Positions 1 through 64,000 of a stretch of 64,000 nt of DNA are shown piece by piece. The notes beneath the pieces are model-generated. The model saw only the letters and a program-made list of their open reading frames with translations, was not told the origin of the DNA and did no database searches. How positions within the stretch are numbered: the first letter of the stretch is position 1; each line of letters starts with the position of its first letter. Source of the DNA: Rhodoferax ferrireducens (GTDB taxonomy: Bacteria; Pseudomonadota; Gammaproteobacteria; Burkholderiales; Burkholderiaceae_C); NCBI RefSeq assembly GCF_049302455.1, contig NZ_JBAQMD010000118.1, forward strand, positions 47,031 to 111,030, given 5' to 3'. Both the position numbers and the translations under genes were made by a program.

Positions 1-464
1 ATGCAAGTGTTGCCGTAGGGTGGCAGCGCAACCTTGAATGCCTGCGGCAGTACCACGCGCCACATGGTCATGGCCCGCCCCATACCGAGCGATTTCGCGG
101 CCTCGACTTGTCCAGGATCGACCGCTTCGATCCCGCCGCGAAAGACCTCAGCCATATAGCAGGAATAGGCGAACCCCAGTCCGATGAAACCAGCCTGAAA
201 TGCGCTCAACTGGATGCCGACGTCGGGAAGCACGAAGTAGATAAAAAACAGCTGCACCAGGATCGGGATGCCTCGAATGGTGTTGATCAATCCCTTCGAG
301 AATACGGCCAGAGCCGGCACGCCTGAAACCCGCATTAGTGCCCAGACCAACCCGAGCAACGTGGCCACGATCAGCCCGCAGGCAAAGACCTCGACGGTCA
401 CAACTGCGCCCTGCGCCAATATGGGCGCGAATTCAATCAAGTCTTTTAAAGCGAACGCAGCCAT
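1..464 (-). CDS. Polar amino acid ABC transporter permease (gene 3' end runs off the window)
   Basis: Absent from the ORF track because it is truncated. My own minus-strand translation from the ATG at 464 gives MAAFALKDLIEFAPILAQGAVVTVEVFACGLIVATLLGLVWALMRVSG... It contains the EAA-loop idiom VDPGQVEAAKSLGMGRAMTMWRVVLPQA of HisM/GlnP-type permeases. It lies directly downstream of the binding-protein gene. Confidence 0.8.
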   Translation of the reverse strand, partial: MAAFALKDLIEFAPILAQGAVVTVEVFACGLIVATLLGLVWALMRVSGVPALAVFSKGLINTIRGIPILVQLFFIYFVLPDVGIQLSAFQAGFIGLGFAYSCYMAEVFRGGIEAVDPGQVEAAKSLGMGRAMTMWRVVLPQAFKVALPPYGNTC

Positions 465-484
465 TTGCCTCTAGCTCAATTGGA

Positions 485-1231
485 CTATTTCAGATTCCAG
501 CGGGCGAGGACGCGATCAATGGTGCCGTCAGCCTTGAACTTGCGCAGCGCGGCGTTGATCTTGTCGATCGTTGCCTTGTCGCCCTTGCGCACCGCTATGC
601 CAACGCTGCCGACCCACACCGACTTGTAACCCTTGACCAAACGCGTCTCAGGGAAGACGCCTTGGCCCAGCTGATAAGCCACGATCGGATAGTCGCCGAA
701 GCCGGCCTTGATCCGGCCCAGGTTGACGTCGCGCATGATGTCGGAGATCGAGTCGTAAACCTTGACCTCCTTGAACAGGCCCGATGCCTGCAAGGGTTTG
801 GCGTAGGCCGTGCCAATCTGAACCCCCACCACTTCGCCCTTGAGGTCCTCATAGGCCTTGTAGTCTTTGCTATCCTTCGCGGCGACGAACAGGCCCTCGC
901 CGTAGGTGTAAATCGGATCGCTGAAGTCGACCACCTCCTGGCGCGGCGGCGTGATGTACATGGCCGCTGCTATGACGTCAATCTTATTGCCCTGGAGAGC
1001 AGCAATGAGCGAGCTAAAGGGCATCGGGCTGATCTCCACCGCAAAGCCCTGGTCCTTACCGATTTCATTGACCAGGTCGACCATGACGCCGGAAATCTTG
1101 TTGGTTTTGGTGTCAAGAAAGGTGAACGGAATCCCTGTCGGCGTCGAACCGACACGAAGGGGCGTTTGAGCGCTGGCGAGCGATCCAATGAAAACAAGGC
1201 ACAAGGTGAACAGGCGTAGAAGTCTTGACAT
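485..1231 (-). CDS. Amino acid ABC transporter periplasmic substrate-binding protein (family 3)
   Basis: 248 aa with signal peptide MSRLLRLFTLCLVFIGSLASAQT. SBP_bac_3-like idiom (KIDVIAAAMYITPPRQEVVDFSDPIY). Adjacent to the permease. Confidence 0.85.
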   Translation of the reverse strand: MSRLLRLFTLCLVFIGSLASAQTPLRVGSTPTGIPFTFLDTKTNKISGVMVDLVNEIGKDQGFAVEISPMPFSSLIAALQGNKIDVIAAAMYITPPRQEVVDFSDPIYTYGEGLFVAAKDSKDYKAYEDLKGEVVGVQIGTAYAKPLQASGLFKEVKVYDSISDIMRDVNLGRIKAGFGDYPIVAYQLGQGVFPETRLVKGYKSVWVGSVGIAVRKGDKATIDKINAALRKFKADGTIDRVLARWNLK

Positions 1232-1283
1232 GATGTTTCCTTTCAGGGGTGAAGCAGGGAGTAGCGGGAATCGTTGCCAGGAT

Positions 1284-2567
1284 CTAGGCCGCTTCGAGCT
1301 GATCTCGAATACGGTAGTAGCTCACCAGGGCGCGGGCGACCAGGCGAGTAAAGGGGTAGCCCTGAATGGGCCGCATTGAGGTGACAGGGAATGGAATCCC
1401 CTCTGCCGGAACGCCTGTCGCGAGATCGGCCAAATATCGTCCAAAGAGGGTAGCCATGCCAACACCCCGGCCGTTGTAGCCGAGCGCCGCCCAAAGCCCG
1501 TTGTCAAGTCGGTTCAGGTGCGGGATATGGTCTTGTGTCATGGCCACACGCCCAGCCCAGTGAAACTCGAACGGTGTGCCACTGAGTTGCGGATACAACC
1601 GGTTGACGGCATTGCGGACGTAGTCGGCATCAGCCGCACCGAGGTCTTCACGGTAGGGCGCGCGACCGCCCATGGTGAGCCGCCCGTGAGCGTCACGACG
1701 GAAGTACCACAACAAGCGACGCGTGTCTGAAGCGGCATGCCCTTCGGGCAAAATACTCTTTCCCAAGTCTTCCGAAATCGGGACGGTGGCGGCTTGAAAG
1801 CTCATCATCGGCACAACCGTTCTGGCAAGCCCCGGCCACAATCCATCGGTATAGCCATTGGTCGCGAGCAGCACCTGATCAGCGTCGACTGCCCCTTGGG
1901 GGGTAGAGACCCGCCACTTCGTACCCTGACGAGTCAGAGAGAGGGCCGGTGAGTCGATGTGGATCACGGCTCCGGCCCGCTGCGCAGCCCCAGCAAGTCC
2001 GCGCACATAGGACATTGGCTGCACATGACCGGCGCGACGGTCTTCCCATCCACCAAGGTAATGGTCGGTGCCAAGCAATCGTGCCATTTCTGATCGATCA
2101 ACCGGCGCCACATCGGCACCTCGTCGCTGCCAACTCTCACAACGCCGTAGGGCCAAATTCAGGGAACGTGTTGAGAAGGCCGGTTGAAGCCAGCCCTTGC
2201 GCTGTGCGTCGCATGAAATTGCGTGCTGTTCAATCAAGCCGAAAACTTCGTCGCCGACGCTACCGACCGCATTCACCATGCGTGGACCGAGGTCGGGCCC
2301 AAACATGGCCTCGATCTCGTCCGGATCGAATTTCAAACCCGGTATCACCTGTCCGCCGGTTCGGCCTGAGGCACCCCACCCGACAACGTTCGCTTCGAGA
2401 AGTCGGACCCGGGCACCGCGCTGTGCCATTGCCAGCGCAGCGGCACAACCGGTGAACCCTGCGCCAACAATGACCACATCAGCCGGCACTATCTCCTGAA
2501 GCGCGCTTGCTTCAATGTCAGGTGCTGCGGTACTGGCCCAAAGTGACGAACAGTTTGGCTGGGACAT
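1284..2567 (-). CDS. FAD-dependent oxidoreductase (DAO family, PuuB/DadA-like)
   Basis: 427 aa with an N-terminal Rossmann dinucleotide motif VVIVGAGFTGCAAAL. Length and idiom match DAO-family amine/amino-acid oxidases. Confidence 0.8.
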   Translation of the reverse strand: MSQPNCSSLWASTAAPDIEASALQEIVPADVVIVGAGFTGCAAALAMAQRGARVRLLEANVVGWGASGRTGGQVIPGLKFDPDEIEAMFGPDLGPRMVNAVGSVGDEVFGLIEQHAISCDAQRKGWLQPAFSTRSLNLALRRCESWQRRGADVAPVDRSEMARLLGTDHYLGGWEDRRAGHVQPMSYVRGLAGAAQRAGAVIHIDSPALSLTRQGTKWRVSTPQGAVDADQVLLATNGYTDGLWPGLARTVVPMMSFQAATVPISEDLGKSILPEGHAASDTRRLLWYFRRDAHGRLTMGGRAPYREDLGAADADYVRNAVNRLYPQLSGTPFEFHWAGRVAMTQDHIPHLNRLDNGLWAALGYNGRGVGMATLFGRYLADLATGVPAEGIPFPVTSMRPIQGYPFTRLVARALVSYYRIRDQLEAA

Positions 2568-2713
2568 GCTGGCTCCTAGTTAAATATGGCCGCTATACTT
2601 TCATTTATATTGAAAATTTGCGTCATTTATTTCATACTACAGACGGGATGTTTTGATGTCAATAGAGATTCACCCGTGATCTGTTGACGTGAAAAGGGCA
2701 AGGAATATTTGAA

Positions 2714-3307
2714 ATGAAGAAGCAAACTACGGCGTCTGCGGACGCACAAAAAATGGGGCTGGGCATCCAGGTGCGGCAGCGGCGACGTATCAAGGGCCTT
2801 ACCTTGACTGAACTGTCGCAACAGTCGGAACTGTCAGTTGGCTTGCTCAGCCAAATCGAGCGTGGCCTCTCGTCACCCTCCTTGAAATCGATGACGCAGA
2901 TCTGCACCGCTTTGGGGGTCCCCTTGAGTTGGCTCTTTGACAGTGGTCCGTTGGAAAACCCGGCTGAAAAGGGCCTGGTTGTGCGGCGAGGCTCACGCCG
3001 GCGTCTCGATCTTGGGACTTACGGCGTGACGAAGGAACTCCTTTCGCCTGATTTGGGAGGCGAGATGCAGATCTACCTCGTGTCGATCCGCCCGGGCGGA
3101 CAATCTGGACCGGAGACTTATACACACCGCGGCGAGGAAGGCGGCCTCGTGCTCACCGGCACACTTGAACTCACCGTCGATGACCGAATCGTCCTCTTGT
3201 ACGAGGGAGACTCCTTTCGTTTCCGCAGTTCCCTGGCGCACCGTTTCGCCAACCCTGGTGCCACTCAAACAAACGTGGTGTGGGCAAATTCACTGGCTTT
3301 TTATTGA
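2714..3307 (+). CDS. XRE-family HTH transcriptional regulator with C-terminal cupin domain
   Basis: 197 aa. HTH_3 idiom LTLTELSQQSELSVGLLSQIERG. C-terminal cupin-like strands (EEGGLVLTGTLELTVDD..GDSFRF). Divergent from the oxidoreductase/ABC operon. Confidence 0.85.
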   Translation: MKKQTTASADAQKMGLGIQVRQRRRIKGLTLTELSQQSELSVGLLSQIERGLSSPSLKSMTQICTALGVPLSWLFDSGPLENPAEKGLVVRRGSRRRLDLGTYGVTKELLSPDLGGEMQIYLVSIRPGGQSGPETYTHRGEEGGLVLTGTLELTVDDRIVLLYEGDSFRFRSSLAHRFANPGATQTNVVWANSLAFY

Positions 3308-3630
3308 GGCTGCCCTGGTACATTGGCACGTAAGAGAGCCTGCGCAGACAGCTTGTCATCCCGGCCACAAAGACGATGAACCTTGCCGAAGCTGAGGAGA
3401 ATTGCAAGGCAACCCGTGGGCCAGAGATTAATATTCAATATTGAACAGGCACAAGCCTTATCGAATCAGCGATGGGCGATAGGCGATGAGTAGGCCCAAG
3501 ATGGGCCACGGAAAAACGAGATCAAGTCAACCGACTCTCAGCCCGAACTCACGCGTTTGGTGCGCCTGAGTAATGGCTAAGCTACATCGGTCTCTTGATG
3601 CGAGCACTTAATCACTGGGGAAGTTAATGC

Positions 3631-3657
3631 TGGTGCGGCTGGCGGGGATCGAACCCA
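3631..3657 (-). repeat. attL-type 27-bp direct repeat, a copy of the 3' end of tRNA-Arg(CCG)
   Basis: tggtgcggctggcggggatcgaaccca at 3631-3657 is identical to 21181-21207, the 3' acceptor/T-arm of the intact tRNA. The ORF track translates both copies to the same peptide (GSIPASRT in ORFs 3608..3790 and 20909..21208). Confidence 0.85.
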
Positions 3658-4001
3658 ATACTTTCGGCCCCGCTACATCACAATAATCGTCAAGGGTTTG
3701 TACCACGATTTTGTAGAAAACGGAAACGCGAGTACTTGCAAGGACGGTTTGTCGCGGTGATTTTGGACCCCGGCAGCTCGACTGCACCAAGCCTAATACT
3801 CGTTACTGACATCGTCAAAGATCACGCGGTGTAGCCCCGGGCACATTCGTCAAGCACTTGACTTATTGCTGGGTTGCAAAGCCCTCAAATTCAAAGTGAC
3901 AACGTGGAGTGAGCAATCACTCACTACATAATCCTCGCTTATCATTTTCAGCCCTGTCTACTCGCTAGGACAAACCACCTTAAAGTCGTCAGACACCAAA
4001 G

Positions 4002-4028
4002 TTCTTGCGAAAGTGATTTTCGCAAGAA
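4002..4028. promoter_or_regulatory. Perfect inverted repeat (11-bp arms, 5-bp spacer), candidate operator of the XRE-ImmA gene
   Basis: ttcttgcgaaa-gtgat-tttcgcaagaa. It is followed by an AT-rich -10-like tataat (about 4044-4060), an RBS agaggga and the ATG at 4086. Confidence 0.5.
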
Positions 4029-4085
4029 TTTTTTGCATCGTTGTAATTTGCAATATATAATAGCGTGCTTTTAGAGGGAACCTCA

Positions 4086-5198
4086 ATGGATGCATCTTCG
4101 ACTCGTTTTCGCCTGCAGGCCCTGCGCGATCAGAGCAAGATGACACAGGAGCAGCTTGCGAAGGCGTTGGGCTTTAAGGATCGCCAAACCCTCTCTCAGA
4201 TAGAACTGGGAGAACGAAAGCTCGGCTTTCAAGAAATGGTGCGAGCTGCCGAGGTCTTTGGCGTCGGGGTTGATTACTTTACCGATCCTTTTGAGCTTGC
4301 GGGCGAAGGGAAATTTTCTTGGCGGCAGACTAATGCGAACGAGCTAGCACTCAGCCAATTTGAGCAGAAGGCAGGACGCTGGATAGCTGCTTTCCGGCAC
4401 CTGTCAAAGTTGCGCGGAGACTCAATCCACTCATCGCTGCGCCGCGTTGCACTGACCTCGCGCTCGTCGTTTGAAGATGCAATCGCTGAAGGTGAGGCGA
4501 TTGGCGCGACCCTACGACTGGGTGAAGTTCCGTCCGTTCGCTTGGCCGAGGCTTTACAAGAGGAACTAGACACTCTTGTCCTCTATGTAGATGCGGTGAG
4601 TGGCGTTTCGGGTGCTGCTTGCCAGCTTGATCAGTTGAACGCTGTTTTGATTAATCGTAATGAGCATCCAGCTCGACGAGCATTTGACCTCGCACATGAG
4701 CTATTCCACCTACTCACATGGTCAACGATGCCGCCGAAGCACGTCGAGTCGGAACGACCAGCAGACAGAGACGATAAGCGAGTCGAACAACTTGCGGAAA
4801 ATTTTGCAGCCGGTCTCTTAATGCCCTCGAAGACGATTTCGGCGCTCGTTGCCGGAAGTACACCGCAGCGAGGTGCCGCGATAGTGGGATGGGTGAAGGA
4901 TTCCGCCGCAAAGCTAGGCGTTAGCGGTTCCGCCTTGAAGTGGCGTCTTGTCAACACGAAAGTCATAACGAAGGCTGAAGCAAACGCGATTCCAGACGAG
5001 CTTTTGCGAGCAAACGGCGAAGACACCAGAGTTGAATTGCCTGCTCCATATAGCAAAAGATTCATTTCTGTATTGTCATGGGGTATGGACGAGGGGCACG
5101 TGTCTGTACGCCGCGCTGCTCAACTCTTAGACACTTCTGTAGACGACCTTCGAGACCTGTTCGCAGAACATGGACTCCCCGCACCGTTTGACCTTTAA
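4086..5198 (+). CDS. XRE HTH domain fused to an ImmA/IrrE-family (M78, COG2856) metallopeptidase domain
   Basis: ORF 4065..5198, with ATG 4086 preferred because of the RBS agaggga. N-terminal HTH_3 idiom (MTQEQLAKALGFKDRQTLSQIELGERK). HExxH zinc motif in FDLAHELFHLLTW. Confidence 0.8.
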   Translation: MDASSTRFRLQALRDQSKMTQEQLAKALGFKDRQTLSQIELGERKLGFQEMVRAAEVFGVGVDYFTDPFELAGEGKFSWRQTNANELALSQFEQKAGRWIAAFRHLSKLRGDSIHSSLRRVALTSRSSFEDAIAEGEAIGATLRLGEVPSVRLAEALQEELDTLVLYVDAVSGVSGAACQLDQLNAVLINRNEHPARRAFDLAHELFHLLTWSTMPPKHVESERPADRDDKRVEQLAENFAAGLLMPSKTISALVAGSTPQRGAAIVGWVKDSAAKLGVSGSALKWRLVNTKVITKAEANAIPDELLRANGEDTRVELPAPYSKRFISVLSWGMDEGHVSVRRAAQLLDTSVDDLRDLFAEHGLPAPFDL

Positions 5199-5206
5199 GG
5201 TTTGGC

Positions 5207-5713
5207 ATGACTTTCCGTCCCGGGCAACGAGTCATCGTTGATACCAACGTCATCATTGAGGCTCACCGTACTGGGTGCTGGAATACGATCGCAAATTACT
5301 TCGCGATCGAAACTGTGGAAAAGGTTATCGAGGAAACCCAGACTGGCGCTCAAAACCGATCTCCTGAAACACTCATCAATGAACTAGTGCTTCGGGCATC
5401 GATGCGGCACGTGGCGATGGTCACAGATGAGATGCGAGCCAAGTTTCACGAGTCATTCCCTTTGGCCGTTCTTGATCCTGGTGAGCGCGATCTGATTGTC
5501 TACGCTGGCACCTTAACCACAGCAGACACATGGCTCTTGAACAGTCCCGACATGGCTGCCGTACGCCATGCACATGTACGCGGATGGCTTGATCGAGTTG
5601 TATCGCTTGAGGCGATGAACCGCCAACTTAAGGGGCGACTCAGTGCCGGCCTCAGAGAAAATTACTCGGAGCAATGGTTGAGCATTCGACGGACTCGGCT
5701 CATCCTTGGATAG
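5207..5713 (+). CDS. Hypothetical protein, PIN-like nuclease candidate
   Basis: 168 aa, starting 9 nt after the ImmA stop. The N-terminal strand VIVDTNVIIEA is the classic PIN first acidic motif. Further conserved-looking acidic positions occur at PGERDLIVYA and LLNSPDMAAV. The family is not determined. Confidence 0.45.
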   Translation: MTFRPGQRVIVDTNVIIEAHRTGCWNTIANYFAIETVEKVIEETQTGAQNRSPETLINELVLRASMRHVAMVTDEMRAKFHESFPLAVLDPGERDLIVYAGTLTTADTWLLNSPDMAAVRHAHVRGWLDRVVSLEAMNRQLKGRLSAGLRENYSEQWLSIRRTRLILG

Positions 5714-5725
5714 TAGTGACGTTGG

Positions 5726-6358
5726 TCAACGCCAGGCCATGGCGCTCGCGTGTGCATCGCTGGGACTTTTCAAAATTCGATAGACGGTCGCGCGAGACAG
5801 CCCAAGCTGTTTGGCAACCTCAGTAACGCCCTTCCCTTCACCCCTCAGGGTGACGACCTGATTGATCTGGTTTTCTGCGAAGCTAGGCTTGCGACCCAGG
5901 TAGACCTTTTCCCCACGCTCCTTTGCGTGGGCAATCCCGGCCTTTTGAGCCTCCTTCGTGGCTTCAGCTTGTGCCTGTGACAGAGCAGCCATGAAACCGA
6001 TCAGCGCATCCCTGACAGCCTGCGTCATCGGGTCTGCCGCAGCACCGTCAAAGGTCATGCCGTTGATGATGGTCTTGATGACCACCCCGCGTCGCATGAA
6101 TGCCCGGATGTTGTCTGAAACGTCCTCGTAGTTCCGACCAAGCCGATCCACCCAGCGCACGACCAACGTATCCCCGCTGCGAAGAAGATCAAACAACCGC
6201 CGACCGCCCTCACGATCGGCCAGCTTGATGGTGACGCCAGAGACACCATCGTCGGTGACGACTTGGTCAAACACAAGCCCTGCCGCCCGTGCCTGGGTGA
6301 CTTGATGCTCGACGGTTTGCTCGGCGGTGCTGACCCGGGTGTAGAGGATTGTTGCCAT
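5726..6358 (-). CDS. Serine recombinase (resolvase/invertase family)
   Basis: 210 aa. Catalytic-serine idiom ILYTRVSTAEQ, then DRLGRN, and a C-terminal HTH (GVTEVAKQLGLSRATVYRIL). Confidence 0.9.
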   Translation of the reverse strand: MATILYTRVSTAEQTVEHQVTQARAAGLVFDQVVTDDGVSGVTIKLADREGGRRLFDLLRSGDTLVVRWVDRLGRNYEDVSDNIRAFMRRGVVIKTIINGMTFDGAAADPMTQAVRDALIGFMAALSQAQAEATKEAQKAGIAHAKERGEKVYLGRKPSFAENQINQVVTLRGEGKGVTEVAKQLGLSRATVYRILKSPSDAHASAMAWR

Positions 6359-6559
6359 AAATGTGCGTTAGGTTGTTGTTCGTTAAATAAGTGTCCGTTG
6401 ATTCAAAACTGAGCCTATCGGACTGCATTCCATAAGCGTTTTGATTGACCGATAGGGCATAGCCTATCGAACACATCTAGTGTAGTTCTGCTTATAGAAA
6501 GAATCAAGAAAAGCGCTTATATGGCGTTTTTCTTGATTCGATTTTAAAATTGGATCAAC

Positions 6560-7048
6560 ATGAAAATCGATCCCCAATGCCCAAACGATGAGCTTTACGG
6601 CAACAGCCAGGCGGCGCAGTTTCTGAGTCAGCAACTCTCAGATAGAACCCCTGATCAATGGGAGCTATGGCTGCGTAACAACCGAAATGTTTCCCGGCAT
6701 GTCCCGTATCGGATCGACGTCGTTCACATTTCCAATCGGAGCTTTTATCGCCCACAGGATCTGGCAAAGTTCATCGAGTGGGAAAAGTCCCGACGTCTTG
6801 GTGTGTTGAAGCTGTCGGGGAGGGCTGCAGAAGCCATGCTGGCCTACGGGATCGGCACCGCCACCGGCAGCACAACTGGCCGAAAACTTGAAGTCATCGG
6901 CGTCCATGAGCAAACGGATCAGGTGACCAAAGAGCGATATGTCCAGTTGATTACAGGTAATCCGTTCAGGGTCTACCGCCTTGATCTTGACCAAGCTCGT
7001 GACATTGCAACGCAGTTGCTACATGCGGTGGGATTGCCATCGTGGTGA
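6560..7048 (+). CDS. Hypothetical protein
   Basis: 162-aa ORF with ATG start. It is first in a co-directional, overlapping gene string (6560-8933). No recognisable motif. Confidence 0.45.
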   Translation: MKIDPQCPNDELYGNSQAAQFLSQQLSDRTPDQWELWLRNNRNVSRHVPYRIDVVHISNRSFYRPQDLAKFIEWEKSRRLGVLKLSGRAAEAMLAYGIGTATGSTTGRKLEVIGVHEQTDQVTKERYVQLITGNPFRVYRLDLDQARDIATQLLHAVGLPSW

Positions 7049-8481
7049 AAGCCAGAGCAATGCGTCGGCCATTTCCCGTCATGACTACGTCTCCCAATCC
7101 GGCAAGACTCAAGTCCGGTCTTCCGCTCGGGCTTGAAGGCTTCAGCTTCCGAGCCTCGATCGATTGGATCGAGATTGAGCTGACGCTCATAGAACCGAGC
7201 CAGTGGCACGCTGTCAGAAGACGGGCTTACGGCGTCTGGGGCAATCTTTTTGTTGAATCGCTGGAATCAGATGAATCGTCGAAAAAGTTCCGGTTTCGAG
7301 TTCAAAATCCGCGCTCCCCCGATGAGTTCTTGCGCCAGTTGCAGACTTTGGCGCGTGCCGGTGAATCGCTGACAGAAGAATCCGTGAAGATCACGGGAGT
7401 AGAAATCGCGATTGATGCAAGGCATCCAAGCAATGCCCCAGAGATTCTGGCGACAGCGGCGTTGTACTTATTGCGGCATCAAGCAAACCTGCCCAACGGC
7501 CGTCCTCGGATCACGATCCCTGCCTACTTTGACGCGCCCATACTCGCCGCCAAGTATGCCGCCGCCATGGACGCTAACTCGATCGCCATTGCGGACGCAA
7601 ACCGCGAGGGCAGACAAGCTCCAGGGCGTTTGCTTAAAAAGGACGGGGAATGCCCAGATGTTGAATCGAACAGGGAGGCGTTGCGGGCGCTGCGGCGTTG
7701 CTTGACGATCAATCAAGGTAGGGCACCGAGACGCGAATCTGGCGATCGTGGAGACAGCTACAGGTCGCGACACTATGTCAAGACCAAGGACACCCGGGAC
7801 GGCATTGCCTACGCGCCGCTGCCGACTGAGGAATACAGCGCACGGTCAGAAAGGACGTGGATCGACCGAGACGTTCCATTCGTAACGATTGAGGAATGGC
7901 GTCACTTCCGCTTCGAGACATTGGCGGCAGACTTTGCGTTGGTACTTCCCGTGGAAACCGATAACCCGTTGGTGGCACTGCTTCAAGAGGCATCTATACA
8001 ACTTGGCCGCGGCACCGATTCATACAAGATTCGCCCCAGTGATCGCCGCAAGAGAGCCGCCTTCACGCGCCGCGACAGCGTCACAAACGACAGGATCCGC
8101 CAGGCGCTGCGGGCGCTGACCCGCGCTCAGTCTTGTGAAAATTCGGTAACGAATTTGCCCGCGATTGACATGGCGCCAGAGGGAGATTTCAACTTGCACG
8201 GGGCTAGTCCTGAATACAGTAACCACAATACAGTTAATCAAAGCGCGATGATCGATCATTCATCTGTGACTGTGAGCAATCAAGACCAGGAAGAAACCGA
8301 TCCAGGCCCGTGCATCCTACCTACCTATCCAACCACAGCGCGTTCCGGCAAGCATGAAGCGGACGACTGGCGTGCGGTTGTGAAACCGAGCTTGATCGCA
8401 AAAGTGATGAAGCGAGTGAACGAGATGGCACGGCACTTCATGGACTCGATGAGCACTGCATGGCGGATGGCACCAGGTTAA
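7042..8481 (+). CDS. Hypothetical protein (479 aa); weak resemblance to replication-initiation-type island proteins
   Basis: Long ORF whose GTG start overlaps the upstream stop (alternative ATG at 7060). The segments IDWIEIELTL and ITGVEIAIDA are reminiscent of Rep-like strand motifs, but that is not diagnostic. The C-terminal third is low-complexity. Confidence 0.5.
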   Translation: MVKARAMRRPFPVMTTSPNPARLKSGLPLGLEGFSFRASIDWIEIELTLIEPSQWHAVRRRAYGVWGNLFVESLESDESSKKFRFRVQNPRSPDEFLRQLQTLARAGESLTEESVKITGVEIAIDARHPSNAPEILATAALYLLRHQANLPNGRPRITIPAYFDAPILAAKYAAAMDANSIAIADANREGRQAPGRLLKKDGECPDVESNREALRALRRCLTINQGRAPRRESGDRGDSYRSRHYVKTKDTRDGIAYAPLPTEEYSARSERTWIDRDVPFVTIEEWRHFRFETLAADFALVLPVETDNPLVALLQEASIQLGRGTDSYKIRPSDRRKRAAFTRRDSVTNDRIRQALRALTRAQSCENSVTNLPAIDMAPEGDFNLHGASPEYSNHNTVNQSAMIDHSSVTVSNQDQEETDPGPCILPTYPTTARSGKHEADDWRAVVKPSLIAKVMKRVNEMARHFMDSMSTAWRMAPG

Positions 8482-8507
8482 ATATTTCCAACCAGAGAGC
8501 AACAGAA

Positions 8508-8933
8508 ATGAAAACAAAAAATGAAGATTTCCTGACTGAGTTGATGTCAAAAATGTCCAAGCTCAACAACAAGTCAGTGGCGGCGGATCTTATGGCGCGT
8601 GCGCCCGATGACACGGTGGCAGTGGAGAAGATGCTAGCCGAAACAGTAGCGGAATTGGACACCATGAATGAGGAGTTGGACATGGAACTCGACATTGAGG
8701 ATGCCGACATGATGGAGTTGCCACCATGCGATGCACCTGCACCTGCAGCTGCATCCAGGCCCACTCCGCACTCTGTGACCGGGTCAGAGCACATCACGAT
8801 TCGACTCTGCAGCAGGGTTCTTGCTGCCTACAGGATGCGGGCACGGGCTACCGGAACAAAGTATCAAACATTGATCAATCGCACCCTCCTGTCATCGATG
8901 GCAAGCTGGAAGACGCCCGGCTCGCACCTATAA
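8508..8933 (+). CDS. Hypothetical protein with a C-terminal ribbon-helix-helix (BrnA/CopG-like) segment
   Basis: ORF 8460..8933, with ATG 8508 (MKTKNEDF) preferred. It has an acidic middle region. The C-terminal ITIRLCSRVLAAYRMRARATGTKYQTLINRTL matches the BrnA-type RHH idiom. Confidence 0.5.
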   Translation: MKTKNEDFLTELMSKMSKLNNKSVAADLMARAPDDTVAVEKMLAETVAELDTMNEELDMELDIEDADMMELPPCDAPAPAAASRPTPHSVTGSEHITIRLCSRVLAAYRMRARATGTKYQTLINRTLLSSMASWKTPGSHL

Positions 8934-9161
8934 GAAATCAGATCGAACGGCGGGATTGGATGTCTTCAAAGCAACGTCAATTTCAAAAATGTATGCACAC
9001 GGCTGGGCGCCATGATCCGCGGTTTTACCAGAGGCGACTGTGAGCAATGCGACCTGATTGCCACTGCGTGAAGACAACATTGCCACCGATAAGCTGAAAG
9101 CCGCTCTCTACAATTTTTGCACGGGCAGCATGTCGCAGCCCTGTTGAAAACGGAGCCGCTG

Positions 9162-9560
9162 ATGCACACTGCCTTAACCCCCGCACCCCAATCCCTCATT
9201 GGCCTCATTCAGGCCCAGCAATCGGCCCTGGGCCTAACCGATCGTGAACTGTGTGCAGCGGTCGGGTTTGAGCGGGAAATCGTTTTGAAGTTGATTAAAG
9301 CTGGCACCATGCACATGCCGCTTAACAGGGTTCCGGCACTTGCGGCAGCGCTCGAACTCGATCCAGTCGAACTGCTCACGGTTGCCCTGCGTGAATCAGA
9401 CCCGGTGCTGCTGCAGGTCATTGAGGAAAAGTTCAATCCCCTCTGCTTGACCTCCACCGAGCAAAACCTGATCAAGCACCTGCGCGAGCTGTCTGGCAAC
9501 ACTGTGGGCGCGCCAATCGTGTTTCCTGGCAACGGCGTCATCGCACTGGTGGCGGTATGA
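9162..9560 (+). CDS. Hypothetical HTH-like protein (paralog A)
   Basis: ORF 9117..9560, with ATG 9162 preferred (ggag 7 nt upstream). It is collinear with the next ORF: LTDRELCAAVGF..IVLKLIKAGTMHMPLNRVPALAAALELDPVELLTVALRESDP against VDLQKALDY..VIAMIKSGGMKLPAGKAVIAAKLLEVDPVFLLAKVVAESDP. Confidence 0.5.
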   Translation: MHTALTPAPQSLIGLIQAQQSALGLTDRELCAAVGFEREIVLKLIKAGTMHMPLNRVPALAAALELDPVELLTVALRESDPVLLQVIEEKFNPLCLTSTEQNLIKHLRELSGNTVGAPIVFPGNGVIALVAV

Positions 9561-10057
9561 GCATGAGCGAAGACAAGGTACCGACCGCATTGAGCTTCCG
9601 ACTGCGTGACCACCGCTTCACTGCACTGCCCGTCAAGGATATTCTCAAAACCCGAATGAAGGATCTGGGCATCAAAAACGTCGATCTACAGAAGGCGCTC
9701 GACTACCCCATGCCCAACGTCATCGCCATGATCAAGTCGGGTGGCATGAAGCTGCCCGCGGGCAAGGCGGTGATTGCTGCCAAGCTGCTTGAGGTCGATC
9801 CTGTGTTTCTGTTGGCCAAGGTCGTTGCAGAAAGCGACCCATCACTGTGGGACGCGATTTCCGAGGTCATGGGCGAGCACCTCATCACCGCCAACGAACT
9901 CGATCTGCTCAAACTGGTGCGAGAAGGGCTTGATGGCCACGATGTGAACCTGGCCGAATCGCCCGAATTCATTCAGGCCATCACACCAGCCCTCAACGCG
10001 ATCGTTGAACGGCAGAACGAATTGGCTCGGGCTGCCCTCAATCGCAACGACGACTGA
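9557..10057 (+). CDS. Hypothetical HTH-like protein (paralog B)
   Basis: 166 aa. An ATGA overlap with paralog A suggests translational coupling. Clear paralogy to the preceding ORF. Confidence 0.55.
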   Translation: MSMSEDKVPTALSFRLRDHRFTALPVKDILKTRMKDLGIKNVDLQKALDYPMPNVIAMIKSGGMKLPAGKAVIAAKLLEVDPVFLLAKVVAESDPSLWDAISEVMGEHLITANELDLLKLVREGLDGHDVNLAESPEFIQAITPALNAIVERQNELARAALNRNDD

Positions 10058-10113
10058 TCCAACCCGATGAACATGAACTTGCCCTCATTGACTTGGCGCT
10101 TTAGGAGCCGCTG

Positions 10114-10629
10114 ATGGATACCGACATTGACGCCGTGTTTCGCACACCCCCGGTTGATGGCATCGAATTTCTTCCAAAAACGCCGGGCGTTTACGCAATG
10201 CTGAACCGAGCCACGCGAATGGTGAACATCGGGCAGGCGGAGAACATCCACAGACGGTGTGTGATGCACCGCAGCCAATTACGCGCCGGCACTGCACCCA
10301 ACCTGCGCATGCGGCGGGACGCGAAGAGGTATGGTGCCGACGCCTATTCTTACTTCACCCTGGAGGAGCTGGTGATTGGCCCGAACACGAAGATCAAGCG
10401 CGAACTGAACAGACTCGAACTTTGGTGGGTGGTGCAGTTCCAAGCCCACGTCGAGCAATTTGGCTATGTCGCCGAAGCGGGTCGTTGTCGCACCAGGGGC
10501 GCGCGGTTTCGGGATCGTGAGCGAAAACTTATGCGCCCCAGCAGTGGAAAATATCAATTGTTGCCGAGGGTAGACCTCTGCGATCCGATCCAACAGGCGC
10601 TTTTGGATAGCTGGGTTCCTGGCAGTTGA
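10114..10629 (+). CDS. GIY-YIG domain protein (putative nuclease)
   Basis: 171 aa. GVYAMLNRATRMVNIGQAENIHRRCVMHRSQL fits the GIY-(10-11 aa)-YIG..R..H spacing, with N replacing the second Y. A downstream LELWWV glutamate is present. Confidence 0.55.
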   Translation: MDTDIDAVFRTPPVDGIEFLPKTPGVYAMLNRATRMVNIGQAENIHRRCVMHRSQLRAGTAPNLRMRRDAKRYGADAYSYFTLEELVIGPNTKIKRELNRLELWWVVQFQAHVEQFGYVAEAGRCRTRGARFRDRERKLMRPSSGKYQLLPRVDLCDPIQQALLDSWVPGS

Positions 10630-10910
10630 CACATGGCCATCAGAGGATTCTGTTGATTGCGAAAGATCACCGGGTGTGCGATTGGCGTGGCATTCAGGAC
10701 GCTCGTGTGAGGGTCAACCTTATGCCCAAAATGCCAATCGGGTTCCGCTGGTGGCCCTCGTTGCCAGATTTTTCCAGGCTGGTGAGAAAGTGCTTATAGA
10801 GCCATGCCCGTGGTGAAATGGGCTTTGCGTTGGGAAATCACCACCTGACCTGAAGCGAACGTAGCGCTTATTCACGAAGAGCAAGTGCAAATTCGCGTCA
10901 AAAGCGATGG

Positions 10911-11300
10911 TCATGGCTGCTTGCCCTGCTGCCGATCGACCTTGCGCTGCTCACGCTCGTAGGCATCCTTTGCGGCGTTGAACTTGACGGCCGTCGGCTC
11001 TGCCATGCGGCTGACCAGTACAACCTCACGCTCTTGCGCGCGGCAGCCTATGTGGCCCAGCGGGTTTTTGAAGACTTCATTGATGCAGTCCTCATGCTTG
11101 CGCTTTGCTTCCTCGTACAGGACCAAGTAAGGCGCAAGCTGCGTCTGCTGGTACTCAAATTCAGCCTTCAGGTCAGCCAAGGTGTCAGGCGGCGCCGGCT
11201 GCTGCACCACCGGCTTTGCCTTCCTCGGCGGCTTGGTTTGGGCTTGCGCCAGCGCACAAGCAAGGCCGAGCGCCACGATCAAAAGTTTCCGTTTCATCAA
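10911..11300 (-). CDS. Secreted hypothetical protein
   Basis: 129 aa with signal peptide MMKRKLLIVALGLACALAQAQ. The mature part is charged and helical-looking. It is the only clear minus-strand gene in the island interior. Confidence 0.55.
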   Translation of the reverse strand: MMKRKLLIVALGLACALAQAQTKPPRKAKPVVQQPAPPDTLADLKAEFEYQQTQLAPYLVLYEEAKRKHEDCINEVFKNPLGHIGCRAQEREVVLVSRMAEPTAVKFNAAKDAYEREQRKVDRQQGKQP

Positions 11301-11558
11301 AGTTCTCCTTAGTCAAAATCACTGGGGCGATGTCCCGCTGGTAACATTTTTTCGACCCGTCTGCCTCTTCGTGCACCAGCTAACCGTCTTGAAGCCGATC
11401 ATCAAATTTGCGCGGAATTTTAAGTGTTGCATAACCTTCACCCGGCGTGGTTCAAGCACGGGAGGACTCCTTCGGGCCGAAAGGCTCCGATAGCCTGTTT
11501 GAGCCGCATAATCCAAAAAAGCGAATCAAGAACAATCTGACAGGGAAAACGCATCGAC

Positions 11559-13101
<1,543 letters not shown>

Positions 13102-13112
<11 letters not shown>

Positions 13113-14328
13113 TGCGACAGTTCTCCCACTTGAGGACTGTCTTGATGCTCTCATCGACTACCGTGGCAAAACGCCGGTCAAGACAGACTCTGGCATCCCA
13201 CTGATTACCGCAAAGGTCATCAAGGGCGGCCGAATTGAAACACCAACCGAGTTCATCGCAAAGGATGCGTACGCCACTTGGATGCGTCGTGGCATTCCCA
13301 AAGAGGGTGATGTCGTCTTGACAGTTGAAGCTCCGCTCGGTGAAGTCGCACAACTGGGTCCAGAAAAGATTGCCCTCGCCCAGCGCGTGGTGACCTTGCG
13401 TGGAAAGTCGGGGCTGCTTGACAGCACCTACCTGCTCTACCTGCTGCAAACGGATGAAATGCAGTCTCAGCTAAAGTCTCGTGCCACTGGCACAACTGTT
13501 CTTGGCATCAAGCAGAGCGAATTGCGAAAGGTGACGCTGACCTTGCCACCGTTTGAGCAGCAATTGGTTGCAGCGGCGACGTTGAAAGCCCTCGACGACC
13601 GCATCACCCTCTTGCGCGAAACCAACGCCACGCTCGAAGCCATCGCCCAGGCGCTGTTCAAGTCGTGGTTTGTCGATTTCGACCCCGTCCGCGCCAAGAT
13701 GGAAGGCCGCGCCCCCGAAGGCATGGATGAGACTACGGCGGCGCTATTTCCACATGGGTTTGAGGAGTCGGAGTTGGGCTTGGTGCCGAGGGGGTGGCGG
13801 ACGGCTCGACTTGACGAGTTCATGGAGTTGGCTTACGGAAAGGCATTGAAGTCCACTGACCGCATTCCAGGTGAAATTCCCGTGTACGGTTCTGGCGGCA
13901 TCACGGGCCACCACAATGAAAGCCTTGTAACTGGCCCATCGATCATCATTGGTCGCAAGGGTACTGTCGGTAGCTTGTATTGGGAAGATCAACCGTTCTT
14001 TGCTATCGACACAGTGTTTTACCTTCGCACAACTATTCCGATGACGTACTGCTTCTACCTGTTGAAGACACTCGGCCTAACGGGGATGAACACCGATGCA
14101 GCGGTGCCAGGCTTAAATCGAGGCAACGTTTATCGATTGACGACACCCTTTCCCGATGCAGCGGTATTAAGTGCGTTTGATGATGTAGTCGGCGTAATTA
14201 GGAAACAAGTTTTCCGCAATAGCCAGCAAGCTCAAACCCTCGCCACCCTGCGCGACACCCTGCTTCCGCGGCTGATCTCGGGGCAGTTGCGTTTATCTGA
14301 TACCTCCATGAAGGATCAAATTTCATGA
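13102..14328 (+). CDS. hsdS: Type I restriction-modification system, specificity subunit S
   Basis: 408 aa, overlapping the hsdM stop. Two target-recognition halves are separated by the conserved central helix ([19 protein letters not shown]). C-terminal conserved helix [19 protein letters not shown]. Confidence 0.9.
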
Positions 14329-14777
14329 ACCTCTGGTGCTATCTCAACCGACTGGGGCTGAATGACTGGATCGCACTATGGGGTGCCTTACTTTCAACAG
14401 TGTTGGCTGTAATCAAAATCATGGATTGGTGGCGCGATCGCGACAGGTTGGAGATTGACTTCTCAAGCACATCCGATGAGTCAGTCGGCAACTCCATCAT
14501 CATTCGCAACCTTTATGCCAAGCCAATCATCATTACTCATTGGGAACTGTTCTTTGCTCACAATCGGCGAGAGTTACGTGAGTGTGAATTGATCGAGTCT
14601 GCCGATTTCGATTTTCACGACCAGACTGTTGGTGCGAATGCATCCATTGTGTGGCGCTTCTGTGACGCACATTACTTCAGCACTTCAGACAAGGTGCTTC
14701 ACGGAAGGTCCATATATTTGAAGCTGTGCATTGCTGGTCGCCAGAAAGTTACCCGCAAACTCTATCCTTACCACTGA
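14325..14777 (+). CDS. Hypothetical membrane-anchored protein embedded in the hsd operon
   Basis: 150 aa with an ATGA overlap to hsdS. One N-terminal TM helix (WIALWGALLSTVLAVIKIM). No recognisable motif. A hand-counted 60-nt line gives about 48% GC. Confidence 0.55.
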   Translation: MNLWCYLNRLGLNDWIALWGALLSTVLAVIKIMDWWRDRDRLEIDFSSTSDESVGNSIIIRNLYAKPIIITHWELFFAHNRRELRECELIESADFDFHDQTVGANASIVWRFCDAHYFSTSDKVLHGRSIYLKLCIAGRQKVTRKLYPYH

Positions 14778-14790
14778 ATCTACCTCCGCC

Positions 14791-15738
14791 ATGAAAAAGC
14801 CACTCAGCAAGTTACAGCGCGTTCCACTGCGCGAAGCCTGGAAGCACGAAGCCAACGACTTCACGCCATGGCTGGCAGAGGCTGAGAATCTCAACGCTCT
14901 TGCAGACGCCCTGGAGTTGGGCAGCCTGGAGTTGGTGGCATCCGAACATTGGGTGGGTGACTTCAAGCTGGACATTCTTTGCACCAACGGTGAAGACCAG
15001 GTGATCATCGAAAACCAGCTTGAGAAGACCAACCATGGCCACTTGGGGCAAATCATCACCTACGCTGCCGGCATCGGGGCCAAGAAGGTGATTTGGGTCG
15101 CAGAGACATTTCGACCAGAACACATTGCTGCACTGGAGTTTTTGAACCAGAACACGACGGAAGACCTGAACTTCTTTGCCGTTGAAGTTGAACTGTGGCG
15201 CATTGGTGATTCGCCTTTCGCGCCCAAGTTCGAGGTGGTGGCCCGACCCAATGAATGGGCCAAATCGGGCCGCGAGCAGGCGCGAGTAGCTTCAACTTCA
15301 ACGCCCACCAAGCAAAGGTTGCTCAAGTTCTGGAGCGCATTGAACGAGTACCTGACCATACACGCTCAGAACATTCGCCCGCAGAAGCCGCAGCCTCAGC
15401 ATTGGCTGAACAACTCAATCGGTCGCGCAGGGTTTGGACTAAATCCAACTGCCAGCCATCGCGACCGTCGCTTGGGCGTCGAGGTCTATATCCACCATGC
15501 CGACTCCAAGCAGCATTATCACGCTCTGCTGGCACAGAAGGAGGCGATCGAAGCCAAGCTCGGATGCAAGTTGGATTGGCAGGAGTTACCCGATGCCCAC
15601 TCATGTCGCATCGCAGCGTGGCGTCACGACTGCCCTTTGGAAGATGAAGTCCGCTGGCCTGATTACATCAAATGGTTCGCTGAGACTCTGGTCAAGATGA
15701 ATGCCGTGTTTAGACCGGCAATTCAAGCCCTCCCATGA
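14791..15738 (+). CDS. DUF4268-like protein (PD-(D/E)xK-like N-terminus), type I R-M associated
   Basis: ORF 14731..15738, with ATG 14791 ([28 protein letters not shown]) preferred. [30 protein letters not shown] is the D..E-x-Q/K nuclease-like core seen in DUF4268 proteins that ride in hsd operons. Its stop overlaps the hsdR start. Confidence 0.6.
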
Positions 15739-18700
15739 CCGAAGATCAGCTCGAACAGGAAGCATTGGGCTGGTTGTCCGATGTGGGCTACACCCATGCC
15801 TTCGGCCCCGACATCGCCCCGGACGGCCCCACGCCCGAGCGCGCCAATTACCATCAGGTTGTCTTGACATTTCGCCTGCGTGAAGCGATCCGCAAGCTCA
15901 ACCCGGCCGTTCCCTCCGCTGCCCGCGAAGACGCCCTGAAGCAGGTGCTGGACCTGGGTATCCCGGCCCTGCTCAGTGCCAACCGGCACTTCCACCGCCT
16001 GCTCGTGGCCGGTGTGTCGGTGCAGTATCAAAAGGACGGCGAAACACGGGGCGACTTTGTGCGCCTGATCGACTGGGCCGCGCCTGCCAAAAACGACTGG
16101 CTCGCGGTGAACCAGTTTTCGATTCGCGGCCCGCACCATACGCGCCGACCCGACATCATCCTGTTCGTCAACGGTCTGCCCCTGGTGTTGCTGGAGTTGA
16201 AGAATCCGGCCGACCTGAACGCCGATGTCTGGAAAGCCTACGACCAGATCCAGACCTACATGGAACAGATCCCCGATGTGTTCCAAACCAACGAGATGCT
16301 GGTCATCTCGGACGGCACCGAGGCGCTGCTGGGTTCGCTCTCCGCAGACCCCGAGCGTTTCATGGCCTGGCGCACCATCGACGGCGTGACGCTGGACCCG
16401 CTGGGTGAGTTCAACGAGCTGCAAACGCTGGTGCGCGGCGTGCTGGCGCCCCAGCATCTGCTGGACTACCTGCGCTACTTTGTGCTGTTTGAAGATGATG
16501 GCGGCATCGTCAAGAAGATTGCCGGCTACCACCAGTTTCACGCGGTACGGCTGGCGATCACACAGGTGCTTGCGGCATCACGTCCCGGTGGCTCGCAAAA
16601 GGGAGGCGTGGTCTGGCACACACAGGGCAGTGGCAAAAGCATCACCATGACCTGTTTTGCTGCCCGCGTGATGCAGGAGCCGGCGATGGAGAACCCCACC
16701 ATCGTCGTCATCACCGACCGCAACGACTTGGACGGTCAGTTATTCGGTGTGTTCAGCTTGGCGCAAGACCTGTTGCGCGAGCAGCCGGTACAGGCACACA
16801 CGCGGCAAGACCTTCGCACATTGCTGGCGAACCGGCCTTCCGGTGGAATTGTGTTTGCCACGATCCAGAAGTTCATGCCGGGTGAGGATGAGGATATGTA
16901 TCCGGTTCTCTCTGACCGGCACAACATCGTGGTGATCGCCGACGAGGCGCACCGTACCCAGTACGGCTTCGAGGCCAAGCTCAAAACACGAAAAATCCCG
17001 CTCGCCCAGGCAGGTCGGGTGCATCTCGCTACCAAGGTCGAAGCGACTGGCAATGGTTTGGCGACGCCGCACCGCGCCGAATTTGCACCCCCGGCTTATG
17101 ACGCTGGCGGGGTGACCGAGCGCTACCAGGTCGGCTATGCCCAGCACCTGCGCGACGCACTGCCGCACGCCACCTTTGTCGCCTTCACCGGCACGCCGGT
17201 CAGCAGTACCGACCGCGACACCCGTGCCGTGTTTGGTGACTATATCCACGTCTATGACATGCAGCAGGCGAAAGAGGACGGTGCCACGGTCGCCATCTAC
17301 TACGAATCCCGCCTGGCCAAACTCAGCCTGAAAGAGGCTGACCTCCCCCTGCTCGACGAGGAAGTGGACGAGCTGGCGGAAGACGATGAAGAGAGCCAGC
17401 AGGCCAGGCTCAAGAGCCGCTGGGCCGCGCTGGAGAAGGTGGTCGGCGCCGAACCCCGCGTCGCCAGCGTGGCCGCCGATCTGGTCGCCCACTTTGAACA
17501 GCGCAACACGGCCCAGACGGGCAAAGCGATGGTGGTGGCGATGAGCCGCGACATCTGCGTGCATCTCTACAACGAGATCGTCAAGCTGCGCCCGGACTGG
17601 CATGACGCAGACCCCGAACGCGGGGCCATCAAGATCGTGATGACTGGCTCGGCCAGTGACAAAGCGCTGTTACGCCCGCACATCTACAGCGCCCAGACAA
17701 AGAAACGGCTGGAGAAGCGATTCAAAGACCCAACCGACCCGTTGCGCATGGTGATCGTGCGCGATATGTGGCTCACCGGCTTTGACGCACCCTGCGTTCA
17801 CACCTTGTACGTGGACAAACCGATGAAAGGCCACAACCTGATGCAGGCCATTGCCCGGGTCAACCGCGTCTTCAAGGACAAGCAGGGCGGCCTGGTGGTG
17901 GACTACATCGGCATCGGCAGCGAGTTGAAAGCCGCCATGAAGGAGTACACGGCCAGCCAGGGTCGTGGGCGCCCCACCGTCGACGCGCACGAGGCGTACA
18001 GTGTGCTGATGGAGAAGATGGACGTGCTACGCGCCATGCTGCACGGCTTTGATTACAGCGGATTTCTCACGGGTGGTCACAAGACGCTGGCGGGTGCAGC
18101 CAATCATGTGCTGGGCCTGAAGACAGGTGAAACCCGGGATGGCAAGAAACGCTTTGCCGACGCGGCTCTGGCGATGAGTCAAGCCTTCACCTTGTGCTGC
18201 ACGCTCGATGAAGCCAAAGCGGTGCGCGAAGAGGTCGCTTTCATGCAGGGTGTCAAGGTCATCCTGACCAAGAAGGAGACCTCGGCCAAGAAGCGCACCG
18301 ACGAGGTCCGTGAGCTGGCCATCCGGCAGATTATCAGCCAGGCAGTGGTCTCCGAGAGCGTGGTGGACATCTTTGACGCGGTGGGCCTGGACAAACCCAA
18401 CATCGGCCTGCTGGATGATGAATTCCTGGCACAGGTGCGCAACCTGCCGGAGAAGAACCTGGCGGTTGAGTTGCTGGAACGCCTGCTCGAAGGCGAGATC
18501 AAGAGCCGGTTTGCCGGCAACGTGGTGCAAAACCGCAAGTTCTCCGAGCTGCTGGCCAACGTCATCACCCGCTACCAGAATCGGTCCATCGAGACCGCGC
18601 AGGTGATGGAGGAACTGGTCGAGATGGCGAAGAAGTTCCGTGATGCGGCAACGCGCGGTGAAACCCTGGGCCTGAGCGAAGACGAGGTGCGCTTCTATGA

Positions 18701-18956
18701 CGCGCTGGCCAACAATGAATCAGCGGTGCGCGAGTTGACTGATGAAACGCTCAAGAAGATCGCCCACGAGCTGACCGAGAACCTGCGTCAGAACCTGAGT
18801 GTGGACTGGTCAGAGCGTGAAAGCGTGCGGGCCAGACTGCGTTTGATGGTCAAGCGCATTCTTCGCAAGTACAAGTACCCGCCCGATTTACAGGATGCGG
18901 CGGTCGAGCTGGTGCTGCAGCAGGCGCAGGTCATGGGGGAGAGTTGGGTGCAATGA
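15735..18956 (+). CDS. hsdR: Type I restriction enzyme, endonuclease/translocase subunit R
   Basis: 1073 aa. N-terminal nuclease region ([19 protein letters not shown]), helicase motif I HTQGSGKS and motif [12 protein letters not shown]-terminal HsdR idiom. Confidence 0.95.
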
Positions 18957-19046
18957 TGCGCCCTGATGACCTTGGCACCCGCAGCTCGGATCAGGTAAGG
19001 TCACGGTCCTCAAGGCCATCTTTTCTCGGCTGACCGGAAGAAGTGC

Positions 19047-21062
19047 TTATAGGTGAACTGTCGGCAACTCGTCATTCAGCGGCCCCATGTCCTCTCTATC
19101 GCGCCTGAACCCGTGTTTCGTTTTCAGAGCGAGTCCAACTCGATACAACCCATGTTCAATGTCGAACGGCGCAATCTCAGGCACAACATAAGTCAAACCA
19201 TTTACTAGGGCTGTCATCTCTGCCTTTGATGTCTCGGTGTAGTGCTCCCGATTTACATCTGCCGGCAACTTGTGCCCAATCACGGTATATCGAATGTAGA
19301 CCCGCAGCATTTCGTCGGCGCTTATCAACTCAGCTATCGGCACGCGGGCAAGCCCATTGTTCGCATTACGCCTGAAGTTGTGAAACACGCGGGTGTTGTC
19401 GCGCGGCATGCCCAAACCTTCCAACATGGCCGAAAACCGCCGGATCGCCTCCTTGGCGTAGCGTGCGGGCGTATTGGTGTAGCTAAGCTCGGCGAACACC
19501 CGCCGAAATCCCTTCTCGCGAAGCCGCCGGCAGTAATCTACAAACCCTAACTCAATGAGGCGTGCGTGAATCGGAACCACTCTGGCGCTTGCCGGCGTCT
19601 TAAGCGACTTGTCCGCAGTCTTGCGGTTAATGTCAATACACCAAACATCATCAATCAGCGCAACGTCAGTTAAATGCAATTGAGCCGCTTCACTGATGCG
19701 GCATCCCGCATAAAGTGCCAACAGGGGCATCCAGTATTCAAATGGTCGCCATGCTTGGTTGCCTTTTGTGACGTGAACACCGTTCCCAGTCTTGAAGTGG
19801 GTCTGCCCAAAAATCCGCGCAAGCTCATCGTCGGTAAAGGAACGCCGCCCTTCTTCTTCGTCATCCGCCTCAGACTTACGCTCAACCTCTATGGCCTCCG
19901 CTCGCGTCAGGCCAAGTTCATCGCGAACAGCACTCGCAAGATCGTCAGCGAGGTGCTTCTTTGTATGCAGCCAAGCAAATAGCCGGAACAACCAAAGCAT
20001 GCGCTCGCGCTGCATGTCGCGAGTCATCACCGGCCAGGCTCTACCGTCGGCCTTAAGCGCTTCGATGGTCTCCTTCATCGTCGCGCGCTTAATTTCCTTA
20101 GGCAAGTGATTTACCTTGCCGGGCAAGGTCTTGAGGGGACCATCTCGAAACGCCCGGATCGTGTCTGAATCAATTTCCGAAAGAGGCAGGTCACCCATGA
20201 ATTCTGCAAACAGCATGATCCCGGCCTTGCGCTGGCGTTGCTCAAATTTACTGGCAAGCGTCTTTGCCAAGCCTTCCTTGTCTGAGCAGTATGCGTCTAC
20301 CGCCTCAGAAAACCGCTTAGATGCCCATTTCCCATGCGCGGCAGGTTTAGCTTCAACCATCGCCTTTCGGGCGGCCTTCGCGTGTTCAATCGCATCCGAT
20401 GAAACGCCATGTGCCAATCGCCTGCGCTGCGTCTCAACATCGGCGACTAATACTTCGAGCCGCTGCACGGGCACCGTCATCACTGTGTCGGGCGCAAACA
20501 GCATCCCCGGGTGCCCCGGCAAATCGAATGCAACAATTTCCACAGATTGAAGACCATTAGCGAGCACCGCCGCCGCTACTCCCTTCACATCACTGAGGGG
20601 CAACATGTCGGTTCGGGTACGCTCAAGCGCACTCACTGGCATGGAATTTGGTTGGGGTATCACAACACCGCCAGACCGCCCAGCCATGGCATCGTTGGGT
20701 TCAAGCTCATCAAGTGCAACGTCGTAACCACGAACTTGTGACAGGCGACAGAAAAGTCTAAGGACGCCACCAGCAGCGGCCCGCAGAAAGTGATCCATGC
20801 CTATGCCAGACAAGCCCACAGCTTCGGCTAGAGGCACCCAACCACCGCTCGAAAGAACCGGCGACCCTTCAACGAGTTTGAGAACGTCAATAGTCATGGG
20901 TACAGACTCTAGCCGCAAAAGCTGGCCTCGCCAGTCTGCCAACAAGACAGCTGCAACCAACTTTGCAATGGCAAGCTCATGAGTTCGGCAGGATTGAATG
21001 AATTCACGACGGCCCGCTGTATCCCGCAGCCGCGCCGGGACGACAAGTCGTGCCCACCACAC
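19047..21062 (-). CDS. Tyrosine-type site-specific integrase (island integrase); native 5' end apparently frameshifted
   Basis: 671-aa ORF opening with GTG. The catalytic-domain residues are spaced as R (TPASARVVPIH), HxxR (HNFRRNA), H (VIGH) and Y (EHYTE). The N-terminus WWARLVVPARLRDTAGRREFIQSCRT matches the arm-type N-terminal domain of tRNA-island integrases. See the finding on the 8-bp duplication. Confidence 0.85.
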   Translation of the reverse strand: MWWARLVVPARLRDTAGRREFIQSCRTHELAIAKLVAAVLLADWRGQLLRLESVPMTIDVLKLVEGSPVLSSGGWVPLAEAVGLSGIGMDHFLRAAAGGVLRLFCRLSQVRGYDVALDELEPNDAMAGRSGGVVIPQPNSMPVSALERTRTDMLPLSDVKGVAAAVLANGLQSVEIVAFDLPGHPGMLFAPDTVMTVPVQRLEVLVADVETQRRRLAHGVSSDAIEHAKAARKAMVEAKPAAHGKWASKRFSEAVDAYCSDKEGLAKTLASKFEQRQRKAGIMLFAEFMGDLPLSEIDSDTIRAFRDGPLKTLPGKVNHLPKEIKRATMKETIEALKADGRAWPVMTRDMQRERMLWLFRLFAWLHTKKHLADDLASAVRDELGLTRAEAIEVERKSEADDEEEGRRSFTDDELARIFGQTHFKTGNGVHVTKGNQAWRPFEYWMPLLALYAGCRISEAAQLHLTDVALIDDVWCIDINRKTADKSLKTPASARVVPIHARLIELGFVDYCRRLREKGFRRVFAELSYTNTPARYAKEAIRRFSAMLEGLGMPRDNTRVFHNFRRNANNGLARVPIAELISADEMLRVYIRYTVIGHKLPADVNREHYTETSKAEMTALVNGLTYVVPEIAPFDIEHGLYRVGLALKTKHGFRRDREDMGPLNDELPTVHL

Positions 21063-21180
21063 GCCTCCACGCCTCCACGCCTGAAAAGATTCTGCATTTC
21101 ACCCACCTTTTGTAGCAAGGTGATGTAGCAGTCAGCACCGATTCCCAAAAGCCCTTGTAGATCAAGAAGTTGGGAGGTGT

Positions 21181-21256
21181 TGGTGCGGCTGGCGGGGATC
21201 GAACCCACGACCCTTGGCTTCGGAGGCCAATACTCTATCCACTGAGCTACAGCCGC
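21181..21256 (-). tRNA. tRNA-Arg (anticodon CCG), with encoded CCA
   Basis: The reverse complement GCGGCTG-TA-GCTC-AGTGGATA-GAGT-A-TTGGC-CTCCGAA-GCCAA-GGGTC-GTGGG-TTCGATC-CCCGC-CAGCCGC-A-CCA folds by eye as a 76-nt cloverleaf. The anticodon loop CTCCGAA gives CCG. Confidence 0.9.
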
Positions 21257-21347
21257 TTGCTGGAGCGTGCATTGTAGGTGCTTTCAGAGGGGGCGGCCGC
21301 TATAATCGCGACCTGCTTTTCAAGCCCCCCGATTTCCAGAGGACACC

Positions 21348-21890
21348 ATGACCGACAACAGCCCCGCTACTGTTCACGATGAGGCGCATAGCGGCCCCAT
21401 CAAAAACCCCAAGCAAATGCTGCTTGCCGTCACTTTCTCGTTTGTGGTTCCGATCTTCGCCATCATTGGTTTGGTTTACTACGTGACCATGGGCAACAAA
21501 CCCGCCGCCACCGAAGCCAACACGGAACAAGCAGTGGCCGCACGGATCCAGAAAATTGGCCGGATCGAAATTCGTGACGCCAACCGGCCGCTGCGCACCG
21601 GTGAAGAGGTGTTTAAAGCCCAGTGCACGGCCTGTCACACCGCTGGCCTCGTCGGCGCCCCCAAATTTGGCGATGCGGCGGCCTGGGCGCCGCGCATTCA
21701 GACCGGCTATGACGCACTGCTGAACTCGGCGCTCAAGGGTAAAAATGCCATGGTTGCCCAGGGCGGCGGTGAATTTCAGGACCTGGAAGTCGGTCGCGCC
21801 GTGGTTTATATGGTGAACGCCGCCGGTGGCAAGTTCGCGGAGCCGCAAGCGGCCGCCGCCCCGGCTGAGGCGGCGTCAGCCGCCAAGTAA
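21348..21890 (+). CDS. Membrane-anchored cytochrome c5-family protein
   Basis: 180 aa with an N-terminal TM anchor (LLAVTFSFVVPIFAIIGLVYYV). Haem motif CTACH in the c5 idiom FKAQCTACHTAGLVGAPKFGD..W. Confidence 0.8.
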   Translation: MTDNSPATVHDEAHSGPIKNPKQMLLAVTFSFVVPIFAIIGLVYYVTMGNKPAATEANTEQAVAARIQKIGRIEIRDANRPLRTGEEVFKAQCTACHTAGLVGAPKFGDAAAWAPRIQTGYDALLNSALKGKNAMVAQGGGEFQDLEVGRAVVYMVNAAGGKFAEPQAAAAPAEAASAAK

Positions 21891-21912
21891 GACCCGTCCG
21901 CGCGACACCCAC

Positions 21913-21939
21913 GATGCCGACTGTCAGTCGGCATTTTTT
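21913..21939 (+). terminator. Rho-independent terminator after the cytochrome c5 gene
   Basis: Stem atgccgact/agtcggcat with loop gtc, followed by a run of 6 T. Confidence 0.65.
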
Positions 21940-21949
21940 ATAGTATTTT

Positions 21950-22001
21950 GGCCTCTAGCCCCCGTGAAATATAGGCATATCGCTACTTATTTGGTAGCAA
22001 T
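21950..22001 (-). repeat. Dispersed ~45-bp repeat, copy 1 (minus orientation)
   Basis: The reverse complement reads ..caaataagtagcgatatgcctatatttcACGGGGGCTAGAGGC. It shares the A-rich-(A/G)TAGC(T/G)...ACGGGGGCTA(G/C)AG(G)C layout with the other copies. Confidence 0.65.
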
Positions 22002-22025
22002 AACATAGTTATTGTCAATTTCCCT

Positions 22026-22808
22026 ATGCCCCGTTTTTACTGCCCAACCTCGCTGCGCTGCGGTGAGCTGCTTGACCTGCCAGCCAGCGCTGCCCGTCAC
22101 GTGCAAGTGCTGCGCCTGCAGCCGGGCGACAGCATCACGCTGTTTAATGGTGGCCCCGGCTGGGACGAACGCGACTCAGAGCACCCGCAGGGCGGAGAGT
22201 TTGAGGCCAGCGTCACGCGCATGGGCCGCAGCGATGTGCAGGTGCAGGTCGGCGCCTATCACGCGGTAGAGCGCGAAGCAGCGCATCAGGTGCATCTGGC
22301 CGTGGGCATGCCGGCCAACGAGCGCATGGACTGGCTGGTCGAAAAAGCCACCGAACTGGGCGTGGCCAGTATTCAGCCCCTGATGACCGAGCGCAGCGTG
22401 CTGCGGCTCAACCCGGAGCGAGCCGGGAAGAAGCAAGCGCACTGGCAAAGTGTGGCGGTGGCCGCTTGTGAGCAGTGCGGCGGCAACCGGGTGCCGGTGA
22501 TTCATGCGGTCATGACCTTGGCGGCGTGGATCAAGGCGCAAGCAGCGCAGGCGAGCGGTCAGCGTTTGTTGTTGTCGTTGCGCCCGGGTACGCAAAGTGT
22601 TCGTGCCGCCGTGAACGCCTTCGCCGGTCCTGCCAGTGCCGGCGCCCCTACCGAAGCCATCACCTTTTTGTCCGGCCCTGAAGGCGGCTTGAGCCCGGCC
22701 GAGGAAGACATCGCGCTGGCCTGTGGCTTTGCGCCGGTGACACTGGGTACCCGCGTGCTGCGCGCCGAAACAGCGGCCGTGGCCGCACTGGCTGCCTTGC
22801 TGGTGTAA
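22026..22808 (+). CDS. rsmE: 16S rRNA (uracil1498-N3)-methyltransferase
   Basis: 260 aa. RsmE idiom MPRFYCP...ARHVQVLRLQPGDSITLFNG, with a C-terminal SPOUT region (GPEGGLSPAEE..LGTRVLRAETAA). Confidence 0.85.
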   Translation: MPRFYCPTSLRCGELLDLPASAARHVQVLRLQPGDSITLFNGGPGWDERDSEHPQGGEFEASVTRMGRSDVQVQVGAYHAVEREAAHQVHLAVGMPANERMDWLVEKATELGVASIQPLMTERSVLRLNPERAGKKQAHWQSVAVAACEQCGGNRVPVIHAVMTLAAWIKAQAAQASGQRLLLSLRPGTQSVRAAVNAFAGPASAGAPTEAITFLSGPEGGLSPAEEDIALACGFAPVTLGTRVLRAETAAVAALAALLV

Positions 22809-23042
22809 GCGATACGGCACGCAGCGAACCAACGCAGTGCCCTCAATTGCTGAAGACTGATCGACAGTCTCACAAGCTGTTCAAAACCGACCCGCCGGCG
22901 CGCACGCCGGGCGAATCGAAGGTGTACAGCCTGCGCCCAGATAAGAGCTCACCCATTTTCCTTGTAGGACATGCGGTTTCTCAAAGAATGCTGAGATGTG
23001 GGTGTTATAAGAAAAAGCACGAGCAACTTACCAGGACGAAAC

Positions 23043-23696
23043 ATGAAGACCATCTCATCAAAATCACGTATTGTTATTTTTAGCATGGGTGCGGTTGCCC
23101 TGCTGGTCAGCGGCTGCGCCAACATGACCGAAACCCAGCGCAGTTCAGCCATCGGCGCCGGTGTTGGCGCGTTGGCAGGCGCCGCCATTGGCGACAGCCG
23201 CGAAGCGACCGCGATCGGTGCTGGCGTCGGCGCACTGGGTGGCTATATCTGGTCAACGCAGATGGCCAAGAAGAAGGCAGATATGGAACGCGCCACGGCG
23301 GGCACCGGTGTTGATGTCATGCAGACGGCTGACAACCAGCTCAAGCTCAATATCCCAAGCGACATTTCGTTCGACATCAACCGCTTTGACATCAAACCGA
23401 ATATGCGTCCGATCCTGGACCAGTTTGCACAAGGACTGAGCAGCCAGCCCAATACAGAAATCCGCATCATCGGTCACACCGACAGCACCGGTTCTGACAG
23501 CATCAACGACCCGCTGTCGGTCAACCGTGCCGCCAGTGCGCGCGATTACCTGGTTGCCCGCGGCGTGGATGGCCGGCGCATCCAGATTAATGGCCGCGGC
23601 TCACATGAGCCCATTGCCGATAACAACACGGAGCGCGGCCGGGCCCAGAACCGCCGCATCGAGATATTCCTGGCCGAGCGTTCAGTCGCCCGGTAG
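23043..23696 (+). CDS. OmpA-family lipoprotein
   Basis: ORF 22998..23696, with ATG 23043 preferred. Lipobox LLVSGC and a Gly-zipper (GAGVGALAGAAIGD). C-terminal OmpA_C idiom (IIGHTDSTGS..N..LS..RA..V..YL...G......GRG...P.....T..GRAQNRRIEI). Confidence 0.85.
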   Translation: MKTISSKSRIVIFSMGAVALLVSGCANMTETQRSSAIGAGVGALAGAAIGDSREATAIGAGVGALGGYIWSTQMAKKKADMERATAGTGVDVMQTADNQLKLNIPSDISFDINRFDIKPNMRPILDQFAQGLSSQPNTEIRIIGHTDSTGSDSINDPLSVNRAASARDYLVARGVDGRRIQINGRGSHEPIADNNTERGRAQNRRIEIFLAERSVAR

Positions 23697-23810
23697 TCCT
23701 TTCTTCTCTGCGGCACGCTTTGGGGGCCGCAAAAGCAGGGGGACAGGCTGTTGCTGGCATGTAACTGTTTCCATGTAAAAATGGAAACTTGATTACAAGG
23801 AGACTGCTTC

Positions 23811-25241
23811 ATGCCCCGTCGCGCCACAAAAATTGTTGCCACTCTCGGCCCCGCCTCGAGCGACCCCGCGTTGCTGGAGCAGATGATTCGCGCCGGTGTC
23901 AACGTGGTGCGCCTGAACTTCAGTCACGGTACCGCGCAAGACCATATTGACCGGGCGCGTCTGGTGCGCGAAGCGGCCAAGCGCGCCGGACGCGAGATCG
24001 GCATCATGGCTGACTTGCAGGGTCCCAAAATTCGGGTTGGAAAATTTGCCGACGGCAAGGTGGTTCTGGAGCCGGGCCAAAAGTTCGTGCTTGATGCTGC
24101 GCGCACCGAGCTGGGCGATATTGACGCCGTCGGGCTGGACTACAAGGCATTGCCGAACGAGGTCAAGGCGGGCGATGTGCTGTTGCTCAACGATGGTCTG
24201 ATCGTTATCACGGTCGATGCCGTCAAGGGCGCGGCGATTCACACCACCGTCAAACTGGGTGGCGAGTTGAGCAACAACAAAGGCATCAACAAACAAGGCG
24301 GCGGCCTGAGCGCACCCGCGCTCACCGCCAAGGACATGGACGACATCCGCACGGCGATGAGCTTTCACGCTGATTACGTGGCCGTCAGCTTTCCCAAAAA
24401 CGCGACCGACATGGAAATGGCGCGTCAGTTGTGCAACGTGGCAGCCGAAAACGGCCACCGGCCCGGCCTGATTGCCAAGATCGAGCGTGCGGAGGCGATC
24501 CCCAAACTTGAAGAAATATTGCTCGCCAGCGACGGCATCATGGTGGCGCGCGGCGACCTGGCCGTCGAGGTGGGCAATGCGGTGGTGCCGGCGCTGCAAA
24601 AACGCATGATCAAGCTGGCCCGCGAGCACGACAAGGTGGTGATTACCGCCACCCAGATGATGGAGTCGATGATCAACAACCCGGTACCGACCCGCGCCGA
24701 AGTGAGCGACGTGGCCAACGCGGTGCTGGACGGCACCGACGCCGTCATGCTGTCAGCCGAGACGGCGGCGGGCAAATACCCGTTGGAGACCGTCGTTGAG
24801 ATGGCCAAAATTTGCCATGCGGCCGAGGGCGGCGAAGATTTCAAACTCGAAGCTGACTTCACGGGCAAAACCTTCAAACGCATTGACCAGTCGATCGCCA
24901 TGGGCGCCTTGTTTACGGCGCATCACCTGGGTGCCAAGGCGATTGTGGCCATGACCGACAGCGGCTCCACCGCGCTGTGGATGAGCCGCCACCTGATTCA
25001 GGTGCCGATTTACGCGCTCACATCCAAAGTGGCGACGCAGCGCAAGATGACGCTGTACCGCAATGTGCGCCCTTTGTTCATTGATACCAGTGCCGACCGG
25101 GACACGGCGCTGAACGAGGCCGAGAACTATCTGAAAACCCGAGGCATCGTGCAGGCAGGCGACATTTATGCCATCACCTGTGGTGAGCCCATGGGCTCGC
25201 CCGGCGGCACCAATATGCTGAAAATTTGCCGGGTCCGCTAG
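23811..25241 (+). CDS. pyk: Pyruvate kinase
   Basis: 476 aa. MPRRATKIVATLGPASS..., MVARGDLAVEVG and other canonical PK blocks. Confidence 0.95.
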   Translation: MPRRATKIVATLGPASSDPALLEQMIRAGVNVVRLNFSHGTAQDHIDRARLVREAAKRAGREIGIMADLQGPKIRVGKFADGKVVLEPGQKFVLDAARTELGDIDAVGLDYKALPNEVKAGDVLLLNDGLIVITVDAVKGAAIHTTVKLGGELSNNKGINKQGGGLSAPALTAKDMDDIRTAMSFHADYVAVSFPKNATDMEMARQLCNVAAENGHRPGLIAKIERAEAIPKLEEILLASDGIMVARGDLAVEVGNAVVPALQKRMIKLAREHDKVVITATQMMESMINNPVPTRAEVSDVANAVLDGTDAVMLSAETAAGKYPLETVVEMAKICHAAEGGEDFKLEADFTGKTFKRIDQSIAMGALFTAHHLGAKAIVAMTDSGSTALWMSRHLIQVPIYALTSKVATQRKMTLYRNVRPLFIDTSADRDTALNEAENYLKTRGIVQAGDIYAITCGEPMGSPGGTNMLKICRVR

Positions 25242-25546
25242 CGGCTTTCGCCGTCTAAACCACAGGCCGCATAAGCCGCGGGCGTTTTGACGGGCGCATT
25301 GGCAATGGGTCCGCCTGACACCTGCACCACGCCGGGCCATGGCAACAGAAGCAGCAGGTTCGCGAACCGGGTGACTGCGGGTTTCACGACGGGAGTCGTG
25401 TTGTGACAAGACGTGGGCGGTGATGGTGAAACATTAAGTCACGCTTAAAGTCGGGCGCCGGAGCCAAAGTGCAGCGCGCAACCGTGCCGCTCCGTTAAAA
25501 TTCAGACCAGTTACCAATCAGTTACCAACTTATCAAGGACACCATC

Positions 25547-26611
25547 ATGGCACTTGTTTCAATGCGCGAACTGCTCGACCATGCCGCCCTGAATGGTTAC
25601 GGCATCCCGGCTTTCAACGTCAATAACCTGGAGCAGGTGCAGGCCGTCATGTCGGCCGCCGATGAGGTCGGCGCACCGGTCATTCTGCAAGCCAGCGCTG
25701 GCGCGCGAAAATACGCTGGTGAGCCCTTCATCAAACATCTGATTCTGGCCGCCATCGAAGCCTATCCACACATCCCGCTGGTCATGCATCAGGACCACGG
25801 CCAGAGCCCCGACGTGTGCCAGGGAGCGATCAACCTGGGCTTTAGCTCGGTCATGATGGACGGCTCCCTGATGAGCGATGGCAAAACCATTGCCAGTTAT
25901 GACTACAACGTCGAGGTGACGCGCAAAGTGGTCGCCATGGCGCACGCCGTTGGCGTGACGGTGGAAGGTGAGCTGGGGTGCCTGGGCTCGCTGGAAACCA
26001 TGAAAGGTGACAAGGAAGACGGCCACGGCACCGAGGCCACCATGACGCGTGAGCAGATGTTGACCGACCCCGAGCAAGCGGCAGATTTTGTCAAGCGCAC
26101 CCAGCTTGACGCGTTGGCCATTGCCATTGGCACCAGCCACGGCGCCTACAAATTCACCCGCAAGCCCACCGGCGATATTTTGGCGATTGACCGCGTCATG
26201 GCCATCAACAAGCGTATTCCCAACACCCATTTGGTGATGCATGGTTCCAGCAGCGTGCCGCAAGAGTCGCTGGCCATCATCAACCAGTTTGGCGGCAAGA
26301 TGCGCGAAACCTACGGTGTGCCGGTTGAAGAAATCCAGAAAGCGATCAAGTTTGGTGTGCGCAAGATCAACATCGACACCGACATTCGCCTGGCCATGAC
26401 CGGTGCCGTGCGCAAATACATGTTTGAAAACCCCGAAAAATTCGATGCCCGCGACTGGCTCAAGCCCGCCCGCGAAGCCGCCAAGGCCCTGTGCAAGCAG
26501 CGCTACCTGGAGTTTGGCTGTGAAGGTCAAGGTTCAAAAATCAAGAGCCACTCATTGAGCGTGGTGGCGGGGCAATATGCGCGTGGTGAGCTGGCGCAAG
26601 TGGTGAAGTGA
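25547..26611 (+). CDS. fba: Fructose-1,6-bisphosphate aldolase, class II
   Basis: 354 aa. [31 protein letters not shown] and [10 protein letters not shown] blocks. Confidence 0.95.
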
Positions 26612-26636
26612 TCTTTAGCGGCTCTTGGTAGCGTTC

Positions 26637-26662
26637 AAGAAGCCACCTGCGGGTGGCTTCTT
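26637..26662 (+). terminator. Hairpin terminator after fba
   Basis: aagaagccacc-tgcg-ggtggcttctt, an 11-bp perfect stem. The T tract is weak. Confidence 0.55.
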
Positions 26663-26707
26663 GCATGGGCCTGCAGCCCTGCGGCGTCTTGCTTATGTGC
26701 CCTATTT

Positions 26708-26749
26708 GCTTCCAGCCCCCGTTGAATGGGCTTGATCAGCTATTGAATT
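26708..26749 (-). repeat. Dispersed ~45-bp repeat, copy 2 (minus orientation)
   Basis: The reverse complement reads aattcaATAGCTgatcaagcccattcaACGGGGGCTggAAGC. Confidence 0.6.
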
Positions 26750-26866
26750 TGCAGCATTTTCCAGCGCGGGCGCGGGCTTAAAATTCATACGGTTACACCT
26801 CGCACAACCCAATCTGTCCGGGACACCAACCGCTTTCTGGTTTCTTCTTGACTGGCACCCAACTCC

Positions 26867-27784
26867 ATGAACACTTCACAACCCGCCCTGCACACTTCCA
26901 TGCTCACCTCTTTGCCGCTGCTGGCGCGTGGCAAGGTGCGCGATAACTACGCCGTCGGCATTGATCGCATCCTGATGGTGGCCTCTGACCGCCTGAGCGC
27001 CTTTGACGTGATCATGGGTGAGCCCATTCCGGGCAAAGGCGCGCTACTGACACAAATGGCGCTGTTCTGGTTTGACAAGCTCGGCCCCAAAGGTCTGAAC
27101 CTGTGCCCGATTCACCTCACCGGTGATGCGCCCGAGAGCGTGGTCACCGCCGCCGAAGTGCCGCAGGTGACGGGCCGCTCGATGCTGGTCAAGCGCCTGA
27201 AGCCCTTGCCGGTGGAAGCCGTGGTACGCGGTTATCTGGCCGGCAGCGGCTGGAAGGAATACCAGCACAACGGGGCCGTGTGCGGCGTCAAGCTGCCAGC
27301 CGGGCTGCAGAACGCCTCCAAACTGCCCGAGCCGATCTACACCCCGGCGGCCAAGGCTGCGGCGGGCGACCATGACGAGAACATCACGTTTGAGCAAACG
27401 GTCGAGATGATCGGCCTGGACCTGGCCACCCGCATCCGCGACATCAGCATTGCCATCTACAAGGCGGCGTCGGAAATTGCACGTGCCAAGGGCATCATCA
27501 TTGCCGACACCAAGTTCGAGTTTGGCCTGGACGCCGACGGTACGCTGACGCTGATGGACGAGGTGCTGACGCCCGATTCATCGCGCTTCTGGCCCGCCGA
27601 GAGCTACCAGGAAGGCATCAACCCACCCAGTTTTGACAAGCAATTTGTGCGTGACTGGCTGGAGCAGGTGCAGGTCAACGGCAAGCCCTGGAACAAAACC
27701 CCGCCCGCGCCACGCGTGCCCGACGAGGTGATTGCCAAGACCGCTGCCAAATACCAGGAAGCGCTGACGCGGTTGATCGGTTGA
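26867..27784 (+). CDS. purC: Phosphoribosylaminoimidazole-succinocarboxamide synthase
   Basis: 305 aa. The long-form PurC idiom (GKVRDNY.., [22 protein letters not shown]). Confidence 0.95.
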
Positions 27785-27810
27785 CAGTATCGGCGGTGGC
27801 GCTATCATTC

Positions 27811-27827
27811 AATTGGTCTTACCAATT
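27811..27827. promoter_or_regulatory. GntR/FadR-type operator palindrome upstream of the regulator gene
   Basis: AATTGGTcttACCAATT, a perfect 7-3-7 palindrome containing the GT-n-AC core typical of FadR-subfamily operators. It lies 10 nt upstream of the ATG at 27837. Confidence 0.65.
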
Positions 27828-27836
27828 TAAAATGCC

Positions 27837-28610
27837 ATGCTTGCACGCCGCCCTGCCGTCACCCGCCTCGCCGACACCGTCGCCGGCGAGCTTGAAAAAA
27901 GAATTCTGGAAGGTTCGCTCAAACCTGGCGATCTGTTGCCCTCAGAGCGCGATCTTGCCGTTGAGCTCGGTGTGTCGCGCCCTTCGCTGCGGGAGGCCAT
28001 CCAGAAGCTGGTCGCCAAAGGCTTGCTCAGCACGCATCACGGCAGCGGCACCCATGTCACCGACCGGCTGGAGGCGCATTTTGTCGACCCCTGGCAGGAC
28101 ATGCTCAACGGCCACCCCCTGCTGCACCAGGACTTGCTCGAATTTCGCCAGATGCTGGAAAGCCAGGCCGCCTACCTCGCCGCCGAGCGCGCACTGGATG
28201 TCGACATCCAGCGCCTGGACGCCGTCTATGCAGCGCTGGAGACCACCTTTGCCAGCAACGACTTGCAGGCCTGTATTGACCAGGATGTCCTCTTTCATCA
28301 AGTGATCGCGGAGGCGGCCCATAACGTGTTGATCGGGCACCTGAGCGCCAGTCTGATGCGGGTGATCCATGGTCACATTTCCGGCAGCCTGGCGCATCTT
28401 CATGCGCAGCCTCAGCGCTGGGAACAGTTGCAGTCGCAGCACCACGCGATCTGGCAAGCTGTTCGCGAACACCGGCCCGAGGAAGCGGCCCGCGCCGCTC
28501 GCAGCCACATCGAATTTGTACGCCAGAGCATGGAAGACAGCGCCCGGCAAGAGGAGCGCCGCCTCAGCGCCATGAGACGCCTGGGAACCTTGGCACCCGT
28601 CAGCGTCTGA
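27837..28610 (+). CDS. GntR-family (FadR subfamily) transcriptional regulator, LldR/PdhR-like
   Basis: 257 aa. wHTH idiom LKPGDLLPSERDLAVELGVSRPSLREAIQKLVAKGLL plus a C-terminal FCD domain. Immediately upstream of the lut genes. Confidence 0.85.
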   Translation: MLARRPAVTRLADTVAGELEKRILEGSLKPGDLLPSERDLAVELGVSRPSLREAIQKLVAKGLLSTHHGSGTHVTDRLEAHFVDPWQDMLNGHPLLHQDLLEFRQMLESQAAYLAAERALDVDIQRLDAVYAALETTFASNDLQACIDQDVLFHQVIAEAAHNVLIGHLSASLMRVIHGHISGSLAHLHAQPQRWEQLQSQHHAIWQAVREHRPEEAARAARSHIEFVRQSMEDSARQEERRLSAMRRLGTLAPVSV

Positions 28611-28707
28611 CCCTGCGGCCGGGCAACGGGGCTGGGGAAAGAGGGTCCATCACCAACCAGGGTAAACCCCTATTGTTCAGGCTCATTTGTTTTTTTACAG
28701 TCGAATT

Positions 28708-28724
28708 TATTGGTCATACCAATT
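28708..28724. promoter_or_regulatory. Second GntR/FadR-type operator, upstream of lutA
   Basis: tATTGGTcatACCAATt, near-identical to the 27811 site. It lies 37 nt upstream of the lutA ATG. Confidence 0.6.
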
Positions 28725-28760
28725 TACCAATCAACAAGAACTATCGAGAAAAGAGCCAGC

Positions 28761-29564
28761 ATGGAGCCAAACAGCCAATTCCCGCGCCAGTATCCACCCA
28801 AGCCGAGTGATGTCTATCTTTTTGCCACCTGCCTGATCGATCAATTCACGCCCGAAGCGGGTCTTGACACGGTTCGACTGCTGGAACGCGAAGGCATCAA
28901 GGTGCATTACCTGGAGCAGCAAACCTGCTGTGGTCAACCGGCGCACAGCAGCGGCTTTCCGGACGAGGCGCGCGCGGTTGCCTTGCAGCAATTGAATCTG
29001 TTCGTGGAGCCCTGGCCGGTGGTGATTCCATCAGGGTCATGCGGCGGCATGATTCGCAAACACTATCCGCACCTGTTTGCCAACGATCCGGTATTGCATG
29101 CCAAGGCGGTGGAGCTGTCCGAGCGCGTTTATGAGCTGAGTGAATTTTTGGTGCACGTGGTGAATTTTGCTCAGCCGGATCTGGGCACACCCTGCACCGT
29201 GGCGCTGCATACCTCCTGCCATGCACGGCGCGAAATGGGCTCGCATGAAACCAGCGCGGCACTGCTCGATAGCCTGGCGCAAGTGAATGTGGTCGAGCAG
29301 GCGCGGATTGAAGAATGCTGCGGCTTTGGCGGCACGTTTGCCATGCGCTACCCCGATATCTCGGAGGCGATTGCGACCGACAAAGTAGCCGCCATCAAAG
29401 ACACCGGGGCCGAGCGGGTCGTCAGCGCCGACTGCGGCTGCCTGCTCAACATCACCGGACGGGCCGCCAAACAGGATGAGTTGGCCGGGCGTACAAGCCC
29501 CACCTTGCCGGGTGAACACCTGGCCAGCTTCTTGTGGCGGCGCACGACGGAGGCCGCAGCATGA
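28761..29564 (+). CDS. lutA: Lactate utilization protein A ((Fe-S)-binding, CCG-domain oxidoreductase)
   Basis: ORF 28710..29564, with ATG 28761 (MEPNSQF) preferred. It has two cysteine-rich CCG repeats (ATCLIDQF...CCGQP; HTSCHARRE...CCGFGG). Confidence 0.85.
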   Translation: MEPNSQFPRQYPPKPSDVYLFATCLIDQFTPEAGLDTVRLLEREGIKVHYLEQQTCCGQPAHSSGFPDEARAVALQQLNLFVEPWPVVIPSGSCGGMIRKHYPHLFANDPVLHAKAVELSERVYELSEFLVHVVNFAQPDLGTPCTVALHTSCHARREMGSHETSAALLDSLAQVNVVEQARIEECCGFGGTFAMRYPDISEAIATDKVAAIKDTGAERVVSADCGCLLNITGRAAKQDELAGRTSPTLPGEHLASFLWRRTTEAAA

Positions 29565-30247
29565 GCGCGCGCGACAGCATCCTCGCCCGCCTGCGCGCCA
29601 CCTCGATTGCAGAGACACCGCCACTGCCCGACGTCAAGACCTGGTTTGATGCGCACCGCCGCAACGAAGATACAGATCAGCGCGTCACCCGTCTGCGCGC
29701 CGCACTGCAAGCCGTGAAGACCGAAGTGCATGACGTCAGCGCCACGGATTGGATTGAGGTGCTGCTGCGCATCGCAGCGGCTAAGGGTCTGCGCAACTTG
29801 CTGATCGGCACCGGCACGACGCATGGGGCAGAACTCGAAGCCCGTCAGCCCGAGAATCTGAAACTCCTGCCTTATGCCGATGCCATCGACTCCTGGCGCG
29901 ATGTCTTGTTCGACGACATTGATGCCTCGCTGACGCTGGCCCGCAGTGCCATTGCGGAAATTGGCAGTCTGATTCTGTGGCCCGACGCCTCGGAGCCGCG
30001 CCTGATGTCCCTGGTGCCCTCGGTGCACTTCGTATTGCTGGATGTGGCCACCATTCATTCCGATTTTCATTCGGCGATCACAACCGAGGGTTGGAAAGAC
30101 GGTTTGCCCACCAACGCACTGCTGATTTGCGGCCCGTCCAAGACCGCGGACATTCAGCAAACGCTGGCCTACGGCGCGCATGGCCCGCGGGAACTGGTGG
30201 TGCTGTTGCGCCACGCAGCAAATGCAGACCAAGGAGCAGCGGCATGA
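29561..30247 (+). CDS. lutC: Lactate utilization protein C (LUD domain)
   Basis: ORF 29534..30247. ATG 29561 overlaps the lutA stop (ATGA). LutC idiom MSARDSILARLR... with a C-terminal SKTADIEQ-like SKTADIQQTL. Confidence 0.8.
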   Translation: MSARDSILARLRATSIAETPPLPDVKTWFDAHRRNEDTDQRVTRLRAALQAVKTEVHDVSATDWIEVLLRIAAAKGLRNLLIGTGTTHGAELEARQPENLKLLPYADAIDSWRDVLFDDIDASLTLARSAIAEIGSLILWPDASEPRLMSLVPSVHFVLLDVATIHSDFHSAITTEGWKDGLPTNALLICGPSKTADIQQTLAYGAHGPRELVVLLRHAANADQGAAA

Positions 30248-31677
30248 GCCAGGTCATCAAAATTCACCCGATGGAAGACTTCAAGGAGCGCAGCCGGGGC
30301 GTTCTTAACGATCCGGGCCAACGCAAGAATTTTCGCGGCGCCATGGATTTCTTGATGGCCAAACGGCTGGCCCAGTTTCCGGATCAGGAGGAACTGCAAG
30401 GCTTGCGTGATTTGGGCTCGGCGATCCGGCGCTACAGCCTGGCCCATCTGCCACGTCTGCTGGAGCAGTTGGAGGCCAAGCTGACCAGCAACGGCGTTCA
30501 GGTGCACTGGGCGCAAACCCCTGATGAGGCCAACGCCATCGCGCTCGGCATTGCGCAGCGGGTCAAGGCCAAACGCATCATCAAAGGCAAATCGATGGTG
30601 AGCGAGGAGGTGGGTTTCAACCATGCCATGGAAGCGGCCGGCATTGAAGCATTCGAGTCCGACATGGGTGAATACATCGTGCAGCTCGCCGGTGAAACAC
30701 CGTCGCACATCATCATGCCGGCCATCCACAAGACCAAGCAGGAAATTGCCAAACTCTTTGCCGACGAGATTCCGGGCGTGGCCTACACCGAAGATGTGGA
30801 TGCGCTGATCCGCATTGGGCGCAAAGTGCTGCGGCGCAAGTTTGCCGATGCGGATATTGGGCTCTCGGGGGTGAACTTCTGCGTCGCGGAGACCGGCACC
30901 CTGTGTCTGGTCGAGAACGAAGGCAATGGCCGCATGTGCACCACCGTGCCGCGCGTGCACATTGCCATCACAGGCATCGAGAAAGTGGTGGAAAAGCTCG
31001 AACACGTGCCCCCGCTCTACAGCCTGCTGTCGCGTTCAGCCACCGGCCAGGCGGTCACCACCTACTTCAACCTGATCAGTGGCCCACGCCAACCGGGTGA
31101 AAAGGATGGCCCGGAAGAAGTGCACCTGATTCTGCTCGACAACGGCCGCACCCAGGCCTATGCCGATGAAGAACTGCGCGAGACCCTGAAATGCATCCGC
31201 TGTGGCGCCTGCATGAACCACTGCCCGGTTTATGCCCGCATTGGCGGCCACGCCTATGGCACCACCTACCCGGGCCCGATTGGCGCCATCATCTCGCCGC
31301 ACATGCTGGGGCTCGATGCCACCTATCCGCTGGCTTTTGCTTCCACCCTGTGCGGTGCCTGCGTCGAGGTGTGTCCGGTCAAGATTCCGATCACCGACAT
31401 TCTGGTGCGCTTGCGCAACGAGGCCCAGGCGCGGCCCGACAGCATGGAGGCCACCTTGCGCGGCAGTGGCGCCGCGCGCACCGCTGCCGGCACGGCTGTC
31501 TGGAGTGTCTGGGCGCAGGTCTACAGCCGGCTCGGGCTGTACAAGTTGGCATCGTGGTTCATGAGCCGGGGCCGTGCCCTGTCGCCGACCGAACAAGGCG
31601 CCTGGACGCGCAGCCGCACACCACTGATCCCGGCGCCGAAACGCTTGCGGGACCTGTTGAAAGACAGAAAGCCGTGA
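30244..31677 (+). CDS. lutB: Lactate utilization protein B (4Fe-4S ferredoxin-type, LUD domain)
   Basis: ORF 29977..31677. ATG 30244 (MSQVIKIHP) overlaps the lutC stop. Two ferredoxin clusters are present, CIRCGACMNHCPVY and CGACVEVCPVKIP. Confidence 0.85.
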   Translation: MSQVIKIHPMEDFKERSRGVLNDPGQRKNFRGAMDFLMAKRLAQFPDQEELQGLRDLGSAIRRYSLAHLPRLLEQLEAKLTSNGVQVHWAQTPDEANAIALGIAQRVKAKRIIKGKSMVSEEVGFNHAMEAAGIEAFESDMGEYIVQLAGETPSHIIMPAIHKTKQEIAKLFADEIPGVAYTEDVDALIRIGRKVLRRKFADADIGLSGVNFCVAETGTLCLVENEGNGRMCTTVPRVHIAITGIEKVVEKLEHVPPLYSLLSRSATGQAVTTYFNLISGPRQPGEKDGPEEVHLILLDNGRTQAYADEELRETLKCIRCGACMNHCPVYARIGGHAYGTTYPGPIGAIISPHMLGLDATYPLAFASTLCGACVEVCPVKIPITDILVRLRNEAQARPDSMEATLRGSGAARTAAGTAVWSVWAQVYSRLGLYKLASWFMSRGRALSPTEQGAWTRSRTPLIPAPKRLRDLLKDRKP

Positions 31678-31746
31678 GCGTGTTGATTCAAGCGCCGTCG
31701 CAAGTCCTGCCGCCCAGGCAGCTCAGCACCGACGCCTAGCGCCCAT

Positions 31747-32655
31747 TCAGCTCAGCACCACGCTGCTCAGGCGGCGCCGGTAGGTCGCCACCACCGGGTC
31801 CACCGGCGGAATCTGGCCGTCGGCGACCTTGACCTTGGGCGGCTCGATGATGTCCAGAATCGCGATATAGGTCTTGCGCGCGAGGTCGTCGGCCCAGCTC
31901 TTGTCGCGCATCAAAATTTCCAGCAGCTCGTCCATGGCGCCGGTCCAGTCCTGCGCTGCGATCAGCGATTGGGCTTTGCCAAAGCGGGCATCGAAATCAC
32001 GCTTGTTCGCCGCAATCTTTGCATCAAATCCAGTTGTAGCCCCCGTCAAATCTGCGCGATCAGCTGCAAAATCAATAGCGTCCATCCAGCGCTGCAACGA
32101 ATCAAAGCGGCGCACCAACGCAGTCTTGGCAATCACCGGGGCGAAGGCGACTTTGGCGTCGTCCGTGCGCCCCTCTTGCAGCAGCCGTTTGACGTAGTTG
32201 AAGCGGGCCTCCTCGTCGTCCGGATTCTTGAGCACGGCCTGCTGCAGCGCCTCGCGGATGGCGTCGGGGTCGTTCTCATCGGGTGCGTCCGACACCGTCT
32301 CGGCCGTCACCTCGGCCTCCAGCACCTCACCGGCGGGCAGGTGTTTGTCCAGAAACGCCTTGATTTCGCCCTCCGGCAGGGCGCCCATGAAGCCATCGAC
32401 CGGCTTGCCCTGAAACATCAGCACGCAGGTGGGGATGCTGCGCACGCCAAAGGCCTGGCTGAGTTCCTGCTCCTGGTCGGAGTCGATCTTGACCAGCTTG
32501 AAGCGCCCGGCGTAAGCCGTCTCCAGCTTTTCCAGCAGCGGGCCGATGACTTTGCACGGGCCACACCAAGGGGCCCAGAAGTCGACCAGCACGGGAACAG
32601 TCATCGAGGCGGCAACCACCTCGGCGTCAAAATTTGCAATCGTTACGTTCATCAT
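31747..32655 (-). CDS. Thioredoxin-domain / TPR co-chaperone (YbbN-like)
   Basis: ORF 31747..32760, with MMNVTIANFDAEV (ATG 32655) preferred. WAPWCGPCK active site, then a helical TPR-like C-terminal half. Confidence 0.85.
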   Translation of the reverse strand: MMNVTIANFDAEVVAASMTVPVLVDFWAPWCGPCKVIGPLLEKLETAYAGRFKLVKIDSDQEQELSQAFGVRSIPTCVLMFQGKPVDGFMGALPEGEIKAFLDKHLPAGEVLEAEVTAETVSDAPDENDPDAIREALQQAVLKNPDDEEARFNYVKRLLQEGRTDDAKVAFAPVIAKTALVRRFDSLQRWMDAIDFAADRADLTGATTGFDAKIAANKRDFDARFGKAQSLIAAQDWTGAMDELLEILMRDKSWADDLARKTYIAILDIIEPPKVKVADGQIPPVDPVVATYRRRLSSVVLS

Positions 32656-32761
32656 GGGGGGCAGTTCGGGTTGGGGGTAAGTAAAATTCAATTTAATCAA
32701 CTTGCGGGACAGACCGCAGCCGGCCAAGCGTAGCGCACCGGCAAGCACTGTCCTCAACACT

Positions 32762-33253
32762 ATGAAAATTCAAATCGGTGTCGTTATGGGCTCCAGCTCC
32801 GACTGGGACACGATGCAACACGCAGTCCACATTCTCCAACAGTTTGGCATCACACACGAGGCCCGTGTGGTTTCGGCCCATCGCATGCCCGACGATATGT
32901 TTGCTTACGCTGAAACGGCGCGCGCACGCGGCCTGCAAGCCATCATCGCCGGGGCCGGTGGCGCGGCGCACTTGCCGGGCATGCTGGCCGCCAAGACCAC
33001 CGTGCCGGTGCTGGGCGTGCCGGTGGCGTCCAGGCATCTGTCGGGCGTGGACTCGCTGCACAGCATTGTGCAAATGCCCAAGGGCGTGCCGGTCGCGACC
33101 TTCGCCATTGGCGCGGCCGGCGCGGCCAACGCCGCGCTGTTTGCGGTGGCCATGCTGGCCAATCACGACACCGCGCTGCGGACCCAGCTTGACGCCTTTC
33201 GTGCCGCGCAAACCGAAACCGCCCGCGGCATGACCCTGCCGCCACGGCTATGA
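32762..33253 (+). CDS. purE: N5-carboxyaminoimidazole ribonucleotide mutase
   Basis: ORF 32702..33253, with ATG 32762 preferred. [25 protein letters not shown] and [14 protein letters not shown] blocks. Confidence 0.95.
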
Positions 33254-34464
33254 GCGTCAAGACCATTCTGCCCGGCACGACAGGCACGGCCGCAACCGCC
33301 GGCAGCGGCCAGCAAACGACGCTTGGCGTCATGGGCGGCGGTCAATTGGGCCGCATGTTTGTGCAGGCGGCGCAAGCCATGGGTTACTTCACCGCGGTGC
33401 TCGACCCGGACGTGATCAGCCCGGCCGGGCTGGTGAGTCACTACCACATTCAGAGCGACTACCTGAACGAGCAAGGCCTGGCGCAGCTGATGCAGCGCTG
33501 CGCGGCGATCACCACCGAGTTTGAGAACGTGCCCGCTCCCGCCTTGGTCACGCTGGGCGCGCACCGTCCCGTGGCGCCGGGTGCCGAGGCGGTCGGCATC
33601 GCACAGGACCGGATCAAGGAAAAAGCGCATTTTGTGCGCTGTGGCGTGCCGGTAGCACCCTATGCGGTGATTGAAACAGCGGCGCAGCTGGCGGCGGTGG
33701 CCGACGATTTGCTCCCCGGCATCCTGAAGACTGCGCGCCTGGGTTACGACGGCAAGGGCCAGCTGCGCGTTGGCAGCCGGGCCGAACTGGCTGCGGCCTG
33801 GGATGAACTGAAGAACGTGGCTTGCGTGCTGGAAAAAATGCTGCCACTGCAAGCCGAGTGTTCGGTGATCGTGGCGCGCGGCTGGGACGGCAGCTGCGTC
33901 AACTTCGCGCCACAACTCAACCTGCACCGCGACGGCATTCTGGCGGTCACCCAGGCTTATGAAGGAAATATGCCTTCAGCCCTCGTGCAGCAAGCGGTAG
34001 CAGCTACCAAATCAATAGCAGATGAATTGCGGTACGTGGGTGTTCTGTGTGTCGAGTTTTTCTTGCTGCAAGACGACTCCAAAGCGGCGCAGACGCTGGG
34101 CACCTTGATCGTGAACGAGATGGCGCCGCGCCCGCACAACAGCGGCCACTACACGCTGGACGCCTGCGACCTGTCGCAGTTTGACCTGCAGGTGCGCACG
34201 CTCACCGGTTTGCCGCTGCTGCAGCCGCGCCAGCACAGCCCGGCCATCATGCTCAATTTACTGGGCGATTTGTGGATCGATGGCGCGTCGCCGCCGTGGG
34301 ATCAGGTGTTGGCGCTGCCGGGTGCGCATCTGCACCTGTACGGCAAGCTCAAAGCCAGCAAGGGCCGCAAGATGGGACACCTGACCTTCACCGGCGCCAC
34401 CGTGGCCGAGGTGCGCGCCACGGCGCTGGCGGCAGCCCGGCTGCTGGGCATTGACCCCTTTTGA
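33250..34464 (+). CDS. purK: N5-carboxyaminoimidazole ribonucleotide synthase
   Basis: 404 aa with an ATGA overlap to purE. ATP-grasp idiom ([32 protein letters not shown]). Confidence 0.9.
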
Positions 34465-35642
34465 GTGCAACACCCAGCATGATCCTGGATGGTTTTGCCG
34501 CAAGTTCCATCGCGCTTGGTGCCCAACGCATCAGGGCTGGCGACTTATTGGGCTTGCCCACTGAGACGGTGTACGGCTTGGCCGCGGATGCCGAAAACGA
34601 CGCGGCCGTGGCGCAGATCTTCAAGGCCAAGGGCCGCCCGGTGGACCACCCGCTGATCGTGCATGTGCGCGATGCAGGCTGCGTGGGGCACTTTGCAGCT
34701 CAGGTGCCGGACTTTGCCGACCGGCTCATGCAAGCCTTCTGGCCCGGGCCGCTGACGCTGATCCTGCCGCGCCGCCCCGGTGTGGCCAGCGCGGCCGCCG
34801 GTGGGCAGGACACGATTGGCCTGCGCTGCCCGTCGCACCCGGTGGCGCAAGCGCTGCTCCAGGCGCTGCGCCTGAATGGGGGGCAGATTCCCGCTCATTC
34901 TGAAAGCGCAGAGTCGCAAGAGAAAGAATGGGCATCTCAGCCCCATGGGGTCTGGGGCATCGCCGCCCCCAGCGCGAATCAGTTTGGCCGGGTCAGCCCG
35001 ACCACCGCCGCGCATGTGCAAAGCGAGTTTGGCCCTGACTTGCTGATTCTGGACGGTGGTGCCTGCACGGTCGGCATCGAGTCCACCATCATCGACTGCA
35101 CGCGCGGCCAGCCGGTGCTGTTGCGGCCCGGCGCCATCACGCGCGAACAGGTGCAAGCCGCTTGTGGCCTGAAAGTGCTGTTGAAGGACGAGCTGGCGAC
35201 GCATGCTGCGCCCGCGCCCAGGGCCTCCGGCACGCTGGAGTCGCATTACGCACCGAAGGCCACGGTACGGCTGATGGATGCGGCTGCGCTGCAAGCCGCG
35301 CTCGCTCGGTGGGTGGCTGATGAGGCTGCGATGGGCCCTGCAGCCAGCGCTGCGGTCGCTACCCAGGCGCAGGCCCCAGCGCTGCCGACGATTGCCGTCT
35401 ATGCCCGCAGCGTCCACCCAAGCCATTCGTCCCGGCTGCTGTCGCAACACATGCCCGCTGACGCGGCAGCGGCGGCGCGTGAATTGTTTGCCGTGCTGCG
35501 CCATCTGGATGCCCAGGGCGTGCAGCAGATGTGGATTGAGACGCCACCTGCGGGTGCCGAGTGGGACGGTGTGCGCGACCGCCTGCAACGGGCAGCCAGC
35601 CAGGTCGGCAACCCAAGCTGGCGAGATAGACGACAGCCATGA
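34461..35642 (+). CDS. L-threonylcarbamoyladenylate synthase family protein (Sua5/YrdC/TsaC)
   Basis: 393 aa. YrdC idiom GLPTETVYGLAADAENDAAVAQIFKAKGRPVDHPLIVHV with a Sua5-like C-terminal extension. Confidence 0.85.
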   Translation: MSATPSMILDGFAASSIALGAQRIRAGDLLGLPTETVYGLAADAENDAAVAQIFKAKGRPVDHPLIVHVRDAGCVGHFAAQVPDFADRLMQAFWPGPLTLILPRRPGVASAAAGGQDTIGLRCPSHPVAQALLQALRLNGGQIPAHSESAESQEKEWASQPHGVWGIAAPSANQFGRVSPTTAAHVQSEFGPDLLILDGGACTVGIESTIIDCTRGQPVLLRPGAITREQVQAACGLKVLLKDELATHAAPAPRASGTLESHYAPKATVRLMDAAALQAALARWVADEAAMGPAASAAVATQAQAPALPTIAVYARSVHPSHSSRLLSQHMPADAAAAARELFAVLRHLDAQGVQQMWIETPPAGAEWDGVRDRLQRAASQVGNPSWRDRRQP

Positions 35643-35647
35643 AAAAT

Positions 35648-35675
35648 CCCCTGCGAATCTCTCGGCTCGCAGGGG
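35648..35675. terminator. Bidirectional hairpin between convergent genes
   Basis: cccctgcga-(10-nt loop)-tcgcagggg, lying between the stop of the Sua5-family gene and the stop of ompW. Confidence 0.5.
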
Positions 35676-35699
35676 ATGTCAGGCATTTGGCTTGGTCGT

Positions 35700-36386
35700 T
35701 TAGAACTTGTAGCCGACAGCGATACCGTAGGCGGCTGGGTCCAGGTCCATGTCCATGTGTTGACCGGTGGACATGTGGGTGGTGGTGCTGAGCTTGGACT
35801 TGGTATAGAAGACGTCAATAAACCACTTCTCATTCAAGGCCAGCGTAGCGCCGATTTGCGGCGTCAGGATGAACTTGGCATCGACGTTGAGTTGGGTCGG
35901 CGGGCCACCGGGGTTGGTGGTGGCGGTCAAACGGCCGCTGCCTTCTTCGTTAAAGAAATAGGCGTAAGTGACACCCAAGCCGATGTAGGGTCGGAACTTG
36001 GCATTGGCCTCCAGAAAACGGTATTGCAGGAACAGGGTCACCGGCAGCGCCTGAACCGTGCCCAGGTCACCGGAGCCGGCCATGGAGCCGGCACCAATGA
36101 TCCTGTGCTTGAAGGGCAGCGCCAGCGGCACGTCCACCGACCAGTGATCGGTGTACATGTAGGTGATACCGCCGCTGAGCTGGGTGTCAGCGCCGACATC
36201 GGACTTGGTGCAGCCGGTGGGGCCGTCGCCGAAATCAGGCGCCGACAGGCAGCTGCTGTTGACCGATGGCGCCAGTTTGGTGACACCGGCACGCACCATC
36301 CAGGTGCCTGCGGTTTGGGCGCAGACGCCACCGGCAGTTAGCATGGCGGCAACCGCCACAGTGAGGAACTTCACTTGATATGTCAT
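35700..36386 (-). CDS. ompW: OmpW-family outer membrane protein
   Basis: 228 aa with a signal peptide. OmpW idiom (W.VRAG.T.L.P, terminal GIAVGYKF). Confidence 0.85.
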   Translation of the reverse strand: MTYQVKFLTVAVAAMLTAGGVCAQTAGTWMVRAGVTKLAPSVNSSCLSAPDFGDGPTGCTKSDVGADTQLSGGITYMYTDHWSVDVPLALPFKHRIIGAGSMAGSGDLGTVQALPVTLFLQYRFLEANAKFRPYIGLGVTYAYFFNEEGSGRLTATTNPGGPPTQLNVDAKFILTPQIGATLALNEKWFIDVFYTKSKLSTTTHMSTGQHMDMDLDPAAYGIAVGYKF

Positions 36387-36413
36387 AAAGGTTTCTCCTT
36401 GAAGTTCAATGGA

Positions 36414-37829
36414 TTAAAGCCAGCCCGCGATGACCAAGGCCTTGGTCACGTACTGGGCCAACAGCTTGTGACCGTAGGGCGTGGGGTGGACGTTGTCGGC
36501 GAAGAGGTAATGCGACGTATCACCTGCGATGAGGTTGCCTGCGTTGCAGACCAAAGAACTGCCGTCCGCTTTTCCTGCCGTGGCCAGCACGTTGACGGGG
36601 GAAGTCAGGTTACAAGCCACATCCTTCACATTCGTCAAGGCGTAATGCGCCTTGTTCGCCAGTTGCCGCCGATTCTCGGCAAAGGCATCCACAAAGACCA
36701 CACCGGGGACCGCAACACCGGGCGAAACTTCCAACGCGGTTTGCAGGGTCGTATTGAATTGGGACGTCAATGCCAACACAAGCTGCTGCTGGGAATTGTC
36801 CTTGATGCTGCCATCCGTGTTGTAAACAATGGTGGCCATCGCCATCGGTGTCTGGCTGACATCGGGAATATTGACCACCACCACATGCTTGGCTCCGCTG
36901 GTGATCATGCTCTTGACAGAATTGGCCAGGGCGGTGGCTGCAACGGCCATGCCGGTCATCGCATTGGCTGCACCGGTCGTGGCGAGGTAGGTGTTCCCGG
37001 CGGCGATGGCGGCCGCACCGGCGGTCTGAGCAATCGTTGCCGCGTTGGCTACAGCGGTGTTGGTGTAGCCGTTCATTGCGGCGTGAGTGGCGGCAGCCGT
37101 CACGGCAGCAGTGATGATGCTGGTCGGCGTCGCCGTTGTTTTAACCGCTTCGGTCTGAATGGCGCCGCCAATAAACGCCTGAGCGGCCAACTGATTGGCC
37201 GGAGGTGCACCAGCCACCAGTTGGGTCACCAACGATGTCGCCAGAGCAGCACCACCGGCTGCAGTGGCATCCGCTTTTAACTTGTCGGTCTGCCCAAACA
37301 AGTCGTTGGCACCACCGAGCACCGTGACCAGTTCGGTACCAGCAAAACTGCCACCATCAGCCAGATAGTTTGCAATCTGCGTCACCACGGGCTCGGTGAG
37401 CGGGCCGGCTGTAAATCCAACACCGACAGGATTGCCCACCCCTTTTGGATCGACAACACGGGCGCCGCCCTGGGCGTAGTTGGTGCACCCTGCGACCACG
37501 CTTTCGACGACACCAAAGCCACCCGTACGCGCCGCGCAGGATGTCTTGCCAATGGCCGCGGCTGAAACCAATTGCGCCCAGTTGTAGCTGGGGACTGGAT
37601 CGGCACCAACGGCACTGGCACTGGCAATGCCATTGACGGTAAACATGCCCCCGCCCGAAGCTTTGATCGGACCCACGCTGTAAGTCCCGGCATCGCTCAG
37701 GCTGTCGCCAAACGACACCACGCTGGCGTATTTGACAGCCGGGGACTGGTCCCCATCACCGCCGCCGCCGCAGGCGGCCACCAGCAGCGCGGCGGCGAAG
37801 GCCGTTGCTAGAACTCTGAATTGCTTCAT
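36414..37829 (-). CDS. Secreted SGNH/GDSL-family hydrolase (lipase/esterase)
   Basis: 471 aa with a lipoprotein-type signal (LLVAACGG). Block I VSFGDSLSDAG and block V FADNVHPTPYGH. A long Ala/Thr-rich insert lies between the blocks. Confidence 0.8.
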   Translation of the reverse strand: MKQFRVLATAFAAALLVAACGGGGDGDQSPAVKYASVVSFGDSLSDAGTYSVGPIKASGGGMFTVNGIASASAVGADPVPSYNWAQLVSAAAIGKTSCAARTGGFGVVESVVAGCTNYAQGGARVVDPKGVGNPVGVGFTAGPLTEPVVTQIANYLADGGSFAGTELVTVLGGANDLFGQTDKLKADATAAGGAALATSLVTQLVAGAPPANQLAAQAFIGGAIQTEAVKTTATPTSIITAAVTAAATHAAMNGYTNTAVANAATIAQTAGAAAIAAGNTYLATTGAANAMTGMAVAATALANSVKSMITSGAKHVVVVNIPDVSQTPMAMATIVYNTDGSIKDNSQQQLVLALTSQFNTTLQTALEVSPGVAVPGVVFVDAFAENRRQLANKAHYALTNVKDVACNLTSPVNVLATAGKADGSSLVCNAGNLIAGDTSHYLFADNVHPTPYGHKLLAQYVTKALVIAGWL

Positions 37830-37982
37830 CTGTTGACTCCAATAAAATAAAAAAGAACGGTCGTGCTATTTACGGGTCAAATCATAGGTTGCCGGCCACA
37901 AGGCGGGTATTGGGGTAAACCCCTTTTCGACGATTTTTGACGAGGCGACCCGAAGTCCGGGCTCAGGCCAATGGGGAGCGAT

Positions 37983-38246
37983 TCACCGAAACCGCAGCTT
38001 CATCACCAGAATGCCCCCGGCCAGGACCAGCGTGACGACGTTGGCGATCACGATCGGCCAGGCGCCCAGCAACAGGCCATAAATCAGCCAGCAGGCGACA
38101 CCGGCGGTAAAGACGCTGTACATGCCCAGCGAGATGCCGCGCACGTCGCGTGTTGTGAAGGTGTGCCAGGCTTGCGGCACAAAGCTGACGGTGGTCAGGA
38201 CGGCGGCGCAGTAGCCAAATAGTTCAGTCAGGGACATGGGCGCCAT
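37983..38246 (-). CDS. SemiSWEET (PQ-loop) transporter
   Basis: 87 aa with three TM helices and a PQ motif (VSFVPQAWH). Its start overlaps the 3' end of dacB by 14-23 nt depending on the start chosen. Confidence 0.7.
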   Translation of the reverse strand: MAPMSLTELFGYCAAVLTTVSFVPQAWHTFTTRDVRGISLGMYSVFTAGVACWLIYGLLLGAWPIVIANVVTLVLAGGILVMKLRFR

Positions 38247-39702
38247 TGTCTCTCACCGTCCAGTCCAGCAGCGCATCGATGGCCGGGCGCGCGGCATTGG
38301 CGTTGGGGTGATTGATGAGGGCGACCAGCACGTAGCGCCGGCCGCTATGGGCATGCACATAACCGGCTACCGCCACCACGCCGCGCAGGCTGCCGGTTTT
38401 GAGGTGCGCCCGGCCCTGCGACTGCGCTTGACTGCGTTTGAGCGTGCCGTCGACACCGGCAATCGGCAGTGAACTCATCAGTTCGGGCATCAGGGGCGAC
38501 ACGTAGGCCGACTGCAGCAGGCGCGCCAGCGCCTGGGCGCTGATGCGCGCCTCGCGCGACAGGCCAGAGCCGTTGTCCAGCGTGGGCACGTCCGTGGCAC
38601 CGATGCGTTGCTGCCACCAACGCTGCACCAGGTCGCGCGAAGCCGCACGCGTGCCCTGGCCCTGGGCACTCAGGCTGAGCGTCAGGAACAGTTGTTGCGC
38701 CATCACGTTGTTGCTGTACTTGTTGATATCGCGGATCACCTCGGCCAGCGGCGGCGAAGCGACTTCAAACGTGGGCGGCAGCCCCAGGGCCAGCGGCGGC
38801 ACGGAGCCCAAGCGCACCGTGCCGCCAAGCTGGCCGCCCATTTGTTGCCACAGGCCTTGCACAGCGCGCGCGTTGTAGCTGGCGGGGTCGGCGTAGGCGA
38901 CGGGCCAGACTTTCTCCAGGCAACTCGCCGGGTAGCTGCCCGCAAAGCGGATGCGCGCCGGGTCAGAGAAATCAGCCCTGAGCGCTGCCCGGTAGTCGCC
39001 ACAACTGCCATTCGTGCCCTTTGTCCCATTGGTCCCATTAGTCCCCTTCGTTCCATTGGCCAGTGGCACGCTGGTCTGCATCTGCACACCATACAGCGGC
39101 GGCTCGAACTGCACCGATGCGCTGTTGGCTGCCAAGTCCGGCACGAAGGTCATGACGACGGATTTGAAGTTGAGCAGCAGCGCGTCGGGCGCCACGTTGT
39201 AGGGGCGCAGCGGCTCGCCGTCAAAGCTGGCCGGGTCCACGTCCAGCGGCTCAAAGGCGCTGTGATCCAGCACCATGTCACCGGCGATTTTTTGGATCCC
39301 CAGGCCTTGCACCCGGCGCAGCAGCAGCCACAGGCGCTCGGCCACCAGCTTGGGGTCGCCCTGGCCCTTGATATAGAGATTGCCAAACAAAGTGCCGTCC
39401 CTCACGGCGCCTTCCACATAGACCGGCGTGCGCCAGCTGTAGGCCGGGCCCAGCAGGTCCAGCGCCGCGTAGGTGGTCACCAGCTTCATCACCGAGGCCG
39501 GGTTCATGGGCACGTTGGCGCGGTAGCTCAGGCGCGGCGGCAATTTGCCCTCGGCATCCATCACCAGCAGCGCCACGGCATCGCGCGGCACCTGGGCGCG
39601 CGCCAGCGCCGCGTCCACCTCGGGCGGCAGGTTTTGTGCCAGGGCGGGCCACAGCGTCAAGGCCCCGATCAAAATAGCCAGCAAGCGAATAGGGGAGGAC
39701 AT
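38224..39702 (-). CDS. dacB: D-alanyl-D-alanine carboxypeptidase/endopeptidase (PBP4)
   Basis: ORF 38224..39987, with ATG 39702 (MSSPIRLLAILIGALTLWPALAQ signal) preferred. Active site PASVMKL and PBP4 idiom DGSGLSR, LKTGSL. Confidence 0.85.
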   Translation of the reverse strand: MSSPIRLLAILIGALTLWPALAQNLPPEVDAALARAQVPRDAVALLVMDAEGKLPPRLSYRANVPMNPASVMKLVTTYAALDLLGPAYSWRTPVYVEGAVRDGTLFGNLYIKGQGDPKLVAERLWLLLRRVQGLGIQKIAGDMVLDHSAFEPLDVDPASFDGEPLRPYNVAPDALLLNFKSVVMTFVPDLAANSASVQFEPPLYGVQMQTSVPLANGTKGTNGTNGTKGTNGSCGDYRAALRADFSDPARIRFAGSYPASCLEKVWPVAYADPASYNARAVQGLWQQMGGQLGGTVRLGSVPPLALGLPPTFEVASPPLAEVIRDINKYSNNVMAQQLFLTLSLSAQGQGTRAASRDLVQRWWQQRIGATDVPTLDNGSGLSREARISAQALARLLQSAYVSPLMPELMSSLPIAGVDGTLKRSQAQSQGRAHLKTGSLRGVVAVAGYVHAHSGRRYVLVALINHPNANAARPAIDALLDWTVRDNGAHVPD

Positions 39703-39745
39703 GCACCGATTATCCAGCCGCCGCTGCGCCACGGATAATGGCGTG

Positions 39746-40777
39746 ATGCACGCTGCCTCACCCTCGAATTCAAGCGCTTTTTCAGCGCGCACCATCGGCA
39801 TCGCCGCCGCCGTGGTCACGGTGCTGGTCTGGACCTCGTTCATCCTGATCGCCCGCGTATCAAGCGACCCGGCGCGCGGCGGCACGCTCACCCCCTTCGA
39901 CCTGGCCTTTTGCCGCATCGTCGGCGCCAGTCTGGTGTTGTTGCCCTGGGGCGCTTGGCTGGTGTACCGCGATCGCGATCGCGGCATCCATCAGTCGTCG
40001 CTGCTGGGCGTGTCGCCTTTGTGCTGGCGCGTCACCGCCACGGTGGGCCTGTTTGGCGGGCTGCTGTATGCGCTGGTGGCCTACAACGGTTTTGTGTTTG
40101 CCCCGGCGGCGCACGCCTCGGTGTTGCTGCCGGGCAGTCTGCCGCTGTGGACGGCGCTGCTGGCGGCGCTGATTTTGCATGACCACATCACGCCGGTGCG
40201 CGCGCTGGGGCTGGGGCTGATCGTTCTGGGCGACCTGCTGGTGGGCGGCAAGAGCCTGATCGGCGCCTTCGACGGCGGCGAGGTCTGGAAGGGCGATCTG
40301 CTGTTCATGCTGGCGGCTTTGACTTGGGCCTGTTACAGCGTGCTGGCGCGGCGCTATCACCTGAACGCGGTGCGCGCCACCATTGCCATCACCGCGTTTG
40401 CGTTTGTGACTTATGTGCCGGTTTACACCGTGCTGCTGCTCGGTGGCTGGGTACAGGGCCAGGTGTTTAGCGCGCCGCTGCGCGAAGTGCTGTTCCAGGC
40501 TGTCTTTCAGGGCTGGGGCTCGGTGGTGGTATCGGGCATCACGTTTACCAAGATGATCCAGCACTTTGGCCCGGTGCGCTCGACCATGATCACGGCGCTG
40601 GTGCCGGGCCTGTCGGCCCTGGGCGCGGTGCTGTTGTTGGGCGAACCGCTGTACTGGAATCTGGCTGCGGGCCTGGTCCTGGTGACGCTGGGGATTTTGT
40701 TTGGGGTGCGGGTGGCGCTACCTGTTGCAATTAAAACAATAGCTTCTCAAGCAGGTAGCACGGGGGCTAGAGGCTGA
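39746..40777 (+). CDS. DMT-superfamily (EamA) permease
   Basis: ORF 39545..40777, whose 5' part is antisense to dacB. ATG 39746 preferred. About 10 TM helices, two-EamA-repeat style. The last 15 codons are supplied by repeat copy 3. Confidence 0.8.
   Translation: MHAASPSNSSAFSARTIGIAAAVVTVLVWTSFILIARVSSDPARGGTLTPFDLAFCRIVGASLVLLPWGAWLVYRDRDRGIHQSSLLGVSPLCWRVTATVGLFGGLLYALVAYNGFVFAPAAHASVLLPGSLPLWTALLAALILHDHITPVRALGLGLIVLGDLLVGGKSLIGAFDGGEVWKGDLLFMLAALTWACYSVLARRYHLNAVRATIAITAFAFVTYVPVYTVLLLGGWVQGQVFSAPLREVLFQAVFQGWGSVVVSGITFTKMIQHFGPVRSTMITALVPGLSALGAVLLLGEPLYWNLAAGLVLVTLGILFGVRVALPVAIKTIASQAGSTGARG
40730..40774 (+). repeat. Dispersed ~45-bp repeat, copy 3 (plus orientation; left flank of the two-gene cassette)
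   Basis: attaaaacaATAGCTtctcaagcaggtagcACGGGGGCTAGAGGC, ending immediately before the DMT stop codon. Confidence 0.7.
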
Positions 40778-43700
40778 TTTTCTTTATAGATTGAGTCGCG
40801 GTCGGCTTTGAGCAGTCCACCACCAGAACTGCGATCTTGTGTCGCAGTTCCTCCGGCACGGTGGCTGCCAGCCGCTGCTGCAACTCTTGTGGTGTTTTGA
40901 CTTTGGCACCGCCGTCAGTTGGGGCTGCTTTCATGTTGCCGGCAAACCAGAAGACCAGGAAGATGCCGTAGCCATCGCTGGCCGGTTCTCTGCAGTATTG
41001 GGCGATCAACTGATTGCCAATCGCTTTCCACACGTCTTTATGCCACTCCCCCTTGGCTTCCATGGGAATGTGGATCAGTCCTGAAGCGACTTCAATATCT
41101 GCCCTCTTTCTGTCAGCGTGGTGGCGCTCGGGCTCTGCCGAAATACTAATCGGAGCAAGACGTGGTTTGAGGGCAGACAACAAGGCGTTACGGCAACGTT
41201 CTTCGGATTTTGGGATGTCACCGGCCCAATATTGGTCATAGTCATCCGTGTCGCTGTCCCGAATCCCACGTATCAGCTGCTTTAGGTGATCAACCGTCAG
41301 AGCGAATAGATCGGCCGCGTTAGCGGGGTTAAGTTTGTTGGCCAGCGTTTGGCAAACTTTTGCGACTGAAGCGGGTTTGAACAGCGCTTTTCGCCGTGTG
41401 ATGCGTTGGTCATACAGAGCGCGGCTGAGCGAGTCGCCCCAGTGTTTCAAGTCTTGCCGCTGCTGCAGAGCCGTCAGGGCATCTAGTGCAGCATCGTCGG
41501 GCTTGCCTGCAAGCGCTGAAATCAGACTTTCAACATAGCGGCCCATCTCCATTTCCGGGGTAACCCAGCCGGACCCCCTTACCCAAGATGGATTTGAACG
41601 AGAACCCAATAGGCCGATCAGAAAGGATTGTGTCGCGACGGGCAGATCGGCCTGCAAGCGGCCTCTTCCTCTGCGTTCATGAACTAGCGCAAACACATGG
41701 CTGATGCGAACCTGGGTTTTCTCAACAAACTGTTGGGTGCGTTCCAGATACAGCTCGGGCGCAAGCAAGACACCGGCCGTCAGCCAGTAAGCGTGTTGTG
41801 CCACATCCATGCCTTTGGTGCTAAGTTTGCTGGCAATTAACGAGAGCTGGGTTTCTCGGGATACGCGACCCATCATCGAGACGATCAACAGCCGCAGGCT
41901 CGGCAACTGCTTCTTGCTTGCTTTGACGGGAAAGTCAGCGATAAGCTTCGGCGAAATTTGACTTGCAACTGCCGCGTAGTCTGCGTCAAGGGCCAGTACC
42001 TGCAAACCATCAACATGTTCTCTTTTTGCGCCGATTTGTTGGCTTATCAAGCGCTGGAGGACGTTGGCCAAAACCGTGGGGCGTTGTGTCAGCAGTTGCT
42101 TGAACCAGACGGGTGTTTCATAGAAGTTGTTGGTCAGACGAAAAGCGACTACCGTTTCCAAAAGGGCTGGCGGCAGATCAAACGCCGCCGCTGGGTCTTC
42201 TGCGTAGCGCAGTTCCATGGCGGCGAGGCAGGGCGCCGCCAGGCTGTAGCGTCGACCTTTGGTGTGGAGATCAACGATATCGGCCGCGGAAGGCAGGTTA
42301 TCGCGGAACAGGCACTGGCGCAAGCCATGCAGGGCAAGGCGAACCCATTCCTTGTCTTGGTTCAGTAACTCAAGCAGGCGAGTTTCAGGATTTTTCTCAT
42401 CTGAACGCCGAAAAAAGTTGAGGTAGGCGTTTGCCACCTCGACCAACGCGCCTAAGTGAGCCGGACCGGTAGCAAAACCGGACAGTGTTTCGCTAAAGAA
42501 TTTGATCGTCTGACGTGACTCCTCGGCGGCACGCTCTTTGTACTTGATCTCATGGTCAATATATTCTTGCTCGGGCTCAAGTGGCGGATAGGGACAGCGA
42601 AGAAAATCCGCGACCCAGACGGCATCGATTGAGTGGTCGGCGGACCAGTTTTCTAGAAGTTCAATTGCAGTGTTTGGCCCCGTTCTTTGATGGGTTAGCT
42701 GAAACGATTCGGTAACCAGCTGGCGCCGCAAGTTCTCATCAATGCTTGCTTCGGCCAGCGACAAATACCAAAGCATGGCGTCGTCAGGCTCAGGCGCGCC
42801 ATAAAGCTTCGCGCGAATCCACCACAAATTACGGAAGACAGTTTCGCTCGTATTGGCTTGCACGGATAAGCCATGTTCAAACAATGCTTTGTAAATAGCG
42901 GGGCGCTCGCCAAGCCATTGCGCTAAGGCGGCCTTGTTTGGTTGATCAAGCGGGCAGTGCTGGTGAGGGCCCAAGCCCAGGGACAGCCAGTTGTAAAGCC
43001 GTCGCACATCAATTCGGTCCCCGTTCTGTGTCACGCCTCGTACCAGCAATTCACCTACGATTTGGGGCGAGCCCATGTGGTCGTGCTGGTTGCTGAGCTG
43101 ATAACCTGTCGAAAACAAGGCATCCAACAAGATTGGAACGTCTTCCGGTGGTGTTTTTTCTTTTGACAGGTCATGCCAAAACTGCCAGTAGGAGCCCAGC
43201 AGTTGCTCAGACTTGGGTTTCCTGAAGTACCGCCATACCTCTGCTGGGGAAATATGGTTGGGATAGAGGACTTGCAGCAGCGTACCCAGAAGCTCGTCTT
43301 CCAAGTCCTCTACGACGTTGCTGTGAACGTCCGCCAGCAGTTGTGTGAGTGTTGACCAGCTGTTGTCTTCTTGCGCATAGGTGGCAAGAATTTCTAATGC
43401 TTCTTTGCGTGAGCCTGACCAATACGTTTTATCGCGGACCACCTGTTCCAACTCTGGGGCCAGGGTTGGCATGTGCTGCCCATGCGCCAAGGCATCCAAT
43501 ACGCAATCGAGCAACGCCAGATGCGGCGAGTTGCGGTCGGCCGATTGCAGCAGGGCTTTGAAATCTCCTGCCATGTCCGCCGTCGCCAAGGCGCCAAAGG
43601 AATGGCTCGCCCAATTCTGGTTGCGAAAATAGGTGTAGCGCGTGGCTTCATCACGCAAGGCGTCGAGTACCTGCAATTTCTCAGTGCGGCTGAAGGCGCG

Positions 43701-44885
43701 CACGTCGCCGTTCAGCACCACGCCCAGCGGGTCGCGCTCAATCAACTCGCGGCGCAGTTCCTCTGACGCTGTCGCGGCCAGCCAGGCGTGCAGGCCGCGC
43801 AGTTCGGGCACGATACCAGCATCCTGGCCCAGCATCAACGCCAGAACACGGCTGGCGGGCAAGCCAGCGTGAATGCGAGTAATTAGGTAGTGCGCGCCCA
43901 GATACTCCGCTACGGTGCGGTGAACGGGGACGAATTCACTACGGCCAGTCCCTCGGAACAGGCTGGTTCGAAGGGCGGCTTGGCAGGCTGCTATATCGGG
44001 CGCGTTTTCGCCTCGGCTGAGGTCCGTCAACGCCAGAGTGCCCGCGTGGGGTTCGCGTGCTGACTGTCGCGCGATGGCTGCACTGCCGGATAGCAGCATG
44101 ACGGCGCTCAGGTAGCCTGCGGCCTGAAGCATTTGTTCAGAAGGCAGGAGGTCATTTTGTTGTGTGGTGCGGTGTTCCTCGTTCTGCTCTTGAACCAGTT
44201 GCTCGCAGGCCAGTGCATATGTTTCGGTTTTGCTGGCAGGCCAGTGGTTCGACCTGGCGGACATGGCCTTGACCAACATGCGCAAGGTTTGCGGGTTGTC
44301 CAGCAAGCCTTCAAGATCACGGTGTTCGGCCTCGCGCATGAACTGGGCTGCGTCTTGCTCATTGGATGGTTGCCAATGGGCAATCAAGGCCTGGGTTTGA
44401 TTGCGGGTCAAAGGGGCGAGATGCAGCTCTAAAAAGTTGTTGTCACCGACCAAGCGCTGCAGTGCTGCGCTGTCAGTGTTGCCGCGCCAATCCGCCTCCC
44501 GGCAGGAAATCCGAAACTTCGGTGTGCCGAGCTGCTGAAGTTTGCTTCGGATCTGCCCGAGCGGGGTTGATCCGGTCGCGTTGCCCGCCGTCATCTCATC
44601 AAGTCCGTCGATGAAAATCAAGGGACTCTGATCCTTTGGCGAACCCAGTTCCACAAAGTCGCGTGCCGTGGTGTAGTAGCCGGCTTCTGCCTCGCTCAGT
44701 GTTTTGAAAGCGTCTGTTTTCCCGGCGCCGGGGTCGGCAATCAATACCCACGCCGGCACGTCACGGTAGTGGCTCAGGGGTTCAGGGTTGGACAAGGTGT
44801 CGTCTTGCATTCGCTTCATGGCGCTGCGCTCAAGCGGCAGGTGGTCTGAAGTTTGGATTTTGAAGGCTTTCACGTCAGACCTCAC
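40767..44885 (-). CDS. Giant NACHT-like STAND NTPase with a C-terminal PD-(D/E)xK-like nuclease module
   Basis: 1372-aa ORF. The GTG at 44885 overlaps the upstream stop (GTGA), with alternative ATGs at 44819 and 44810. Walker A VLIADPGAGKTDAF and NACHT-style Walker B PLIFIDGLDEM. About 1100 aa of Leu/Ala-rich unassigned sequence follows. The C-terminus RADIEVASGLIHIPMEAKGEW (D-x12-ExK) is followed by the hydrophobic strand GYGIFLVFWF. Confidence 0.75.
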   Translation of the reverse strand: MRSDVKAFKIQTSDHLPLERSAMKRMQDDTLSNPEPLSHYRDVPAWVLIADPGAGKTDAFKTLSEAEAGYYTTARDFVELGSPKDQSPLIFIDGLDEMTAGNATGSTPLGQIRSKLQQLGTPKFRISCREADWRGNTDSAALQRLVGDNNFLELHLAPLTRNQTQALIAHWQPSNEQDAAQFMREAEHRDLEGLLDNPQTLRMLVKAMSARSNHWPASKTETYALACEQLVQEQNEEHRTTQQNDLLPSEQMLQAAGYLSAVMLLSGSAAIARQSAREPHAGTLALTDLSRGENAPDIAACQAALRTSLFRGTGRSEFVPVHRTVAEYLGAHYLITRIHAGLPASRVLALMLGQDAGIVPELRGLHAWLAATASEELRRELIERDPLGVVLNGDVRAFSRTEKLQVLDALRDEATRYTYFRNQNWASHSFGALATADMAGDFKALLQSADRNSPHLALLDCVLDALAHGQHMPTLAPELEQVVRDKTYWSGSRKEALEILATYAQEDNSWSTLTQLLADVHSNVVEDLEDELLGTLLQVLYPNHISPAEVWRYFRKPKSEQLLGSYWQFWHDLSKEKTPPEDVPILLDALFSTGYQLSNQHDHMGSPQIVGELLVRGVTQNGDRIDVRRLYNWLSLGLGPHQHCPLDQPNKAALAQWLGERPAIYKALFEHGLSVQANTSETVFRNLWWIRAKLYGAPEPDDAMLWYLSLAEASIDENLRRQLVTESFQLTHQRTGPNTAIELLENWSADHSIDAVWVADFLRCPYPPLEPEQEYIDHEIKYKERAAEESRQTIKFFSETLSGFATGPAHLGALVEVANAYLNFFRRSDEKNPETRLLELLNQDKEWVRLALHGLRQCLFRDNLPSAADIVDLHTKGRRYSLAAPCLAAMELRYAEDPAAAFDLPPALLETVVAFRLTNNFYETPVWFKQLLTQRPTVLANVLQRLISQQIGAKREHVDGLQVLALDADYAAVASQISPKLIADFPVKASKKQLPSLRLLIVSMMGRVSRETQLSLIASKLSTKGMDVAQHAYWLTAGVLLAPELYLERTQQFVEKTQVRISHVFALVHERRGRGRLQADLPVATQSFLIGLLGSRSNPSWVRGSGWVTPEMEMGRYVESLISALAGKPDDAALDALTALQQRQDLKHWGDSLSRALYDQRITRRKALFKPASVAKVCQTLANKLNPANAADLFALTVDHLKQLIRGIRDSDTDDYDQYWAGDIPKSEERCRNALLSALKPRLAPISISAEPERHHADRKRADIEVASGLIHIPMEAKGEWHKDVWKAIGNQLIAQYCREPASDGYGIFLVFWFAGNMKAAPTDGGAKVKTPQELQQRLAATVPEELRHKIAVLVVDCSKPTATQSIKKISL

Positions 44886-46144
44886 TCCAAATCAAGCCAA
44901 TGCGCCAGTGGATACGAGAGAAACTCAGTCAACTCAACGCCACCCGTGCCGACCAGCAAAGGTTTGCCGGCGGGATGCTGTTTTACAAATTCATGAAGGC
45001 CACCGAGCTTGCCGATGGATGGACCACTTTTCACCTCTATCGCGGTCAGCCGGATGGCATCGGCGATCACAAAGTCCACCTCATGCGGGCTTTCGCGCCA
45101 GTAACTGATCTCCTCGTTGCTGGTCGCCGTGTTGCAAAGATGCGCGCCCACCGTGCTTTCAACCAAACGCCCCCAGTAGCTGCGATCAGCCTGCGCCTGG
45201 GCAAATGTATAAGCTGTGGCGCTGGACATCAACGCGGTATTGAGTACGTTGAATTTCGGCGCAGATGCGCGCCGCCGCGCCGCGCCCACATGGTATTTTT
45301 TCAGCCCGGTTAACAGGCCTGCGTTGCCTAGCAGGTCAAGGTAGCCGGCTAGCGTGGTCTCATTCCCGGCATCCTGCAGCTGCCCTTTGACTTTACCCAA
45401 CGCGAGGATTTGGCCCGAGTAGCTGGCCCCCAATTCAAAAAGTTGCTTGAGCAAGGCTGGCTTGTCCACGCGGGTCATTTGCAGAATGTCGGTGTCGATG
45501 CTGGGTTGCACCAAGCTAGCCAGAACATAGTTGCGCCAGCGGCCTTCGTCGCGTATCAATCGGGCGCTACCAGGATAGCCACCGAAATAAATGTATTCAT
45601 TGAGCGTGAAATCAAACGCCTGGTGCATCTCGATAAATGACCAATGCGTTGCGCGCATGAGCTCGTAGCGACCCGCCAGACTTTCGGTCAAGCCCTTTTG
45701 CATCAGCAGCGGAGAACTTCCCAACAAGATCACGTGCATTTCCAGACCTTGGGCACGGTCCGCATCCCACAAACCTTTGACGGTGTCCGACCAACGTGGC
45801 ACTTTCTGGATTTCATCCAGTACAAAAGCGAAAGGCTGCTCAGGGCTGTTGAGTTTGAATGCTGTGCATTGTTGCCGTGCGTTTCGCCAGCTACGTATCA
45901 GCCAGGCGGCATCCCGGGGCGCCCCCTCAACCTCGCTGGTCTGAGACGTGAAGTCCCCGAATGCCGGTGTGCGAGGCTCGGTGGGCTGGTCGACGGCAAG
46001 AAAATAATGCGCTTTTTTTTCCAGAGCCTGACGCACCAAAGTGGTTTTTCCGACTTGCCTGGGACCGGCCACAATCGTGATGAACAGGGGCGGTTCTTGC
46101 AATCGGTCGCGCAACGCCTGAACTTGACTACGATAAAAGGTCAT
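44882..46144 (-). CDS. AAA+ ATPase of the COG1373 type (AAA_14 + DUF4143)
   Basis: 420 aa. Walker A IVAGPRQVGKTTL and Walker B FAFVLDEIQK. The C-terminal EVDFVIADAIRLTAIEVKSG is the D/ExK-like signature of DUF4143 proteins. Confidence 0.85.
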   Translation of the reverse strand: MTFYRSQVQALRDRLQEPPLFITIVAGPRQVGKTTLVRQALEKKAHYFLAVDQPTEPRTPAFGDFTSQTSEVEGAPRDAAWLIRSWRNARQQCTAFKLNSPEQPFAFVLDEIQKVPRWSDTVKGLWDADRAQGLEMHVILLGSSPLLMQKGLTESLAGRYELMRATHWSFIEMHQAFDFTLNEYIYFGGYPGSARLIRDEGRWRNYVLASLVQPSIDTDILQMTRVDKPALLKQLFELGASYSGQILALGKVKGQLQDAGNETTLAGYLDLLGNAGLLTGLKKYHVGAARRRASAPKFNVLNTALMSSATAYTFAQAQADRSYWGRLVESTVGAHLCNTATSNEEISYWRESPHEVDFVIADAIRLTAIEVKSGPSIGKLGGLHEFVKQHPAGKPLLVGTGGVELTEFLSYPLAHWLDLE

Positions 46145-46273
46145 AAATCATACTGAGTAAATTTGCTCAATATGATTACAAACATATTGAATCATGTCAA
46201 ATGCAGCGCTGACAGTGCATGAGCGACGGCACTTGGATTTGAGTGCGCCCCTGTGAATTCTTCCATTTTTGCT

Positions 46274-46317
46274 ATTAAAAAGGTAGCTGATGACTCAAAT
46301 TTCTCGGGGGCAAGAGG
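46274..46317 (+). repeat. Dispersed ~45-bp repeat, copy 4 (plus orientation; right flank of the two-gene cassette)
   Basis: attaaaaagGTAGCTgatgactcaaatttctCGGGGGCaAGAGG, more diverged than the other copies. It lies between the ATPase promoter region and tsaB. Confidence 0.55.
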
Positions 46318-46344
46318 TTGGTTTGCTCGGTAAAATAATCGCCG

Positions 46345-47061
46345 ATGAATCTGCTCGCCTTTGACACCAGCACCGACATCATGTCGGTCGCCGTGCAGCG
46401 CGCCAACGCAGCAGGCGCAACGACGACGCACCCGGTCTGGCAGCACAGCGGCCCCGGCGGCGCGCAGACCTCAAGCCAGCTGATTCCGACCATCCAGCGC
46501 CTGATGGCGCAGGCCGCCCTGCAATTTGCTGATCTGGACGCGATTGTCTTTGGCCGTGGACCGGGCTCGTTTACCGGTCTGCGCACCGCTTGCTCGGTGG
46601 CGCAGGGCCTGGCTTTTGGCGCGAACCTGAAGGTACTGCCGATCGACACCTTGCTGGCGGTGGCGGAAGAAGCCCGTTTTCAGCAGGTGAGCGCTTTGGC
46701 CCACTGGCAGGTGCTGGCCTTGCTGGACGCCCGGATGGACGAGATGTATGCCGCCGGCTACGTTTTCGATAGTGGCAAGTGGAAGCAGATCAAGGGCTAC
46801 AGCCTGATTTGCCCTGAAGACTTAAGCCAGGATGCCGACTGTCCGCTGGCCGGCAATGTGTTTGCCAACTACGGTGCGCGTCTGCCCGGCGTGGCGCCGC
46901 GCATCGAGGCCCTGCCCGCTGCCCGCGCCCTGCTGCGCCTGGCGCCCGCCCTGCTGGCCGACGGCGCCGCCGTTGCCGCCGGGCAGGCGCTGCCGCTTTA
47001 TATCCGCGACAAAGTGGCCAAAACCACGCTTGAGCGCGCCACTGAGAAGGCGGCGCTGTGA
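46345..47061 (+). CDS. tsaB: tRNA N6-threonylcarbamoyladenosine biosynthesis protein TsaB
   Basis: 238 aa. MNLLAFDTSTD..., GPGSFTGLR idiom. Confidence 0.9.
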   Translation: MNLLAFDTSTDIMSVAVQRANAAGATTTHPVWQHSGPGGAQTSSQLIPTIQRLMAQAALQFADLDAIVFGRGPGSFTGLRTACSVAQGLAFGANLKVLPIDTLLAVAEEARFQQVSALAHWQVLALLDARMDEMYAAGYVFDSGKWKQIKGYSLICPEDLSQDADCPLAGNVFANYGARLPGVAPRIEALPAARALLRLAPALLADGAAVAAGQALPLYIRDKVAKTTLERATEKAAL

Positions 47062-47525
47062 GCGCCGTTCCCAAAACCGTCGAGGTCCGCTTCGAGCCCC
47101 TGACGCCCGAGAAGTTGGACGCCTTGTTGCGCGTGGAGCAGCAAGCCTATGCCCATCCCTGGGAGCGGCGCAACTTCGAGGACTCGATCAATGCCGGCCA
47201 TCAAATCCAGCTCTTGATGGCGCAGGACACCTTGCTGGGCTATTTTGTGGCCATGAAAGGGGTGGACGAGGTGCACTTGCTCAACATCACCGTGGCCCCC
47301 GATTACCAGCGCCAGGGCTGGGCGCAGGTGCTGCTGGACGCGCTCACGCTCTGGGCCAGGGGGCAAGGCGCCGAGTGGTTGTGGCTGGAGGTGCGCGTGA
47401 GCAATGAGCGTGCCATCATGGTCTACGAAGCCCACGGTTTTTGCCGCGTCGGTCAACGCAAAAACTACTACCCCGATGACGATGGTCAGCGCGAAGACGC
47501 GATCGTGATGAGCTTGCGGCTTTGA
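47058..47525 (+). CDS. rimI: Ribosomal protein S18-alanine N-acetyltransferase
   Basis: 155 aa with a stop/start overlap to tsaB. GNAT motif A (YQRQGWAQVLLDAL), in the canonical tsaB-rimI arrangement. Confidence 0.9.
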   Translation: MSAVPKTVEVRFEPLTPEKLDALLRVEQQAYAHPWERRNFEDSINAGHQIQLLMAQDTLLGYFVAMKGVDEVHLLNITVAPDYQRQGWAQVLLDALTLWARGQGAEWLWLEVRVSNERAIMVYEAHGFCRVGQRKNYYPDDDGQREDAIVMSLRL

Positions 47526-47566
47526 ACGCACAAAAAACGACGCGCCAGCTGGGCGAAAATGCGACT

Positions 47567-48463
47567 ATGAGTCTAGCCCTCGATCCCCGCCAGCGCGCCA
47601 TGTTGCAAGAGATGGGGGTGCGCGTCTGGATGCCTGCGGCCGCGGCTGATCTGCCGGTCGCGGCGCCGGCGCTGCCAGCCGCCGTGCAGGCAGCGCCAGA
47701 AGCGCCCAATAATGCTATTAAAACAGTAGCTACCAACATAGCAATGACGGGGGCTACAGCTCAAAAAGTCTTAAAGACTTCAGCACCACCCAAAACCAGG
47801 GAAACGGCTACCAGCACGGGCGTACCCGCCGCTGATGTGGCCGGCCTGGACTGGCCCGCGCTGACGCAGGCCATCGCCACTTGCCAGGCGTGCCCCCTGT
47901 GCACTGGGCGCCGCACCGCCGTGCAAGCGGCGCCCGATGCACCGCGCCTGGCCGATTGGCTGCTGGTGGGCGAGCCGCCCGATGATGCCGACGAGCAAGC
48001 GGGAGCGCCTTTTGCCGGAGCAGCAGGTCAATTGCTCGACAACATGCTCAAGGCGTTGGGCCTGAGCCGCCACGCCGGCAGTGGCGTTGCCGCCCCAGCG
48101 GCTCAAGCGGCGACAGCGGCTTACGTCACCCCGATCGTCAAGTGCCGCCCGGCGCAGACGCGCAACCCGACCCAGGCCGAACTCGCCAGCTGCGAAAACT
48201 ACCTGCGCCGCGAAGTGGCCCTGGTGCGGCCCAAGGTCATCCTGGCCTTGGGCCGGTTTGCCGCGCAGGGCTTGTTGCAGGGCAGTCTGCCCGGTTTGGC
48301 CGGCACGCCGCTGGGCCAACTGCGTGGGCAAATCTACCGCTACCAGGGTATTCCAGTCATCGTCAGTTATCCGCCGAGTTATCTGCTGCGCAGCCCGCAG
48401 CACAAAGCCCGCGCCTGGGTTGATTTGTGCCAGGCGCAGGAGGCCCTGCGGCGCGGCGGCTAA
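47567..48463 (+). CDS. Uracil-DNA glycosylase, family 4, with a long N-terminal extension
   Basis: ORF 47522..48463, with ATG 47567 (MSLALDPRQRAMLQEMGVRVW) preferred and an alternative ATG at 47744. The UDG4 core has the Cys cluster (CQACPLC), GEPPD.. and a C-terminal HPSYLLR-like YPPSYLLRSP. Confidence 0.85.
   Translation: MSLALDPRQRAMLQEMGVRVWMPAAAADLPVAAPALPAAVQAAPEAPNNAIKTVATNIAMTGATAQKVLKTSAPPKTRETATSTGVPAADVAGLDWPALTQAIATCQACPLCTGRRTAVQAAPDAPRLADWLLVGEPPDDADEQAGAPFAGAAGQLLDNMLKALGLSRHAGSGVAAPAAQAATAAYVTPIVKCRPAQTRNPTQAELASCENYLRREVALVRPKVILALGRFAAQGLLQGSLPGLAGTPLGQLRGQIYRYQGIPVIVSYPPSYLLRSPQHKARAWVDLCQAQEALRRGG
47717..47760 (+). repeat. Dispersed ~45-bp repeat, copy 5 (plus orientation; in-frame inside the UDG N-terminal linker)
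   Basis: attaaaacaGTAGCTaccaacatagcaatgACGGGGGCTACAGC, translated in-frame as IKTVATNIAMTGATA. Confidence 0.7.
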
Positions 48464-49629
48464 GCCACCCGCGCCCGCACTTGCCGCAGCCTGAGCCACA
48501 CCAGCGCCGCAGCCGTCAAGGCCACCGGCAGCAAGGAGCCGACATTGAGCAACTGCCAGCCGCGGGTCGTGACCAGCACGCCGGAGGCCAACGAGCTCAC
48601 GGCCAGCGTGGCGAAAACAAAGAAATTCAGGGCGCCCTGAGCCCGGTCTTTTTCCTCGGGCGAGTAGGTTTGCAAGGACAGTGTGGTGCTGCCTGTGAAC
48701 AGGAAATTCCAGCCCACGCCGAGTAAAAACAGCGCGATCAAAAACTGCTGCAGGTCCACGCCGGACAGCGCCACCAGGATACACAGCGCATTAAGCGCCA
48801 CGCCAACCCCCATGATGGTCAGCGTGCCGAAGCGCTTGATCAGATGGCCGGTGAAGAACCCGGGCGCAAACATGCCGATCACATGCCATTCCAGCACCAG
48901 CGCCACATCGGAAAACGGCAGACTGCACTGCTGCATGGCCAGCGGTGTGGCCGCCATCAGCAGGTTCATCACACCGAAGCTCAAAGCGCCCGCAGCAGCC
49001 GCCACGATGAAGGCGGGCTGTCGCATGATCTCGGCCAGCGGACGGCCGCTGCCGGTTGACTTCTTTACCGGCGGCGGCGGGAATTTTATGAAGGCCAGCA
49101 CGAGCATCGCCAACAAGGCCACGCCGGCCAGGGCCAGGTAGGCGCCAGCAAACGGTACGCTCGTGAGCGTGCGGGTCTGGGCCGCCAGGTTGGGCCCCAG
49201 CACGGCGCCAATCAGCCCCCCGGCCATCACCAGCGACACGGCCTTTTCGCGCCAGGCCAGGGTCGCGAGTTCAGCCGCCGCAAAGCGATACAGGTTGGCG
49301 TTGGCGTTGTAGTAGCCCGCCACCACCGTCGCCGTACACAACAACCAGAAATTCTTGCTGACGGCGGCATAGGCGCACAGCAAAGCCGACGCCAGCGCCA
49401 CCAGCAGACCCATCTGAAACGACAGCTTGCGCCCAAAGCGATGCTGGGTCTTGGCCACCAAACCGGTCGACAGCGCACCGCCGACCACGTAGCCCATGAC
49501 GGGCAGGGTTGCCATCCAGCCCAGCGGCGCCAGGCTCAAGCCCACCAGACCATTGATGGCGATGAAGGTGACGTTGTTGGTCAGGAAAAGTCCCTGGCAA
49601 ATGGCCAGCAGCCAGAGGTGTCGGTTCAT
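48460..49629 (-). CDS. MFS transporter
   Basis: ORF 48460..49731, with ATG 49629 (MNRHLWLLAICQG) preferred. About 12 TM helices and an MFS loop motif (QHRFGRK). Confidence 0.85.
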   Translation of the reverse strand: MNRHLWLLAICQGLFLTNNVTFIAINGLVGLSLAPLGWMATLPVMGYVVGGALSTGLVAKTQHRFGRKLSFQMGLLVALASALLCAYAAVSKNFWLLCTATVVAGYYNANANLYRFAAAELATLAWREKAVSLVMAGGLIGAVLGPNLAAQTRTLTSVPFAGAYLALAGVALLAMLVLAFIKFPPPPVKKSTGSGRPLAEIMRQPAFIVAAAAGALSFGVMNLLMAATPLAMQQCSLPFSDVALVLEWHVIGMFAPGFFTGHLIKRFGTLTIMGVGVALNALCILVALSGVDLQQFLIALFLLGVGWNFLFTGSTTLSLQTYSPEEKDRAQGALNFFVFATLAVSSLASGVLVTTRGWQLLNVGSLLPVALTAAALVWLRLRQVRARVA

Positions 49630-49781
49630 GGGGGTAGAGCCGTAAAAGGAGACCTGTATTTTCACCGCATTGCAGGCGCGCACCCTCAAGCCGCTTGCTG
49701 CGCTGGAACAAATAGCCGACCCAACCGACATCTGTTTGTCATATTGCGCCGTTAAGTTAGGCGCTTCGAACAGGAGTCACC

Positions 49782-50663
49782 ATGAGCACAGCCATCAGCA
49801 TCAATGCACTGAACAAGACATTTCGCGGCGGCCGCAAAGCGCTGCACGATATTCATCTGGATATCAAGGCCGGTGAAATGGTGGCGCTGATTGGCGCCTC
49901 GGGCTCCGGCAAGTCAACCCTGCTGCGCCACATGGCCGGCCTCATGGCCGGGGACGGTGCGGGCCAGGGGCTGATCCAGATCCACGGCCAGACCGTGCAG
50001 CAGAACGGAAAAATCGCAGCCGACATCCGACGCACCCGCGCGGGCGTTGGCTTCGTCTTTCAGCAGTTCAACCTGGTGGACCGGCTGCCCGTCATCGTCA
50101 ACGTGCTGGCCGGCACGCTGCACCGCGTGCCTTTGTGGCGCAGTCTGCTGCGCTGGTTCACGCCCAGTGAGGTGGCCCGCGGCGTGGAGGCCTTGCGGCG
50201 GGTCGGCATCGCCGAGTGTTGCGCCCAGCGCGCCTCGACCCTGTCGGGCGGCCAGCAGCAGCGCGCTGCCATTGCGCGCGCCATGGTGCAGGGCGCCCGG
50301 GTCATCCTGGCTGACGAACCCATTGCCTCGCTCGATCCCGAGTCCTCACGCAAGGTCATGGACATCCTGGCGCGCGTCAACCGGGAGGACAAATGCACGG
50401 TGGTGGTGTCGCTGCACCAGGTGAACGTCGCCATCAAGTATTGCCCCCGCACCGTCGCCCTGCACCAGGGGCGCGTGGTGTACGACGGCCCTTCGGTGGC
50501 GCTGACGCCCACCTTGCTGCGCGAACTCTATGGCGCCGATGCCGATGACATCCTGGCGCTGGGCGACCACATCACCAGCCTGCAGGACAACAAGCCGGCT
50601 GCGCCGCATCTGGTCTGGCCCGCTCCGCTGGCAGCGCGCGCCCCGCTCGCCAGCGCGGCCTGA
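49782..50663 (+). CDS. phnC: Phosphonate ABC transporter ATP-binding protein
   Basis: 293 aa. Walker [10 protein letters not shown], signature LSGGQQQR and Walker B ILADEP. Followed by phnD and phnE. Confidence 0.9.
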
Positions 50664-50705
50664 ATCCGATTTCTCTCTCGTGTCACACTTCAAAAGGAAA
50701 CTCCC

Positions 50706-51674
50706 ATGATCAAGAAACTGCTCGCCAGCCTGGCTGGCGCCACGCTCATCGCCATCAATCCCGTGGCAGCCCAGGAATTGAAGGAAATCAATTTCGGCAT
50801 CATCTCGACCGAATCGTCCCAGAACCTGAGATCGGACTGGCAACCGGTGCTGGACGGCATGGCCAAAAAAACCGGCATGAAGGTCAATGCCTTTTTTGCC
50901 CCGGACTACGCCGGCATCATCGAAGGCATGCGCTTCAACAAGGTCCATGTGGCCTGGTTTGGCAACAAGTCGGCGATGGAAGCCGTGGACCGCGCCGGTG
51001 GTGAGGTGTTTGCGCAAATGGTCAACGCCGACGGCACGCAGGGCTACTACTCGCATCTGATCGTGCACAAGGACAGCCCGATCAAATCGCTGGACGACAT
51101 GCTCAAGCAAGGCAAGAACCTGTCCTTCGGCAACGGCGACCCCAACTCCACCTCGGGCTTCCTGGTGCCCAGCTATTACGTCTTTGCCCAAAACAAGATC
51201 GACCCCAAGACTTTCTTCAAGCTCACGCGCAGCGCCAACCATGAGTCCAACGCACTGGCAGTCGCCAACAAGCAGGTGGACGTGGCCACCAACAACAGCG
51301 AGAACCTGGACAAGCTGAAAGAAAAACTGCCCGAAAAATTCAACGACATCCGCGTCATCTGGACCTCGCCGCTGATCCCGCTGGACCCGCTGGTGATCCG
51401 CAAGGATTTGCCCGAAGCCACCAAGGCCAAAGTGCGTGATTTCTTCTACACCTATGGCCAAGGCGGCCAGCAGGAAAAAGACAACCTCTTCAAGCTGTCC
51501 AAGCTCTCGGGCTTCAAGGCATCGAGCAACGGCCAGCTCATTCCCATTCGCCAGCTTGAACTCTTCAAGGCGCGCAACAAATTCGAAGCCGATGCCAATC
51601 TGGCCGCTGCCGACAAGCAGAGCAAGCTGGCCGATATCGACAAACAACTGGCTGCGCTGGGCAAGGTGCAGTAA
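50706..51674 (+). CDS. phnD: Phosphonate/phosphite ABC transporter substrate-binding protein
   Basis: 322 aa with a signal peptide. PhnD idiom ([22 protein letters not shown]). Confidence 0.9.
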
Positions 51675-52477
51675 TGCGGACCGCACCTCAACCAAGGCCT
51701 GATTTTCTTGAGGTGCAAACACCCCGTACCAACCTGCTGGGCTTGTTGGCCTGGGGTCTTTTGCTGGCCTTGCTGGCCGGCTCCTGGCGGGGCGCCGATA
51801 TGCGCCCATTCGACCTGGTGCGCGATGCGGGCAACATGGCCACCTACGCCTTTGATTTCTTTCCGCCAAAATTTGGCGACTGGCGGCTGTACCTGCGGGA
51901 AATGATCGTCACGCTGGAAATTGCGCTGTGGGGCACGGCGCTGGCCGTGGTGTTTGCCGTGCCGCTGGGCTTGCTGTCATCCGTCAATATCACGCCGTGG
52001 TGGATTCACCAGCCGATCCGCCGCCTGATGGACGCGGCGCGCGCCATCAACGAGATGGTGTTTGCCATGCTGTTCATCGTGGCCGTGGGCCTGGGGCCTT
52101 TTGCCGGTGTGCTGGCCCTGTTTGTCCACACCACCGGCATTCTGGCCAAACTGTTTTCCGAAGCGGTGGAGTCGATTGACGCCCAGCCGGTGGAGGGCAT
52201 CCGCGCCACCGGTGCCCATGCGTTGGAAGAAATTGTCTACGGCATCATCCCGCAGGTGCTGCCCTTGTGGATTTCCTATTCGCTCTACCGTTTTGAATCG
52301 AATGTGCGCTCCGCCTCGGTGGTGGGCATGGTCGGTGCCGGCGGCATCGGTGTCATTCTGTGGGAAATCATTCGCGGCTTTCAATACGCCGAAACCTGCG
52401 CCGTGATGATCATCATCATTGTGACGGTGACGGTGATTGACGTGATCTCCGCGCGAATTCGCAAATCCCTCATCTGA
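51674..52477 (+). CDS. phnE: Phosphonate ABC transporter permease
   Basis: 267 aa. PhnE idiom ([19 protein letters not shown]; [14 protein letters not shown]). Confidence 0.9.
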
Positions 52478-52490
52478 AACATTGCGGAAG

Positions 52491-52697
52491 TCAGCGCTTG
52501 GGCGTTCCCACCGGCCCGCGCCGCGACTGCGACTGATTGCTTCCGCCCACGTGCGACTCGCGGTCGCTGCGGCTGTCCGGCGTGCGCTGGCCCTGATTCA
52601 ACTGCGTGGGCGCTTGCTCACCCTGCTTGTTGGTGTCGTTTTCGACCTTGCCGGTATGCGGTGCCTGTTTGTCACGCGGGTTCGGACTGTGTTTCAT
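52491..52697 (-). CDS. Small hydrophilic hypothetical protein (68 aa)
   Basis: ORF 52491..52775, with ATG 52697 (MKHSPNPRDKQ...) preferred because aaggagacc precedes it. The sequence is highly polar and basic, with no motif. Confidence 0.4.
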   Translation of the reverse strand: MKHSPNPRDKQAPHTGKVENDTNKQGEQAPTQLNQGQRTPDSRSDRESHVGGSNQSQSRRGPVGTPKR

Positions 52698-52895
52698 GGT
52701 GGTCTCCTTGCAGTGGATAAGCAAAAGCGTTTTCCGATGAGTTCTCACATTACTGGAAGTAGAGGCAGCCTGCAAGCGAAAACCTCAACTGTGGCTGGTT
52801 GACTTTGAGCTTTGTTCGCTAGCGAACAGACTCATCACGCCGGGAGGCCTACATTGCAGAAGTTCAAGAACCGCAACACGAACCCCGGGAAAACC

Positions 52896-54350
52896 ATGCT
52901 GAACGACTTGAAACCCATTCACGCCAATGTCGCCGTCATAGGTGCCGGTACCGCCGGCATGGGCGCCTACCGGGCCGCCCGCGCCCATACCGATTCCGTC
53001 TTGCTGATTGAAGGCGACGTCTACGGGACGACTTGCGCCCGTGTGGGCTGCATGCCCAGCAAACTGCTGATTGCCGCTGCGGAGGCGGCGCATCAGGCTC
53101 GGCATACCGAACCGTTCGGGGTGCAGGTGAAAGGCATCACCGTTGACGGCGCGGCAGTCATGGCGCGCGTGCAGCGCGAACGCAACCGTTTTGTCGGATT
53201 CGTGCTGGAGACGGTTGAAGCCATTCCGCCGTGTGACCGCTTAAAGGCAAAGGTCAGTTTTCAGGATGCCAGTACGCTGGTGACGGAACACGGCCAGTTG
53301 ATTCACGCCCAGCGCGTCGTCATCGCCACCGGCAGCATTCCCATGCTGCCGCCGGTGCTCAAAGGTCTGAGCGCGCACCTGCTCACCAATGAAAGCGTAT
53401 TCGACTTGCCCACTTTGCCGGCAAGTCTGGCGGTGTTCGGCCCCGGCATACTGGGGATGGAACTGGCCCAGGCCATGAGCCGCCTGGGCGTGAAGGTCAA
53501 GGTGTTCGGCGTCGGCGGCGGTATTGCCGGTATTCAGGACCCGGCCATTCGGGATTACGCCCACAAGGTTTTCAACGAAGAGTTCTATCTGGATGCGTCG
53601 GCTCAGGTGAAGTCTGTCAAAGAAGTGGCTGGCGGGGTCGAAGTCCATTACCTGCATCGGGACGGGGCCTGGCAAACCGAGCCGTTTGAGTATGTGCTAG
53701 CGGCGGCCGGCCGGACGCCCAATCTCGCCGGGCTGGCGTTGGAAAACACCGGCTTGCAGCTGAACGAGCGCGGCGTGCCGGTGTTTGACCGTTTCACCCA
53801 GCAGTGCGGCAGCAGCGCGATCTTTATTGCCGGCGACGCCAGCAACGACATCCCCCTGCTGCACGAAGCCGCCGACCAGGGTCGCATCGCGGGCGAGAAT
53901 GCCGGGCGTTATCCCGAGATTCAACCCGGCTTGCGCCGCACGCCCCTGGCGGTGGTCTTCACCGATCCTCAAATCGCGTCGGTGGGGTTCAACCTGAAAC
54001 AGCTCGACCAGCAATTCAAGGATCGCTTCGCAGAGGGACTCGTGTCCTTTGAGGACCAGGGGCGCAGTCGGGTCATGCTGCGCAACAAGGGCATTCTGAA
54101 AGTCTACGGCGAGCATGGCAGCGGCTTGTTCCTGGGGGCGGAAATGTTCGGCCCCGCCGCCGAGCACATCGGGCATCTGCTGGCCTGGGCGGCGCAACAG
54201 CGTATGACCGTGTCCGCCATGCTGGACATGCCCTTTTACCATCCAGTCATTGAAGAAGGCTTGCGCACCGCCCTGCGGGATCTCAACCACAAGCTGCACA
54301 TCGGGCCGCCAGTGATAGAGCGTTGTATGGATTGCGGGCCGGGTGCCTGA
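52896..54350 (+). CDS. Dihydrolipoyl dehydrogenase-family flavoprotein (class I pyridine nucleotide-disulfide oxidoreductase)
   Basis: ORF 52812..54350, with ATG 52896 preferred. FAD motif VIGAGTAGMGA, redox-active disulfide GTTCARVGCMPSK and a C-terminal dimerisation idiom (HPVIEEG). Confidence 0.85.
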   Translation: MLNDLKPIHANVAVIGAGTAGMGAYRAARAHTDSVLLIEGDVYGTTCARVGCMPSKLLIAAAEAAHQARHTEPFGVQVKGITVDGAAVMARVQRERNRFVGFVLETVEAIPPCDRLKAKVSFQDASTLVTEHGQLIHAQRVVIATGSIPMLPPVLKGLSAHLLTNESVFDLPTLPASLAVFGPGILGMELAQAMSRLGVKVKVFGVGGGIAGIQDPAIRDYAHKVFNEEFYLDASAQVKSVKEVAGGVEVHYLHRDGAWQTEPFEYVLAAAGRTPNLAGLALENTGLQLNERGVPVFDRFTQQCGSSAIFIAGDASNDIPLLHEAADQGRIAGENAGRYPEIQPGLRRTPLAVVFTDPQIASVGFNLKQLDQQFKDRFAEGLVSFEDQGRSRVMLRNKGILKVYGEHGSGLFLGAEMFGPAAEHIGHLLAWAAQQRMTVSAMLDMPFYHPVIEEGLRTALRDLNHKLHIGPPVIERCMDCGPGA

Positions 54351-54432
54351 TTGAGGCGGCCTTGTCCAAAGAGGATCTTCATGCCGCTCCTAATGTCTGG
54401 CCCCTCATTTGGTACGGCCCCTTTCGCCAGGC

Positions 54433-55401
54433 TCAGAGCGAGCGCACTGGCAGGCATATCTGGCATTCCAGAACACCCGTGCGAGGGTCATACTTTGCGT
54501 TGGGCGGGTAATACTCGAAGCACGGGCGGGCATCGGCCTGCATGCCGCTGGAGGGCAACCAGTTGCGCAGCAGTTCCGTCCAGGCCACACTGATGTCTGG
54601 CACCGTGCCCACAAAGTCACCCACGGCATAAAGACCACCGGGCAAATCAGCAATGCCTGCAGGGCTCTTGGCCACAAAATTGGCGGGCACTTCCACGCAG
54701 GCATCGTACCGGCACTTGGCGGCGGCGGTCACGCCAGGGTCATCCAGGCCAATGCCGTAACACCCCACCCCATCAAGACCATTGGCAAGGCACCACGGCA
54801 CGAAATTCTCCATCCAGAAACGGTTTACCCCCGCGCCATAGGGCCCGGTGTAACGCATATAGGCCACCCGGACGGCGGGCAATTTCTTCACTTTCATATC
54901 CATCTTGAACTCCAGGTTGTTAAGGCCTGTATCTTCCGATGTGCCCGGCGCTGCGGCCTGATCGGGCTTGCTGTGGCGCTGATTCAGATTGCTATTTACA
55001 TGCCGCAGCCGGGTGCTTGCCAACTCATCCGCCCAGCGCTGCGGCGTACCAGCGCGCCAGGCGCTGGGCGTGCACCCAAAGCGCCGTTTGAAGGCACGCG
55101 CAAAGGCCTCGCTGGAGCCAAAGCCCACGGTCAAAGCGATTTCCAGAATGGTGGCCTGTGCGTTCGCTGCCAAATGAACGGCCGCAATCTCCAAGCGCCT
55201 GCGCCACATGTAGTCACCCAGCGTCTCACCGACCCAGGCCAAAAATACACGGTGAAAATGAAAAGCAGAAAAATACGCCACCTCTGCCAGGGTGGGCAGG
55301 TCCAGCGGCGTGTCCAAATGCTGGTCAATGTAGTCCAGCACCTTGTTCATGCGCTGTGCATATTCGACGGCGTGGGTGTTGGATAACGGGGTGCTCTTCA
55401 T
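54433..55401 (-). CDS. AraC-family transcriptional regulator with a GyrI-like effector domain
   Basis: ORF 54433..55461, with ATG 55401 preferred. N-terminal AraC HTH pair (FSAFHFHRVF; SSEAFARAFKRRFG) and a C-terminal GyrI-like half. Confidence 0.85.
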   Translation of the reverse strand: MKSTPLSNTHAVEYAQRMNKVLDYIDQHLDTPLDLPTLAEVAYFSAFHFHRVFLAWVGETLGDYMWRRRLEIAAVHLAANAQATILEIALTVGFGSSEAFARAFKRRFGCTPSAWRAGTPQRWADELASTRLRHVNSNLNQRHSKPDQAAAPGTSEDTGLNNLEFKMDMKVKKLPAVRVAYMRYTGPYGAGVNRFWMENFVPWCLANGLDGVGCYGIGLDDPGVTAAAKCRYDACVEVPANFVAKSPAGIADLPGGLYAVGDFVGTVPDISVAWTELLRNWLPSSGMQADARPCFEYYPPNAKYDPRTGVLECQICLPVRSL

Positions 55402-55811
55402 GGGGCTGGCAGTGTAGCGGCGCTGCACAAATCCGCCAAGGATGCACTTGGACGAAGGCATTGATGGCTGGCCGGATCAGGTCAAAACAAATGTGTGATC
55501 AGAGGGATGCTTCATGCCATCCCTCACGTCTTGCTCCTCTTTCGGTACCCGGTGCATTCACATTGCGTGAAGGCCCTCGCCCAGTGGATGTCGCGCCTGA
55601 GAAAACTTCTCGTCAAGCGATGCTAACGGCCTCAAAAACGGAAAATGAATTCAGTTTTTCCAGGTCCGTTTAAGACCCGAAGCTGACATTCGTTACTGCT
55701 GAATACCTGTGCAAAATGCCAATACTGTTACCTCCGCATGGCAACAGTGCGATGCAATGGCATTGGCTATCAGAACCGAGTGGAATACCTCACATGAGCC
55801 TGATCTCTGGC

Positions 55812-56195
55812 CTATTTGGACTCGAAAGTGACAAATTTGCAAATGGACTTACCAACGTTTTCCGTGGATTGGGAGGAAATCGCGTCCTTCACGGCAGCAC
55901 GCCCCGCTGCGTCGAATGATTCTCTTGACTTGATGTCTGGCTGATGGCGAAGTAGCGCGCAATCGGTGACGAAGTAGACGCCACGCATGGGCGCTGCGTA
56001 AACTTGGCTGCGCTGCCCAGCATTCAATGTGACTTCAATGATTCTGTAGCGCTCGTTCTCTGAAATGACCTTAAAAATTTCGGGCGAAGCGATAAACGAC
56101 GGTGGACTAGATTCCGCTAATGCCATCCCCGTTGCTCCAAGCAGGGTGACAGTGGATAGAGTGACATTGATGAAACGACCAGTAAAAGTTTGCAT
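55812..56195 (-). CDS. Secreted hypothetical protein (127 aa)
   Basis: ORF 55812..56210. ATG 56195 is preceded by a strong RBS aaggagaggg. Signal peptide ...LLGATGMALA. It sits in an AT-rich patch (hand-counted lines give 43-45% GC). Confidence 0.5.
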   Translation of the reverse strand: MQTFTGRFINVTLSTVTLLGATGMALAESSPPSFIASPEIFKVISENERYRIIEVTLNAGQRSQVYAAPMRGVYFVTDCALLRHQPDIKSRESFDAAGRAAVKDAISSQSTENVGKSICKFVTFESK

Positions 56196-56469
56196 GACCC
56201 TCTCCTTCAAGACGAAATCATGGGCGAGACACCCACAACTTCATGCTATGAACTTGACCGGTTTGTACATTGATGAATATCAGCGAAGTTGATTTGCAGT
56301 TCTGACTTCCATTTCTTTGGATGAGACATTTTTCTATGGGTGCCACCGACTACTTCCGCTGCGATCCGGGTGCACGACATGCGCCATACCTGACATTGGA
56401 TTTGAAGTTGAACTTTCGACCATGAACAGGCCGTAGGCTGCTCAGTAAGATAGTTCAATTATTTGATCA

Positions 56470-57405
56470 TCAACGTCGATGTTCGCGTCGAGCAATCCAC
56501 ACCGTAGACGCCAGAATGACCAAGGCACCAAGTAATGTGGTCTGGCTGGGTACATCGGAAAATACCAACCAACCCATCAACGACGCCCAGATCAAGTCAA
56601 GAAAGCGCAAGGACTGTGTGGCCGAGATGTCGGCGACGCGAAACCCACGTGTGAGGCAGTAGTGACCGAGTGAACCCAATACGCCTGCGGTCACAAATCC
56701 CAGCCACTGCCATGCTGTCGGGGACGACCAATTCATCAGACCCAATGGCAGACTCAAAACGGTTACTGATATGGCTTGCCACAGCACGATCACACCCGGT
56801 TTTTCGTAACGGGTAAGCGTCTTTGTCATCAAGAAGGAGGCAGAAAAGACCGGTGCCGATGCCAGCATGACCAAGGAATACCAGCCACCCTGACCAGTGA
56901 GTTTGGGGGCAACCACCACCAGTACACCTGCAAAGCCAATCGTTGCCGCGACCCAGCGATCTGCGCGCATATCCTCGCCCAAAAACCATGCTGCACCAAT
57001 CATGATGAAAATCGGACCCGTAAAGCCAATTGCCGTCATGTCGGCCAGGCCTATATGCGGCAATGCCGTGAACCAGAGCATCAGACCCGCAGTATGAACC
57101 GCGCCACGCCAAAACTGGCCGCGTAAATTAACCGGCCGATAGGCATTCAAGCCTTGACGCCACAGTAGCGGCAACATGGCCACCACGCCAAACAAATACC
57201 GCAAGAACTGCGATTGAAACGGATCCAGAGACAGGGTGATGTTTCGTACGATCGTGTTGAGAAGGGTAAACACCAGGCCGCTCAACGCCACCCACAACAT
57301 GCCACGCCAAACTGCGGGCAGCCGAAATACACGCATTCGGACGTGCCGGTGCGCCAACGCCAATCGGCGTTGCATTGCATTTGAAATTGCGACTTTTGGC
57401 TTCAC
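56470..57405 (-). CDS. DMT-superfamily (EamA) permease
   Basis: 311 aa with about 10 TM helices in two EamA-like halves. The exact start is uncertain. Confidence 0.8.
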   Translation of the reverse strand: MKPKVAISNAMQRRLALAHRHVRMRVFRLPAVWRGMLWVALSGLVFTLLNTIVRNITLSLDPFQSQFLRYLFGVVAMLPLLWRQGLNAYRPVNLRGQFWRGAVHTAGLMLWFTALPHIGLADMTAIGFTGPIFIMIGAAWFLGEDMRADRWVAATIGFAGVLVVVAPKLTGQGGWYSLVMLASAPVFSASFLMTKTLTRYEKPGVIVLWQAISVTVLSLPLGLMNWSSPTAWQWLGFVTAGVLGSLGHYCLTRGFRVADISATQSLRFLDLIWASLMGWLVFSDVPSQTTLLGALVILASTVWIARREHRR

Positions 57406-57573
57406 CAGCGCTGATCGGGGATTGCATGGGACACCACAGGAGTTTATGGGTAGCGGGGTGAATGGGGAGTCGCGGACGATACCGGCAGATCAAATTAGGC
57501 GATGTTGCCTGCACTGATGGCGAAGCCACTTGAGGGCAGCATTCAAAATCATGCAGCCCTGTCGGCTGCCCGG

Positions 57574-58332
57574 CTACAGCCGTACCGTCAGATTGCCCAG
57601 GCCCGCAAAGTCGACGCTGACGCGATCATCCGGCTGGATGGGCAGGCAGCCGACCCAGGAGCCGGTGGTCACCACGGTACCGGCCGCCACCGTGGTCCCA
57701 TGGCGGGTCAGGTGCTGCAACCAGGCTGGCAACAGCCAGGCTGGGTCGTTCAGTGAATGACTGCCGGTGCGCGTGACCGGCGTCTGGCTGCCGACCTTAA
57801 CTTGGCATGTCTGGGCCGACCAATCGCGCGCCGCATAGGGCTGCCAAATGCCCAGCATCAGACCGGCATTCGATTGATGGTCCGCCATGCGCAGAAGCTC
57901 CGGCGCGGCCAGCCCCTCGGTCCAGCGCGAGGCCACCAACTCCACAGCGACGGCCATCGCGTCGACCCAGTCCCCGGCGGTCTCAGACTCCATGGCGCGT
58001 GCCGCCTCGGGGCTGACATCGCGGCCCAGGCGCAGCGCCACCTCGGCCTCCACGCCCAGCAGCGGCCAAGTCTTACTCGCTGGGTTGATGGCCGCCGGGT
58101 CCAAGGGCGCATGGCTGAATGGGCCAGATCGGGTGGCGCCGCCGGACTTCCAGTGCCGCACCAGCGAACCTTTGGCCCAGCCAAGTGCCGCGGCCACGCC
58201 GTCCTGAACCGCGTAGGCATCGGCCTCGCTGTGGACCGCGCTGACCCAGTCAGCAGCACGTAGCGGCTGCCCGCTCAGGCGGGCCTGGCTGAGGGCCGTG
58301 ATCAGTGTTTGGGTATCGGGGCGGATGGACAT
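57574..58332 (-). CDS. 2-keto-4-pentenoate hydratase-like / fumarylacetoacetase-fold protein
   Basis: 252 aa. MhpD/COG3971-like idiom (AYAVQDGV...; GVEAEVALRLG; VTTGSW). Confidence 0.7.
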   Translation of the reverse strand: MSIRPDTQTLITALSQARLSGQPLRAADWVSAVHSEADAYAVQDGVAAALGWAKGSLVRHWKSGGATRSGPFSHAPLDPAAINPASKTWPLLGVEAEVALRLGRDVSPEAARAMESETAGDWVDAMAVAVELVASRWTEGLAAPELLRMADHQSNAGLMLGIWQPYAARDWSAQTCQVKVGSQTPVTRTGSHSLNDPAWLLPAWLQHLTRHGTTVAAGTVVTTGSWVGCLPIQPDDRVSVDFAGLGNLTVRL

Positions 58333-58677
58333 GGCAGCAGCGTGTGGTTCGACCAGTCCATTATGCGGGCCCCATTCCCGAAGACATTACTTGCGCAGGC
58401 CGCTGGCGGCACGTCGTGCGTGTGGTTCCGTGAACGACTGGCAAAGACTGGTTCCTGACATAGAGTTTGCCGAACTGCCTTCTCCAAAGCCGACATAGAC
58501 ATCAGCAGCCGACCAAAAGCAGTCCTCCAAGTTGACGCCGTAAAGCGGTCGTTCACGGCAGCCTGCAAACATGAAGGGCAGTCCTCGTCGATTTTTGAAC
58601 GACGCGTTGGACTGGTCTGTTGGGTGCAGCATCAGAGATGCCGCACGTTCAGTTGTTGAAAAGTCTGAGAAGTCGCC

Positions 58678-60411
58678 TTAAAAGCTTTCCCAATCGTCGC
58701 CGCCGCTCTTGGCTGTCCTGGTGCTGGCGCGCGCTGCCGCCGGCGCACTGAGCGCGGTCTTGAACTTGGGCGCAGCCTGTCGGGTCGGGGAAAGCTGCTT
58801 GGGCGCGCTGTGGTTCGCGGGTGCGGCGGCGCGAGGGCTGCTCAATGCAAAGCCCCCCTGACCTTGCGCCAGCTTAAATACCGCTACGGTGCCGACCAGA
58901 TCCTGCGCCTGCGATTTGAGGTTGGAGGCAGCTGCCGCCATTTCCTCGACCAGCGCGGCGTTCTGCTGCGTGGCCTGGTCCATCTGAGTGACGGCTTCGC
59001 CCACCTGGGATACCCCGGCACTCTGCTCGGAACTGGCCGCACTGATCTCGCCCATGATGTCGGTCACACGCCTGATGGAGTTCACCACCTCGGTCATGGT
59101 GGCACCGGCCTGACCCACCAGCGCCGTGCCTTGCTCGACGCGCTCCACGCTGTCGTTGATGAGAGTCTTGATTTCCTTCGCCGCATCGGCCGAGCGCCCC
59201 GCCAGACTGCGTACTTCACTGGCCACCACGGCAAAGCCACGGCCCTGCTCGCCGGCACGAGCCGCCTCCACCGCCGCGTTCAGGGCCAGGATATTGGTCT
59301 GGAAGGCAATGCCATCAATGACGCTGATGATGTCGCTGATCTTCTGGGACGAATTGTTGATGCCCCTCATGGTGTCGACGACTTGGGCCACCACTTCACC
59401 GCCCTGGATGGCCACACTCGAAGCACTCTGGGCCAACTGGTTGGCCTGTTTGGCATTGTCAGCGTTTTGCTTGACGGTGGAGCTGAGCTCCTCCATAGAG
59501 GCGGCGGTCTCTTCCAGCGCGCTGGCCTGGCTTTCGGTGCGGGCCGACAGGTCGTGGTTGCCCTGGGCAATCTCGGCACTGGCGGTGGCCACGCTCTCGG
59601 AGCCCTGGCGGACGTTGGAGACGACCCCGCTCAGGTTGTCCTGCATGATGGACAGTGCCTGGAGGAGTTGTCCAATTTCGTCTTTTCCGGCTGCACTCAG
59701 GGGCTGGCTCAGGTCGCCTTCGCCAATGTGTTGTGCGGCGACACGTGCCGCATCGACGCCGCGGGAAATGCTGCGCGACAGGCTCCAACTGGTGAGGACA
59801 GCAGCAGCCAGGGCCAGCACCAAGAGCAGTGCGCCCACCAGATACAGCTGTTGGAACATGTCCTTGACTTCCTTTTGGGCCGCGCGGACATTGGCAGCTT
59901 CCCCATCAACCAGCACCTGTGTTGCGCGAATGTAGTCATCTGTGACGGGCAGGAATTTTTTTTCCACCAAGACTCGGGCACCAGCGTCGTCCCCGGCAGT
60001 CTTCAAGGCGTTAACCTGGTCGCGGGTCGCAATCCATGTCTTGCGCACTTCACCCACATTTTCGGCCCGCTTTCTGGACTCGCTGTCCTGCACCTTGGCT
60101 AGAAAAGCCTTTTGTGTCTCGGTGGTCCCGCGTGTTGTGGCAGCCATTGCCTCCTTGAAGAAGTCGAGCATGGTGCCACCCTCTGAATAGCCTACTGCCA
60201 GAGAGCGAGCGGAGTTTTGCCGCACATCACCCTGCCAGTTGCCCGCCAATTGCAGCAGATCGGCAGAGCGCTCCATGCGCGTCGTGGCCTCGGAGGCCAT
60301 GTTGACACGCCATGTGGTAACGCCGGCCAGCAGAAGAAACACCGCGATGATCACGGCAAAACCAAGAGTGAGGCGAGTGGAAATTTTCAGGTTGTTCATA
60401 TCTATTTTCAA
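58678..60411 (-). CDS. Methyl-accepting chemotaxis protein
   Basis: 577 aa with an N-terminal TM and a 4HB-type sensor, then HAMP. Highly conserved signalling hairpin ([37 protein letters not shown]). Confidence 0.95.
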
Positions 60412-60412
60412 G

Positions 60413-60937
60413 TCAGTGCGTTGTTTCCGCGATCAGTCCCATTTCGGTGCTGGTCATGAATTTTTCGATGTCGAGCAAGATCAGCATGCGGTCCCCCACC
60501 GAGCCGATGCCCAGCAGGTGGTCACTGCTGACGGCTGAAGAAAGCTCGGGCACCGGGCGCATTTGCTCAGGCTCCAAGGTGATGACGTCGGAGACGCCAT
60601 CGACCACCATTCCCACCACCTGGGTGCCGATGGTGAGCACGATCACCACGGTGAAGGTGTCGTAATTCACCTGCTCGAGTTTGAACTTGATGCGCATGTC
60701 CACAATCGGCACGATCACGCCGCGCAGATTGACAACCCCCTTGATGAAGGCCGGTGCATGGGCCATGCGGGTGGGTTCTTCATAGGAGCGGATTTCCTGC
60801 ACGCGCAGAATGTCAATGCAGTATTCCTCGCGGCCGAGCTTGAAGGCCAGGAACTCGCGGATGGAAGTGGCGGCCCCGGCCATGGGGGCGCCTTGGGATG
60901 TTGCCGTGCCGGATGCGGTGGCGGTTTGTTGACTCAT
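60413..60937 (-). CDS. cheW: Chemotaxis coupling protein CheW
   Basis: 174 aa. CheW idiom ([22 protein letters not shown]..., [16 protein letters not shown]). It ends 1 nt before the MCP start. Confidence 0.9.
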
Positions 60938-61574
60938 GGGAGGGGTCCTTCTAGCGCTTGGGCTATGTCACAGTAACAGGCGCCGCAGTCGGTGACGCTG
61001 ATGATTTTCTGGTTGAAATGTTCTCAAGGCTTATCGACATAAACTCCGCTTTCTTGATGACTAATTTCATGTCGTTGAAATGCATAGCATGACCTTCTGG
61101 TAATGCATTGCGGGTGGGTCAGCGCAAGCCCGCGACAGAAATATGACGGTCACGTGCTCGGCTGCTCCCAGTCAACGGCGCATCGGGCTAAAAGGAGAGG
61201 GGGCAGCGCTTCGGACTCCACAGTTCGTGGCGACGGGTACCGACTTCGACCTGACGGTGACGCTGGGGGCTATCTGCTGGACCCGATCTGTTTTCGGCAA
61301 CCCCGCGGCCATTTCGCACGAATGCGTCAGGCCGCTGATTGGAAATCGGAATCATGTATTTGTGCTTCCAGAAAAGAGCCTGTGGGCTACACCCGCTCCC
61401 GCAGCAATGCGGGTCCCCATCCCGCTCCCAAGCAGCCCTTGAAGTTGCCAGGCCGGCCATTTGTCGCGTTGGCCAGCGGCATTTGAGTCCAAAACAAAAC
61501 AATAGCGCGAACAGGCCAAGCGACAGATCGATGCCATCTGCTCCGCGGTATCGGCACCGTCGCCAGTCACTCCA

Positions 61575-61616
61575 CTTTTAATAGCTACTCACCAATATAT
61601 GACGGGGGCTACAGCC
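61575..61616 (+). repeat. Dispersed ~45-bp repeat, copy 6 (plus orientation)
   Basis: cttttaATAGCTactcaccaatatatgACGGGGGCTACAGCC, in the non-coding gap between cheW and the gerW-like cluster. Confidence 0.65.
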
Positions 61617-61634
61617 CGATTTACCTTAATAAAA

Positions 61635-61766
61635 TCAACGCCCAAGATTTTTCGCACTGATGCCCGGAATCCCCCAACTTTCCTTGGGCACGTCGTGAAT
61701 CCAGACGCGCATGTTGGCAATGGGGGTGCCAGTGGCTTCGACCAGTGGTCGGTCACGACGCCTCAA
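61635..61766 (-). pseudogene. C-terminal remnant of a 4-oxalocrotonate-tautomerase-family gene
   Basis: My own minus-strand translation gives (L)RRRDRPLVEATGTPIANMRVWIHDVPKESWGIPGISAKNLGR*. This matches the second half of ~60-70-aa tautomerases (..G.P...V.V.I.E.....WG.GG). The N-terminal Pro1 half is missing, and the frame is closed 3 codons upstream by the stop of the preceding gene. Confidence 0.35.
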
Positions 61767-61775
61767 CCGGGAAAC

Positions 61776-62057
61776 TCACATGGCCGCCAGCACGGTGTCG
61801 AGTCCTGGCACTCTCTCGCGAAGCGCTTCGAGCGAGACCGCCGCGGCGTCCGTGTCGATGGCCCACAGGCCGCCCGCGTCACGCACGATCAGCGCGTACG
61901 GTTCCTTGATGGCCGAGAACCACAGACGCGTGCTGCCCCTGTCACCTCCCCGCCCCGAGTGCAACACCACGCGCTCGATGGGCAGCAGCATCACGGGCCC
62001 CTGGGTGATGGGTGTGCCGGCGCGCACAGTCTCGGTGTGGCGGGTGTGCTCAAGCAT
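61776..62057 (-). CDS. Small GerW/YtfJ-like protein lacking the glycine loop
   Basis: 93 aa, with an 8-nt overlap to the upstream gene. It aligns by eye with the 116-aa GerW-like protein: AGTPITQGPVMLLPIERV against VGEPITVEGNTLIPLISV, and IKEPYALIVRDAGG against VKPVALIIINKDG. Confidence 0.5.
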   Translation of the reverse strand: MLEHTRHTETVRAGTPITQGPVMLLPIERVVLHSGRGGDRGSTRLWFSAIKEPYALIVRDAGGLWAIDTDAAAVSLEALRERVPGLDTVLAAM

Positions 62058-62658
62058 GGCGGCCCTTCAGGGTGCGCCAGGCCCGGATCGACGCCGGCGA
62101 CAGGGCGAAGCCGATGGCCAGGATCAGGAATTGCAGTGGAACCAGCAACAAGCGGCCGCGAGCCTGGAACTCGAACACCGGGTCCAGGTACTCCGCTTCG
62201 ATCTGCACGTCCGCGTTGCGCAGGTTCTGCGCCACTGCATTCAGTGGTCCCACAAGCGCCCACAAACGACCGGTGTCTGCCGGATCGCCCAGACCCAGCC
62301 GCATGCGCAGGTGGAGTCGGTGCAGGTGGGCGGCACGGACAAGGTCTGTGACCAGGCGGTAGACCCGGCGGCGAAACGCCGCTTGCCGGAGCAGGGCAAA
62401 AGCGTTGGGGCGGCCGCTTCGTTTGCCGGGTTTCACTTGCACCTTGGTGGCTTTCGGCGTGGCTTTCGGCGCCCGTGATGACTTGTTGACGCCGGGAATC
62501 CGAACGCGAAAACGCACCAAGCCGAACATCCAGCGAATCGCAATTTGCCCATTAAAGGTCTCGATGCCTTCGACCCGAAACGCAAGGTCAATGGGCAGGG
62601 CGAGCAACAGTATCAGCAGCCCGAGAATGATGGCGATGATGACCGACACCGCGCCCAT
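62050..62658 (-). CDS. YtfI-like (DUF2953-type) membrane protein
   Basis: 202 aa. The N-terminal TM helix (VSVIIAIILGLLILLLALPI) followed by ...DLAFRVEG...IAIRWMFGLVRFRV matches my memory of the DUF2953 idiom. It is adjacent to a GerW-family gene, as ytfI-ytfJ are in Bacillus. Confidence 0.55.
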   Translation of the reverse strand: MGAVSVIIAIILGLLILLLALPIDLAFRVEGIETFNGQIAIRWMFGLVRFRVRIPGVNKSSRAPKATPKATKVQVKPGKRSGRPNAFALLRQAAFRRRVYRLVTDLVRAAHLHRLHLRMRLGLGDPADTGRLWALVGPLNAVAQNLRNADVQIEAEYLDPVFEFQARGRLLLVPLQFLILAIGFALSPASIRAWRTLKGRHA

Positions 62659-62670
62659 CGCGGGTAGCGC

Positions 62671-63021
62671 CTAAGCGGCGCTCGGCTTGTTCGGTGCGAA
62701 TTTGCCAGCAACGTCCGCGATCTTGTCCAGCAGCGAGGCGGCACCGCCCTTCACGGGTTCAACCCGCACGCCGTCTTTGTTGATGATGATCAGTGCGACC
62801 GGTTTGACGCCGCCACCGCCAGCCGCGCCGCCGCCGGTACCACCGCCCTTCTTGGGGTCCGTTCCTTCGCCGGCGCCAACGCCGAAGCCAAATCCAACGC
62901 TGATCAAGGGGATGAGTGTGTTGCCTTCCACCGTGATCGGTTCGCCGACGACGGTCTTGGTGTTGAGCATGTGCTCAATTTCACTGATCGCCTTGCCAAA
63001 CAGATTGTCGATATCCGCCAT
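62671..63021 (-). CDS. GerW/YtfJ-family protein
   Basis: 116 aa. VVGEPITVEGNTLIPLISVGFGFGVGAGEG...GGGTGGGAAGGGGVKPVALIIINKDGVRVEPV is the characteristic GerW layout of beta strands flanking a Gly-rich loop. Confidence 0.75.
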   Translation of the reverse strand: MADIDNLFGKAISEIEHMLNTKTVVGEPITVEGNTLIPLISVGFGFGVGAGEGTDPKKGGGTGGGAAGGGGVKPVALIIINKDGVRVEPVKGGAASLLDKIADVAGKFAPNKPSAA

Positions 63022-63174
63022 GATGTCCTCCTACGGGTAATGCGTTGATGGGTCACACGCGCAGGCGATAGGCGCCAGCATGCGCGAGGGGACCGATCAC
63101 CGCATTGAAGGGGGAAACGCAGTCCACGTGCTTGCGTTTAATCAAATCTGGCAGAGAAGGCGCGCGGCGCGGAC

Positions 63175-63666
63175 CTACTGCGCCGGACGACCCGGGCCCT
63201 GCGTACCCTGGGCGCGCGCCGAGAGATAGCCATAGAGATCCACGATATGGGCGCTCACGACGGGTTCGCCTTGCCACGCCGGCATCGTGAGCATGTATTT
63301 CTCCTTGCGCTGCACGATATCTTCGATCAAGGCTTGCCGCGTAGCGCCGTCGCTGCTGGCCTGCGCCGCCGGAAGATTCCAGTCATAACGCTTGAGCACG
63401 AGGCTCACGAATTGGTGCGAGCCCATTTCACGAACGATGGGCAACAGATCGGGAGCGCCCGCCGTGCCGGTCGCCAACAAGCCATGACAGCCCGCGCACC
63501 GGTCCTGGAAGATACGCCAGCCAATATAGACAGAGCCGGGTGGCTTGGAGAGCCGGGCGACCTCCTGGGCCGCCTGCCTGTTCTCCACTTCCACGGTACA
63601 TCCGGCCAGCAACAGGGCCGACACGAAGGCAGCGCCGTAGAGGAGACCGCGGCGTCTGGCCGCCAT
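63175..63666 (-). CDS. c-type cytochrome lipoprotein
   Basis: ORF 63175..63891, with ATG 63666 (MAARRRGLLYGAAFVSALLLAGC lipobox) preferred. Haem motif CAGCHG. Confidence 0.7.
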   Translation of the reverse strand: MAARRRGLLYGAAFVSALLLAGCTVEVENRQAAQEVARLSKPPGSVYIGWRIFQDRCAGCHGLLATGTAGAPDLLPIVREMGSHQFVSLVLKRYDWNLPAAQASSDGATRQALIEDIVQRKEKYMLTMPAWQGEPVVSAHIVDLYGYLSARAQGTQGPGRPAQ

Positions 63667-64000
63667 GCGCTCGAAGGGCTGCTTCAGCGCCAACATTAAA
63701 AGCCTTGCCATTGTCATCACCTTTGCGTTTCTCGCGGGCGCGAAACTGCGCCGCGAATCCGGCGTACTGCGCAGCGTATTCTGCGTGTACCGCATGGGAT
63801 TGTGGCAAGCAGCCTTCGCCATTGCCTTGCCAAAAATCAATGCTTGCTGCTGTCTGCGCATGCGCAACCGTGGGCGGCTGCCGCCGGGCAATGAACAGAG
63901 CCTGTCAAGGCAAATGTCTGACTTGAGCTGAGGCGTCAGCCTCGCCGAGCCGCCTCTATTGCTGCGATGTCGATCTTTCCCATCGTCATCATCGCGTCGA

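Follow-up and report, generated by a model that had tools for sequence, protein, structure and literature searches.

On the minus strand of a 64,000-nucleotide stretch of Rhodoferax ferrireducens DNA (hereinafter the window) lie two overlapping genes that, on balance, we regard as an anti-phage operon, in which an AAA+ ATPase with a C-terminal PD-(D/E)xK motif is partnered with a large NLR-like protein of the EruA family under one promoter and a palindromic operator. The initial annotation of this DNA had described the pair as a candidate undescribed system matching none of the named ones. For the parts this has to be given up because each of the two proteins is confidently matched by a profile, the large one by that of the NCBI family EruA and the small one by that of the PADLOC candidate PDC-S01, and as both building blocks are catalogued at the level of sequence profiles, nothing here is categorically new. 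What looks new is the tight and conserved coupling of the two under one palindromic operator, which we did not find described in the sources searched.

Operon organization and base composition

The features of the locus, in window coordinates, are as follows:

40767..44885, minus strand: EruA-family gene, from the ORF and its translation; 1372 aa, stop codon at 40767-40769; order of domains NACHT, α-solenoid, PD-(D/E)xK-like domain
40770..41210, minus strand: predicted PD-(D/E)xK-like nuclease core, aa ~1226-1372, from conservation and AF2; probably belongs to Pfam DUF8371/PF28130, the label carried by homologues
41211..43565, minus strand: α-solenoid, roughly aa 441-1225; all-helical by DSSP on both models, including a helical bundle before the nuclease core
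43566..44768, minus strand: NACHT NTPase module, roughly aa 40-440 with approximate boundaries; from AF2, Foldseek and alignment
44882..44885, minus strand: GTGA start/stop overlap forming the translational coupling junction, with the TGA of the upstream ATPase gene over the GTG of eruA
44882..46144, minus strand: ATPase gene, from the ORF and its translation; 420-aa AAA+ ATPase with a C-terminal PD-(D/E)xK motif, PADLOC PDC-S01 type
46154..46169, no strand: 16-bp operator-like palindrome; window copy TGAGCAAATTTACTCA (minus strand), family consensus TGAGTAAATTTACTCA
46172..46200, minus strand: promoter-like site, TTGACA, 17 nt spacer, AATCAT (TG-extended); 10 of 12 matches in a consensus scan

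Both ORFs are present as initially annotated, and their translations contain all the motifs then reported, namely GPRQVGKTT, FAFVLDEIQ and EVDFVI...LTAIEVKSG in the 420-aa protein, and ADPGAGKT, LIFIDGLDE and RADIEV...IPMEAKGEW in the 1372-aa protein. The GTGA junction between them is likewise real, and an overlap of the same 4-nt type (ATG, GTG or TTG over TGA, mostly ATGA) is seen in 25 of 31 related loci, being kept even in pairs in which the large proteins are 32-36% and the small ones 51-53% identical. The protein deposited at NCBI for Rhodoferax ferrireducens is 100% identical but has 1368 aa, starting at the next GTG, 12 nt downstream of the one at 44882-44885. Since 25 of the 31 related loci overlap the TGA in exactly this manner, the GTG at the overlap is the better-supported eruA start. 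With the intergenic space thus being zero, eruA lacks a promoter or operator of its own here.

The pair has a GC content of 56.3% as compared to 62-64% for the adjacent genes, and a GC3 of 0.63-0.64 as compared to 0.80-0.83; this is not the lowest GC of the window, the region at 1-7 kb being lower still. The flanking genes are of the housekeeping type, with tsaB and rimI on one side and a DMT/EamA-like transporter and PBP4 on the other, and no mobile-element genes adjoin the pair in the window. At its 3′ end eruA overlaps with the transporter ORF, which is convergent to it. A terminator scan downstream of the operon yielded no convincing candidate.

Family assignment and domain architecture of the large protein

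The 1372-aa protein matches NCBIfam NF058535 ("NACHT domain-containing antiphage protein EruA") with 1002.1 bits (E 5.7e-301), aligning in one stretch from aa 28-1359 to positions 9-1318 of the 1318-position profile. The curated cutoff of this equivalog-level model is 1000 bits. As the window protein just reaches it, while most of the ATPase-partnered relatives scored fall below it at 946-982 bits (L038 with 946 and L017 with 982; L033 reaches 1057), the equivalog status of the ATPase-partnered clade within EruA is marginal. The stand-alone relative L026 scores 981 bits. The "antiphage" label of EruA rests on NCBI curation: a full-text literature search found no paper on antiphage EruA or on HyoA, a related NACHT family considered below; the sole paper found that uses the name EruA deals with an E. 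coli regulator of the SlyA type, which is unrelated, and the DefensePredictor paper mentions NACHT systems without EruA among them. Searches of the large protein itself returned only a chance match to DIMCO_N from Pfam and none from PHROGs or PADLOC, whose models, including those for Avs and NLR-like proteins, show no match at E<=0.1. No EruA relatives were found in the viral contigs searched.

The N-terminal region had been annotated as a NACHT/STAND module from its P-loop, and predicted structure bears this out. An AF2 model of the N-terminal 1091 aa (m3cf2c551b01e, mean pLDDT 80.6) recovers 34 PDB matches at E<=1e-3 with Foldseek, the top 20 of which are all NLRs; the best are NLRP9 (7wbu), NOD2 (5irm), NLRC4 (4kxf) and NLRP3 (8swk), with E-values of 1.7e-8 to 7.5e-6 and a probability of 1.00. 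The module displays a Walker A motif (G53-x-G55-K56-T), a NACHT-type Walker B motif (D93-G-L-D96-E97), a conserved block R125-I-S-C-R-E-A-D-W-R-G135, and the winged-helix His motif P320-V-H322-R-T-x-x-E327. The GxGKT, DGLDE and His motif residues are invariant in our alignment (A6), and Walker A, Walker B and the C-terminal D/ExK of the large protein remain so in homologues down to 25-35% identity. Pfam NACHT has no match on the window protein; its model PF05729 is precomputed on some distant family members. The approximately 35 residues preceding the NTPase, which starts at ~aa 40, are left disordered by the model. The α-solenoid that follows the NTPase, presumed to be the ligand-sensing region, has no Pfam or PDB sequence match, and its Foldseek matches after the NLRs are of the HEAT/ARM type (importin-13, transportin-3, CRM1 and CAND1).

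The C-terminal domain was suspected to be a restriction-endonuclease-like core, and residue conservation and the predicted fold point in this direction. Its conserved residues, E1253, R1261-x-D1263, P1274-x-E1276-x-K1278 and Q1292...Y1297, are invariant in 16 sequences down to ~32% identity in the region. The AF2 model of the domain (m1a95450fdc6a, pLDDT 86.7) displays an α-β-β-β-α-β topology, with DSSP elements H1228-1246, E1249-1252, E1264-1268, E1271-1279, H1288-1297 and E1307-1313; D1263 directly precedes β2, and E1276 and K1278 are located in β3, as in the core topology of these nucleases. In Foldseek searches against the PDB no match reaches E<=1e-3 (best E 0.03), and the top matches are nearly all PD-(D/E)xK nucleases, namely Can1, Can2 (probability 0.93), PspGI, Mus81, Cdn1, Hjc and NucS; against BFVD the best E-value is 0.0024, with a phage "restriction endonuclease" and RecU among the top matches. 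The matches are individually non-significant, with fold-match probabilities reaching 0.93-0.99. No similar chain was retrieved by hmmsearch of PDB sequences with either the full-length or the C-terminal profile. We therefore predict that the C-terminus of the large protein is very probably a PD-(D/E)xK nuclease. The NTPase-first, nuclease-last order that had been read from the sequence is a genuine property of the protein.

Pfam PF28130 is precomputed on homologues 57-75% identical to the large protein and on C-terminal fragments, and the corresponding region of the window protein aligns with every motif conserved. In an exhaustive search with the C-terminal profile all full-length carriers are ~1310-1400 aa long and have the domain at the C-terminus, whereas a word-indexed search returned short fragments only, several of which are pieces of EruA genes disrupted by IS elements or frameshifts. 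There is accordingly no evidence, among the full-length carriers found, that the DUF8371 domain moves between architectures.

The ATPase and its relationship to PDC-S01

The 420-aa protein combines Pfam AAA_14 (aa 22-173, E 7.9e-21) with DUF4143 (aa 218-374, E 8.4e-24). PADLOC model PDLC04791 (PDC-S01) matches it at E 1.7e-158, from aa 3-416 to positions 2-393 of 395, and six more PDC-S01 models match it as well. The Walker A (G27-K33-T35), Walker B (D110-E111) and nuclease (E355-V-D357 ... E370-x-K372) motif residues do not vary among 14 homologues, the most distant of them 51% identical. An hhalign comparison of the EruA C-terminus with the ATPase family aligned the D/ExK block only, at E 0.21, which gives no evidence for a specific kinship of the two nuclease modules. 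A search of PDB sequences with the ATPase produced no meaningful match. No NCBIfam model matches the ATPase, nor the Fic and NERD-LysM partners of other EruA clades, and an identity of the ATPase as "EruB" was dropped on this account. ATPases of the PDC-S01 type are reported to rank fourth in abundance among the predicted defence genes of prokaryotes, none being validated (PMC12988326), and PDC-S01 is defined as a single-gene, experimentally untested candidate (PMC12988326; bioRxiv 10.1101/2024.01.29.577857).

Promoter and palindrome

The -10 hexamer of the promoter-like site ends 28 nt upstream of the ATPase ATG. In an alignment of nine otherwise unalignable upstream regions the TTGAC is invariant and the -10 box is retained, and the site is found at the same offset in most Comamonadaceae loci. 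The palindrome begins 2 nt past the -10 box and, in 61 of 62 loci, precedes the start codon of the ATPase gene by 20-38 nt, its sequence variants remaining palindromic. At up to two mismatches it has just 65 matches in the 970 kb searched, and within the window a single match as against 0.03 expected. It also precedes the stand-alone ATPase relatives L082 and L083, but never a stand-alone EruA. Exact copies are present in 91 viral contigs; because none of these encodes a DUF4143 or EruA homologue, we take the viral copies as chance matches of an AT-rich 16-mer rather than as meaningful sites. The near-invariant 16-bp palindrome offers a ready candidate operator.

Distribution of the pair and competing explanations

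A search of 185,579 species genomes with the chosen patterns yielded 46 loci. The ATPase gene lies directly upstream of an EruA homologue in 35 genome loci, which include representatives from Gemmatimonadaceae, Sulfuritalea, Rhodocyclaceae and Gallionella with flanks devoid of the window's neighbouring genes. In the reverse direction, EruA is the next gene after the ATPase in all 25 metagenome loci with an ATPase at least 72% identical and at least 200 nt of downstream DNA. The co-conservation across genomes that the initial annotation had proposed to check is thus evident from both sides. Moreover, the identities of the two proteins across related loci are correlated (Pearson 0.92), and the pair is found as a unit in other phyla.

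The site between tsaB/rimI and PBP4 is common to ~18 loci from several Comamonadaceae genera. Across relatives the upstream ATPase is 73-92% identical as compared to 56-71% for the downstream EruA, and the divergence of the pair is similar to or lower than that of the neighbouring housekeeping genes. In every syntenic locus the pair falls short of its flanks in GC3, the difference ranging over 3-38 points and amounting to 15-20 points in most. Hence, the earlier picture of a lower-GC defence islet between housekeeping genes is correct as to composition and flanks, but the same tsaB/PBP4 site recurs in many Comamonadaceae genera, and this conserved synteny rules out a recent private insertion. 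One conserved chromosomal site combined with housekeeping-like divergence is not typical of mobile defence genes. Location in defence islands or mobile elements is seen for the more distant EruA relatives, which stand alone.

EruA stands alone in L026, L034, L035, L040, L044, L045 and L050-L052. The stand-alone contexts include flanking IS elements, an ICE, TIR and HEPN genes, and a neighbourhood with a type IIG RM system, an AAA_21 ATPase, an HNH protein and PIN-MazE; IS-disrupted pseudogene copies of EruA also occur. Relatives of the ATPase at ~50% identity likewise stand alone, as in L082 and L085. With stand-alone relatives on both sides, neither protein strictly needs the other in general. 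Together with the modelling of PDC-S01 as a single-gene system in PADLOC (also PMC12988326) and the association of the palindrome with the ATPase gene alone, this would be compatible with EruA and PDC-S01 being two independent single-gene systems, i.e., chance neighbours co-transferred as a mini defence island and sharing a transcript with no functional interaction. We consider this rather unlikely, however, as the 4-nt overlap persists across deep divergence, each of the two genes strictly adjoins the other within the clade, eruA has neither promoter nor operator of its own here, and in Gemmatimonadaceae, Rhodocyclaceae and Gallionella loci the pair remains together away from the tsaB/PBP4 site of Comamonadaceae.

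A toxin-antitoxin-like or addiction module would have the EruA nuclease as the toxin and the ATPase, made first and stoichiometrically, restraining EruA and repressing the operon, the whole being mainly selfish with phage defence as a side effect. The layout of an upstream gene followed by a translationally coupled nuclease gene, the autoregulation-type operator overlapping the promoter, the persistently foreign composition and the far greater conservation of the ATPase than of EruA are all in line with it. Nevertheless, EruA genes commonly stand alone and seem to be tolerated in the absence of the ATPase, the ATPase retains an invariant nuclease motif of its own that is unexpected in a mere antitoxin, and the large NLR-like sensor architecture points to ligand-regulated activation, which together render such a module improbable. 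Still more improbable is a non-defence cellular role (e.g., DNA repair or STAND-type signalling) inherited vertically in Comamonadaceae, for although the shared site across genera, the housekeeping-like divergence and the window's want of adjoining mobile-element genes accord with it, the distribution is patchy (the chosen patterns recovered 46 loci from 185,579 species genomes), GC3 is depressed in every syntenic locus, relatives occur in ICEs, IS clusters and defence islands or as IS-disrupted pseudogenes, and the family is curated as antiphage by NCBI.

Proposed mode of action

Returning to the two-gene anti-phage operon, we posit that one promoter with a palindromic operator would drive the ATPase gene and the coupled eruA. 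EruA might be kept inactive as an ADP-bound monomer until its α-solenoid binds a phage-derived ligand. By the logic of bNACHT and Avs/AVAST systems, ligand-induced oligomerisation is expected; nucleotide exchange in the NACHT module of EruA could lead to oligomerisation, which would bring the C-terminal PD-(D/E)xK domains together into an active nuclease that cuts DNA, with abortive infection or direct degradation of phage DNA as the outcome. The ATPase-nuclease, a fixed partner in the window clade made in step with EruA, would most likely be a co-effector, or else regulate or load EruA as part of a complex with it. It may additionally be the repressor that binds the operator, via the winged-helix part of DUF4143.

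More tentatively, and with doubts on our part, the pair might constitute an obligate two-component NLR system, in which the ATPase represses the operon by binding the palindrome with its winged helix and complexes with or loads EruA, while infection de-represses the operon and triggers NACHT oligomerisation and firing of the nuclease. Were this so, it would provide the first functional context for PDC-S01 and exemplify a bacterial NLR that carries its effector at the C-terminus and is regulated by an accessory protein. In any case, a clade that locks a PDC-S01-type ATPase to an NCBI-curated antiphage protein offers an experimental handle on PDC-S01.

Comparison with known systems

The window protein shares with EruA (NF058535) the full-length match, a length of ~1340-1370 aa, and the arrangement of a NACHT module at the N-terminus, a long helical middle part and, at the C-terminus, a probable DUF8371 domain. 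However, it belongs to a peripheral clade: EruA members that score better (1150-1290 bits) share only ~25-30% identity with it and either stand alone or follow other partner genes, the coupled DUF4143 ATPase and the operator being confined to the window clade. HyoA (NCBIfam NF058534, "NACHT domain-containing antiphage protein HyoA", 1430 positions) is a related NACHT antiphage family that relatives of the window protein match weakly along most of their own length, including the C-terminus, with 90-195 bits as against a cutoff of 1200; the window protein itself has no match at E<=0.1, which rules out its membership in HyoA.

The 420-aa protein resembles PDC-S01 (a PADLOC-DB v2 candidate) from end to end, with its AAA_14 and DUF4143 architecture and invariant D/ExK residues. 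In contrast to PDC-S01, which is defined as a single gene, the ATPase gene of the EruA-partnered clade is always followed by the coupled EruA gene, being the first of a conserved two-gene operon.

In structure the C-terminal domain of the large protein comes closest to Can1, Can2 and Cdn1, which are PD-(D/E)xK effector nucleases from defence systems, and to the Hjc/NucS-type nucleases; it has in common with them the core topology and the position of the D...ExK residues. Yet these are weak matches (E 0.03-0.1, TM 0.2-0.3 on query length), and Pfam files the domain, in homologues, as DUF8371. Likewise, the N-terminal 1091 aa find their best match in structure among the eukaryotic NLRs (NLRP9, NOD2, NLRC4, NLRP3), but at a sequence identity of 12-14%; unlike them the large protein has no LRRs, its repeat region being an α-solenoid, lacks an N-terminal PYD or CARD, and has the nuclease at the C-terminus.

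The large protein resembles the bNACHT and Avs/AVAST proteins in uniting a STAND/NACHT NTPase with a repeat-type sensor and an effector of the nuclease type in a single long chain. In those systems the effector usually occupies the N-terminus and the sensor the C-terminus (PMC13092281), flanking a central NTPase, whereas here the NACHT module is at the extreme N-terminus and the nuclease-like domain at the C-terminus. EruA-type proteins, with a C-terminal nuclease on a NACHT-solenoid chain, thus reverse the usual order of bacterial NLR-like proteins, and oligomerisation would have to activate a distal effector.

The gene pair and its junction

The pair is encoded by two minus-strand ORFs preceded by an operator-like palindrome (window coordinates):

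40767-44885, minus strand: EruA-family gene, ORF of 1372 aa with a GTG start
44882-46144, minus strand: ATPase gene, ORF of 420 aa with an ATG start
46154-46169: window copy of the palindrome, with one mismatch

The initial annotation had described two ORFs with a GTGA overlap in a lower-GC stretch between housekeeping genes; this was confirmed at the same coordinates, and all the motifs it listed were recovered in the translations. At the junction, the GTG of the large-protein gene overlaps the TGA of the ATPase gene. The deposited Rhodoferax ferrireducens protein identical to the large protein, named "NACHT domain-containing protein", is 1368 aa long, implying that NCBI begins translation 12 nt further on, at the following GTG. 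Because 25 of 31 related loci show exactly this register between a start codon and the upstream TGA, mostly as a plain ATGA, we take the upstream GTG to be correct. GC content is 56.3% in the pair and GC3 is 0.63-0.64; in the neighboring genes the values are 62-64% and 0.80-0.83, respectively. These neighbors are tsaB and rimI to one side, and genes for a DMT/EamA-like transporter and PBP4 to the other. At its 3′ end, eruA shares 11 nt (40767-40777) with the 3′ end of the convergent transporter ORF, and no terminator-like hairpin was found between the two.

Families of the two proteins

The small protein displays the Pfam domains AAA_14 (E 7.9e-21) and DUF4143 (E 8.4e-24) and is matched end to end by PDLC04791, a PADLOC model for the candidate system PDC-S01 (E 1.7e-158). 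Its Walker A (G27...G32-K33-x-T35), Walker B (D110-E111) and nuclease motif (E355-V-D357-F-V ... E370-x-K372) do not vary among 14 homologues, the most distant of which is 51% identical. PDC-S01 is among the 145 "phage defence candidates" from a guilt-by-embedding prediction (bioRxiv 10.1101/2024.01.29.577857). It has been portrayed as an ATPase-PD-(D/E)xK fusion that ranks fourth in frequency among prokaryotic defence genes; most such candidates still await validation (PMC12988326).

Pfam, PADLOC and PHROGs yielded no meaningful match to the large protein. It is matched by the equivalog-type NCBIfam model NF058535, "NACHT domain-containing antiphage protein EruA", at 1002.1 bits (cutoff 1000), with aa 28-1359 aligning to positions 9-1318 of the 1318-position profile. 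The sister model HyoA (NF058534) gives weak matches to relatives of the large protein and none to the window protein itself. The "antiphage" label of EruA rests on NCBI's curation. Given the matches to EruA and PDC-S01, the initial designation of the pair as a candidate undescribed defence system fails for its components by the standard which that annotation had itself set; what appears new is the joining of EruA to PDC-S01 at the operon level under a conserved operator-like site.

An NLR-like architecture with a probable C-terminal nuclease domain

An AlphaFold2 model of aa 5-1095 of the large protein (mean pLDDT 80.6) recovered 34 Foldseek matches in the PDB at E<=1e-3. Eukaryotic NLRs occupy the first 20 places (E 1.7e-8 to 7.5e-6), among them NLRP9, NLRP5-type cytoplasmic-lattice subunits, NOD2, NLRC4 and NLRP3; HEAT/ARM-type solenoids, such as importin-13, transportin-3, CRM1 and CAND1, rank below them. 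Invariant down to ~30% identity are the GxGKT motif, the NACHT-type Walker B (D93-G-L-D96-E97), the block R125-I-S-C-R-E-A-D-W-R-G135 and the winged-helix motif P-V-H322-R-T-x-x-E327. These fold matches and NACHT hallmarks bear out the earlier description of a NACHT-like NTPase followed by an unassigned helical region, and the model predicts that the helical middle is an α-solenoid.

In the model of aa 1091-1372 (pLDDT 86.7), a helical bundle leads into an α-β-β-β-α-β core, in which D1263 immediately precedes the second strand and E1276-x-K1278 lies within the third. Across 16 sequences, reaching ~32% identity in this region, the invariant residues are E1253, R1261, D1263, P1274, E1276, K1278, W1286, Q1292 and Y1297. 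The structural neighbors are almost all PD-(D/E)xK nucleases, none reaching E 1e-3 in either the PDB (Can1, Can2 (probability 0.93), PspGI, Mus81, Cdn1, Hjc, SfsA and NucS) or BFVD (phage "restriction endonuclease", RecU and ERCC4 proteins; best E 0.0024, probability 0.99). A nuclease fold at the C-terminus is very probable, and the structural reading in the initial annotation proved accurate.

Pfam labels this region DUF8371 (PF28130). An exhaustive search with a profile of the C-terminal region found 3008 clusters (formed at 50% identity) at E<=1e-3, 1474 of these at E<=1e-30. All full-length members are ~1310-1400 aa long with the domain at the very end; judged by sequence, the family is large and its architecture fixed. 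In some homologous loci, an IS insertion or a frameshift interrupts the EruA-family gene (L047, 3861-9065; L048 and L049, 8001-9014), and C-terminal DUF8371 fragments are annotated as small proteins in their own right. Such remnants probably account for many of the short "DUF8371 proteins" in databases.

Pairing and co-inheritance

A forward scan with one genome per species returned 46 loci, in 35 of which an ATPase homologue (49-92% identity) lies directly upstream of the EruA homologue on the same strand. These represent approximately every locus with upstream DNA present and an EruA homologue at least ~31% identical, and include Gemmatimonadaceae, Sulfuritalea, Rhodocyclaceae and Gallionella. 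The exceptions, with unrelated genes upstream, are L026, L034, L035, L040, L044 and L045. In the reverse test, on metagenome contigs found by an ATPase query (at least 72% identity, with downstream sequence of 200 nt or more), an EruA homologue was the next gene downstream in 25/25. Two ATPase relatives at ~50% identity, also on metagenome contigs, stand alone. Over 31 loci the identities of the two proteins are correlated (Pearson 0.92, Spearman 0.83); within Comamonadaceae the ATPase is much more conserved (73-92%) than EruA (56-71%). One locus (L079, 4728-6580) holds a decayed pair, with the ATPase cut after residue 286 and joined directly to the last ~330 residues of EruA, implying that ~3.5 kb was deleted internally.

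A conserved palindrome upstream of the ATPase gene

GC content is 41.5% over the 200 bp preceding the ATPase gene. Sequences from this region cannot be aligned between loci save for three elements: TTGAC(A), which is invariant; a -10 box, 17 nt further on; and, beginning 2 nt past that box, the perfect palindrome TGAGTAAATTTACTCA. In 61 of 62 loci the palindrome lies 20-38 nt upstream of the ATPase start codon. Its variants (TGAGTTAATTAACTCA, TGAGTAATATTACTCA) remain palindromic, with the flanks often extending the symmetry by different sequence. Matches with up to two mismatches number only 65 in the 970 kb scanned, and the window has one as against 0.03 expected. The palindrome is also found upstream of stand-alone ATPase relatives (L082, L083) and never with stand-alone EruA. 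Thus, it belongs to the ATPase gene, under whose control EruA has been placed in the paired clade. As it overlies the likely start of transcription, the palindrome may serve as a repressor operator, and we infer that the winged-helix region of the ATPase itself binds it. The exact 16-mer also occurs in 91 IMG/VR contigs (L088 onward), none of which encodes a DUF4143 or EruA homologue; these were treated as chance matches of an AT-rich word.

Genomic setting

The same site, between rimI-tsaB and (DMT)-PBP4, holds the pair in ~18 loci from Rhodoferax, Polaromonas, Curvibacter, Hylemonella and relatives. At the syntenic loci (among L001-L041) the pair has diverged about as much as the flanking genes, and in every syntenic Comamonadaceae locus its GC3 is lower than theirs (by 15-20 points in most, 3-38 overall). 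None of the four flanking genes (rimI, tsaB, DMT and PBP4) occurs at the distant pairs, indicating that the unit also spreads from genome to genome. Exchange among relatives at a long-lived hotspot may account for this better than a recent private insertion would.

The window contains a second foreign-looking, lower-GC stretch (4065-21062; 53-58% GC), with a complete type I RM system (hsdM, hsdS and hsdR) in which a DUF4268 gene is embedded:

4065-5198: HTH_3 and Peptidase_M78 (ImmA/IrrE-like) gene
7042-8481: ORF of 479 aa without a family
11559-13112: hsdM
13102-14328: hsdS
14731-15738: DUF4268 gene
15735-18956: hsdR
19047-21062, minus strand: 671-aa protein with an N-terminal DUF6538 domain, which we take to be possibly an integrase

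Predicted function

The most likely reading, which we favor with moderate confidence, is that the pair is a candidate NLR-like abortive-infection or DNA-degrading module with the ATPase as partner. A phage product would be sensed by the solenoid, the NACHT module would then oligomerize, and the clustered C-terminal PD-(D/E)xK domains would cut DNA. The co-translated ATPase-nuclease might act as a regulator, loader or co-effector, and possibly as an autorepressor. Two independent defence genes sharing a transcript would be a possible but rather unlikely alternative. A toxin-antitoxin-like addiction pair is improbable, and a non-defence cellular function more so. The pairing makes PDC-S01, a very abundant candidate family, more accessible to study, and likewise the working of an NLR with a C-terminal effector.

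Comparison with other EruA clades

More distant EruA proteins score higher on NF058535 (1150-1290 bits), and their genes stand alone in typical mobile or defence surroundings: flanked by IS elements; within an ICE that encodes a TrwC relaxase; next to genes for a type IIG RM enzyme, an AAA_21 ATPase, an HNH protein and PIN-MazE; or coupled to an upstream Fic protein with TIR and HEPN genes adjacent. Upstream of one stand-alone-clade homologue lies a gene for a LysM and NERD (nuclease-related domain) protein (L040, 4447-5631). As these distant EruA proteins lack the ATPase, its partnership is a clade-specific elaboration of EruA rather than a property of the whole family. In a Sphingorhabdus-type element (L053/L054; 3352/3508-5001 and 5001-9011), the Fic-domain gene ends exactly at the start of eruA, whose product scores 1289 bits on the NCBIfam model, with genes for TIR_2, HEPN_LA2681 and an S8 peptidase downstream. 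Compared with the window pair, this element has a different upstream partner, Fic, at an equally tight junction.

Follow-up and report, generated by a model that had tools for sequence, protein, structure and literature searches.

In the pangenomes of E. coli and Pseudomonas, defence islands and core-genome hotspots hold variable cargo between conserved core genes. The locus described here, part of a 64,000-nucleotide stretch of Rhodoferax ferrireducens DNA (the window), has in common with such hotspots the conserved flanks, alternative cargo (EruA plus ATPase, CHAT-TIR, Schlafen-like ATPase), presence/absence polymorphism within a species, lower GC and the lack of any need for an element-borne integrase. 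Unlike in these hotspots, the slot between a DMT permease gene and tsaB is tiny, with two genes in a space that otherwise measures −4 to ~150 nt; it persists across genera, a duplicated dispersed repeat of ~65 nt flanks it when occupied, and part of the cargo is metabolic or regulatory. With a probability of roughly 0.65, the locus holds an accessory anti-phage cassette whose one-copy/two-copy footprint stems from recombination between direct repeat copies, and which today is moved via its homologous flanks.

The two-gene cassette and its flanks

The left flank is an EamA/DMT permease gene (39,746–40,777, + strand; Pfam EamA, E = 1.9e-23), whose length of 343 codons follows the annotation of its counterpart in L081, a contig of the same species. 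On the right, tsaB (46,345–47,061, +; Pfam TsaD, E = 1.4e-25) is followed by rimI (47,058–47,525; Pfam GNAT) and udg (Pfam UDG), a synteny found in 80 loci; Pfam thereby bears out the identities given to these outside genes in the original prediction. The first cassette gene (44,882–46,144, −) encodes an ATPase of 420 residues, in which the matches to AAA_14 (7.9e-21) and DUF4143 (8.4e-24) both exceed the Pfam gathering scores and which gives a full-length match to the PADLOC PDC-S01 model PDLC04791 (E = 1.7e-158). Its stop overlaps by 4 nt the start of the second gene (40,767–44,885, −), encoding an EruA-type NACHT/STAND NTPase of 1372 residues, and the two genes are paired in every locus of the clade long enough to show the pairing. 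As predicted, neither of them is a recombinase. A promoter is predicted within 46,150–46,200 (−; TTGACA-17-AATCAT with TG, 10/12 in the promoter scan), together with the palindrome ATACTGAGTAAATTTGCTCAATAT 3' of it, which occurs once in the window and presumably represents the operator; the palindrome is kept upstream of the ATPase gene in every context (eight aligned upstream regions, including that of the unrelated context L092).

The larger protein matches the NCBIfam equivalog NF058535 (“antiphage_EruA”) with 1002.1 bits at a cut-off of 1000, a margin of only 2 bits, residues 28–1359 aligning with positions 9–1318 of the 1318 in the model. Using the STAND/NACHT patterns GxxGxGK[ST] and hhhhDGhDE, a Walker A (ADPGAGKTD, with GAGKT) and a Walker B motif (LIFIDGLDE, with IFIDGLDE) can be read in its translation, and Pfam NACHT gives no match even at an E-value of 5. 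The EruA homologs number 2189. The C-terminal ~215 residues contain an invariant D...ExK motif (D113/E126/K128 in alignment A3), which may be of the PD-(D/E)xK-like type and hints at a putative nuclease effector. No solved structure matches EruA by sequence, the AF2 model is of low confidence (pLDDT 54), and a search of the accessible literature turned up no experimental study of EruA; its name, and with it the putative action of the cassette against phages, stems from the model library. Its central part (41,420–44,700, −; delimited by sliding identity), the putative sensor region, is hypervariable: it is 59–93% identical to L081 at the nucleotide level, compared to 97–100% in the flanks and the ends of EruA, and amino acid identities to the same contig are 78% for EruA, 98% for the ATPase, 99% for the DMT permease and 97% for TsaB. 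Strains of one species thereby exchange different alleles of the middle region of this NACHT sensor, the ATPase and the effector end being nearly invariant.

Base composition sets the cassette apart: GC is 56.0% in the interval 40,787–46,269 and 63.6% and 63.3% in the flanks, and GC3 is 63–64% inside versus 72–83% in the neighbours. The lower GC noted originally is thus real, but the hand counts of 50–53% versus 68% overstated the gap; because of a second low-GC island at ~3.6–21 kb, 12% of equal-sized segments of the 64 kb have a GC as low or lower. Among 12 further hosts, the cassette has a GC of 53–59% in all but L115 (63%), and it lies 3.3–17 points below the flanks in all but L109, where it is slightly above them.

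The dispersed repeat and the site in other genomes

A profile built from the copies in the window only detects eight solid family members there, on the + strand at 40,725–40,790 (E = 2e-14), 46,269–46,334 (E = 2.8e-12), 47,712–47,777 and 61,569–61,632, and on the − strand at 21,935–22,000, 26,692–26,757, 32,016–32,081 and 33,956–34,020. The element is ~60–65 nt long (family consensus TTGCTATtaAAanagTAGCTGcTnaCGCAngttcnACGgGGGCTAgAGGCtgATTT), not ~45 bp as first claimed. The two copies predicted to bracket the cassette (40,730–40,774 and 46,274–46,317) are true members, both on the + strand; given the profile matches and the excess of the motif ATTAAAANNNTAGCT (three in the window, 0.05 expected), the one on the right is not a chance similarity. 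Conserved blocks of the repeat are TTGCTAT, TAGCTG and ACGGGGGCTAGAGGC, the conserved columns showing no covariation. No stable palindromic hairpin was found (DNA fold z-scores of −0.47 to +0.35 in 7/8 copies), the sole stem common to the copies is the 4-nt GCTA/TAGC, and no Rfam family matches. Related Comamonadaceae loci contain the repeat at a density of ~1 per 6–10 kb; in 1.6 Mb of loci, 152 matches were obtained with the window-only profile and 241 with an iterated one. Most copies are found at orthologous positions across genera, even within coding sequence, and the repeats are hence stable rather than mobile. The copy at 47,712–47,777 falls within a long UDG ORF, after rimI and ahead of the part encoding the UDG domain; it has orthologs within the annotated UDG genes of L081, L084, L089 and L091, which indicates that the family is common around the DMT–tsaB locus. 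This ~60-nt Comamonadaceae family, partly built into coding sequence, is previously undescribed.

The left (“D”) copy (40,726–40,790, + by nhmmer, E = 2e-14) holds the final 17 codons of the DMT gene with their stop as well as the opposite-strand stop of the 1372-residue gene. Judging from its 85% identity to the repeat of L001, an empty locus, and from DMT 3' ends that read ..TAGAGGCTGATTT.. in many genera, it is the ancestral copy, orthologous to the single DMT 3'-end copy of empty sites. The right (“T”) copy (46,269–46,334, +; nhmmer E = 2.8e-12) is situated within the swapped segment, 11–18 nt upstream of the tsaB ATG, and clusters with the copy that L084 has on the tsaB side. The two are 68–69% identical, the highest of 36 pairwise identities among window copies and, at 69%, in the top ~3% of 341 within-locus pairs (mean 55%, sd 8.5, 95th percentile 67%), a value that by itself makes the window pair weak evidence of duplication. 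That they “flank exactly” the operon holds insofar as only two genes lie between them; the left copy overlaps the DMT end and the EruA stop.

According to blastn, homology to the empty loci L003 and L007 ends at 40,780 and restarts at 46,343, and these breaks together with the metagenome joints delimit a swapped segment of 5,562 nt (40,781–46,342), the right breakpoint of which is the tsaB ATG and not the right repeat. Empty alleles have an unrelated spacer of ~82–96 nt in its place, in which neither a match to the cassette nor remnants of it were found. The cassette is accessory: none of 69 evaluable species-level relatives carries it. DMT adjoins tsaB in 50 of the 69, with a single + repeat at the junction in 32 of these 50, and five of the 69 have other cargo at the site. 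A Schlafen/AlbA_2-type gene is followed by TctC, monooxygenase and S41 peptidase genes in L024, where three + repeats serve as separators, so that different genes do occur between repeats at this site; L030 contains a MetE-like gene and a monooxygenase, and L033, L035 and L052 contain GGDEF and cupin genes, these four without flanking repeats or duplications. In L015, CHAT-TIR adjoins tsaB. Empty sites and alternative cargo at the same conserved flanks both speak for the recombination or insertion hotspot originally envisaged, and its characterization as a swappable accessory locus is confirmed directly by same-species contigs from four metagenomes (X2, X3, X5 and X6), in which 40,780/40,781 is joined to 46,343. 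These joints reveal a live presence/absence polymorphism: occupied and empty forms coexist in X2, depth in X5 and X6 is 13–27 in the flanks and 0.7–3.7 in the cassette, and other contigs of the species are occupied (L081–83, L093–94). No circle or “go-back” joint was seen among the assembled contigs examined, which drop rare forms.

The cassette resides at the tsaB-upstream site in ~15 lineages, including Polaromonas sp. CG_9.5 (L091), and in ~10 other contexts. Two direct repeats bracket it in the window, L081, L084, L086, L089 (weakly), L091 and L099. The flanking copies are near-identical in L086 (64/65 nt) and L099 (61/67 nt), more than 4 sd above the 55% background, and each of these duplications reaches 6–9 nt past the element into the DMT coding sequence; among the 341 pairs in 1.6 Mb, only pairs flanking this cassette are more than 90% identical. 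In L086, the cassette adjoins DMT and its repeat, and the other neighbour is LigB instead of tsaB. The suggestion that the repeat was duplicated on insertion is strengthened by L086 and L099 and limited by the left copy, which pre-existed and is orthologous in empty sites. In L105, where cfa and a DUF1840 gene are the neighbours of the cassette, ~128 nt of the cfa/DUF1840 junction are duplicated on its two sides (62 nt of them at 97%), and beyond the duplication follows a further, decayed cfa fragment with an alignment score reached in 0/300 shuffles. Because ordinary gene sequence is duplicated here, duplicative insertion belongs to the arrival of the cassette and not to the repeat, which is probably a target and not a dedicated signal. 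In L092, L096, L100 and L109, the cassette has no flanking repeats or duplications. In view of the old left copy, the boundary at the tsaB ATG, the 68–69% pair, the repeat-free contexts and L105, the repeat is at most a candidate for a dedicated recombination signal.

Filling and emptying of the slot

These data are best accommodated in the following manner: The segment 40,781–46,342 carries its own predicted promoter and presumed operator, the AAA_14/DUF4143 ATPase and the EruA-type NACHT sensor with a nuclease-like C-terminus. Usually, and probably from the outset, DMT adjoins tsaB directly in the Comamonadaceae; in this empty state one ~60-nt repeat serves at once as the 3' end of DMT and as the leader of tsaB, and in the occupied state the cargo lies between two direct repeat copies. 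The one-copy/two-copy relation would then be the product of recombination between two direct copies. As regards direction and enzymology, we infer that the event may have been an excision or, in the opposite direction, the entry of a circular intermediate by one crossover of the Campbell type, for which a recombinase inside the cassette would be unnecessary. In the lineage of the window the duplication is presumably old, because the copies are only 68–69% alike and empty alleles carry an unrelated spacer; present-day gain, loss and re-assortment probably proceed through ordinary homologous recombination in the conserved flanks, and the sensor part of EruA is swapped as well, in the form of separate alleles. 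Several findings sit uneasily with this scheme, among them the right breakpoint at the tsaB ATG, the high density of the repeat, the contexts without flanking repeats, a same-species empty allele that differs from a simple pop-out product, and a divergence of the cassette at four-fold sites in step with that of its flanks. The cassette may instead have been inserted only once, long ago, and then lost repeatedly, its repeat copies having been homogenised afterwards.

Could the flanking repeats be coincidental, merely abundant intergenic elements around a cassette whose arrival and later movement were due solely to double crossovers within the DMT and tsaB flanks? The repeat density, the ancestral left copy, the modest likeness of the window pair, the present-day empty and occupied alleles that differ over the whole intergenic region and the repeat-free cargo elsewhere at the site would all fit, and, given the ancestral left copy, the chance of a second copy at the other border is roughly 10–15%. 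The near-identical 65–67-nt duplicates of L086 and L099, unique in 1.6 Mb, and the analogous target duplication at the non-repeat site of L105 nevertheless make coincidence rather unlikely. According to another view, the cassette already occupied the tsaB-upstream site in the ancestor of Rhodoferax and Polaromonas and was often lost, such that “empty” sites are deletions. This view would account for the same location across genera and for cassette identities at four-fold sites close to those of the flanks (91 vs 90–99% in L081, 60 vs 62–72% in L084, 51 vs 51–71% in L099, 37 vs 54–66% in L091), the high amino acid identity of the ATPase then reflecting purifying selection and not recent transfer; it is improbable in view of the absence of the cassette from all 69 species representatives, its GC below that of the host in nearly every lineage, its presence at unrelated loci, the differences in cassette presence and EruA allele between strains of one species, and empty spacers free of remnants.

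Least probable is a dedicated att-like site acted upon by a site-specific recombinase in trans, with cargo mobile like integron attC or XerCD/pdif modules. Although the bracketing by direct copies in the window and six further loci, the partition of two cargo modules by the three repeats of L024, the position of the L086 cassette beside DMT and the repeat despite LigB as its other neighbour, and the blocks conserved without covariation, as in protein-binding sites, would be expected of such a site, the cassette occurs in at least six contexts without flanking repeats, and the target duplicated in L105 consists of ordinary genes. Moreover, most repeats are fixed at orthologous positions across genera, some within coding sequence, the L086 and L099 duplications exceed the element by 6–9 nt, a recombinase is found neither in nor beside the cassette, and there is no attC-like or dif-like structure, fold z-scores being ~0 in 7/8 copies. 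More speculatively, the ATPase–EruA operon itself might be a self-contained, integrase-less mobile defence module that copies 65 to >100 nt of its target upon duplicative entry and exits by recombination between the duplicates; the very strongly conserved AAA_14/DUF4143 ATPase, which has a PD-(D/E)xK-like domain, might aid mobility rather than, or besides, defence, an idea we regard as doubtful. The targets of such a module would comprise the dispersed repeat at the DMT end and the cfa/DUF1840 junction.

Comparison with known systems

EruA resembles the bNACHT/Avs proteins and the NF058535 family in its full-length match, STAND Walker A/B motifs, long variable middle, C-terminal effector-like domain and the allelic hypervariability of the presumed sensor. 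In contrast to its distant plasmid homologs (25–32% identity), which stand alone, it is translationally coupled to the AAA_14/DUF4143 ATPase throughout the Comamonadaceae clade; PADLOC PDC-S01 is a single-gene candidate, whereas the ATPase gene here always precedes EruA.

The repeat is similar to REP/BIME, ERIC, Correia/NEMIS, Rickettsia palindromic elements (RPE) and BRE in being ~60 nt long, multi-copy and mostly intergenic, and different from them in having no strong palindrome and in that most copies keep orthologous positions; for RPE and BRE, too, copies have been reported within or across coding sequence. The BRE of Bordetella and Comamonadaceae are ~90 nt long with ~69% GC, and their published supplementary copies (..CCAAGATAGCCCCCTCGGGGGGCAGCAAGC..) are unrelated to TTGCTAT..TAGCTG..ACGGGGGCTAGAGGC (PMC3110155), so that an identity with BRE was rejected. 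A REP/REPIN-type repeat is likewise not indicated, since the fold z-scores give no stable palindromic hairpin; among the ORFs scanned in the 64-kb window, no RAYT (Y1 transposase) was noticed. An integron cassette with attC was rejected because there is neither an integrase between or beside the repeats nor an R''-L''/L'-R' imperfect palindrome.

With Campbell-type integration, attC and pdif modules the locus shares cargo placed between two direct copies of a sequence of which the empty site has just one (one copy in 32 empty sites, two direct copies in occupied ones) and, with the latter two, cargo without a recombinase; it deviates from attC and pdif modules in lacking integrase, attC structure and dif motif, and in that the duplicated sequence (65, 67 and at least 128 nt) differs by locus, being the repeat plus the DMT end or the cfa/DUF1840 junction. 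It offers a clean, small and phylogenetically wide case of a defence cassette that fills and leaves a core-genome slot without a recombinase of its own, with base-exact boundaries, both alleles coexisting in natural populations and near-perfect flanking duplicates in some lineages. With at least one cultured carrier, Polaromonas sp. CG_9.5, it is a tractable system for studying how integrase-less hotspots fill. Overall, the locus belongs to a familiar type, the defence hotspot, and what is modestly new about it is how clearly the footprint of the insertion can be read.

A swappable segment between the DMT and tsaB genes

Compared with the window, the empty relatives L003 and L007 are collinear up to position 40780 and again from 46343 (blastn), and contigs from four metagenome runs join 40780 or 40781 straight to 46343 (compared over 39000-48000), with about 82 unaligned bases at the joint in the one contig that is long enough to count them. 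In two of the runs (X5 and X6), sequencing depth is 13-27 over the flanks versus 0.7-3.7 over the cassette, and in a third (X2) occupied and empty forms are both present. The left breakpoint lies 3 nt past the DMT stop codon, where the conserved core of the repeat ends, and the right breakpoint lies 2 nt ahead of the tsaB ATG; the right repeat copy is therefore located within the swapped segment. In empty alleles, the spacers have no similarity to the cassette above that of shuffles and were rejected as scars of cassette deletion. The occupied and empty forms in this species represent alternative haplotypes that are swapped via the flanks, not simple excision products.

The gene content is as originally described: between the repeat copies there are only two ORFs, the ATPase gene (44882-46144, minus strand) and the EruA gene (40767-44885, minus strand), flanked by an EamA/DMT permease gene on the left and by the TsaB, RimI and UDG genes on the right. 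A PBP4-type peptidase gene is found farther left of the DMT gene. The drop in GC content is real, but smaller than hand counts had indicated: 56.0% in the cassette interval against 63.6% and 63.3% in the two flanks, with a GC3 of 63-64% in the cassette versus 72-83% in the neighbouring genes. Owing to a separate island (3.6-21 kb), 12% of equal-sized windows in the 64 kb have a GC content as low. In other hosts, the cassette has a GC content of 53-59% in 11 of the 12 examined (63% in L115), and it is below that of the flanks in 11 of 12, being slightly above them in L109.

The second low-GC island (3628-21256) adjoins tRNA-Arg(CCG) at 21181-21256, of whose 3' end a 41-nt, 85% copy is present at 3628-3668; the two look like attL/attR. 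It encodes a type I restriction-modification system (HsdM 11559-13112, HsdS 13102-14328, HsdR 15735-18956), an HTH plus M78-peptidase gene (4065-5198), a DUF4268 gene and, beside the tRNA, a 671-aa DUF6538-domain protein. Another segment, 36211-37741, is non-collinear with the relatives L007 and L002 and either replaced or highly diverged. It contains a 471-aa ORF (36414-37829), whose 469-aa counterpart in the same-species contig L081 has a weak Lipase_GDSL match only, and no repeat copies were found at its borders.

A TsaB scan with one genome per species yielded 80 loci, mostly of Rhodoferax and other Comamonadaceae, all of which lack an ATPase or EruA homolog. Among the 69 with enough upstream DNA, the DMT gene directly adjoins tsaB in 50, PBP4 is next to it in seven, other genes lie upstream in another seven, and in five the DMT gene is separated from tsaB by 1.6-6.9 kb of other cargo. 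A single plus-strand repeat copy occupies the DMT/tsaB junction in 32 of the 50 adjacent loci; in many genera, the DMT gene end reads ..GGGCTAGAGGCTGA, and the tsaB ATG follows 15-30 nt beyond. The left copy of the window, 85% identical to the repeat copy of the empty locus L001, is therefore ancestral and orthologous. L001 itself, at species level the closest relative (TsaB 92%), lacks most of the DMT gene at 2031-2250, about residues 63-372, but keeps the final 38 codons along with the repeat and tsaB; either a genuine deletion or an artefact of MAG assembly may explain this.

Several lineages carry other genes at the same site: a Schlafen/AlbA_2-HATPase_c_4 gene and a small ORF, then TctC, FAD monooxygenase and S41 peptidase genes (L024); a MetE-like gene with a monooxygenase (L030); GGDEF and ChrR-type cupin genes (L033, L035, L052); and a CHAT-TIR protein with a 196-aa partner beside tsaB (L015, 4658-7040). 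The slot thus holds varied, partly defence-type cargo. L024 has three plus-strand repeat copies, at the borders and between its two modules; its Schlafen/AlbA_2 plus HATPase_c_4 protein and the 168-aa partner are encoded at 3483-5510. The two comparisons proposed with the original prediction, the search for empty sites with a single repeat copy and that for different cargo, hence both support a swappable accessory locus.

The repeat family and the duplications at the cassette borders

The originally quoted sequences at 40730-40774 and 46274-46317 are correct, and the dispersed family to which they were assigned is borne out: eight copies in the window align with invariant blocks and are all scored by one profile, four on the plus strand (by repeat grouping at 40730-40774, 46274-46317, 47713 and 61580) and four on the minus strand (21957, 26714, 32038 and 33978). 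With a profile built from those eight alone, each has an E-value between 2e-14 and 3e-11; the tsaB-side copy, one of the eight, is therefore genuine as claimed. Membership thus held, whereas the proposed length of ~45 bp did not, the element being about 60-65 nt long. The same profile finds 152 copies across 1.6 Mb of related loci, with the consensus TTGCTATtaAAanagTAGCTGcTnaCGCAngttcnACGgGGGCTAgAGGCtgATTT, and many copies have fixed, orthologous locations in different genera.

The family is undescribed. Rfam contains nothing relevant, either at the gathering threshold for the whole window or at E<=10 around the left copy, and identity with the BRE of Bordetella/Comamonadaceae is ruled out on sequence. 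A structured RNA or DNA hairpin is unsupported as well: folding is no better than that of shuffled sequence in seven of the eight copies, and the conserved blocks are kept at the sequence level without covariation. Some copies lie within coding sequence, for example in the DMT C-terminus and towards the N-terminus of the UDG ORF. Repeat sequence makes up the final 17 codons of the DMT gene (VAIKTIASQAGSTGARG*; 40727-40777), and the EruA stop codon also falls within this left copy, on the opposite strand. The copy following rimI (47712-47777) falls within the UDG gene as called in several relatives (L081, L084, L089, L091). In the tsaB coding region, a repeat-like stretch (46757-46813, ..GGGCTACAGCCTGATTTGCC.., at the same place in relatives) is matched only by an ortholog-iterated profile and a 34-nt partial match and is missed by the window-only profile; as a ninth copy it is unproven, and it may reflect chance or profile contamination.

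A single copy at empty sites and two in direct orientation around the cargo are what recombination between direct copies leaves behind, and the proposed event would be an excision or a Campbell-type insertion. Among 341 within-locus repeat pairs (mean identity 55%, sd 8.5, 95th percentile 67%), identities above 90% occur only in the pairs flanking the cassette in L086-88 and L099. A duplication upon insertion, as had been suggested, is supported by relatives, the flanking copies being identical at 64/65 positions in L086 and 61/67 in L099; these duplications reach 6-9 nt past the element, into the coding part of the DMT gene. Orthology across lineages holds for the copies on the DMT side, and in L086 and L099 the tsaB-side copy is similar to the DMT-side one of the same locus. 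Either independent insertions or continuing exchange between the copies may account for the near-identity. The tsaB-side copies of the window and L084 form an older, diverged pair; the two copies flanking the cassette in the window are 68-69% identical, the highest among its 36 pairs and in the top ~3% overall. Decayed homology past the repeat on the tsaB side was found in none of the window, L084, L086 and L099.

In L105, the cassette is positioned between cfa (CMAS) and a DUF1840 gene and flanked by a ~128-nt junction duplication (62 nt at 97% and 47 nt at 81%; 1872-2082 and 7607-7727). On the promoter side there is a further decayed cfa fragment, whose alignment score was reached by 0 of 300 shuffles. 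L105 represents a separate insertion event with a long duplication of its target; target duplication therefore accompanies the cassette even without the repeat. Neither a repeat nor a duplication could be detected around the cassette in several other contexts. On the preferred view, the repeat is simply the sequence found at the DMT/tsaB junction; a function as a dedicated recombination signal is unproven, and the integration route of the cassette is presumptive.

Distribution and nature of the ATPase and EruA

More than 2000 EruA homologs were found, most of them in metagenomes of Comamonadaceae type. Cassette contexts came from 12 contigs through exact look-up and from 33 through a metagenome scan with the ATPase; in the recovered loci long enough to show it, ATPase and EruA are invariably paired. 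The pair is immediately upstream of tsaB in about 15 lineages, its other neighbour being the DMT gene (L081-85, L089, L099, L115), a PQ-loop gene (L090) or PBP4 (L091, Polaromonas sp. CG_9.5), and at other sites in about 10 lineages (including L086-88, L092/L098, L096, L100, L105 and L109). In L086-88, it sits between LigB and an EamA gene; an empty site of this lineage was sought via LigB homologs, whose contexts were different or whose contigs ended. A degraded cassette is seen in L117 (4728-6580), where an internal deletion of about 3.5 kb has fused ATPase residues 1-286 directly to EruA residues 1036-1361; the remnant is still between tsaB and DMT.

As to the means of spread, carriage by phages or satellites is unsupported: the ATPase has no match in viral contigs, and phage records gave one weak EruA-like match. 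Plasmid-borne distant EruA-like genes (25-32% identity) stand alone. Recent horizontal transfer, which the amino acid identity of the ATPase (88-94%, versus about 70-76% for the flanks) might indicate, was dropped: at four-fold degenerate sites, the identity of the cassette declines in parallel with that of the flanks and is similar to or lower than theirs. The conservation of the ATPase is therefore attributed to purifying selection and is no proof of recent transfer.

The ATPase (AAA_14 plus DUF4143 in Pfam) matches, along its entire length, the PADLOC candidate system PDC-S01 (E 1.7e-158). EruA scores 1002 bits against the NCBIfam equivalog 'NACHT domain-containing antiphage protein EruA' (cut-off 1000), and Pfam gave no match for it, permissive thresholds included; its translation contains a STAND-type Walker A (GAGKT) and Walker B (IFIDGLDE). 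An invariant D...E-x-K triad in the C-terminal domains (alignment of 16), the sole basis for this assignment, suggests a PD-(D/E)xK nuclease effector. The AlphaFold model of this domain (pLDDT 54) is too poor for a fold search, and neither protein was matched by sequence to solved structures. No paper presenting EruA as a defence gene was found in the library searched.

The operon promoter is a good sigma-70-like match followed by a palindrome, and this block is kept upstream of the ATPase gene in all genomic contexts examined; it is therefore part of the cassette. The 24-nt palindrome (46150-46173; at the same position in L081-L092) reads ATACTGAGTAAATTTACTCAGTAT in most loci, with two changes in the window, and overlaps the stretch that runs from the -10 to the ATPase ATG. 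Its CTG..CAG arms differ in spacing (12 nt) from those of an E. coli-type LexA box.

Among same-species contigs (window vs L081, L093/L094 and L125), identity is 96-100% in the flanks, in the ATPase and at the two ends of EruA, and the middle of EruA (41420-44700) is a mosaic with 59-93% nucleotide identity, amounting to at least three or four alleles within one species (78%, 81-82% and 73% aa). Judged from these sequences, the presumed EruA sensor region looks like a site of allelic exchange or diversifying selection.

Comparison with known systems

Modestly new are the cross-genus two-gene slot with base-exact boundaries, the duplicated-target footprints without any recombinase, the allelic swapping of the EruA sensor region and the repeat family. 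The system as a whole is a defence hotspot of a known kind, with a named NACHT anti-phage family and a PDC-S01-type ATPase.
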